This document shows, piece by piece, positions 1 to 44,269 of a stretch of 44,269 nucleotides of DNA; within the stretch, counting starts at the first letter, position 1, and each line of letters starts with the position of its first letter. The DNA comes from Pseudogymnoascus verrucosus. Lineage: Eukaryota. The translations under genes were made by a program, and so were the position numbers. The notes under the pieces are model-generated. The model was not told where the DNA came from and searched no databases. It saw only the letters and a program-made list of their open reading frames with translations. The stretch lies in assembly GCA_001662655.1 (NCBI GenBank), contig KV460239.1; one strand, given 5' to 3'.

Positions 1-1
1 G

Positions 2-319
2 TTCGATGTGGGGATCTTAGAAGGAGGGGAGAAAGGGTTGAGGGGATTGTTTTTAGCGACGCAGCGAGCGCATTTTAAGAGCGGGAGTGTGAGGAAGTTG
101 GAGGTTGCTGTGAGGGTTTATGGGGGATTGTTAGGGGTGGGGGAGGAGGAGAGGGAGGTGGAGAAGGTGCTGGTGAGGATGCTGAGGCATCCGTTTCCTG
201 GCGTGAGGAAGGCGGTGGAGGATGTATTGTGGGTTGGCAGGGGAGTGGGGAAGGGCGGGGTGGGGGTTCAGGGGGTGAAGAAGGCATTGGAGGAGAAGTG
301 GGAGAGTGGTGGTGAGTGA
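2..319 (+). CDS. 3' end of a gene running in from the left edge; probable tubulin-folding cofactor D C-terminus
   Basis: Open frame from the window start to TGA at 319. The peptide QRAHFKSGSVRKLEVAVRVYGGL...MLRHPFPGVRKAVEDVLW resembles the C-terminus of fungal beta-tubulin cofactor D (LLHPFPxVR-type motif). Recognised from memory. Confidence 0.65.
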   Translation, partial: FDVGILEGGEKGLRGLFLATQRAHFKSGSVRKLEVAVRVYGGLLGVGEEEREVEKVLVRMLRHPFPGVRKAVEDVLWVGRGVGKGGVGVQGVKKALEEKWESGGE

Positions 320-738
320 TGCTGGGGTTATCCTCGGGAAAGCTGTATAAAGTTGGCGCAGTCAAGATTTATTAAAATAACATCCTAGTTTAATTCTATG
401 CCATGAAGTACTGGCGCTGATTAGCTAACCCGGTTTGCTCTTGTCCGCTGTAAGGATCGTCAGAAACCCATACGGTTTATCAAACCAATCTTCCCAGCCC
501 ATCTTTCCCGAGGACCAGAATCTCTCAAGAGCATAATTGCAAACGGACGCCGCCGCGCAGCATCCGTTCGTGTGCGACTCCCGTCGGCTCTCCAGACGAA
601 GCTGAAGGTTCGTAGCCGGCACCACGGACAGGTGGGAGTTCGACTTTGCCGGCCGACCTCTCGGGAAGATTCCGTCTTCGAGGCCAGGGGCATTTAAAGT
701 CCGCCCCCAAGACCCCTATAACAATATTAGCCCATTCT

Positions 739-1119
739 CTAATCGAAATTAAAGGTCGCAAAGGCGCTAAAATTCCGTGGAGCGCGGGCGCGCTGTTCCG
801 TGACCAGTGTCTCCAGTAATTCGACCATCCGATCATCCACTTCGGCACGGCGTCGTCCCTGGCGTACAAGTCGGCGGAGGTCCTTCGCTATCAACCGTTG
901 CATCCAGTCCTTGTTTACCTGCCTGGCAGTCGGCTTGGGGGAGGAACCACGGGCAACAGTTGCATTAACGATTATCGTAGGGCGTAGAGCTTTGGCCGTC
1001 TCACCGTTAGGCCGAAAGAACGCCCAAGTTTGCAAAAGAGCGTGGGGTGTCGCACAAAATCCGAGGACCAGGGCGGCGGCGGCGAGGGTGGTTTCAACGA
1101 TGTCCCGAACGGACCACAT
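739..1119 (-). CDS. Small hypothetical protein (126 aa) with an N-terminal hydrophobic segment
   Basis: ATG at 1119 (MWSVRDIVETTLAAAALVLGFCATPHALL...). A hydrophobic helix is followed by a charged helical region. No family recognised. Confidence 0.35.
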   Translation of the reverse strand: MWSVRDIVETTLAAAALVLGFCATPHALLQTWAFFRPNGETAKALRPTIIVNATVARGSSPKPTARQVNKDWMQRLIAKDLRRLVRQGRRRAEVDDRMVELLETLVTEQRARAPRNFSAFATFNFD

Positions 1120-1307
1120 TGCGAGCGAGAGTGTGTGGATGTAAACGAGCGTGCGCGAAGAGGAGAAGAGAAGGGAAAAGGGAAATCCACAACAAGACGG
1201 GGATATATATGGCACGGTGGCATAGCATTTTAGGAAAGAGCAACGGATAGATGATAATGTGCATTTAGTTGTAGAAGGCATAACTCATAGCATCGTCGCT
1301 TCCTCAC

Positions 1308-2519
1308 TTAGAATTTAGGGACGAGCCTGCCGTTTCTAACCATATAACCTATTCCAACTTCTTTACCTAATACGGTAACATTAATGGGCCATGACCAATA
1401 GCTCGGCGTGCGTAGGTCCTTCTTATCCTTCTCGGTCAGAAGGGAATCAAACTTAAATTCGGTGTTCTGCTCAAAGGCGGCACAGATGGAACCTCGCTGA
1501 TACGTGAGTTTTTTCCGCCGTTCAGAACCATCGAGTCGAATTCTCCGCTTAAAGTCATTTGAATCTCGCCCCTGTCCTAAATCCATCCATATTGTGATAA
1601 ACAGCGCGTTTCCCGCCTTCCCATAGCTCTTAAAATCAACTCTAAACTCGGTGTGGCAATGCTGGCAATATATTATACCTTGCTTGTTCTCATATCCGTG
1701 AATTTCGTCAACTTGCGGGACCCGAATCCCCCACCAGTATAGGTCTGTCATCTCCGCAAGGGGTATATGACGACAGATTCCAAAGCCACCACACCATGGG
1801 AGAGGAGTTTTCTCTGTATCTGGAATCATGAATACCTTCTGCTCACGAACGAAAAGCGAGCCGTCGCAATTCGAGCCGTTCCAATTCGAGCCATCGCAAT
1901 TCGAGCTGTCGCAAATCGAGCCGTGGTAAATCCGCGCTTCAGCCGTGTGGAGTTCCACAAAGCCTATCTGATATTTCTCTAGATTTCTATAGGACAATAG
2001 GCGTAGAAGAGTGGTAGTGTCTTTCCCTTGTCTGTGGGATTTCATAGCCATGCGGAAGATGGTCGAAGAGAATCCGCCTGGAATTCCACCAATGTAATGG
2101 CCCTTTGAATCTGCAATTCGACACTTCAACGAATCTTTTCTAACGGGCGAATATAATTGGGATGCCAGGTGACGTTCAGCGAAAGGCATATAATGTAGTT
2201 TATTGCATTCCGGGCAGACGATGTGAGCTGGTAAATCTCGTTCTAGTAAATGGAGGAATCTGTTCATGACAGAGTATTCAGCTTTTTTAAGAGGCTGTAG
2301 ATACATCATCGTAAGACATGAATATAGGTGAAGACACGATAGACTTAAACTTGCAACTGATTCGAGCGGTAGAGAGCTTGCTATGTGGTAGATGAGTTCT
2401 AGTGGGAGCTCCCGGAAAGGCGACGATTCTAGTGCGCTCGGTCGAACTATGGGGAGAGCTGGGTCCGTTTTGGAGAGATGCCATCCAAGACGCTCAAATA
2501 TGCGAAAAACTAAATCCAT
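1308..2519 (-). CDS. F-box domain protein (403 aa)
   Basis: Single ORF with an F-box motif near the N-terminus (FRELPLELIYHIASSLPLESVASLSLSCLHLY). Also has CPECNKLH and CQHCHTEF Cys pairs. Confidence 0.85.
   Translation of the reverse strand: MDLVFRIFERLGWHLSKTDPALPIVRPSALESSPFRELPLELIYHIASSLPLESVASLSLSCLHLYSCLTMMYLQPLKKAEYSVMNRFLHLLERDLPAHIVCPECNKLHYMPFAERHLASQLYSPVRKDSLKCRIADSKGHYIGGIPGGFSSTIFRMAMKSHRQGKDTTTLLRLLSYRNLEKYQIGFVELHTAEARIYHGSICDSSNCDGSNWNGSNCDGSLFVREQKVFMIPDTEKTPLPWCGGFGICRHIPLAEMTDLYWWGIRVPQVDEIHGYENKQGIIYCQHCHTEFRVDFKSYGKAGNALFITIWMDLGQGRDSNDFKRRIRLDGSERRKKLTYQRGSICAAFEQNTEFKFDSLLTEKDKKDLRTPSYWSWPINVTVLGKEVGIGYMVRNGRLVPKF
1858..1932. repeat. 15-bp in-frame tandem repeat (5 units, GAGCCGTCGCAATTC-like) inside the F-box gene
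   Basis: gagccgtcgcaattc gagccgttccaattc gagccatcgcaattc gagctgtcgcaaatc gagccgtggtaaatc. Encodes IYHGS-ICDSS-NCDGS-NWNGS-NCDGS. Confidence 0.85.
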
Positions 2520-3281
2520 TTCGAAGTATAATGCCGTGAAAGTATGCCGTGCAAGGCAAAGGTCAGAAATGGTAATTGTGCAATAGCATCCGGACTTCTG
2601 GTAGAAATATGGAAAGTTGCCGAAGCCACCACATGGCGTGGGTTATAACCACTACTATGGGATGTATGTGGACTATTTATACATCATTCGAAGAATAAGA
2701 CCATGATTTTAACGTTTGGTGGCGCTATTTTAGTAAGTTAGGGGGGGCTCGTTCCAAGTAAGTATTAAACTTAAAATGATAATTCTAACCTAAGAAAATT
2801 AGTATGACATGATTTATCTATTCACTGCCGAGAAAGTAAGGGGTTATACGCACATAGTGGTATAGATTAATATTTCAGTGTTGTAGTATAGCTTAGACTT
2901 TGGACTTCCCCACTAAAGGAAACTAAATAGCGCTCAATTATTTACCGCCACAATAATAAGTTAGTTCCTCAGAGAAGAGCGAAAGTAATAATTTTGACGA
3001 AAGTAATACTCTTAAATATGGCCAGACATTTATATCTAAGGCTTATGGAGGAATTTTTACAGCCTGAAGAGGCACTATACTATATGTACCCAGTGCTGAG
3101 GGATATTATGATACGACACATGACAAAACACTAAAACAAAATCAATTTATGGTTATTGTCAACTCCTGTCCTCGTTACATATCAGTTATACATGTTGTCG
3201 TTACATATCCTGGGTATACCCAATCCAACTCCATCGCCGCTAATAATACATGGTAAAAACATAACCCAAAGCGCCCGCCCA

Positions 3282-5751
3282 CTAACTCCGTCTCTGAAGT
3301 CTCAATCCTACCTTCTCCTCCTCAAGCAAATACCCCTTCCTCCTATCTACCTCCTGCACACCTGCCACCATCTTCTCGAACTTCTTCTTCCGCTCCCTGC
3401 CGCCCTCCCCATTAAACGTCATCTTCACATGATTCAACTTCTCCTTCTGACCTCCTCCTCGAGGATCATTATAATGTGCCCCCAGAGCCGCCAAATTCAC
3501 CATGCCACCTCTCCACCACTCCGCCAGAAGCGCACCTGTACCAAATCGTTTCGCAGGCCCCATAATAGAGGCGTGCGTGCATGGAGTGCCACCTTTCTGA
3601 CATGAACAGTTCCTCTTATCCAGCACGGCTTTGAGCGCTCCAATAGGGATCTTGAGCAGGGTAAGCCCACCGCCGCTATCACCCATCTCTCCCTGCGACA
3701 TACGCGAGGGGGGCAGCTTCTCAGGGCGAAGGAACATCACCACGAGCGGCTCGCGCAGGGATTCGAAGATAAAGGCCTCGGTGTTGCTGTCGCGCGGGTC
3801 GGAAAGCGAGGTTACGTCTGCAATGGTGGTTGCCGCGCTACGAACTGAGAAAGAGGTGGCTCTTGACGACTGGAAGGAACTTTTCGAGGAGAAGAAGATA
3901 GATTTGCGTGGCGAAGAAAGGCGGGCCGATGAATCGTTGGAGGATTGACGGCGGGCCGTTGCCATGGAGGCATTGGAATTGGATGGTGGGCGTATGGTAC
4001 TTGCTGACGTCGCGTGGGAGGGATTATCGTAGGGAACGGGCAAGGGGCTCTGTGCAGGAACGCTGGGCGAGAAACTCCAGATCTGGATGCGCGCCTTGTA
4101 GTGTGTTGGCTTGTCGGCCATGACAATCACGTCGACGTCAATGATGTCGTCGACGATACGGTAGCCTGTAATGGCTTCCTGAAAGCTGTAGAGAGATTGA
4201 TATGTCTGGAAACTAAGGAGGTTGTCGTGCGTGGGCATGCCGGATGTGTAGAGTCCGATATCCATACCAGAGGTCTGATTTTGAGGATCTGCATAGATAG
4301 GACTGAGAGTAACGGTACGGAGGTTAATTTCTCGACTGTACTATCTGTTAGCGTGGGTAGTATAAAAATCGTAGGAGGGGGCACTTGCGATCGTAATTCT
4401 CTAGTTCGCTCCAATGCAGAGGTCTCTTTAGTGATCATTTCCAGGATAGTCTCGGTCTGGCGGAGTAATACAAGAGACCTTTGTCGTTCGGGGTTCAAGT
4501 GTACCAGCGGAGTCCGCAAAATTGTCTTCATATCGTCAATTTCCGATGCATGAGGACGGTCATAACTGCGCACAGGTATAGGCCAGGTCAGAAAGGCCTC
4601 TTCTCCGAGTAGGCCTAGAGACATTTCGTCCGGTTCGTTTTTAACCCTGTACAGGTTTACTGGCCTATCCGAGTGTTGATTGAAGGCGTACAAACACTTC
4701 TTCGCCAGGTCTTCAACAAAGTATTTCAGAAGCTGGTTACCACGTGCGCAAGAGTCCACGTATTCGGCGCTGCTTTCGATTTTCTGGATGAGCCAGATGC
4801 TTCGCATCATACCAACATATTGTCTGGGCCACTGTGTTGGAGAGGCTGGCTGGACACCACGTGAACGCGACAGCCTGGCAGCCGCAGCCTCTTCCTCATA
4901 ATGCTGAAGGAATGCATTGATGCCATCATGCATTGGGAATGTATCACCAGATGCAGCTCTTGGTTTGGCATCTATAGATAGCTTTTCAAATCTGTGGAGT
5001 AAATATGGTGGTATGACGATCTGCTGGCATCGAACATCTTCCTGGGCGCCAATCGTTCGGGCATCTCCAAGTATAAGCTCCTTGATCTGACCCAGTACTA
5101 GTAGCATGGCTTCGCCATAGTGAATCACCAGAGACTGGATATCGAGGAGTAGTTTTCTGTTGAATTGTTAGCAGCATGTTTTAAAAGTACGGATGATAGG
5201 AACGTACAGCTCAAGAGGTTTCAGTAGTGCGATGATCTTGATATTATGAAACATGACCTTCTTGTGAAGTATTGTAACTTCGTCCTGGACAAATCCGTTC
5301 CAGATTATATTGCAGATGAAACCACCCTTCTCTTCGAAGCAGTCTCGACGTGTTAACAGCCGCGAACATTCCTGAACAGTAGTGTAGGGATCGTCGAGTA
5401 TTGCGTTGAGATCTCTAGTATCATAAAAGCTGGAGGTACCTGGGATAGGACACGGTGGAATGCTTTGGACTTTTTCGAAGATTATTTCCAGTTGATGGAG
5501 ATTTGTATGCAGGGCGTGGACCGATTGGCCGAATTCGGTATATTGAGTGTCTGGAAAGAACAGAGGTCAGACAGATAGTCCACAATATCATCCACAAAGC
5601 AAGTCGAACTCTAGAAAATAAGAATGCGAGGAGTTTGTTTGGTATTATTCCAGTGCTTACTTGAGTTATAGATTTCTGTGAAGCCATACTGATAGAGTTT
5701 AAGCGTGAAGTTCGCACACTTCGCGATATCGCTAATGCTAATGAAGGACAT
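3282..5751 (-). CDS. Hypothetical fungal protein (~754 aa, 4 exons) with a HeLo/SesA-like N-terminal helical region
   Basis: Exons 5751-5661, 5550-5208, 5156-4385 and 4340-3282. Introns are GTAAGC..CAG, GTACGT..GCTAAC..CAG and GTGCCC..GCTAAC..TAG, and the phases join the ORF-track fragments into one frame. Begins MSFISISDIAKCANFTLKLYQYGF. Confidence 0.75.
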
Positions 5752-7245
5752 CGTCGTGGCACGCGCTATTCAGCGCCCAATAAGTGTGTTTCGCAGTTAT
5801 GGAGTATAGTTTTGATAAGATCAGCAGAATGTCTGGGATGGGTGCGTCGACTGTTTTAAGTATGACTTGGGGCGGAGCAATCCAGTTGAAGGCAAGGCAG
5901 CTGCAGGTTCATGGATACAAATTAAACAACATGCATGTCATTCAGCTCTAGTCGAACACGATCCGAGTCACTGGTAACCTCAGGCAAGGGTAAAAAGGAA
6001 ATATAATAGAGCCATATGCAGGGACTCGCGTCCGTCACAGAGGAGGAAACCAACTCCGTGGGTGGGTGATAAGGCTGGCGGCTCGGTGAAGACGGAAGCA
6101 ACGAGGGAGAAAATTGGCAATATGTCTGCGTAACCTTTGCGCAGCTGCTTCGTATTTAGGAAGGGTGGCGCGTGTAAGCGGTCTTGTGAGGAGGAAGGAA
6201 CGCCTGGATGTGTGCCTCCCTTATCTCTTATTCTTGACCGACTTGTATTGCGGGAGAGACAGGGTATTTTTGGCGCCCGTGGTGTATGGCACTTGTGCCG
6301 CTGTCGTCCTGTTCCAAGAGGGGCTGTGAAGAGCTACCGAGGAAGAGAATCGATGACGAGCATGCCATTTGTCCTGGCCTTATCTCATCCACCGGCCCGT
6401 GACGACGCAATGGTGGTCATGGTGGGTGGACACAGTGTTTCGAAACGAGCTTCTGCCTTGCCTTGCACTGTACACTTACACTACTGCACTACTACTGCAT
6501 TACTCCAGTCCGAATGGGAAGTGAGGCTGCTGTGAGGCTGTGAAGGTGCAGGGCCAAGGCGACGTAGATGCTTATGATTGACGGGAAGCTTGACGGGGAG
6601 CCGGCTGTTAGCACGCGACATCAATATTAACCGGATTAGCTGCATCAACCCCATACATACCCCACACCCAATCAGGAATAGTTACGCGACTCAGCTTTTA
6701 ATATTGAAAAATGACCAGCCCTTGAAAGGCTGAAGAAGCGCCAGATCTAGTGAGTGCTGCTCGAATAGTATTTTTTATAATTATATCATTTAACTAAGAT
6801 TTATGCATCAATTGTGGATGGTTTCTTGGAAATTACCATACTCGCTCGCCGTATCATACATAGCCGAGCATGCACTCATCACCCATATACGACATATCAT
6901 GTGGCACGCATTCACACCGGTGCGTCAATTGCTTCCTCTTCTGTCCCAGCCTTCTCCCTCCCACCCTACTGGAACTGTCACTACCGGGATAGTTAGTAGC
7001 TAAACTGTTATCAGGGACGGGACACCCTCGAGGCTGTGCACGCACCTCAACTTATCACTTGTGGTCAACCCGTGGTGAGGCTCTCCAGCCTCCCAGCCTC
7101 GTACAAGCGTGGACGCCACGAAACAAATTCAATATGTGTAGCGCCCTGACGTGTAGGTATATTCTATATCTACCTCGCCTGTCCCGCTTGTGCTGGCCTT
7201 CTATGCACCCTGTAGTCTCATTTGCACACATGCCTCGGATCTGAC

Positions 7246-9396
7246 ATGTCGATACCGATCGAGCAAGGCTCGAATATACCAATGACCGAATACTCCTACT
7301 CCAACTCGCCCTCTCCTTTTAGCGTAGCTAAAAGCTACGACGATGGCCGCAGCGTAGACAGTGTCAGTCCCATACCTACTAACCCCCAGGCTAAGAACCG
7401 GGAGTCGAATACGCCGGCTTATGGAAATGGAGTCCCGGCTACTGCCCCCAATCAACCGGGTGGCATGGGCCTGGCGCCCGAAGATGAATTCTTGCTCAAC
7501 GAAGCCGATGTCCATGCGAAGGCTGTTGCAAAGCCAATGCGACTGGGCTCTCTAACAGTGATGTGCTTGATTTTTAACCGCATGATTGGTGAGTTTTGAG
7601 AACTTTCAGTCTGAGGCACTGAATGAAGAAGACTCGTTCTAACGTTCTGAGAAGGCACGGGTATTTTTCGGACGCCAGCTGTGGTCTATAGTTATACACA
7701 GTCCCGAGATATCAGTATGGCTTGGTGGGCATTGGGCGCTGTTTCTGCCATAGCCGGTATTCTGGTGTACATGGAACTCGGCCTCACCATTCCCATATAC
7801 AGGATTGGCGGCATAGAAGTCTCGGTCCCGCGAAGCGGAGGAGAACTCAACTACGTTTGTCTCCTCCTAGTTATTGACAAGTTCCAGTACTAACATGGTG
7901 CCTAGCTAAAACACATCTTCAGAAAGCCCGCCTTTTTCACCACTTGCGTGTTCGGCATTGCTTTCATTCTCCTCGGCCATGTGGCTATGAATGCGATCGC
8001 TTTTGCAACCTCTGTCATGGAAGCATCAGGCCAAATCAACCACCCTAACAGTGAAGCCGCTATTAGGGGAATCGCCATATGCACAGCGTTCGCTGCCTGC
8101 TTCATCCACGGCGTTTGGCGCCAAGGTGGCATCATCCTCAACAATATCCTTGCTACCGTCAAAATTGCCATCCTCATCTTTATGTTTATTCTCGGCATGC
8201 TCGCCACAAGGGATGATATCTTCCCCCCTGTATCCGCCACCCAGTTCCCCCCGACCCCCTCGCGAGAATCAAGAGCCAGCGCCTACACCTACGCCGAGGC
8301 ATTCCTCGCCATCATCTTCGCATTCGGCGGCTTTAATCAGGCCAACTACGTTATCGGGGAAGTGGATGACCCAAGACGCCGCTACAAATGGCCCGCATTC
8401 TCTGCCGTCGTGATCGTCTCCATACTCTACCTCTTAGTCAACGGCGCCTACTTCGCCGCCGTCCCCGTCGAGTATTTCTCCGCCGAAGACCCCTTCAACG
8501 TCGCCCACCGCCTCTTTCTCTTCACCCTAGGCACCATCTCACCCGCCTGGGAGGCCCGCGCGCCGAAACTACTATCGGCATTCATGGCCGTCTCCAGCCT
8601 CGGCAACATCATAGTCATGACCTACACCGCCGCGCGCGTCAAGCAAGAAATCGCCAAAGAAGGCATCCTCCCCTTCCGCAGCCTCCTCTCGCGCTCCTAC
8701 CCCTCAGTCCGCATCCCAATCCGCGCCCTCTGGGGTTCCAAGCGCCCAACCCTCCGCGAAGATGTCCCACTCCCCGCTCTCGTCCTTCACTTCTCCGTCT
8801 CCGTAATTCTTATCCTCGCGACCTGGCGCCTCTCCACATCCGCCACCTACACCCTCCTAGTCGACCTGTACTCCTACACCGTCGATGCTGCCTTCGGCGC
8901 TTTCATCGGCTTCGGGCTGCTGTATATGCGCTTCCTCTCCAGCCGCGGATGGGCCGCCCAGTCCCGCGCTAGTGGATTCCAGGTCCCCGCCTATGTCAGT
9001 GGCCCTGCGGCACTCTTTTTCGCCATCGCGAATACGTTCCCTATAGCGGCGAAGTGGGTGCCTCCCGACATGGCAACGAAGGCGTTACTGTTGGTTCCGT
9101 GGTTCACGACGGGGACTGTGGGGACGGTGATTATGGTCGTTGGGGTGCTGTGGTGGGCGGCCTTCCGGTGGGTGGTGCCGAAGGTGGGAAGGGGAAGGGT
9201 GGGAAGGTTTTTGATGGTGACGAGGAAGTTGTGGTTGACGGAGAGGGATGGGTATAAGGTGCTTGAATATGAGGATATTGAGTTTAGATGGGTGACGAGG
9301 GATGGAGAAGACGTGGCCGGGCCGTGGATGGAGAGGCAGGTGGTGGCGGGTAGGGGGGAGACGGAGAGGAGGATGGCGGCCGATGGGAATCTATAG
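7246..9396 (+). CDS. MUP1: APC-superfamily amino acid permease, high-affinity methionine permease-like (~677 aa, 3 exons)
   Basis: Exons 7246-7588, 7655-7854 and 7906-9396. Motifs NRMIGTGIFRTP, PRSGGELNY, FAFGGFNQANYV and RVKQEIAKEGILPF, plus many TM segments. Confidence 0.85.
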
Positions 9397-10706
9397 TGGT
9401 TAAAAGGGTAGAGGGGGTGGCGGAAGATGGACCAGGAGTTCCATGTAATTTGTACGTACTTAGCGTTTTGGATACCCTTTTAATAGACAGCAGTTTTAAG
9501 CGTTTCATGCCTACATGTCTTGATCATAAACCTGGCATGTTATCGGCGTTTATCTTAAACTAATGCACGTGATGCAACTGCGGTTTATGAGATATCTCGT
9601 CTATACTACCAGTGTAAAGTAGATTATCCGCAACCATCAGGAGCCAAGATGTTCCTCCCATCCGATATGTGGGGTTTGTTTCAGCGGCTCCAGTTTATCA
9701 AATAGAGACGGACATACGTGGGCCGTTGAGCGCAACGGGTGGACTTGCTGTATTTATCAATTGTAACTTTTTTATTGGGCGCCCTTCGAGAATGGCATTC
9801 TAGGAAGGGCGGCCCCGACCATCCGATCGTGTCGATGTTTATACTCGGATGCATGTACGTACTCTATACTCGGTGCATTTATATATGGAAATTTCAACAC
9901 GGGATAGCTGGACTCGGCAGCTCGTCAGTCAAACGCAGCTATCACCGAAACCCGCTCACCCCGTCAAACGAGCACGTTTCGTATGAATAACCCAACACGG
10001 CAATTCGTACGTCGAATACTGTGACAACCGAACTCGCATACTCCATAAAGAAACAGTTTTCATATGAATAGCCCGATTTGGCAATTTATGAAGTTGAAGT
10101 CCGTCCCCTTCTTGGAACAGCGCAACCGAGCTCCTGCAAGCGAACTCCGTTCCTGGGACGGAAGTGGGAACATAGGTCCGACGGAAGTCGGCATACTCAT
10201 GGGCCGTCCCAAGAAGGCCAAGCAATTTCGACCGTGGCGCAGCCAACTTTTATCAGTTCTATCCAGTCCACGTCCAATCCTGTCTATCACCGAGGAAATC
10301 GCGGCGTAGCAACATCCTAGCAAGTGCCGTCGCTGGCTTCCCCTCCACTCTAAAAAATCACACTTGCACCGTCTGCTAGCATCTGGAAACCATGTGGGTA
10401 AATGTCTCCCGTTTACAGCCAACCGCGGAGGTGGGGAATCCCCGATCCTTTCCACCAGGGGCCTAATTCAACGTCAAAATTACAATCTACTACTCTTCCA
10501 CCTGCTTGTTCCCTGTTGACCTTCGTGGCCGCGCGTCAATGTTTTCCAGATGTGCTACTAGATCCGCTCTGCTAGCACTTTGTCTGCCCTAGGGCCTTCT
10601 TATCTGTCCCATCACCCGCTGTCACGGTTCCAGTAACCTGAATTTTGTACTGTGTTGTACTCTACCTTCGTTTTGTTGCCGTTTGGAGCGACACACGTGA
10701 TTCGCG

Positions 10707-13700
10707 ATGGGCTTCCTCAAACAGGTCTGGACTCTGACGGCGAAGAATCTGTTGATCGCTGTCAGGCGGCATCCCCTGCCGACGTCCATCCGGACGTTCA
10801 TCCTGCCCGTGGCTTTTATGATATTCCTGACCTATTCGCGCTTCCTCTTCGCCCAGCCAAACGTCTTTGGTATCGGACCTCCCCGCCCCATACGCTCCCT
10901 GGAAGATGGCATGGCAGCTGCGACCAATGGGAGGGATAAGGTCATATTTATCGACAATGGGCTCAATGGCGGCGACATTGATCGCGTCATTGATGCCGTC
11001 TCGGCTCCTATTATTGCGGCGGGGAGAAATGTCACTCGGCTCCCCGATGGAACGGATTTGGCCAAGATATGTCGGACGAGCTTCAGGGGCATTACTAAGT
11101 GCTATGGAGCCGTTGAGTTTGCCTCGTCGCCATCCGAGGGTCCGTATGGACGCTGGAACTACTCCCTACGGTTCGACGGCGCCCTTGGCAGTATTGTTAA
11201 CATGCAGCGCGGCGACAATGATCACCAGATCTATGCACTACCTCTGCAACGGGCAGTCGACTCAGCTATTGCGAGCGTGAACACGACTATTGACCACTCA
11301 AAGCTACCCAAGACTGTTATGGAGTACCCCTACACGACTATCACAGAGGAGGAGCGCAAGAAACTTCTCCGGACGAAGTTCCAACGGACTATCATTACCG
11401 CTCTTGGGATCGCATTTCTTCTGGCTATGGTCGGAGTCGTTTATCACCTCAGCGGCTTCATGGCCACGGAACGAGACATTGGTATGTCCCAACTGATCGA
11501 GGCCATGATGCCGAACGAGAAGCGCTGGCAGCCTCAGATTGCCAGGCTGTTGTCCTACCATCTATCCTTCACCATCATGTATGCCCCTGGCTGGTTTGTT
11601 ATGGGAGTTGTTCTCAGCTTTGGCTTGTTTACCGCCACCTCTGCGGAGATCACAATTTTATACCATATCCTCCTGGGACTTTCGCTCACATCATGGTCAT
11701 ACATGGGCGGGGCTTTCTTCAAGAGAGCTCAGCTCAGTGGGATCACCATTACCATCATCACTCTGGTGCTCGGGATTATAGCCCAAGCTTTCGGTTCAAA
11801 GACGGGCAGTGGAGGGATGGTTATGGTGCTAAGCGCCCTCTTTGCCCCCTGCAACTACGTCTGGTTCATGATGTATATCGCCCGCTTCGAAGAGCACGAA
11901 ATTCCAGCGAATCTGAACCAGAATGCGCCTGATCTGTGGAAAACAAAGGGTACATGGTTCTTCGTTTTTCTCTTCATACAGATATTTGCGTACGCTGCCA
12001 TTGGTGTGTTTGTGGAGCGATGGCTACATGGCACACAATCTAAGGGGCGCACTACTGTCAAGGAGAACATGGGGACTGGGCTCGCACAGCATACTGTCGA
12101 GCTATCGGAATTTACCAAGGAATATCCCGCGAAGTTTATGAGGCGGATGTTCCGTCGCTCTAAAGGTACTACGGTTATGGCAGTCAATGGACTGAGTCTT
12201 TCTGCTTCGAAGGGAGAGATTATGGTATTGCTTGGCGCCAATGGGTCGGGAAAGAGTACAACCTTGGATGCTATTGCTGGCATGAACCCAGTTACAAGCG
12301 GAACAATCACTGTTAATGGAACTGGTGGCATTGGAATATGTCCTCAGAAGAACGTTCTTTGGCCTGAGTTAACGGCGAGAGACCATATTCGCATCTTCAG
12401 CAATCTCAAATCGACCGGAGCTTCTCCCACCAAAGAAGAAAACGCAGAACTGATACGGAGTGTTGATCTGGACCGGAAGATAGACGCCAAATCCCATACT
12501 CTGAGCGGTGGTCAGAAGCGAAAACTGCAGCTCGGAATGATGTTGACGGGAGGGAGCGCGGTGTGCTGTGTGGACGAAGTCTCTAGTGGATTAGATCCGC
12601 TCAGTCGAAGGAAGATCTGGGATATCCTGCTTGCGGAGCGTGGAGCACGCACCATTATCTTGACAACTCATTTCTTGGACGAAGCTGATCTGCTAGCTGA
12701 TCGTATTGCGATTCTTTCCAAGGGAACGCTTCGTGCCGAAGGTTCATCTGTCGAGCTCAAAAACAAGCTCGGCGGTGGTTACCGTGTTCATCTCCATACC
12801 ACGTCCGTCGACAGGGAAGTGCCTGCCATTGATGGCATAACTGCAGTTAAACAGTTTGATCAGATTACATACAAAGCAGCCACCTCGAGCCAGGCAGCCC
12901 TTATCGTCAAGACGCTCGAGAGCCACGGTATCGAGGATTACGAGCTTTCAGGTCCCACTATCGAAGACGTATTTTTGCAGCTGGCAGACGAGATCCGCCA
13001 CGAATCCGAGACAATCGCTGGAGCTGCACCCCCGGCCACTGCTGCAACTGGTGCAAGTGATGTCCGCCTTGTGGGTGATAGAAACGAACCCGTACTTGCG
13101 ACGCCATCAAGTGATAACCAAAGTCTGGATCTGATGCAAGGGAGGCCAATAGGGCTTGTGAGGCAAGGTTGGGTCATGTTCCGAAAGCGCCTGACTCTCA
13201 TCCGCCGCAACTTTTTGCCTCCCCTGGCGGTCTTCTTCATTCCAATTATCTGTGCAAGCTTAGTTACACGGCTCGTTAAGGACCAGAAAACACCCACTTG
13301 CTCTCCTGTTACGGCGAAAGATGCGAAGTTTGAAACTATTTCGAACCAATATGTCTACGACCTCATCGTTGGCCCGTCGAGCAAATTTGTGGGTACAAGT
13401 GCTGCTGCATTCTTTGGGAAGCTATTCCAGGGGCTTCCTGAGGCTAGCCTCATTGCCAATTATATTACGGATGACAACTTGCACATCATGCCGACCTACT
13501 CCGATTTTAACAAGTACATTGATGTGAACCATCAGAACGTCACACCAGGAGGCTTTTGGCTGGGCAACGCTGACTCGGCGCCCACGATAACATATCAAGC
13601 ATCCCACTATTTATATAGCGCCATTTTCGCACAGAACATCTTGGGCTCGCTGATGAGCAATATCACGGTCACCACTCAGTTCAGAGACTTCGAGAGCCCA

Positions 13701-15596
13701 TGGCAGCCTGGCACTGGTAATTCGCTGCAGCTGGTTGTGTACTTCGGACTTGTCTGTGCTGCCGTCCCGGCTTTCTTCTCTCTATACCCTACTTTGGAGC
13801 GCCTGAGACACGTCAGAGGTCTTGAATACTCGAATGGAGTTCGCCCCGCGCCGCTGTGGTTCGCCTACCTCATCTTTGACTGGGTGGTTTTCCTCGTGTC
13901 CTTGTTGATTGTCACCGTTATCTTTGCTGCCCTAAGCAAGGTCTGGTATCACATCCCGTACCTGTTTGTCGTCCTCCTCTTTTACTCCCTAGCATCCATC
14001 CAGATGGCGTACATTGTTTCGCTATATGCCAGGGGTCAACTTGCATCATTTGCCATTGCGGCAGGCAGCCAAGCCATATTTTTCCTACTGTATCTGATTG
14101 CATTTATGTCTGTCAACACCTTCCTGCCTGTGGACAAGGTTGATAAAGCCGCTCTTGTCGTCCACTACACGATATCGCTTGTCACACCGATGGGAAGTCT
14201 TGTCAGAGCGCTATTTGTGTCGATGAACCTTTTCCAGACAACCTGCGTTGGGTTTGAACTCTCACCGAACCCGGGGAGCATGAATATGTACGGTGCGCCG
14301 ATCCTATACCTTGCAGTGCAGTCTGTCGTATTCTTCCTGTACCTGCTGTGGCATGACAGCGACTCCGTTGTTTCGCGAATCCGAGGATCGCGACAGAAGC
14401 TCCCAGAATCGGATGAGGTCGAATTAGACGACCGCGCAGATAAACTGTCTAGAGTTGATACCGGGAACAGTGATGGCCTGCGCGTGCGCCATCTCACGAA
14501 GTCCTTCAAGAAGTTCACAGCAGTTGAGAACCTGTCATTTGCCGTCGAAAGAGGCGAAGTATTTGCGCTCCTCGGACCAAACGGCGCAGGAAAATCAACA
14601 ACCATCTCTCTTATCCGCGGCGACATCCGGCCTTCCAAGAACGGCGGCAACATCTACGTCGACGACATCCTCATCAGCAAGCACCGCGCCAAGGCCCGCC
14701 TCCACCTCGGCGTCTGCCCTCAATTCGACGCCATCGACCAACTCACCGTTGCCGAACACCTCCGCTTCTACGCGCGCGTCCGCGGCGTCCCAGACATCGA
14801 ACATAATGTTGCCGCTATTACTACTGCAGTCGGTCTCGACGCCTTCTCCCACCGCATGGCCGCCAAGCTCTCTGGCGGCAACAAGCGCAAGCTCTCCCTC
14901 GGCATCGCGCTCATGGGTAACCCCTCTGTCCTCCTCCTCGACGAGCCTAGCTCGGGTATGGACGCTGCCGCAAAGCGTGTCATGTGGCGCACCCTTGCCA
15001 ATGTGTCGGCGGGCCGTGCTATCCTGCTTACGACGCATAGTATGGAGGAGGCGGGTGCGCTGGCGTCTCGCGCGGGTATCATGGCAAAGCGCATGCTTGC
15101 TCTTGGTACAACGGATCATCTGCGCCGCGCTCATGGTGACGCATATCACGTCCATCTCGTCACCACAACGGCGCCACATACGAGCCCAAGGGAGATGGCC
15201 GAGCTGCGCGATTGGGTAGTCAACGAATTTCCCGGCGCCAGCATCGAAGAGAAGACGTACCACGGACAACTGCGCTTCTCTGTGCCAACAGCATCCTTAA
15301 CATCCGATGCGGCATCCGGTGTTACCGATGAGATCGAAGGCGGTGGCGAGCCGGTGGGGAAGAAGGCTGCCAGCGGGATAGGGGCGCTGATCATGGCGTT
15401 GGAGGAGCGGAAGGCGGAGTTGGGGCTGGAGTATTACTCGGTTAGTCCGACGACACTGGATCAGGTTTTCTTGGCGATTGTGACGAAGAATAATGTGGAG
15501 GAGGAGAATTATGCAGCGCCGAAGAGGGGGCTGGGGATTTGGGAGAAGATACCCTGGGGGAAGAAGAAAGCTGTTGAGGGCAGCCCTGTAAAATAG
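10707..15596 (+). CDS. Full-size ABC transporter, ABCA subfamily (1629 aa, intronless)
   Basis: (TMD-NBD)x2 layout with large extracytoplasmic loops. Walker A GANGSGKST and GPNGAGKST; signatures LSGGQKRKL and LSGGNKRKL; Walker B regions CCVDEVSSGLD and LLLDEPSSGMD; TTH H-loops; C-terminal TTLDQVFL. Confidence 0.95.
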   Translation: MGFLKQVWTLTAKNLLIAVRRHPLPTSIRTFILPVAFMIFLTYSRFLFAQPNVFGIGPPRPIRSLEDGMAAATNGRDKVIFIDNGLNGGDIDRVIDAVSAPIIAAGRNVTRLPDGTDLAKICRTSFRGITKCYGAVEFASSPSEGPYGRWNYSLRFDGALGSIVNMQRGDNDHQIYALPLQRAVDSAIASVNTTIDHSKLPKTVMEYPYTTITEEERKKLLRTKFQRTIITALGIAFLLAMVGVVYHLSGFMATERDIGMSQLIEAMMPNEKRWQPQIARLLSYHLSFTIMYAPGWFVMGVVLSFGLFTATSAEITILYHILLGLSLTSWSYMGGAFFKRAQLSGITITIITLVLGIIAQAFGSKTGSGGMVMVLSALFAPCNYVWFMMYIARFEEHEIPANLNQNAPDLWKTKGTWFFVFLFIQIFAYAAIGVFVERWLHGTQSKGRTTVKENMGTGLAQHTVELSEFTKEYPAKFMRRMFRRSKGTTVMAVNGLSLSASKGEIMVLLGANGSGKSTTLDAIAGMNPVTSGTITVNGTGGIGICPQKNVLWPELTARDHIRIFSNLKSTGASPTKEENAELIRSVDLDRKIDAKSHTLSGGQKRKLQLGMMLTGGSAVCCVDEVSSGLDPLSRRKIWDILLAERGARTIILTTHFLDEADLLADRIAILSKGTLRAEGSSVELKNKLGGGYRVHLHTTSVDREVPAIDGITAVKQFDQITYKAATSSQAALIVKTLESHGIEDYELSGPTIEDVFLQLADEIRHESETIAGAAPPATAATGASDVRLVGDRNEPVLATPSSDNQSLDLMQGRPIGLVRQGWVMFRKRLTLIRRNFLPPLAVFFIPIICASLVTRLVKDQKTPTCSPVTAKDAKFETISNQYVYDLIVGPSSKFVGTSAAAFFGKLFQGLPEASLIANYITDDNLHIMPTYSDFNKYIDVNHQNVTPGGFWLGNADSAPTITYQASHYLYSAIFAQNILGSLMSNITVTTQFRDFESPWQPGTGNSLQLVVYFGLVCAAVPAFFSLYPTLERLRHVRGLEYSNGVRPAPLWFAYLIFDWVVFLVSLLIVTVIFAALSKVWYHIPYLFVVLLFYSLASIQMAYIVSLYARGQLASFAIAAGSQAIFFLLYLIAFMSVNTFLPVDKVDKAALVVHYTISLVTPMGSLVRALFVSMNLFQTTCVGFELSPNPGSMNMYGAPILYLAVQSVVFFLYLLWHDSDSVVSRIRGSRQKLPESDEVELDDRADKLSRVDTGNSDGLRVRHLTKSFKKFTAVENLSFAVERGEVFALLGPNGAGKSTTISLIRGDIRPSKNGGNIYVDDILISKHRAKARLHLGVCPQFDAIDQLTVAEHLRFYARVRGVPDIEHNVAAITTAVGLDAFSHRMAAKLSGGNKRKLSLGIALMGNPSVLLLDEPSSGMDAAAKRVMWRTLANVSAGRAILLTTHSMEEAGALASRAGIMAKRMLALGTTDHLRRAHGDAYHVHLVTTTAPHTSPREMAELRDWVVNEFPGASIEEKTYHGQLRFSVPTASLTSDAASGVTDEIEGGGEPVGKKAASGIGALIMALEERKAELGLEYYSVSPTTLDQVFLAIVTKNNVEEENYAAPKRGLGIWEKIPWGKKKAVEGSPVK

Positions 15597-15802
15597 TGGA
15601 TGCGTAGGAGGATATAGAGGTGGAGTTGGATATTAGGGTGGGGGATGTTACGCATCGGACTGTAAACAGATGTTTCATAGAGAATTCAAACAGTATAATC
15701 AGTATAAATTTCTTGTCATATCCGCATAGATAACAATTATACGATGCCGCCGGAATTGCCATATGCCATGAATAGCCAACACGTCTATCTCTATCGCAGC
15801 CA

Positions 15803-16293
15803 CTACTGTGGTGGTGGCTTAGGAAACCCGTTTTCAAACTGCGTAGCCCCATCCACGCAATTCACCCAGCTGGGCCTTCTCGAGGTAAACGACTCCACTT
15901 TAGGAGTCAGCTTCTCAAACGCATCGCCGTCTAAGACGCCCATCTTGACAACGACTATCTCCGTCCGCATCGGCGTCAGTGTCCACATTGTGGAGCCGCA
16001 GTTACTGCAGAAATTGACGTATGCAGGATTTCCACTGCCGCCCTTGGCCTCGAACACTTTCGCCTCCCCAGAGACGATAGTAAATGCAGACTTTTGGAAT
16101 ATCGCGTTTGTCGAATACGCAGACCCTGTCGACTTTCGACAGTTGTTGCAGTGGCAGAGACCCTGCGAGCCGTGGTAAGATTTAGGCACTTATATGTCGG
16201 CAGCACCTAAATACTCACTATTATGTCTGGCTCCCCTTGCATCTCAATCTTAATCGCGCTGCATTTGCAGCTTCCAGTGTACGTAGCTGCCAT
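15803..16293 (-). CDS. GFA/Mss4-like (CENP-V family) zinc-binding protein (144 aa, 2 exons)
   Basis: Exons 16293-16219 and 16162-15803. Motifs YTGSCKCSAI, LCHCNNCRKSTG and FCSNCGS. Confidence 0.9.
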
Positions 16294-17072
16294 GTCGAGG
16301 AAGGGTGGTTTAAAGGCAATTGATTACGGTTAAGGAAGATCAAAGGTAGCAAAGAAGGCCGATAGAGAAACAAAGGATGCCAATCCCCCAAAACATATAT
16401 ACATACATGGCGAAGCTAGTGCTTACAGACACTACTATAGCACGTGGACAAACCGCGGAGCTACCACTCGGTTATGAACGTGTGTTTAGAGACCCGCTAA
16501 TGGGAATTTTAGGAGCGGGTATGTCCGTCCCTTCCGTCCCTTCCGTCCCTTATGTCTGCTTCCCATACTACATGGATGTTCGTATAAACGAGTGTAAGAA
16601 CAAGAGCAAGGAGGGACAGTAAGCAGATAACGGAGTGCGTCACTCGATTGTACCTACCTGAAAGGTATGACCGAGCACACGACCAGATACTAGAGTGATA
16701 GGTTTCAGACCCGCTTTAAGGTTTATCACCAAGTAATTAGATCTAAAGTGCGGGGAATGTTGACTATCAGTACTATGACAGGTAGTTATAACAAGTCTGT
16801 AAATCCTTCAAGATTCAGATAACCAGGGATAGAACACTTGGCTTCCAATTTAAGAAAGTCTCAACTATCATTAATCGTTTGGAAATCATGATAAAAAAAA
16901 AGGATTAGATAATAACGGAGGTTTGTCGAAATATATAAGAAGCAGACTTGGCTACGCCATATCTAAGAACAATAGCAAAGTTGAAATTGCCAAAAGGTCT
17001 TCTCTCAAAGCAACACAGCTTAGCCACCCAACTTCCAATTATACCCAAGTCGTCACCATCAAGTCTAGCAAC

Positions 17073-17326
17073 ATGAAGCTCCTCTTTCCTACAGCCTTTG
17101 TATTCCTTGGCTTCACTATCGCACTCGCAGTGCTTGAGCCAGAAGCTGCTAGCAATCTTGTGAGTAGATAAAATTATTGAGGATTTGTAGTCCCCAGCTA
17201 ATGTCATTTCTAAAGATTAAGAAAGCCACGTGTAGGCCTGGAGGTGCTTACTGTGTTGCGAACTCTTTACGCTGCTCAAATGCTTGCATTGGTGCCACTA
17301 GACCAACTGGCGGATACTGTTCCTAG
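17073..17326 (+). CDS. Small secreted Cys-rich peptide precursor (65 aa, 2 exons), knottin/ICK-like
   Basis: Exon 17073-17159 encodes MKLLFPTAFVFLGFTIALAVLEPEAASNL (signal peptide). Intron 17160-17215 is GTGAGT..GCTAAT..AAG. Exon 17216-17326 encodes IKKATCRPGGAYCVANSLRCSNACIGATRPTGGYCS*. Confidence 0.75.
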
Positions 17327-17648
17327 GCAGAGCCAGGGGAAGAACAATATCTCATGTTTACAGGCTCATGGTTTCACGATTACAGAGGCTGCATTGTCTG
17401 TTGGTAGTTTGCTGCAGAATGGCACCGGGGGTGATTATATCAATCGTAGACCTATTATATTACTATCAAATCAAAACTATCTACGATTTCTAAACAAGAA
17501 GATGGCAAACCTGCATATAAGAACAGTACCCCCCTCCCAGCTCACAAAGTCTTTCTCTTTCCCTCCCTCCCAAATAGCGTCCCTTCCCGGTTGGTAGGTT
17601 ATTCCCTTCTATTGTACAGAGACCCATACTCTCATACCCAACAACCCA

Positions 17649-18311
17649 TCAGTTCATTATCACAGGAGTTCTTCCATTCCAAGTGTTCTTCTCAACAGCA
17701 TCCACCAGACATCCCGCCACACTAGCCCTAGAGATCCCTCCCAAGCCGGCGAAGACACCCAGTCCCTTCCCATTGTCCGTTCCATCGTCGCTAATATATC
17801 GAACTGGCGCCTTTTTGGACATAGTGAGTCTTGCTGGCCTCAACATCACAAAATCCAACCCGCTCTTCTTCAGTATCTCGTCGACCTGGTCGTGGTCTTT
17901 GAACGAATGCCCAAGGCTGGTGTGGGAAATTGCCCATCTCATGATGAAGGTGATGTTTGGGAAGGAAGACCCAACCCCAAAGGAGGCCATTGTCACAATT
18001 TTGGAAACCCCATGCCTCTTCATTGCGGGGATGAGGTTTTCGTGTGCATCGGCCATGATTCGAGATCCCTTTTCCATGGGAGACCCAAGAGTAACAATCA
18101 CGGCAGTTGGAGGGTCGCCTTGAACTGCGTTGAAAGCCTTTTCGATGTCCGAAGCCTCTGCTGGCGTTCCCTTCACGACATCCAGGCCTTTCTGGGCTGG
18201 AATTACAGTCGGGTTCCGAACCAAGGCTGTAACCGTGTGGCCGCGCTGCAATGCCTCATCAATGACGAGACGACCGGTTTGCCCACTGCCGCCAAGAAGA
18301 AGGATACGCAT
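17649..18311 (-). CDS. NAD(P)-binding Rossmann oxidoreductase (flavin reductase/BLVRB-like atypical SDR, 220 aa)
   Basis: N-terminal MRILLLGGSGQTGRLVIDEALQRGHTVTALVRNP, then SGLDFVMLRPARL and ISRASVA motifs. Confidence 0.9.
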   Translation of the reverse strand: MRILLLGGSGQTGRLVIDEALQRGHTVTALVRNPTVIPAQKGLDVVKGTPAEASDIEKAFNAVQGDPPTAVIVTLGSPMEKGSRIMADAHENLIPAMKRHGVSKIVTMASFGVGSSFPNITFIMRWAISHTSLGHSFKDHDQVDEILKKSGLDFVMLRPARLTMSKKAPVRYISDDGTDNGKGLGVFAGLGGISRASVAGCLVDAVEKNTWNGRTPVIMN

Positions 18312-18774
18312 ATTGAAGATTTTGTTGTATTGTTGTGTTGTTGTGTTGTCGTACGATACTGAGCGTTCCCAATTGGTATGTGGCGGTTTTGTTTAAGAAT
18401 GTGAGACAATGTTTTGCGTGAAACTTTGAACTTTGTTCGGAGAGGTAGATGATGAACTGGATATTTTGGAAACGATATATAACCGGCGAGAGCCCATCAG
18501 GTATATATAGCTGTGGAATAAACTTTATGGAGGGTGTCTGGCCTTCGGGCATAAACTAGCTCCCGTCGTAGAAACGCATTTCAACAGACACTTGTCATTA
18601 ATCTGTTCCTACAACGCGGCCCAGCTTCTACCTAGTCAATGATTGCTCAGCGCTCGTAAACTGACGCAAGCTTTGATTATCAATCTCTCTGTTACAGAAA
18701 CTTACTAAAAGACAGCATTTTCACTCCGTTGTTCTGTGGTAGTCGCTATTTTTGACGGGATATAAGACAGTTAC

Positions 18775-18870
18775 CACGTGATAAATTAATTGCCATTGGT
18801 CTAAGTCTACGAGCTCTCCGATTGGTGCACGTGATATACTGCTTGTCATTGGTCCAAATGTACGAGCTGT
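18775..18870. promoter_or_regulatory. Duplicated 43-bp module (CACGTG + ATTGG + TACGAG) in the divergent promoter between the reductase and the TF
   Basis: Copies at 18775-18817 and 18828-18870 are 34/43 identical. The CACGTGATA, CATTGGTC and TACGAGCT blocks are conserved in both. Confidence 0.5.
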
Positions 18871-19103
18871 CAGCATCTCACTGATTAATAAGATATCGCC
18901 ACAGCCATTTGTGCATAATAGGCGCAGCGCAGTTGGTGCTGACTTCCCTGCTGACTACACAAATAAGTCATGAGCCCAAAATATCTACAACTACATCACC
19001 TACGTAAGCATCTGATAAATGCTAGAATGTTAAGCAACTCCCGTGTCTGATTAGATATGAACTCCGAGGGGAATGCAAACAAGAATTCGCAGCAGGTTTA
19101 GCC

Positions 19104-20935
19104 ATGGATGGCGTTTCTATCACCAAGTTCTCCCGAACGGGGGCCCCTAAATCAAAGGGGGGTTGCGCCACGTGCAGGTATCCTGCCCCTTTCACCCTCG
19201 GGTTTGTTGGCATGCCGCGTCTAACAGGGATTGTAGAAATCGAAGGGTCAAATGCGACGAAGGAAAGCCATATTGTATCCGCTGTGTCAAAGCCAAGCGA
19301 ACGTGCGGTGGATATAACCCTGTAAAGGGGCGCTCGCGGCAGGACAACGGGCATACCGCCCCCCTTCAATACGCTCTAATAAAACCCAAGAAGCTACCAC
19401 TACTGCAAGCGGCAGCTAGCTCCCTTACACTGCGTGCACCCTCCTCTGCCTTCCTCGGAGAATCTGAGATTGAGAAGCGCTACTTCAGCTACTTCCAAGA
19501 GACGGCTACTACAGGCCTTGATGGCACCTGGGGCTGGTCTCTATGGAACTCGTTAATGCTGCAGAGTAGCCACCAAGAGCCGTTCGTCCGGCATTCTATC
19601 ATCGCTATCGGCGCCTTGTTAAAGTCGCATGAAGCAGCGTACCTAGCTGGCGTGGGTCCACGTTCCGTTGTCGTCCCGTATATAGCGAGACTGCACCGCA
19701 GCTTTGCGTTATCAAAGTATGACACGGCTGTTAAGTCGATGCGGAAAGCTATGAGTGTGGGGATGAGTAGTCCGCGCCAAACCTTACTTGGGTGCATCCT
19801 CGTCGTCTGCTTCGAGATGCTTATTGGGAATAGCTACCTTGCCATCAAGCATGCACATTCCGGGACTTCAATCCTTGAGCAATGGCGAACGCAAACGCTT
19901 ACGCCTATACAAGAAGAGCGCCCACTACTCTCTCCTGCCCCGTTGGTCGTTGAGGACGAAATTGTTGAGGCTTTCCGAAGCCTTAGCATCCAGATCACAA
20001 CATTGGGGAATGATAACGCTGCCATTTATACTAAGAAAACAGCGAACTACGACTGGGTCAATAGCACGGCGCCTCTAACATGCACCGACCTCCGTGAGAC
20101 ACATGTCTATCTCAACGAAATCGTCTGCCGTGTCTACCACTTCATTACCACGATCCCGATTCCCTCTGGATCCATTGTGTCCCCGAAGAAACTCGACTAC
20201 GAACCTCTTCAAGAAGACTCCTCAGTGATGACAAACATGGTCATCTATAGAACCGCATTTGAGGTCACCGAAAATGTCAGAGCTCAGCAAGGGCATCTTG
20301 CTCAAGAGATATCGAATTGGATGCGACTGTTTAAGCCACTTCTTGAAAGCCTATGTGTTAAGGAGAAGGCTAATGGGGCAACATTCAACTGCGCTTCTCA
20401 TGTGGCGGCAATGATGCATATTCAGGCCATCGCAACTATGATACTAACTGCGGGCGTGCTGGTCACGAACGAGATGGAGTATGATAAGTTTGATACTCTA
20501 TTCCTAGAACTCGTTGATCTAGCTACGCTCATTGTTAAACTGAGGCAACAAAGCAAGAAGGGTAATTCTTGGGTGGGAGGACCTTGGATTGATATTGGTC
20601 TTACGCCACAGCTCTTTGTGGTTGTGACACGATGTCGCGATCCAATTATACGACGAAGGGCGATAAAGTTATTGGAGGGGTGGTATATCGAAGGGTTCTG
20701 GGATCCGGCGTTAATTGCGCAGATTGGATTGTTTATTATGGAAGTGGAAGAGGAAGGTCTAGAGGAGGTGGACTTCGGATGGGGGAAGCAATCCATCATT
20801 CCGGAGTGGTCGAGGGCAGTAATATCACGGATTAGTGAGGACTCGCAGAAACGGACTGCATTGATACAGTGTGTACTTAAGAGCGGTGGAGCGGATGGGG
20901 GTCCGGTTTGGAGGGAGAAGTATGTGGAGTGGTGA
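19104..20935 (+). CDS. Zn2Cys6 fungal transcription factor (~590 aa, 2 exons)
   Basis: Exons 19104-19177 and 19237-20935. The spliced motif is GCATCRNRRVKCDEGKPYCIRCVKAKRTC, followed by a fungal TF C-terminal domain (RCRDPIIRRRAIKLL). Confidence 0.92.
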
Positions 20936-21365
20936 TCCTTGGCGTAGCATACATTCCAATCTTGGCAGTAATAATTTTTGAATATTTGAGAGGCTCTTAT
21001 GCAGAAAGAGGCTCTTATGCAGAAGTCGACGGCCCGGTGTCCACCGGAATAGATCCCCAACTTCCGTCGATTTGCGGCAGGGTTATTAAGTGCGGGGTGG
21101 ACATAATGCGGGGTGCGGAGAAATATAGATTGCTGTGGGGTAACAACCGCACTGGCAAAAGCTACGTTTCACTTAAACATAAATTATTTGGACAGGCTGA
21201 AAGCACAAAGTAGACACGTCTCCATACCCTCTCAAAATGTCGCTTTGCGGAGAATAAACACCATGGCCTCCCCCTCGAGGCACAAGCAGAATCGCAAAGG
21301 TCGATCCTTCATCAAACTCAGCAACATTTATACATTCCCGTGAGCCCATAAGCCACACCGCAAAC

Positions 21366-23644
21366 ATGGACACTCTCAATGTCTCCCACCAGCGGGAGTA
21401 CATGGCGCAGATGGCGCGGCAGCGCGAAGCGCTTCTCGCCGCCTCTGCCCGTGCCGGCAAGGCGCCAGCTAAAAAGTCACGCGAAGACGTGCTATCTACC
21501 TTCAAGAAGCAGGCGAAGCGCGCAGAGAAGGGACGCATGCAAGCCATTCGCAGCTCTGAGACGCAAATCCAATCTACATTCGTGCCGCCTGCGTACGCGG
21601 CGTGCGTACTTCCCGTGGCGGATCTGGAGAAGATGGGGGTTGATGAGTTGAGGTTGGAGACGCATCATCGGGGACGGTATGTGCTGTTGCGGGCAGTGGC
21701 GGGGCCGAGTCGGATGACCGCACTGGTGGGAGTTGGGGAGGACGAGGAGGGAAGGGTGGTGAGAGTGCAAATCTATCAGCAGGGGGATGAGAATGAGGTG
21801 TGGAAGGTTGGGGGGGTGGTGGTGGTGAAGGAGCCGTATTTTAAGGAGAGTGGGGATGGGGATACGGGGATTCGAGTTGATCATATGGGTGATGTGATGG
21901 CATTGCCCGCAAATCATCCGTTGGTGCCAGAGAAGTGGAGGAAGGGGGTTGATGCTGTGTTGGTACGGGAGTGGGTAGATAGGGCGGCAGAGGCGATAAA
22001 GGGAGAGAGGTACTGGGAGGCACTTGACCAGTATGTTCCCCCTTTAGACGGCGATTGGACCACAGCTAACAAATTTCTAGGTGCAAATCTGCTTTGCTTG
22101 CCTCACCTCCTCCAACACCCGAGGAGGCCACTGAGATCAAACTCAAACTCGCTGCAGCCTACCTCAAAGTCGGTTACTTCGAAGCTGCCGAATCGGCCAT
22201 TGACAGCGTCGATCCCACCCCCGAATCCCTGAAACTACAAGCAGAAGCTTTCTACAACCTCGCACGGTATGATGAGTGTATGGCATCCCTGGGCAAACTT
22301 CCCGAGCAAGACTCTACTCTGCTTGAGAAGGCCAAAACGCGTCTTGTAGAGCAAGAGACTGGCGCCTACGACTTCCGAAGCATCTTCACCGAGCTCTCAA
22401 CCCTCAACCCTCCAACTGTCGACCGAGCAACTTACATCGGACCTGTTGATATTAGGGTTTCACCAGGCAAAGGACGTGGGCTATTCACGACCCGTGCCGT
22501 CGAGGCTGGGGAGCTCCTCATGTGCGAGAAGGCATTCGCATATAGCTTCTTCGACCAATCCGCGCCAGCAGAGATGCACAAGACCAAACTCTCCATGGTC
22601 TTCAACACCGAGGAAGGAAGCATCATCTTCGGGACCTTAGGCACGCTAATCACCGAAGCCGTACAAAAGGTGGCGCGAAACCCATCACTGCACGATTTCG
22701 TCTCCAGCCTATACCACGGGAGCTACAAAGCCCCCACCGTGAACCAAATCGACGACCACCCCGTCATCGACACCTTCCTTATCGAGCGCATAATATCTCA
22801 CAACTGCTTCGGCTGCCCCCCAACCTCGCTCATGGCCCACGTCACCCCCGGCCCCCCCAAACGCGCCTACTCCTCCGGACTCTGGCCCCTCTGCGCAACA
22901 CTAAACCACTCCTGCCTCCCCACCGCACGCCGGTCCTTCATTGGCGACCTGCAAGTCGTGCGCGCCACCCGCGACCTCCCCGCAGACACTGAGCTTGTCT
23001 GGGCGTATAACGAGGTCTCTGAGGACCCGGCACAGACGCGTAGCGCGCTCGCGAATTGGGGGTTCGTGTGTAGCTGCAGTCTTTGTACCGAGGCGATGCG
23101 GACGCCGGAGAAGGTTAGGAAGCGGAGAGAGCTGCTGAGGACGGATCTGCGCGCGTGTGTGATGGTGAAGAATCCGGATGATATTGATGTGCCGAAGGCG
23201 GAGAGGCTGGTTGCTGCGGTGGAGGCGACGTACAAGGCGAAGCCAGTAGAGGCGCCGCGCGAGTCGATGTGTGGACTACAGCTGATGATTACGAGAGTGC
23301 ATAAGAACCGCGGTGAGGCAGCTAAGGTGGTGGGGGCAGCGCTAAAGGTGTTAAGGTTGCTGGGGTTTGAGGTGAAAGGGGCAAAGGTTCCGAGGGGAAA
23401 AGAGGAGTTTGAGGTTGTGAAATGGGGTTATATGGCGCATGGGGTTGTGGAGACGTGGGTGCAGTTATGGGTTGCGTATGCGACTGTGGCCCCGGAGTTG
23501 TGTGCGGATGCAGAGAGATGTGCGAGGATTTGCTATAAGATTTGTGTTGGAGAAGATGAGACTTTTGATGATAGTTACGGGAGGAAAGCGAGGAAAGCTA
23601 TGGAGGATGATGCGGCAGCGGCGCCAGGAGTTTCGACGGCTTGA
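21366..23644 (+). CDS. TPR + SET domain protein, putative lysine methyltransferase (~742 aa, 2 exons)
   Basis: Exons 21366-22030 and 22081-23644. TPR-like helices, SET motifs GKGRGLFTTRAVEAGELL and LNHSCLP..RATRDLPADTELVWAY, and post-SET WGFVCSCSLC. Confidence 0.9.
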
Positions 23645-24280
23645 AGCATGGTGATGGCGTTATGGCAGCTGGGCGCATGTTGAAGAGTTGGGTGTTCTGA
23701 TAGTTTCAACGGGGTTTAGCGGAATTGAGAGTGAATATTTCTTAATATACAAACAACGGAGTTTATTATCCAAAGGTCCCAACACAGGAATGCCAGACAA
23801 CCCTTTGTGAACGACCAAAAAATAGAATTGTAATAATTAAATTTTGTATAGTAATATAACTGTGGTGCCAACCGCCTGAGGGTATAACTGTCGAAGTCCA
23901 TTTAATTGTCGTATCACCCACCGTTATCAAAGGATTATTGAGGCGTTAATCAGGTTTTGGCAAAATGGTGGCCCTGGATCTGTGTTGTAAGTGGCAAGTA
24001 GGACAATAGAACCGGCGTAATTGTATACCGTATCTCAGACTCAGTGTGTCAGATCTTATTAAATCTTACCTTCCGGATCTGGGAGCTGTGATCGACATCA
24101 GATGCCAATGTCATCCCTGTCACTGGAGCCTAAAGTGAGAACCCCGCAACAACAATACTTCTTAAAATCCCCCTCCCATAACCAACATCCAAGAAAGCTT
24201 CATTATTGCTATTATAAGTTCAGACTATAAAGTCTTTTTATAAGTTAATTATAACCCCAGCAAGCCCAGAACAAACCACC

Positions 24281-24925
24281 ATGGCGGCACTTCCAACAAC
24301 GCCCTTCACTCTCGCTGGCGGCTGCTTTTGCAAAGCCGTCACGTACACCGTCTCTGTCCCCGACGTCGCATCCCGCCCTACTCTTCCTAAACCCCCAAAG
24401 TTTCCTCTGGGGCCTCAAACCGAGGACTGTGAACGCCTCCCTATCATTTCTATAGACCACTGCAACAGCTGTCGCCGCATCGCCGGCACCGTGATCCAGA
24501 GCTGGTTTATATGTCTCCAGAGCTGGACCACCTTCTATCTCTTGCCCCGTTTCACATCAACCAGAACCGGTGCCAGTGCCGAGATTTTGAGGGTCCGTAC
24601 CACGGCAGAAGCCCTGATACCCGACAAGGATATCCTAGAGACGACGTATCTGAGCTACTTCTCCAGTTCGAAGGATGTGCACAGGACGTTCTGCGGGCGG
24701 TGTGGCACGGGGCTCACGTATCATTACTCGGGAGAAGATGATGAGATGGCGGCGGAGGATAAGTGGGGGCCGTATTTTGATATCGCGCTTGGAACGTTGG
24801 ATGAGGAGAGCACGAAGGTGGAGGGTTTGAGGCCAACGAGGCATGGGCATTGTGACGATGGGATTGGATGGGTGAAGGAGATGGTCGAACTGTGGGGGAT
24901 CGCAGGGTCGATGAGAGAAGGTTGA
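24281..24925 (+). CDS. GFA/Mss4-like zinc-binding protein (214 aa)
   Basis: Motifs LAGGCFCKAVTY, DHCNSCRRIAG, SSSKDVHRTFCGRCGT and DIALGTLD. Confidence 0.88.
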   Translation: MAALPTTPFTLAGGCFCKAVTYTVSVPDVASRPTLPKPPKFPLGPQTEDCERLPIISIDHCNSCRRIAGTVIQSWFICLQSWTTFYLLPRFTSTRTGASAEILRVRTTAEALIPDKDILETTYLSYFSSSKDVHRTFCGRCGTGLTYHYSGEDDEMAAEDKWGPYFDIALGTLDEESTKVEGLRPTRHGHCDDGIGWVKEMVELWGIAGSMREG

Positions 24926-25282
24926 TAAGGGGTGAGGAATGTTTTGTAGTCAGAATGGAAGTTGTTTTACATTTATTCCAAACATGGCCGTGAAGTGTTT
25001 GCTTGTTCTATGCTTCTCTTAGTTCTCGCCATTCCTTCACAGGTGCCGCCTGTTGGCCCCAGGGAGAACCTAAGGCCTCAGTTTCTGAGTGTTTGCACTC
25101 GGAGGTGAGTGCCTGTTGCCAGCAGGGGAAACAAGGGGGATTTCGTGTCGAGCAGCGTTCGCTTGCCGCCTCCGCCCCTTTGTTTCCCCTTATCCCCTCC
25201 CACACCCCTTATCCCCAGGCATGAAATATGACCCAGCCAAAAGGTTATAAGGTCGCCTAACCCCCATACTTTCAACAAAAAA

Positions 25283-25390
25283 TTGGTGTTTGGCGCAGTG
25301 GTAAGCCCATTGTAAACTTCCACATAAACCTGGGTCTAGCACGTCCAGTGGGATACAAACCTTCCACCGGTTCGAATCCGGTACATTCCA
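25283..25390 (+). ncRNA. tRNA-like RNA polymerase III transcription unit (atypical tRNA, tRNA pseudogene or tRNA-derived ncRNA)
   Basis: Consensus A box TGGCGCAGTGG (25291-25301) and B box GGTTCGAATCC (25369-25379), the latter within a perfect T-arm ACCGG/CCGGT. TTGTA/TACAA anticodon-like stem. Upstream TTATAA and CAA, downstream T6/T7 tracts. The acceptor stem and anticodon loop are non-canonical. Confidence 0.6.
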
Positions 25391-25721
25391 TTACTTTTTT
25401 ACTTTTTTTACTTTGTTCAGTTGATTGAATCATACTATCCTCATTGATTTGTATTTGGAAGACAGCTTCCACAAGTCGGGCACCTCATACCCCTTCGGAC
25501 TGTTTTTTTTGTACCATTTATCATTATTCATCCAAAGGTCAATCAATACACGTATAATATAGTATTTCATGAGTTCTAAATACCAGTTCCGAAGATTTTC
25601 TTTTATATCGCCCTACACACAGATGACGTTCTCCAAACATCCATCACAGATATAGTCTGGACAAAAACTTAGCGGCGTTTCTATCAAGAATCCATGATAT
25701 TATCCCTTTCTTCTGTTTGAG

Positions 25722-25789
25722 CCTTTCTTCTACGTGAACCTTTCTTCTACGTGAACATTTCTTCTACGTGAACATTTCTTCCACTTGAG
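25722..25789. repeat. 17-bp tandem repeat x4
   Basis: cctttcttctacgtgaa x2, then catttcttctacgtgaa and catttcttccacttgag. Confidence 0.9.
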
Positions 25790-25849
25790 CGATGTTTCCA
25801 TCAACCTTGTCGCTTCTTTCAACTTTCAAATAAACAACAAGAGCAGTGG

Positions 25850-26030
25850 CGAGGTGTCATCCATAACACAAGTAATACAAGGCATATCAGCGCCCCCATG
25901 ACCTTGAAGGCCTGTTTCATGTGCACATTTACAATCATTGGCGGTATCTTCTTTGGATATGATGTGGAATGGACAAGTGTTCTTGCGATGCCTTACTTCA
26001 TCCACCAGCACACTAGCATGGCCTACACAA
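25850..26030 (+). pseudogene. 5' fragment of an MFS sugar (hexose) transporter gene
   Basis: MTLKACFMCTFTIIGGIFFGYDVEWTSVLAMPYFIHQHT matches the sugar-porter TM1 motif (GGxxFGYD..GVLAMPYF). Similarity stops after about 45 codons and no continuation is visible. Confidence 0.7.
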
Positions 26031-26966
26031 CTACACAGTGTTCACGATGCGTTTCTTGTTCAGTGCACTCAGTTGAGGATTCACGTACTTACATATAGAA
26101 GAAAATATTCTACGGAACCTCGCATTCTGGTTTGTGTAGTTCCGTTGCGGTTGGTTTATTTAATCTCATGTTTGATAACAAATATGTAGTCGACATAGGA
26201 ATATTCTATTACAAATAAAAAACAAACCACACGTAGCTCAGGATTAATGCCATCAATTTAAACTGAAGAACTTATCAATTCAGCTCCATTTATCAATACC
26301 TGGTTTACGGACTGAATGTCTAGGTTATTGAGCGTCTTTAGTTAAATTGGAGTTGCTGTAACCGCTGTCGTTAGCGTGCAAATGTTAATTGTACAGTACT
26401 GTATAATAAAAGGCATGGTATCACTGCATCTGCATGGCATTACCGCATCACCACATCGCACTTCTACTCCAACAATTACTGTAATTCTAATTTCCTGTAG
26501 ACTGATCAAAGATTAAATAGAAGCTCAAAATTAAATAAATAAATCTCAAGGCCAAAATAATTGCTGAACGGAACAACCTGTGCCATAAGACCGACGCATG
26601 GTACAGCCGCCTTAGCGCGCCAAGCCATGCAATCGACGGGGCGCCGACGACCATGGACGACGTCGTGCGCTCGGACCACCTCAGCCACGGGCGACATGGA
26701 CGCTGTCGTCTGGCGTTTAGATTTGTACTTCTTCTCATTTCCTCATCACACGCGCTTCGTGCAGAGAGGCGTAACACGCGTTTGATCCCATGGGCGATTG
26801 CGAGGTTTTTCATCAGGACGACGACATTGGAGGACCTTTTCTATTTGTTTGAGGGGAGTTTGGTGTGTACGAAGTGTTCATAGAAGGTCGACCCACGATT
26901 GAAGAAGAGGTGGATTGATATATCTCATCACTAGCAACAAGTTGGTCGAAGAACCAGATCACCAAG

Positions 26967-28367
26967 ATGTCGACCGATAAGACAGCCAAGTATAGGACGG
27001 AGATCCAGCAGGTTAGTGGACGTTTCGATCTTTGCTATTGTGTCGAGGAGCGTGCTCGACACAAGTGAATTTCACCGCTTCGTTGCTCGGCTTTTAGCAA
27101 ACTAGATATTCCTGGCGGGTCTCCTTGTTGCTTATTGCTTTTCCCCGTCACTGTTCTCATTCTTTACGTTACAAGCTCCCCACGCTTCGCTTCACGCGGA
27201 CAGCACCCACAATGGCTCGCAAGGGTAAAGCAACTCTGTTGCTCAAGGAGTCTGTCTCCGACTTTGAAGACCCTGAGACAGCCTATAACCTATAAGGCAT
27301 TACAAAACTACAAGAAGTGGATTGCTAACCAAGTATTTAAATAGATGATGTACGTCTCTGGTGAGACCGGCGAACCATCACCAGAAACAACTGGAATGGT
27401 CGAGGAGATTGTGCGCCAGCAAGTCATCGAAATGGTATGCAATATTCATTGATCGATCTATTGATCTACACCCCTCTTTGAATGCAACCTAACACCTTCC
27501 AGCTCCGCACCTGCACTGAGAACGCCGCCCGCCGCGGCTCCAAGTCCATCACCACGGACGACCTCATCTTCCTGATCCGCCACGATGCCGCCAAAGTCTC
27601 CCGCCTCCGCACCTTCCTCTCCTGGAAAGACGTGCGCAAAAACGTCAAGGACTCAGACGACAAAGGCAACGAAGCCGACATCGGCACGGGCGACGAACCC
27701 GTCGCAGCCGTCGCCGCCACCGGCCCCGTCGACGTCTCCAAGAAGAACAAGAAAGCCAAGGTCGGCCTCCCCTGGGAGATCGCCTCCCTCTACTCCCAGG
27801 AGGTCCCCGAGCGCGACGACGAAGACGACGAGGATGAGGAGGAAATGAACTACGCTACCCTCCAGCGTCTCAAGAAGGCTGATGAGCGCACAAAGGCCAT
27901 GACCAAGGAGGAGTACGTCACTTGGTCTGAGTACCGTCAGGCGTCCTTCACCTTCCGCAAGGGCAAGCGTTTCCGCGAGTGGGCTGGCTTCGGGACCATC
28001 ACCGAGTCCAAGCCTAATGACGATATTGTCGACATCCTCGGCTTCTTGACCTTTGAGATCGTGCAGACCCTCACTGAGGAGGCCCTGCGTATCAAGGAGC
28101 AGGAGGACCTCTACAAAGAGAAGAGCGGCGTTGAGGACCAGGGCAAGAAGCGCAAGGCTGTCAAGGGACTCTTCGATCCCCCTGCGGTTGGCAAGTCCCC
28201 TGTTGAGCCAAGACACGTTCAGGAGGCTTTCCGCAGACTTCAGGTGCGCCCGAAGAAGTCTCGCGCTATGCTGAATGGTACGAGGGGCCTGAACAGGACT
28301 CCGCTCAAGCTCGTAAGTGACCCTTTGTTGCTTCATCTGGAATATACTGACTATTGCGTAGTTTTGA
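26967..28367 (+). CDS. SPT3: SAGA complex subunit Spt3 (~316 aa, 4 exons)
   Basis: Exons 26967-27011, 27345-27434, 27503-28312 and 28362-28367. Motifs [43 protein letters not shown] and [20 protein letters not shown]. Confidence 0.95.
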
Positions 28368-28370
28368 ACT

Positions 28371-28493
28371 GGCACAGTCCGTCTGGGACAGTTCTTCTAG
28401 CACGGTTCTTCCAGGACAGCTCTTCTGGCACGGTTCGTTCACAGTTCTCCTGGCCCAGTTCTTCTGGCTCAGTTCTCCTGGCGCAGTTCCTCT
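28371..28493. repeat. Degenerate 14-bp tandem repeat (~9 units, GGCACAGTTCTTCT) just after the SPT3 stop codon
   Basis: ggcacagtccgtct gggacagttcttct agcacggttcttcc aggacagctcttct ... ggcccagttcttct ggctcagttctcct ggcgcagttcctct. Confidence 0.85.
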
Positions 28494-28854
28494 GCTGGGT
28501 GTCCTGCTTTTATTGATTTTGACTTCGGCGTGAAGGATGGACATGGGGCCTAATGGTACGGGGACTTCATGGCGTTTATTTTGCGTGTTACTGTTCATAG
28601 GATGGATTATGACAAGATGGTTTTACAGAGGTTCACATGCGTATTACTCTGCATGATAGGTCATGGCGCCAATGAACTCATTATATACACTGGTGTGCTA
28701 TGTGCCTCGTTGCGTGACTGTCTTATTTCGCCACTGCTATATCTGCTCAATTCATAAACATCATCAATTATCCCAACCCAACCCAGCGCTCCAACTCCAA
28801 CGCCATCAAATGCACAACAATCCCCCCTCATTCCCGCTACCCCAGTCCAACCCC

Positions 28855-30057
28855 CTACTCCTCCCCCGTCTCCCTAATCCTCCTCTCCTCCTCCCCCTCC
28901 AAAAAATCCCATCCCCCAAACGCCCCCTCCGTCTCCCTCTGCTCCCTCGCCCCCCAAACAACCAAATAATGCCTCCCCAACAACCGCCACTCCTCCTCCT
29001 CATCAAACATCTGCATCTGTCCCAACCTCACCTTCTCCTCGTCCTCAATCCAATTATCCCACAGCCAGCTGATACTCGCGCCTTCTTGGAACATATCCAG
29101 CCCTGCTGCGCGCAGGCGCTCGAGTTGGGCGTCGAGAGAGTCGTAGGTGGAGATGGAGGGCATGGCGAGGTTGCGCGCGGCGAGGTTGGAGGTCATGACG
29201 CGCCCGAAGGCGGAGGTGGGGTTCGTGGGCTCGTAGATCACGGTTCCTATCGTTGGGATGCGGGAGGTGAAGAAGTTGAGCACCGCGTCTGCCTGTTCTG
29301 TCGTGAGGTAACATAGACAGCACTCCGAGACAAGCAGCGTCGGCAGGTCGGTGCGTATATTATCGATCTCCGCTGGCAGACTTCGCAGGTCCACCGGGTG
29401 AAAGAGGTACCCAGCCTTCTTCTCACCATCCGTGAAGTACCCCCACATCTTCTTCTCCGGCTCATGATCCGGCACCGCGCGCAGGGCGTTGAACTCGCTC
29501 CCCGGCGGCGCGAGCTTGTCTGAGCGATTGACGAAGGCGAGTTTGTTGGCGGAGATGATGGGGAAGTCGAGCTCGTGGTAGAGGATCTGGTCTTTGTGGC
29601 CCCGGTCGAGGTAGCGGAAGTAGCGCGTGTCGGTGCCGGCGCCGAGGGAGATGATTTGCACGTTTTGCGAGGGGTGCGCGTTGATGAAGTTTTCGATGAG
29701 GCGGTCGAGTACTATGGTGCGGACATAGGTTCCTGGGGGGTGAGAGTGTTAGTGGGGGGGTCGTCAAGGCATTGGGAGGGGGGATGGGGAAGCACCTCTG
29801 TTTATGATGGGCATGCGCAGGGCAGGAGAATCAGTGCCTAAGTCAGCGACGAATTCGCTCACATAAGGGTCCTCCAAATAGCCACAGGCCACTGCACTAC
29901 GTCTGGAACCGTTGGCGTCAGTATCTGTCTCGCGGATCATTTTGTCCCTGTCTGGCCCCGCGCCTCTTGCGCTGGAGGACCCCCCTCTACCGCGTCCACC
30001 GCCGCGCGAGCGATTCCCGCGCATGGAGAGGAGATTGGGGATTTCAGGTGCAGCCAT
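28855..30057 (-). CDS. PPM1: Leucine carboxyl methyltransferase 1 (PP2A methylase, ~379 aa, 2 exons)
   Basis: Exons 30057-29796 and 29732-28855. Motifs TDTDANGSRRSAVACGYLEDPY, PIINRG|TYVRT, QIISLGAGTDTRYF, LLVSECCLCY and FDEEEEWRLLGRHY. Confidence 0.93.
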
Positions 30058-30285
30058 GATGGCTGTGAGGGTATCTTGTGAAAACAAATAATTACAAAGA
30101 AATAGAGGGTTATGGGGAAGTAATGTTGGTCAATTCCGGATGGAAGGAATTGGGGGTCTCGTCTGGAGCTTGATGGAGCTTGTTACAGCTACTGTGTACA
30201 GCTACTGTGGTGGGGTCGTTATCGATAACGGAGGGGTGGGATAACTAAATTCCAGGTCACGGGTAATTTACAGACAAACAGTTGT

Positions 30286-30322
30286 ATCACGTGATGAAGG
30301 ATATAATCTGGTATCACGTGAT
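30286..30322. promoter_or_regulatory. Two ATCACGTGAT palindromes (bHLH E-box-type sites) in the PPM1/SUN divergent intergenic region
   Basis: ATCACGTGAT at 30286-30295 and 30313-30322. Confidence 0.4.
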
Positions 30323-31829
30323 AAAGCATGTGGTTGTACTGGAACTTCCACAATGCAACCACAACAAGCCATCTCATTTCCCTTTACGGCCCATTTTCGG
30401 TCATGAGCGTTTCCCGTCAAAGCCACAGCTCCACGCCTCTCCACAGCTTCACGCTTCACTCAAAGGTCACTCTAAGGGGTTACAACTCTTCGATTCCACG
30501 ACTCCACGATTCCACAGGCTCAGAATCCACCGCTCCAGCTCCGCAGCTCTGCCGGTCAATGCTGGATATCCATAATGTGGACTCAGGTGGATGACCTGTA
30601 CGGTCTGGACTATACGCGTTCGAGCCGTGCGCGCGCCGTCCTCAGCTCTTCTCCGAAGTTCAAGCGCCGATCGCGACATATAAGGAATAAGGAAAACCTT
30701 GGTATACCGAAAATATAAGTGCAATCTCCTCCAAAACTCTTCTTCCGGACCCCATTGTTTGAGAGTAACTACTTACAGGATTCAGGGCTTCAAGGGTTAT
30801 GCGAGACAATGCCAGTCAATATGCGCATTTGGACGAAACATACATGATGTACTCCATACTTACTCCTCACACACGCTTCAAAAGTATTTCATTATTCCAT
30901 TAATCTCATTTTTGGTGGAACGCGTGGCCCAATCACGGAAATCCCTTATTAGTCCCCTTGTGCGGGACCTTGCATCTTATTCGATTTCGCTGGTTATGGC
31001 CCGTCCAGAGACAGAACTAGTGGGTGACAAACTAATGGTGCAGAAGTTAGCGCCAGGTACAGGTACCGGCTGGTGGGACAACTCAGGGACAACACAGCAA
31101 GTAGGGCTTTCACTTGTCTGCCTTGTCGAAGTTGGTCGGAATTGCCAAATATGGACTGTTTGCGACTCGTTACTGCCCAATAGTGAATGGCTCCTTCCTT
31201 CCGTTGCTCCCCGGCGCCTTTTCGCTGAAATCCTGCGATCCTATTTATCCCCATTATTGCCATTAATGCCAATTGGTGACCGGAGTCGTTTCTCATCTTA
31301 TTTCTGGGCACACACGGGAACACACGCACCACACGCACAGGCTCCCCTGGTCCCCTACCCCCTGTACTTCATGGACAGGTCCAGGCGGGACCAAGTGGAT
31401 TGCCCTGTCTGAACTGTGGGAACTGTGGGAACAACACAGAGTGTGGAAATGGATCGAAACAGCCCCATCACGGCCCGTGACTGGCTGGTTGTCACAGAGA
31501 GACAGCTCAGAGCTTTCATCTCGGTTTTTATCGAATCGCCACTTCTCATCTCCATCCCGTCTCCCTCCCGTCCCCATATTCTGTCGCTTCTTCCCCATCT
31601 GCACTTCTGTCTCAATCCATCATCACATTCGTTACTATATCATCATCGCATCGCCGTCGCTCTTCGCACGAAAATCAAGACGAGAAATTTCGCACGCAAG
31701 CAAGCTCGAAGAAAAGCTACCACTAAGGTCGATCGGCGGGCAAGATCAACCGAAATCAGCGCCGTCCCACGAGCTCTTGGCCGCGATCCTCGCCCTAGCA
31801 CCTGGCGATAGCACCAACACCACGCGACG

Positions 31830-33395
31830 ATGAGATTCTTGGAGCAGAAGGCTGCCGTCGGCGCCGCTATTGTATTGCTGGCAGCTGCGTCTGAAGCAAG
31901 GCACTCTCACAACAGGCCGATGCAATTGGAGACTCTCGAGAGGAGACATGGACATGGACACAGTCACAAGAACGCGCACTCTTCGAGAGCAGAGCACGAG
32001 GACCAGCCGGCTTTGGATAAGCGTGATATTTGCTCGTTCCCATTGACCGCCGGTCTGGTTGCTGTTACTCCTGGCTCTCAAAATGCTGGGTGGGCGATGA
32101 GCCCCGACCAGCCTTGCACTGCGGGCAAATTCTGCCCCTATGCGTGCCCACCTGGACAACTCATGGGTCAATGGGACGCCGACGCAACTACATACTCATA
32201 TCCGGCATCCATGGTACGTTCAGGAACCTTAAATCCTGCATTCTAATCAAACTAACGGTCGTAGAATGGTGGCCTCAAATGCGACAGCGGTGGTAGAATC
32301 AAGAAGCCATTCCCAAACAAGCCTTATTGCTACCAGGGAACCGGTTCCGTGTCTGCCCATAACGAGTGCGGCCAATCCGTCGCGTACTGCCAAACTGTGC
32401 TCCCCGGAAATGAGGCCATGCTCATCCCTACCAATGTGGGCAGTGGTCAAACTGTAGGAATCGCAGTTCCTGACACACAGTACTGGGCATCGACGGCGGC
32501 ACACTACTATATCAACCCACCCGGATTTTCCACTGCGGATGCATGCATTTGGGGCGATGGATCCAAGCCGATCGGTAACTGGAGTCCGTATGTTGCCGGC
32601 GCCAATACCGATGCCAGCGGAGAGACATTCGTCAAGATCGCCTGGAACCCTATCTACACCGGCGAATCGACTTTCTCGAACGATCTCCCCAAGTTTGGTG
32701 TTAAGATTACTTGTGATGGCGGTGGCTGCAACGGCCTGCCTTGCTCTATCGACCCCGCCGTGGTTAAAGTCAACGGTGTGACCAGCGGCAACTCGGCAAC
32801 CGGTGCGGGCGGCGGCAACTTCTGCGTTGTCACTGTGCCAAAGGGTTCAAAGGCGAAGATCGAGACCTTCGATGTAGGCGGCTCGTCTGGCGGCGGCGGT
32901 AGCGGAGGCGGCGATGAGACAACTGAGCCATCGTCCTCCGCCGAACCTACCCCAACCCCGACACCAACCCCCACCCCAACACCTACTCCAACACCAACCC
33001 CCACACCCAGCCCTAGCAGCTCTTCCGTCGAGAGCTCCTCCTCCTCCCCATCCTCCTCTAGCGAGTCTAGCACGTCTAGCGAATCCAGCACCAGCGAGTC
33101 CAGCACTAGCGAGTCCAGCAGCACCAGCGAAGAGAGCAGCAGTGACGATACCACATCCACCAGGGTCCACCCCACTGTCCTGCCACAGATGCTATTCGAG
33201 AATGACACCGCCCTCTACAACAACGCGGCGCCCACCTCTGGAGGAGTAGCCTCCGCCGTACAGCAAGGCGACTCCGACGCCTCTAAGGGCGCAGCTCCTT
33301 CGACTAGCAGCCCCAGCGTCGCTAACTCCATCTCCCTGCAATCGAGCTTCGTCGCTCTCGCAGCGGCCTTCGCGGCGTGCAGCATGCTGCTATAG
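31830..33395 (+). CDS. SUN-family (GH132/Adg3-like) secreted beta-glucanase-like cell-wall protein, probably GPI-anchored (~504 aa, 2 exons)
   Basis: Exons 31830-32213 and 32265-33395. Signal peptide; motifs NAGWAMSPDQPC, CPYACPPG, CQTVLPGNEAM and GNWSPYVAGAN; (PT)n and Ser/Glu-rich linker; hydrophobic C-terminus. Confidence 0.92.
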
Positions 33396-34622
33396 GCCAG
33401 TCATCATCATCATCGCCATGCATATTTTACGGATAGGGTCTACGGACCCACTCCGCCATTCTATCTTCGTTGTATATACGATATTTAAACTATTTTGCTT
33501 CACACATACCCGGGTTTCAGCGACAAGCGAAAACCCCTATTTTCACGACAGATTTATGGGATATTTTAGGATGAATTTTTTCTTTTTTTGAACGTCTTAT
33601 ACCCCCACCTTGATCATAATTCGGCCGGCAGGGATCGGAGAGAAAACCGGATTTTGTTTACATTCACAATTACGACTGGCCGCCCCAGGGGGTTTTTGGA
33701 GGCGTGCTGAGTTTTTATTATTTTTTATTTAGCTCTCTTGAGCATATTCTTACATTCTACGATTTTGAGCTTTCAGGATTTAGAGATTTTGGGACGGACT
33801 GAAGGGGGGAAGCACAAAATATGAAAAGATGAGATATTACGAAATTAGTGGAGATTGGTGGAAGTTATGAGGGATGTGCATGGCGCATCTCTCATATGTC
33901 ATCTATATGCTATATATAACCTACCTACAGTACCTTGAAGGGGGGATGGTGATATTTAGGTTAGAGAAATATAAATTTATAGACATTGAGATTGTTTATG
34001 TGATTCTGTTTGGTGAGTTGGTATTGTTGGGGATAAATGCGGTCGCCTTGATTGATTGACTACAAGTCGACCGTCGATCTACAACTGATTTTCTGACCGT
34101 TATATGAGGCAGCTTTCGGCCTGAGGCACCTAAGACCTCAACTTCTCTGAGTGAGGTTGGGCTGCATCACCTCCTGAGGCGGAAATAGAGAAGTTCGAAA
34201 GTGCGTATAGTTTTATAAAATGAAAAAATATTCAAGAATTAGGTGGTGATATATCCAAACCCTCGATGTGCGCATTCTCGCGCAGAATCGCGCAAATCAT
34301 TTCAAAAGTGCGCAAAAAGAGTGCTGGGCGTGAAGTTTACCGTTATCCCAATCAGGGGAGGAACATTTCTAATCAACGTGCGTATCCAAAATCACGTGTT
34401 CTCGCGTCCCTAGTGGCGCGTTACGGCGCGCGGGACTCGAGTTTCCCCGATAAGGCCATCCGACACAAAAGACCCTTGATAACCGCCAGCCTTGTCATGC
34501 ACCCTTCGCCCCCTCCGCCGACTTCATAAGACCACTTTCTTCCACTCCCCCCCCCATATCCATCCTCTATATCCCACCCCAACCACGACACCTCGAACAT
34601 GCAAGTACAATCAGCATAGAGC

Positions 34623-36226
34623 ATGGCCCTCCGCACCCCCCCAACAGACCTCGATAGCGACTACGGCTCTGATTTCTCCCCCGAAGACCTCGAGGTCCTT
34701 GATCGTCTCGTCGTCCAGACCCCATCTACCGTCGTCAGCGTCCCTGCACCGCCGACTCCCTTCTTTTTCTCCCGCGAGAACACACCGTCTGCTCGCCGCG
34801 ATGCGCATCCCCCGCGCTCACGCTATGTGGCCAGCATGCCGATCGCGTATGAGACTGAGCCCCTCGCGCCCCCCGCGCCCCCGGCAGTCAGTCGCAGCGC
34901 ATACCCAGGCGGCCCAAACGGCGCCATCTACCCGGATCGTGAGTCTCCCCTCTCCTCTCCCCCCTCCCGCACGCTGCTCTGACACCTGCTAAGCGGCTAG
35001 TCTCCGCCGCGCTCTCCTCGCTCAACGAACCCACCACCACTGCCTCTCAGCCTGAAGCACCCCCCACCGAAGCCCCAGTCCCCGACACCCGAACCCCCCT
35101 CCAACGCTACCGCTCCTTCCCCCGCAAAGCCCTCTCCGTCACCGACCTCGTCTCCCCCGCCTGGTGCGAGCTGCAATACTCCCTAACCCTCTCCCTCCAC
35201 GGCCGCAAGCCGCGCACCGAAGCCATGAAACGGGGAAGCGAGGTGCACGCCGCGCTCGAGGAGGAGGTGTATACGTCTGTCCAGATCGAGGTTGCGACCA
35301 AGGAGGATGCGTGGGGGTTGAGGGTGTGGAATGTTATTCAGGGACTGAGGACGCTGAGGGAGGCGGGGATGACGAGGGAGTTGGAGGTGTGGGGGGTGGT
35401 GGATGGGGAGGTTGTGGGGGGGGTGATTGATGAGGTGGGGTTTATGTGTCCGGATTTGGAGAAGGAGGAGGAGGCTGTGAGGGCGCTTGCGGTGGCGAGA
35501 GGGGAGGCGCTGCCGAAGCCTAGGACGATTCTGCCTACTGACCAGAGGGCGCTGGATGAGTATCTACATCCCACACCCCCACAGCTGGCGAAGAGGAAAT
35601 TGTACATTACAGATGTCAAAACTCGCTCTGTTGCCTCCTTACCCCGCGGCGCTTCGTTCCGCCCGACGAAGCTCCAACTCATGCTCTATCACACCCTCCT
35701 CTCCTCCCTCGCCGCGGGCGACTCACCCCTCTCCGCTGTCGCGGCCCGCTATGAGCTCGACACGCACGCGCAATTCAGTCCTGCGTTCGTAGCGCAGGTA
35801 GCCGCTCTCGCAGACGAGGTATTCTACGACGCCCCCTCCAGCGCCGAAGAAGTCGCCCGCGCTCCCGATCCCGCCGGCTCGGAACTATCACGCAACAACA
35901 CCCTCGAGAAGCTCTGGGCCGTCATGATGGAATTATTCACCGAAGTCATCGGCGAAGGCGGTCTAGGACGCGTGCTCCGCGCGGAATACCGCAGTCGCGG
36001 AACGGGAGGGGTGATAGGGGAGCAGGTTTTCCCTATGGATGAGGCGGTCTTGGGAGGGTATATAGGGCATGGGATGGGGTGGTGGAGGGGGGAGAGAGAG
36101 CCGGAGGGGGTGGCGGTGCAAGAGGCGTTTAAGTGTCGGAGTTGTGAGTTTGCGGAGGGGTGTGAGTGGAGGCTTGGGCAGGTGGAGGAGGCGAGGCGGA
36201 GGGCGAGGGGGGGGTGGAAGGGGTAG
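34623..36226 (+). CDS. EXO5: Exonuclease V (~513 aa, 2 exons)
   Basis: Exons 34623-34938 and 35001-36226. Motifs LSVTDLVSPAWCELQY, MKRGSEVHAALE, GVIDE, ITDVKTR, QLMLY and C-terminal KCRSCEFAEGCEWR (Fe-S cysteines). Confidence 0.92.
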
Positions 36227-36939
36227 AGGGCGTGGTGTGGAGTTGGGTTTGGGGCGTCAGGGCGTGGCGGCTGGGGATACCGGATACGGCGATGAGGAAA
36301 GAGAAGGGATTGGGTTTTGGGCAAGTATATAGGGAGAGAAATGTTTCTACTTCCCCTAACTTTGGTCTATAGATTTTCAAGATATAGAAATGGGATTTCC
36401 CAGAGTGCTGCCTGCATCCCATCCAGCTGTGATGGTTGCTCCAGTGGCCGAGAGACACGTCCTGGTGCTCGTCGATGTGTTCGCCGCCACCCCAGCGGTG
36501 GAGTCAGCTCCGCGCCCCTTTTTACAACAATGATTGGTCTCATACCCTAGCGACATCAAGCTCAACCGTTGAAGCTTCATCCAGCCTCGGGTCTCCCCGA
36601 GTAGAACCCTCGTAAACTTGGGATGGGACAATAAAAAACAGCCTGACAGGGCAGAATCCGCGCGAGTTAAAATCGTCTGGTAGAGCGCGTCAGATGTATA
36701 AATATAAAAACACATATCTTCCATTTTCGACTTCTGCGCTGTGCGTTGCCATGAAGCAGTGTTCGGCGGATCGTGATCCGGATCTGATCCTAAGCCCTCA
36801 CGGATTAGGTCATGATTATTTCTAAAGCACATGTTCCGGCCCAACCATGAGCCCAACCCAACCCAACCTAACGTAGTAGTGTAGAACAGTATCGTAGAAA
36901 ATTCAAATCTATAACCTACAACCTACAACTATAGCAATT

Positions 36940-37322
36940 ATGGCTACTATTGCTTCGATTAATCCATTTCCGCATGATGTGCGCACCTGCTTTTAAGGCC
37001 TATATGAGTAGTACTACCTACTATAACCATGAGCAATTTACACACGAAAAATGCCACCATATGCACGTAATACTCGATAATCCTACTACCTATATACAAT
37101 ACAATAAAGAGAGCTCAAACCTTAAGACACGCATACTCTCTAGCTTTATGCTTATTAATAATAAGCTATGTAAGTAAGGTGATAACGGCATCTGCACCCT
37201 AGAATTATGGTTCTAAAAGAAGAGGTGTTTGATATTATCATATAAGAACACCTTAAGCTTCTACATGTAGGCTAGAATAAGGTATAGCCTACTATAGAGC
37301 AATAGTACTATAGGATAAAGCC
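36940..37322 (+). pseudogene. RIP-like degraded fragment of an integrase-type (HHCC zinc-binding, Ginger/KRBA2-like) transposase gene
   Basis: The frame from 37201 reads VLKEEVFDIII*EHLKLLHVG*NKV*PTIEQ*YYRIK, resembling H-x4-H-xGRxK-xW...YYGI. All stops are TAA/TAG and revert by single transitions (CAA/CAG/TGG). There are frameshifts upstream and the region is TpA-rich. Confidence 0.65.
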
Positions 37323-37716
37323 TCCGATCTTGCAGCCTTGATCTTGCAGCCTTAATACGAACATGTCGTCGCTACTATAACTCCATGCAAGATATGCTAG
37401 GCATACTATATAAGGAGCAAGCAGTGCTCTAATGGGCAGCGATTGAATCAAAGAACAATCACAAAGACAGCAAGGGAACAAAGGCTTGCAACTCAAGAAG
37501 GAATCTTCGAAAACCGACAATTCACGGGGGCATAGCAACTCGTTCTACATTACTAAACTTTCGTCATTATTGCTCTATATCCTCTCAATTGAGTGCACAG
37601 TGACATATTTCCATTATGCTATGTAAAAAAGGTTAAGTTCTCGGAATTTGAGCCAACGCACTTTCATCCCCCCGACAGTATCTGGAGGAAGAGGCGATTA
37701 TCTGTTGTGTTGTGAC

Positions 37717-38176
37717 CTATTTCTCCTTTATGCACCTCTCTGCTGCGTCTTTAATGACAGCTTGAAGATAGTTGCCATCAGCTCGAAGGTTGTAGGTGCA
37801 GGTTCCACCTTCCTTGCGGGTAATGGTGACTTTGAGGGTACCGTCCTCATTGGTGTCATATGTGTAGGTGTAATGGACTCCGTCTTGTGTTATAGCCTCG
37901 CCTTTGCCATGGCATCGGGGATTGCTACCTCCAGTGATGCTGCTTACAATGCAAGCGGCGCTATCGAACGGGCTGTTGATGAGGTTGTCCCCTGAACCAA
38001 AGATGCCATGGGCTTGCCTTGCTTGCTCCTGATTAAGATAATGTTAGCGTTGATCCCTGAAGTAAGAAATATAATCTAGATGCCTAGCGGTTATGAAAAC
38101 TTACCGTTGGGACTGGGGTTGCTAATATAGCCCCAGCAAGGCTGGTAATCAAGGCAGCAATCGCGAATGACTTCAT
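37717..38176 (-). CDS. Small secreted protein (127 aa, 4 Cys, 2 exons), effector-like
   Basis: Exon 38176-38105 encodes MKSFAIAALITSLAGAILATPVPT (signal peptide). Intron 38104-38029 is GTAAGT..GCTAAC..CAG. Exon 38028-37717 encodes EQARQAHGIFGSGDNLINSPFDSAACIVSSITGGSNPRCHGKG...GGTCTYNLRADGNYLQAVIKDAAERCIKEK* and is open throughout. Confidence 0.82.
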
Positions 38177-39003
38177 GTTGTCCAAAAAGGTCACGTGTAA
38201 TTCAATGTAATATGATGTTCGTGTTAACGACAAGGGTGCTAATGGAAATGAAAGTTTGCGAATGGCTAATCTCTGCAGTTTCCATGCCACAGTATTTATA
38301 TTTTTGCCCGACTGTTAATTTTGCCTACTTGGTTGCCAATGGGCTGCGGTTCTTCCTTGACGCAGGTGTCCTCTTACAACATAAGACACTGTTATTCATT
38401 AGTGAGACTAAATTCCGTTAGCTTATCTGTGTATAGAGCAAGGATTTACATCAGCTCTACATTGTCTTAAACCACTTCTTACCTGCTGTGTTGAGAATGG
38501 CGGCGTATTGAGCGTTTGGTCTAAGGCAACGCAGAGTTGGTGTAGATCCTAGCCCATGGTTAAATCCCCCCACATATATTCCCGCACGATCATCATAATA
38601 AACACACATTCAAAGTGATAGGCGTGGAGATCTGCATAATGTGGCTCCGCACGCTTGGGGGTACGCTAGTCGAGAAAGTGTTGGCTCCCGAAGGTTCGGT
38701 TGCTCTCCCCGCATTGAAAAATGTGAGCTAGAGAGTTTAGATGTTACTGGAGAGCTAGTTGACTACTGAATAATCGATTACAGTTATAACAAAACATCGC
38801 TATCCTAGGTGAATGCTGATTTTGTTGTGAGGTAGTGGAGACCTAAGCCACCCCGAAGGCTAGTGCCAACACGGTTAGCGGGGGTTTCCATACTTGCTCA
38901 ATCAAGGGCCTAATCGCACGGAGTTGCACCTTTTCAACGTAAGGACCCAAGGAGCAATATCCCTTAGAGGTCATTTGGCCGTTTGTCGTCTAACACTAAA
39001 GGC

Positions 39004-39455
39004 TGTTGCGCTACTAAGGCGGTAAGGTAGTGTCTATGTGTCTAAGACAGTCCGATGTAAGAGTGAACCTAATAGGGCACTTACTATCAGTTGACCCTAG
39101 GTTGACCCTAGGTCTTAACCTAGCTGGCCACTGTCTGTTGATCGATCCTATATTTGACTCGGCTAGTTCTGTGTAAAGGGGAGTCACGTGAGGACGCCCC
39201 CACGTGCAGGACACGATAGGGCTTAGTAAAACTAGGAGCCTTAACATAAAAGGGACTAGAGGCGTAGGACTAAGGCCTCTAGTTAATAGTTGCTGTATCT
39301 ACGTAGACCTATTATGCTTACTAAATACAATACCCTTCCTACCTTCTAACCTAGTTCCCTAGACTTCTATAAGACCCTAGGCTTATGCTTTATAGTTCTA
39401 TTAACTTAACCTATATCTAGCCTACTAGGTTAGGATAGTAGGTGTAGGGGATACA
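39004..39455. mobile_element. Degenerate RIP-like repeat relic, possibly a solo LTR
   Basis: Strong TpA/CTAG excess relative to its flanks. TG...CA ends are possible (tgttgcg...gataca), with internal ATAAAAGGG and AATACAA motifs. No TSD found, so the boundaries are uncertain. Confidence 0.4.
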
Positions 39456-39589
39456 GCCTAATTCAGAAGGGTGGGTGCAGGGGTAGTGGCGGCCTGAGGC
39501 AGCGGCAAAATCCCTCATCGTGATTCAGGGGTGGTGGAGGTTATATTCGAAAACCACAAATCCTAATACTATTTTGGGGAATACTGGTC

Positions 39590-39632
39590 GTGGGCGACTC
39601 ACTTGTGTGGGCGACTCGCTTGTGAAATGCGT
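39590..39632 (-). mobile_element. Orphan terminal inverted repeat of a Fot1/pogo-family element
   Basis: Reverse complement is ACGCATTTCACAAGCGAGTCGCCCACACAAGTGAGTCGCCCAC, with an internal 17-bp direct repeat and TA at 39633-39634. It is 32/43 identical to the TIR at 43027. Confidence 0.75.
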
Positions 39633-39673
39633 TAATATAAAGTACATTATTATATTCTAGGCGGCGATCGAAA

Positions 39674-39768
39674 GCGAAATGCGAAAGCGAACTGCGAAAT
39701 GCGAAATGCGAATGCGAAAAGCGAGAAGCGAAATGCGAAATGCGAAATGCGAAGTGCTAGTGCGAAGT
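39674..39768. repeat. GCGAAAT-type heptamer array (~13 units) 200-300 bp upstream of RTA1
   Basis: gcgaaat gcgaaa gcgaact gcgaaat gcgaaat gcgaat gcgaaaa gcgagaa gcgaaat gcgaaat gcgaaat gcgaagt .. gcgaagt. Confidence 0.9.
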
Positions 39769-39968
39769 GCCAGACCGCCCCTAAAATAAGTATCAGATTG
39801 CATCAGGGTTTTTGGTCGTGGTTATAACTATTGAGGGATTTCTGTCAAATTCTCGTCGAAGCTTGTGTATTCAACATTGCTCACTTCGATCCATACCACA
39901 AGCTTCATTTGCACAGCCAATTGGCAAGCGAGATTCCAAGTGATAAGCACATTACAACATCTGTCACA

Positions 39969-40853
39969 ATGGGCGAGATCAATCCCTGGAGCTATTCGCC
40001 AAGCCCTGCGGCAGCGATGATATTCTTGATCCTTTTTGCAATCACTACCCTTTGGCACATCGTCATCATGTTCCGCCGCCACGCATGGTACTTCACCGTG
40101 CTGGTAATTGGCGGTGTCCGTACGTCTCCTCCTCCTCCTCTTCATTATCTGCTAGTATATCGCGGCAACGCTGACCGACTTCTAACAGTCGAGATTGCCG
40201 GCTATGTCACGCGCTACCTAGCCAGCAAGGAACAAAGCAACATAGCACTCTTCGTCGTGCAGACCCTGTGCATCCTTGTTGCACCCGCGCTCTTCGCTGC
40301 CTCCATCTATATGGTCCTAGGGCGTCTAATCACGCTCGTGCGTGCCGAGGCCTACTCGCCCATACGACCGACGTGGTTGACCAAGATATTCGTGTTGGGG
40401 GACCTCCTCTCCTTCATCATCCAGATCATGGGCTCTGGGATGCTGACAAACAATTTCACCCTTGGAAAGACAATTATCCTAATTGGCCTGATCGCCCAGA
40501 TCATCTGCTTCGGGCTGTTCGTCTTAGTCGCCGTTCTCGTCTCGCGGCGCCTAGCGCGAGACCCAACACCGATGGCGAAATCGCTAGATAGACGCAGCAG
40601 TAAGAACGGCTGGGTGGGTGTCATGCGCGTTGTCTTCTTTGCTAGCGCTCTGATCTTCATCCGGTCCTTCTTCCGTCTCATCGAGTTCACTGGCAATAAC
40701 GACTCTCCTCTACAGAAGAGCGAAGCTTACCTCTATGTTTGTGACTCGACGTTGATGTTCGGTGTTCTGGCCATTCTGATCTACTACCACCCGTCCGAGT
40801 ATGTGAAGGCACAGAGTGAAGTCTGGCAGGGTCAAGGCGAAGAACTCATATAG
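39969..40853 (+). CDS. RTA1: RTA1-family (lipid-translocating exporter) membrane protein (~271 aa, 2 exons)
   Basis: Exons 39969-40119 and 40189-40853, separated by a 69-nt in-frame intron (GTACGT..CAG). Motifs WSYSPSPAAA, LVAPALFAASIYMVLGRLI, TKIFVLGDLLSFIIQ, LIFIRSFFRLIEF and EAYLYVCDSTLM. Confidence 0.93.
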   Translation: MGEINPWSYSPSPAAAMIFLILFAITTLWHIVIMFRRHAWYFTVLVIGGVRTSPPPPLHYLLVYRGNADRLLTVEIAGYVTRYLASKEQSNIALFVVQTLCILVAPALFAASIYMVLGRLITLVRAEAYSPIRPTWLTKIFVLGDLLSFIIQIMGSGMLTNNFTLGKTIILIGLIAQIICFGLFVLVAVLVSRRLARDPTPMAKSLDRRSSKNGWVGVMRVVFFASALIFIRSFFRLIEFTGNNDSPLQKSEAYLYVCDSTLMFGVLAILIYYHPSEYVKAQSEVWQGQGEELI

Positions 40854-41203
40854 CAAGCAAACGCCAGAAGAGCTTGGGTACTGCGATATTTGAGTAGACT
40901 ATTTATCTTGTATAAGCATATAGCGCATTAGAGGCATTGCCATTGTATTTAATAGTTCCTACATTTGTCTATGCGAAAGATACACAGCTTTATTAGCGAT
41001 ACTGGTAGTCGTAGGCGAGAACGTTGCTGAAGCTTTTTTGTTTTGTTCTTAGATTAGAGAAATATGGTGAGGGTAGTGAATTTCTCTTAACGATTTGTAA
41101 ATCGTTGGTTGCATGGGAAAATAGAGTAGTTAGTTTGTCTCTGTAAATGCGCATTCAAATCCTCCTATCCTAGCTATAGTCGTATGTGATGTGATGTGAA
41201 TTT

Positions 41204-42543
41204 CTAAGCCCTATATATCGACAACGGGGGTGATTGTCCTCTTCCTGGTAAGCAGCTCACAAGCATCTGAGCTAGGGCAGTTCTGTCGTTCATCTGTAGT
41301 GCTATTTTTGGTACAGACATATACTCCTCCCATGTTGGATCAATGGTATTGTGTATTTCCTTAATGTCGTGACTAGCCACACCTTGGTAGGTCCATGTAT
41401 CTGGGAGAAACTTGAAGAGGGCTAGATAATATGCAAGTATAATGAGAGCTTGTGGTTGTGCTTGTCGAACCAACTCGACAAACTCGGATGATACCACGTC
41501 GAAGGCCCATGCCTTAATCTTTTTCTCCAACCATGACTCCTCGTAAGGGTGCTCTAGGACAGCGATAAGCCGGCCAAGCTCCGTTGCAGCCTCATGGAGA
41601 CCCTCGGGGTGCGCACAGTCATTCCCCTCTCTTGAAAGTGCGCGCTGAATATCGTCAGGTATGGCTCCTGGCCCTGGGATGTCGGCAAAAGATCCATAGC
41701 GGTTACCAGGAGACTCTATATCGTCTTGGCTGGCAGTGAGGGGAGAGTGCTGTCGAAGGGATGTTGGTGCATGGAAATTTCGCTGCCCTAGGGCGAGGAT
41801 CAGCCAATTAGCTGTCCACAGGCCGAATTGCTTAGTTGTACGGTCTGCTGCTAACGAGACTGTCGCAAGCAGGACGGATGCACCCCTAACAGCATTAAGT
41901 GTTTGCGGCGAGATGTCGGCAACGGCTCGGCGTAGAGTTCGCAAAGCCTGGTCCCGATAGAGATAGACGGGAAGGGTTTCTAAGGAGACGGGGTCTGTGC
42001 AGCCTAAGTGGATCATTGATACGAGGAGGATGGCGTCCATGAGAAATCCGTGCTTGAAGCCAAGTTGTGGAATGTCGACCGTCAACGCAATTGATACCTT
42101 CTCGGGGAACGTCCTAGCAAAGTACTGCGCTGTAAAGATACAGTAGTGATGTATCAGCCGAATATCCAGAAGGTGCTTAGCGCTATAATCTGGCCCTTCA
42201 GATAGTTGCTGGAAGCAGGGCACCGGCTGAGTATCGATGCGGTCTTCGAGTATTGAAGGGCTGGTCTGGACCGGGGAGTTGGCCTGCGTACTTGCCGGTA
42301 CGTTTGCCGCGTACAAGCATTCATCGCCGCGGCGGATGCCTATAAACCGATTAAAAGCCGCGAGAAACACTTTTAGGAGAGGCAGGCATACAACCAGCGC
42401 ATTGCGGTTTGACTTCGTCGCACTAGAGGCCTGTCAGCCGGTTATCCGCTCTAGGAAATGGGGTGACTCACCTTAACTCGCCTGAGTTTGCAGTTGTTGC
42501 AGCCTGTCCGAGACTTTCGATGTGAGCGAATACTGTGCGACAT
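41204..42543 (-). CDS. Zn2Cys6 transcription factor with Upc2/Ecm22-like architecture (~412 aa, 3 exons)
   Basis: Exons 42543-42472, 42422-42392 and 42339-41204. The spliced motif is [37 protein letters not shown]. Also DIRLIHHY and ALIILAYY. Confidence 0.9.
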
Positions 42544-43026
42544 TGTTCTTTGCACTATGTTGAGAGGAAAATTTGGGATCACTAGGGGGTGTATTGGTTC
42601 GTATAGTCCAAGGCTCACCGCCTTCCATCATTAAGACGCAGTATATTGCAACAAAATTATTTTTAGTGTGAGAGATCTCTTAAATATAAGGCTTAGTTAA
42701 GCTAATGCGTAAGCTAAAATCAGCTATAAATCTGTATCATGATATGTTTAAAGCGGGTGAAGCTTATTATATTACTTTGAGACGATGCTTGTTGTCACGG
42801 TAAGCACGTGACTAGGCATACGTAAGACAAATTGTTGTATGCTTAGTAATATCTATATAATCTAGATATATCCTTAGATCTCACAGATACACCAAAATTA
42901 TGACGGATAGGATAATAGGATATATCTAGATCATGATCTAGATCGGGTCGGGTCATCTACGATCTGTGCCGAACACTGCCATGAAGCGTATTCGCAAACT
43001 AGGAGTCCAATCCATAGCTATTATTA

Positions 43027-44269
43027 ACGTATTTCCCGTACGAGTGGCCCACCCGAACGAGTGGCCCACCAAAACACCAAAACGCGTCAATGTGACTATA
43101 GTCAACAATGCCACGACCAACACAAGCCAAATCCTCTAATCAAGAGGATAGAATACTATTAGCTATGCAAGCAATTAAACAAGGCCAGTTTCAAAGTGTC
43201 CGAGTAGCTGCAGCATCGTACGATATCCCTCGAACAACACTACGTCGACGAATTCAAGGAATGACATCCCGACGCGATTCTACACCTAACTTACAGAAGT
43301 TGACTCCGTACGAAGAGTCAGCTCTTGTTCAGTATATCCTCGACCTAGATTCACGTGGATTTCCACCCCGGCCACAAGCTGTACAAGAAATGGCTGACCT
43401 TCTACTCTCTGAACGAGGCGAGAGCCCTGTTGGGAAGAACTGGGCTACGGGCTTCATAACACGTCGTACGGAAATCAAATCAAAGTTTAGTCGGAAGTAC
43501 GACTATAAACGAGCAAAATGCGAAGATCCTAAGATAATTCAAGAGTGGTTCTCTCTCGTACGAAACACAGTTGCAAAATACGGCATCTTAGAGCAGGATA
43601 TCTACAACTTTGATGAAGCAGGTTTCGCAATGGGAGTTATTGCTACTGTAAAGGTAGTCACAAGCTCAGAAGCAAAGAGCCGTCCAAAGACTATACAGCC
43701 AGGAAATAGAGAGTGGGTGTCAATTATCCAAGGTGTCAATTCGTACGGATGGGCACTCCCGCCGTTTATCATTTTTAAGGCGCAGAATCACCTCTCTGCT
43801 TGGTACGAGGACTCAGAATTACCAGACGATTGGGTGATTACACTAAGTGAGAATGGGTGGACTTCAAATTCAATTGGGTACGAGTGGATCCAACACTTCG
43901 ATCGACATACAAGCACTCGTACGATCGGAACCTATCGCCTTCTTATTCTTGACGGACATGAGAGCCACCTCTCAGCTCAATTTCAGCACTACTGCACAGA
44001 ACGGAAGATAATTACCCTCTGTATGCCACCACACTCCTCACACATTCTTCAGCCGCTTGACGTAAGCTGCTTTGCTCCACTAAAGCTTTCGTACGGACGT
44101 CAGATTGAAACCTTCGTACGGAACAGGCTAAATCACATTACGAAGCTTGAGTTTCTCTCTGCATTTAAAGAGGCATTTAAAGCTACATTTACAGAGCAGA
44201 ACATTAAGAGCGGGTTCCGAGCTACAGGACTAGTTCCGTACGAGCCACAGAATGTCCTCTCTTACTTGA
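43027..44269 (+). mobile_element. Fot1/Pot2-like pogo (Tc1/mariner superfamily) DNA transposon, left part; runs off the window
   Basis: TA at 43025-43026, then TIR ACGTATTTCCCGTACGAGTGGCCCACCCGAACGAGTGGCCCAC with an internal direct repeat, followed by the transposase ORF. Confidence 0.95.
43108..44269 (+). CDS. pogo/Fot1 transposase (HTH_psq + CENP-B HTH + DDE_1), 3'-truncated by the window edge
   Basis: ATG at 43108 and no stop to the window end. Motifs YDIPRTTLRRR, VGKNW, IYNFDEAGF, QPGNREWV, LLILDGHESH and HILQPLDV, with DD35D spacing. Confidence 0.95.
   Translation, partial: MPRPTQAKSSNQEDRILLAMQAIKQGQFQSVRVAAASYDIPRTTLRRRIQGMTSRRDSTPNLQKLTPYEESALVQYILDLDSRGFPPRPQAVQEMADLLLSERGESPVGKNWATGFITRRTEIKSKFSRKYDYKRAKCEDPKIIQEWFSLVRNTVAKYGILEQDIYNFDEAGFAMGVIATVKVVTSSEAKSRPKTIQPGNREWVSIIQGVNSYGWALPPFIIFKAQNHLSAWYEDSELPDDWVITLSENGWTSNSIGYEWIQHFDRHTSTRTIGTYRLLILDGHESHLSAQFQHYCTERKIITLCMPPHSSHILQPLDVSCFAPLKLSYGRQIETFVRNRLNHITKLEFLSAFKEAFKATFTEQNIKSGFRATGLVPYEPQNVLSYL

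Follow-up and report, generated by a model that had tools for sequence, protein, structure and literature searches.

A 6.2-kb segment with hAT-type transposon ends, probably inserted downstream of EXO5 in Pseudogymnoascus verrucosus, that holds an RTA1–Zn2Cys6 gene pair and a secreted-protein gene

We analyzed a 44,269-bp stretch of contig KV460239.1 from Pseudogymnoascus verrucosus (hereafter, the window). Downstream of EXO5 lies a segment of 6222 bp (positions 36757-42978) that has the ends of a DNA transposon and contains three genes; its insertion point is 522 bp beyond the end of EXO5 (Table 1). A first-pass annotation had described these genes as intron-containing and uninterrupted, and had identified them as encoding a secreted protein, an RTA1 exporter and a Zn2Cys6 regulator. 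All three proved to be intact, and the identities are right.

Table 1. Features in and around the 6222-bp segment (TSD, target-site duplication; TIR, terminal inverted repeat)
Feature	Position	Strand	Details
EXO5 last exon (context)	34943..36226	+	Pfam Exo5, E 5.1e-133
Left TSD	36749..36756	.	CCATGAAG, exact
Left TIR	36757..36767	+	CAGTGTTCGGC, 11 bp, exact
Left subterminal array	36769..36789	.	4 GATC in 21 bp, period 6
Secreted 4-Cys orphan protein gene	37717..38176	-	127 aa, 2 exons, intact
Solo relic of pogo/Fot1-type end	39590..39637	-	TATTAACGYATTTC + 2x GAGTSGCCCAC
(GCGAAAT)n-like microsatellite	39657..39774	.	upstream of RTA1
RTA1-family membrane protein gene	39969..40853	+	271 aa, exons 39969..40119, 40189..40853
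Zn2Cys6 transcription factor gene	41204..42543	-	412 aa, 3 exons
Right subterminal region	42857..42964	.	18-nt inverted repeat + GATC array
Right TIR	42968..42978	-	CAGTGTTCGGC, 11 bp, exact
Right TSD	42979..42986	.	CCATGAAG, exact copy of left TSD
pogo/Fot1-type transposon (context, separate)	43022..44269	+	DDE_1, HTH_Tnp_Tc5, HTH_psq

The secreted-protein gene has exons at 38176..38105 and 38028..37717 (including the stop codon), separated by an intron of the form GTAAGT...CAG. Its product, whose signal peptide was judged by eye, agrees letter for letter with P0180, a protein annotated in P. verrucosus and in strain VKM F-103. We found no Pfam family and no recognisable fold for this four-cysteine protein, which is lineage-restricted and fast-changing.

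The RTA1 gene is transcribed divergently from the secreted-protein gene and lies tail to tail with the regulator gene. It matches Pfam RTA1 (PF04479) with an E-value of 8.6e-54 and 182.7 bits (cut-off 24) over profile positions 6-207 of 208, which places it in that family; its product is identical to P0182, which itself scores 190.7 bits (E 3e-56). The regulator gene has exons at 42543..42472, 42422..42392 and 42339..41204, with GT..AG introns. Read directly, its N-terminus has the spacing CX2CX6CX6CX2CX6C, split over all three exons, and this agrees with the pattern CX2CX6CX5-12CX2CX6-8C of PF00172. Its homologues P0006, P0187 and P0190 are collinear with it and have the same N-terminus and exon layout; these homologues, as distinct from the window protein, score 32.9-35.7 bits against Pfam Zn_clus (cut-off 21). 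The third exon of the window gene gives only a sub-threshold match to Fungal_trans_2 (E 0.18). No annotated protein at least 90% identical to the window regulator was found in any genome.

The ends of the segment had been described as exact 11-bp TIRs within an exact 8-bp TSD, and both repeats are indeed exact. In an exhaustive scan of the window, this was the only case of an 8-bp direct repeat flanking an 11-bp inverted repeat, and the arrangement occurred in 0 of 200 simulated windows (first-order Markov); with inverted repeats shortened to 8 bp, the mean was 0.23 per simulated window. Alignment of the two TIRs past 11 bp needs a gap, and the likeness between the two ends dwindles within about 50 bp. 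The GATC-rich subterminal repeats, also reported earlier, are real, with a period-6 array only just inside both ends. On the right, an 18-nt inverted repeat (42857-74/42917-34) accompanies an array of three GATC at 42929-42944, plus a further GATC at 42961; the window contains 144 GATC in total. Exact copies of GATCNNGATCNNGATC are confined, within the window, to 36769-36784 and 42929-42944, and allowing up to one mismatch yields 3 matches where 0.12 are expected, a number reached in 1 of 100 shuffles. The left array is a candidate transposase-binding repeat. The window holds no further copy of the element, the element’s interior holds no copy of the TIR at up to 2 mismatches, and a metagenome scan returned a single locus, which was unrelated.

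It might be supposed that the genes are residents of an ancestral locus, and that the TSD and TIRs arose by coincidence or are the outer ends of two unrelated insertions. A coincidence of 19 bases is possible somewhere over some 250,000 windows (theoretical expectation, about 0.005 per window), and the cargo has a host-like composition: its genes have GC3 values of 0.53-0.70, against 0.55-0.81 in seven host ORFs. They thus fall at the bottom of the host range or slightly under it, and composition does not mark them as foreign. However, the pattern is missing from all of the simulations, the ends start with CAG, and the GATC hexamer array, a feature separate from those 19 bases, is present at both ends and absent from the other 38 kb. 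Moreover, two separate insertions would not be expected to have one common TSD.

The first-pass annotation had proposed looking for relatives in which the genes lie beside EXO5, as evidence against an insertion. In strain 23342-1-I1, EXO5 (VE03_05125) is on a contig of 370,722 bp and the RTA1-regulator pair (VE03_08139/40) is on one of 201,001 bp. In WSF 3629, EXO5 (VE00_10106, modelled as a 193-aa fragment) is on a contig of 80,226 bp and the pair (VE00_07406/7) is on one of 146,105 bp. The pair is thus off the EXO5 contig in both of the two testable Pseudogymnoascus relatives, as judged from locus tags and contig sizes, although the contigs concerned may adjoin at their ends. The proposed check therefore did not refute the insertion. 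With this further point against it, we regard long-term residence at this locus as very improbable.

None of the 59 internal ORFs of at least 35 aa matches a transposase family at E<=1, in line with the original report that the segment lacks a hAT transposase. Three intact genes between transposon ends, with no transposase, suggest that a small gene module was moved as one piece.

The TIRs of hAT elements typically begin with CAG or TAG. The earlier reading of a hAT signature holds for the 8-bp TSD and for the short, perfect 11-bp TIRs that start with CAG, given the 8-bp TSDs and 10-25 bp TIRs described for hAT elements in PMC3942097; it must be qualified in that the element, at 6.2 kb, exceeds the 2.5-5 kb given there, and the label is a putative one taken from the structure of the ends. 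The TSD itself can be compared with two hAT target consensuses. That of Ac is nTnnnnAn, and CCATGAAG, a single TSD, has A at position 7 and C at position 2. That of Buster elements is given as nnnTAnnn (PMC3517528), and the same single TSD has T at position 4 and G at position 5. One of the two fixed positions is matched in each case, at one site, where a consensus needs more.

The element might instead be a cargo transposon from a different class II superfamily with 8-bp TSDs (Mutator-like, P-like or Zisupton/KDZ-like). In favour of this are the lack of an internal transposase by which to assign the element, the poor fit of CCATGAAG to the hAT target consensus and a length that is great for hAT. 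However, the pairing of an 8-bp TSD with an 11-bp TIR that starts with CAG is classically that of hAT elements. The other candidates also have points against them: in Mutator-like elements the TSDs are usually 9-10 bp and the TIRs long, few P elements occur in fungi, and Zisupton is chiefly a basidiomycete group. The fungal KDZ (Zisupton) elements listed in PMC5751038 come from Basidiomycota, Rhizophagus, Mucoromycotina and Allomyces. We consider a superfamily other than hAT unlikely, but worth bearing in mind.

In many Pezizomycotina, the regulator and RTA1 genes are conserved as neighbours and form a module. In a tally compiled by eye, their locus tags are consecutive in six genomes (four Pseudogymnoascus strains, Pestalotiopsis fici and Gnomoniopsis sp.), and they lie on contigs of matching size in five more genomes and on eight further contigs. 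Conservation of the pair in this group is wide, if patchy, and the cargo is therefore not an arbitrary capture. The original proposal of a non-autonomous cargo unit is partly borne out, by the footprint, the intact genes and the lack of a transposase. The work described in PMC11707875 and PMC11291775 links RTA-like proteins to tolerance of plant saponins and of antifungals that act on membranes. Because the RTA-like proteins that have been studied appear to act in this way, the module would, by analogy, most likely give inducible tolerance to membrane-active compounds.

We refer to the window’s version of the pair as type A and to the version that related strains have at other locations as type B. 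The window regulator is 78.9-81.2% identical to type-B regulators, which are 92.1-96.7% identical to one another; for RTA1, the corresponding values are 82.6-85.7% and 92.7-97.6%. The window’s pair thus diverges from type B by 14-21%, compared with 2-8% among type-B pairs. Despite this excess, the host distance as measured by EXO5 is equal: the window is 87.3-89.6% identical to those strains, and the two strains are 87.8% identical to each other. In a regulator tree from a quick IQ-TREE run, the type-B genes, VKM F-4519 among them, form a tight clade (SH-aLRT 100), and the window gene is the sister of that clade (97). The genome tree published in PMC4438637 pairs F-4519 with F-103, and VKM F-103 has the type-A secreted protein. 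The secreted-protein gene is found only with type A and is missing from type-B pairs. Type A is no simple vertical equivalent of type B, which fits arrival on a mobile vehicle. The conserved pair, its location on another contig in relatives, the excess divergence and the restriction of the secreted-protein gene to type A all go beyond the first-pass annotation.

An older origin of the two types could also be considered. If two ancestral RTA1-regulator pairs had existed at two loci, differential loss would have produced types A and B, and the transposon ends, though genuine, would be ancient and have no bearing on how the types are distributed today. The types are mutually exclusive among the annotated strains, and type A is sister to all of type B, as an old duplicate would be. 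However, repeated reciprocal loss would be needed within the F-103/F-4519 pair. Furthermore, the synonymous divergence between clades is about 0.5 in the estimates of PMC4438637, and against this value the identity of the TSD (8/8) and the TIRs (11/11) argues for a recent insertion, younger than the clade splits. We therefore view ancient paralogy as improbable.

The first-pass annotation had also raised the possibility of horizontal transfer. A source among distant fungi is unsupported: the regulator groups with Pseudogymnoascus and other Leotiomycetes in the tree.

Our preferred interpretation, to which we assign a probability of roughly 60%, is that the module came to the site downstream of EXO5 on a non-autonomous class II element whose ends are of the hAT type. 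The element would be moved in trans by a transposase of the hAT family, encoded elsewhere, that binds both the GATC repeats and the 11-bp ends. The 6222-bp unit would thereby have entered intergenic DNA in a Pseudogymnoascus genome, duplicating 8 bp of target. Its cargo would consist of a pre-existing conserved two-gene module (RTA1 and the neighbouring Zn2Cys6 regulator) and a lineage-restricted gene for a secreted four-cysteine protein.

The order of events might instead have been the reverse, with a short MITE making the TSD and the three-gene segment entering it later through nested insertion or break repair, such that the 6.2 kb never came to the EXO5 site as a single unit. The interior is in fact mosaic, with the pogo-type relic and the microsatellite between the secreted-protein gene and RTA1; the lack of the secreted-protein gene in type-B pairs and the rapid fading of end similarity, as in a very short parent element, are also in keeping with this order. 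However, the interior has no junctions, duplications or second set of ends that would betray a later insertion, and no inner TIR at up to 2 mismatches, and a block of 5-6 kb landing exactly inside a tiny element would be a second rare event. The different locus of the pair in relatives needs explaining under either scenario. On balance, later entry of the genes into a MITE seems quite unlikely.

A more far-reaching version of the insertion of a gene-carrying element is speculative, and we think it rather unlikely when taken as a whole. Here, the RTA1-Zn2Cys6 pair and the fast-evolving secreted protein would constitute a mobile cassette for stress tolerance, or for a toxin plus protection, on small hAT-type vehicles. 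Such a cassette would pass from one Pseudogymnoascus lineage to another, perhaps also across a broader range of Pezizomycotina, and the incoming type A would have replaced a resident type B in the window’s lineage. If this were true, the element would be to eukaryotes what a resistance transposon is to bacteria.

Several known systems resemble the element in part. Maize Ds is a non-autonomous hAT element with subterminal hexamer repeats. Mar, a hAT MITE, is described with 11-bp TIRs (CAG(G/A)GGTAGGC) and 8-bp TSDs (PMC3517528). Both are like the window element in having short TIRs that start with CAG, 8-bp TSDs and no transposase, and in being mobilised in trans, as the window element may be, but they are small and non-coding or deletion derivatives, whereas the window element holds 6 kb of host-type genes. 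Plant Pack-MULE and Pack-TYPE elements are likewise non-autonomous TIR elements with captured host DNA inside; they typically carry gene fragments or chimeras, in contrast to the complete regulator-plus-target module and additional gene of the window element. In Pezizomycotina, the giant elements known as Starships, tens to hundreds of kilobases long and with a tyrosine-recombinase “captain”, shift accessory or stress-tolerance genes in blocks, both inside a fungal genome and from one genome to another. The window element lacks a captain gene, and its footprint is that of DDE-type cut-and-paste transposition.

ToxhAT had been cited as a precedent. According to PMC6737239, it is a 14-kb TIR-bounded element that carries ToxA in wheat pathogens, is implicated in moving cargo genes between genomes and takes its name from a hAT-like transposase gene next to it. 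The precedent is apt in that ToxhAT is a TIR-bounded, class II-like fungal element with a gene for a secreted protein, the effector ToxA, alongside other genes. It is weaker than had been claimed, however, and the analogy is loose: that source describes 74-bp TIRs of about 92% identity, transposase genes and no TSD found in any copy. With perfect 11-bp TIRs, a perfect 8-bp TSD, a length of 6.2 kb and no internal transposase, the window element is not of the ToxhAT type. hAT elements in Dothideomycetes have transduplicated histone H3 (PMC6710886), another example of a captured host gene on a fungal hAT transposon. As described there, those elements are complete, with one captured coding sequence and many copies, mostly inactivated by RIP; the window element has no transposase, three complete genes with introns and flanks, and a single intact copy in the window.

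In fungi, there are few clear examples of a small DNA transposon that moves entire, working host genes: ToxhAT has no TSD, the histone H3 elements have a single, mostly dead gene as cargo, and Starships use another mechanism. The present case combines a perfect footprint with a complete regulator and membrane-protein module and an additional secreted protein. If its mobility is real, a non-autonomous hAT-type element is able to ferry 6 kb of functional genes, offering a simple route by which tolerance modules and secreted proteins could relocate or spread among lineages; the genus Pseudogymnoascus includes the pathogen of bat white-nose disease.

Finally, the pogo/Fot1-type transposon begins 35 bp to the right of the insertion, with an end motif at 43022-43069 and an open transposase frame from 43102 to the end of the window. 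The relic inside the element is a 48-nt sequence, 77% complementary to this end motif, and it sits in the upstream region common to the secreted-protein gene and RTA1.

The element occupies 6222 bp and is delimited by the footprint of a class II transposon, which surrounds three intact genes and encloses no transposase. The exact 11-bp terminal inverted repeats (TIRs) and the exact 8-bp target-site duplication (TSD) abutting them are confirmed as described in the first-pass annotation. The TIR 11-mer occurs at two places, in opposite orientation, and at no further place even when one mismatch is allowed. Scanning the whole window for an 8-bp direct repeat abutting an 11-bp inverted repeat returned a single case, at the element, and 200 first-order Markov simulations produced no such case; when the inverted repeat was shortened to 8 bp, the simulated mean was 0.23 cases. 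The subterminal GATC-rich repeats are likewise real and specific. GATC is under-represented across the window (144 sites vs 208 expected) and clusters at the element's ends, and the exact pattern GATCNNGATCNNGATC is present in the window only at 36769-36784 and 42929-42944. Beyond the TIRs, alignment of the two ends needs a 22-nt gap, and the likeness weakens after about 50 nt.

Positions of the element's parts and of other features in the window
Feature	Position	Strand	Remarks
Large ABC transporter ORF	10701-15596		1631 aa, one frame
Another Zn2Cys6 gene	19151-20935
EXO5	ends 36226		host gene left of the element
Left junction	36741-36767		gtgcgttg-CCATGAAG-CAGTGTTCGGC...; CCATGAAG, TSD; CAGTGTTCGGC, left TIR
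Left GATC cluster	36769-36789		four sites
CCCAA/CCTAA-type run	36840-36875		cccaaccatgagcccaacccaacccaacctaacg; ~85 bp inside left end
Secreted-protein gene	join(38176..38105, 38028..37717)	minus	127 aa; letter-identical to annotated protein P0180
Solo pogo-type end	39590-39637		48 nt, diverged (77%), opposite orientation
(GCGAAAT)n microsatellite	39657-39774
RTA1 gene	join(39969..40119, 40189..40853)	plus	271 aa; Pfam RTA1, E 8.6e-54; letter-identical to annotated protein P0182
Regulator gene	join(42543..42472, 42422..42392, 42339..41204)	minus	412 aa; collinear with annotated Zn_clus-bearing homologues
Right GATC cluster	42929-42944		three sites; fourth at 42961
Right junction	42968-42995		...GCCGAACACTG-CCATGAAG-cgtattcgc; GCCGAACACTG, right TIR, then TSD copy
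pogo/Fot1-type transposon	43022-44269		HTH_psq, HTH_Tnp_Tc5, DDE_1

Inner copies of the TIR, which would be a sign of a two-element macrotransposon, were absent from the element at up to two mismatches, and the window's long repeats include no second copy of the element or of the neighbouring pogo/Fot1-type transposon. A scan of viral contigs with the TIR and GATCGT gave 31 loci, all of which we attribute to chance because the matches to the two ends were never longer than 20 nt. A text search of the literature for the TIR string returned no transposon paper among the matches listed, which were of the animal or clinical primer type. Immediately before the left TSD, host DNA (36733-36748) resembles the element's last 16 nt (42963-42978) in direct orientation at 10 of 16 positions, a likeness reached by 398 of 200,000 random window pairs; target preference, the relic of an older end and chance are all possible explanations. 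The CCCAA/CCTAA-type run near the left end resembles a telomere repeat and is not identical to it.

Gene models, drawn up by eye using three-frame translations and GT..AG introns, bear out the description of three intact, intron-containing genes. The secreted-protein gene and the RTA1-family membrane protein gene are transcribed divergently across a 1.8-kb spacer, while RTA1 and the regulator lie tail to tail with 350 bp between them. The secreted protein has four cysteines and a hydrophobic N-terminus that, judged by eye, is like a signal peptide. The regulator's N-terminus is a canonical Zn2Cys6 cluster split across three exons; its long exon gave a sub-threshold Pfam match only (Fungal_trans_2, E 0.18). 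No transposase family was matched (Pfam, E<=1) by any of 59 internal stop-to-stop ORFs of at least 35 aa, which were taken outside the secreted-protein and RTA1 frames and included the long regulator exon, in agreement with the earlier statement that no hAT transposase is inside. The GC3 of the cargo genes shows no distinctive composition and no sign of foreign origin. The spacer upstream of RTA1 contains a solo, diverged copy of the end of the neighbouring pogo/Fot1-type transposon, adjoined by a (GCGAAAT)n microsatellite; this relic may mark the place at which the secreted-protein gene became attached to the RTA1-regulator pair.

We assign the element provisionally to hAT because of its 8-bp TSD, short TIR and CAG start, the TSD and TIR dimensions of hAT elements being as described in PMC3942097. 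The one TSD available, from a single site, is a poor fit to the target consensus of either hAT family, and at 6.2 kb the element is longer than the usual 2.5-5 kb. Our reading, supported in its core, is that it is a non-autonomous, hAT-like cargo element whose mobility and superfamily are putative. ToxhAT, the ToxA-carrying element that the first-pass annotation cited as a precedent, shares the common idea, but the parallel was overstated: as described in PMC6737239, ToxhAT has a different anatomy, with 74-bp TIRs, no TSDs and transposases inside. Extra genes can ride on fungal hAT elements, as those that have captured histone H3 show (PMC6710886); in most such cases the element has also kept its own transposase, and the one here has none. 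In our literature searches neither this element nor any hAT-type cargo element from Pseudogymnoascus was described, and no transposase-less element came up that combines a whole regulator-target module, a secreted protein and a perfect footprint.

A transposase encoded elsewhere would move the unit by recognising both its 11-bp ends and its GATC hexamers. The regulator would control RTA1, and the module might confer inducible tolerance to membrane-active compounds, by analogy with studied RTA1 proteins: RtaA of Aspergillus fumigatus has been connected with amphotericin B, and RTA1 genes of Botrytis cinerea with saponins (PMC11707875, PMC11291775). The suggestion that the secreted protein or the module acts as a toxin system is unsupported.

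The pairing of RTA1 with its regulator extends well beyond the window, as comparisons through protein databases showed. There are 625 RTA1 relatives at E<=1e-20, of which 120 were listed, and 55 regulator relatives; from the matches listed, adjacency was compiled by eye. Consecutive locus tags for the two genes are found in four further strains of Pseudogymnoascus (V490_09374/5, VE00_07406/7, VE03_08139/40 and V501_02819/20) and outside it in Pestalotiopsis fici (PFICI_11274/5) and Gnomoniopsis sp. (N0V82_005567/8). Equal-sized contigs carry both genes in Clonostachys byssicola, C. rosea, Truncatella angustata, Xylariales sp. PMI_506 and Penicillium salamii, and in at least eight more contigs of 3-380 kb; for Mb-scale contigs, equal size indicates the same contig and nothing closer. 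Because the two genes are neighbours far beyond the genus, the cargo holds a pre-existing regulator-target module. The cargo, this conserved pair plus a secreted-protein gene, was not picked up at random. A metagenome scan with the regulator gave 33 pattern matches and one apparent relative, whose match of 21 residues, on a contig from the human gut, we judged spurious.

Within Pseudogymnoascus, the module comes in two versions: type A, that of the window, and type B, that of WSF 3629, 23342-1-I1, VKM F-4519 and VKM F-3557. Type A is accompanied by the secreted-protein gene, as seen in the consecutive tags VE01_07547/8 and VE04_03542/3/4, while in the type-B strains a homologue of the secreted protein was undetected. 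P. verrucosus and VKM F-103 have a secreted protein identical to the window's, and P. verrucosus also has an identical RTA1; both proteins are present in 24MN13. No strain had both types among the matches listed. The regulator is intact at 41204-42543. The two genes beside it have annotated counterparts in three related genomes, yet a collection of 5.8 billion proteins has no annotated protein at least 90% identical to the window's regulator, so the gene is either unannotated or absent in other type-A genomes; gene callers probably overlooked it because its two 5' exons are very short.

Gene order is reported to be more than 90% conserved across the genus (PMC4438637), and we located EXO5 in type-B strains by a sensitive search followed by cluster look-up, which made two strains testable. 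In 23342-1-I1, EXO5 (VE03_05125) is on a 370,722-bp contig and the pair on one of 201,001 bp; in WSF 3629, EXO5 (VE00_10106, a 193-aa fragment) is on an 80,226-bp contig and the pair on one of 146,105 bp. Relatives with the pair in place beside EXO5, which would have spoken against insertion, were therefore not seen, the pair being off the EXO5 contig in both strains, a result that still allows adjacency across contig ends.

EXO5 puts the three hosts at roughly equal distances: the window is 87.3% and 89.6% identical to the two type-B strains, which are 87.8% identical to each other. For the regulator, 23342-1-I1 and WSF 3629 are 96.7% identical, the four type-B strains 92.1-96.7%, and the window vs type B 78.9-81.2%; the corresponding values for RTA1 are 97.6%, 92.7-97.6% and 82.6-85.7%. 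Divergence of the module is thus several times what host distance would lead one to expect. A quick IQ-TREE analysis of 59 regulator sequences recovered type B as a tight clade (SH-aLRT 100) with the window's regulator as its sister (97); Oidiodendron maius and others join next (98, 21 rows), and sequences from Sordariomycetes and Penicillium fall outside. Horizontal transfer from distant fungi is unsupported, as nothing indicates a distant class as donor. In the published genome tree, VKM F-103 pairs with VKM F-4519 (PMC4438637), and these sister strains are split, F-103 having the type-A secreted protein and F-4519 type B. Taken together, the divergence, the tree and this split show that type A and type B are not plain vertical equivalents. 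Type A may have originated outside the sampled type-B diversity, be an old duplicate, or have changed very fast. Clades of the genus have a synonymous divergence of about 0.5 (PMC4438637); set against this, the identity of the TSD (8/8) and TIR (11/11) copies suggests that the insertion postdates the genus's deep splits.

The secreted protein has four matches among the 5.8 billion proteins. The closest, P0001 from Pseudogymnoascus sp. 24MN13, is 92% identical (91% over exon 2 in the search table), and its cluster also includes the protein from P. verrucosus and VKM F-103 that is identical to the window's. Zarea fungicola follows at 57%, then two contigs at 43-44%, one of them in a cluster with a protein from Sarocladium strictum. 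The four cysteines are invariant in six aligned sequences. Compared with its 24MN13 counterpart, the window's secreted protein has 10 differences in 127 residues, and the adjacent RTA1 has 0 in 243 comparable ones (Fisher p = 1.8e-5); the translated 3' flank of RTA1 likewise agrees (P0185). This disparity suggests diversifying or relaxed selection on the secreted-protein gene, or a recombination boundary between the genes. At full length the protein matched no Pfam family; exon 2 alone gave a sub-threshold DUF5640 match (E 0.0088, 16.3 bits vs a cut-off of 28.5). An AlphaFold2 model from six sequences had a pLDDT of 62.6 and was confident only for residues 61-127, which form four strands and a helix. 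With no usable feature match in the ESM Atlas (structure TM <=0.48), no Foldseek match to the PDB at E<=0.001, and a best Z of 5.9 in a wide VIA search, inside that tool's stated background, no fold can be named.

Left of the element is ordinary core genome: an ABC transporter, an amino-acid permease, SET, TFIID, LCM, SUN and EXO5. The large ABC transporter ORF and the additional Zn2Cys6 gene in that region are unrelated to the element. The window has no further long repeats, and a tRNA scan of all of it and an Rfam search of 36000-44269 returned nothing. A separate pogo/Fot1-type transposon begins 35 bp after the right duplication, and its transposase reading frame stays uninterrupted as far as the window extends. 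This transposon looks young, and RIP-type stops were not seen in it. At its end, TATTAACGTATTTC precedes two GAGTGGCCCAC repeats, which are spaced 17 bp apart.
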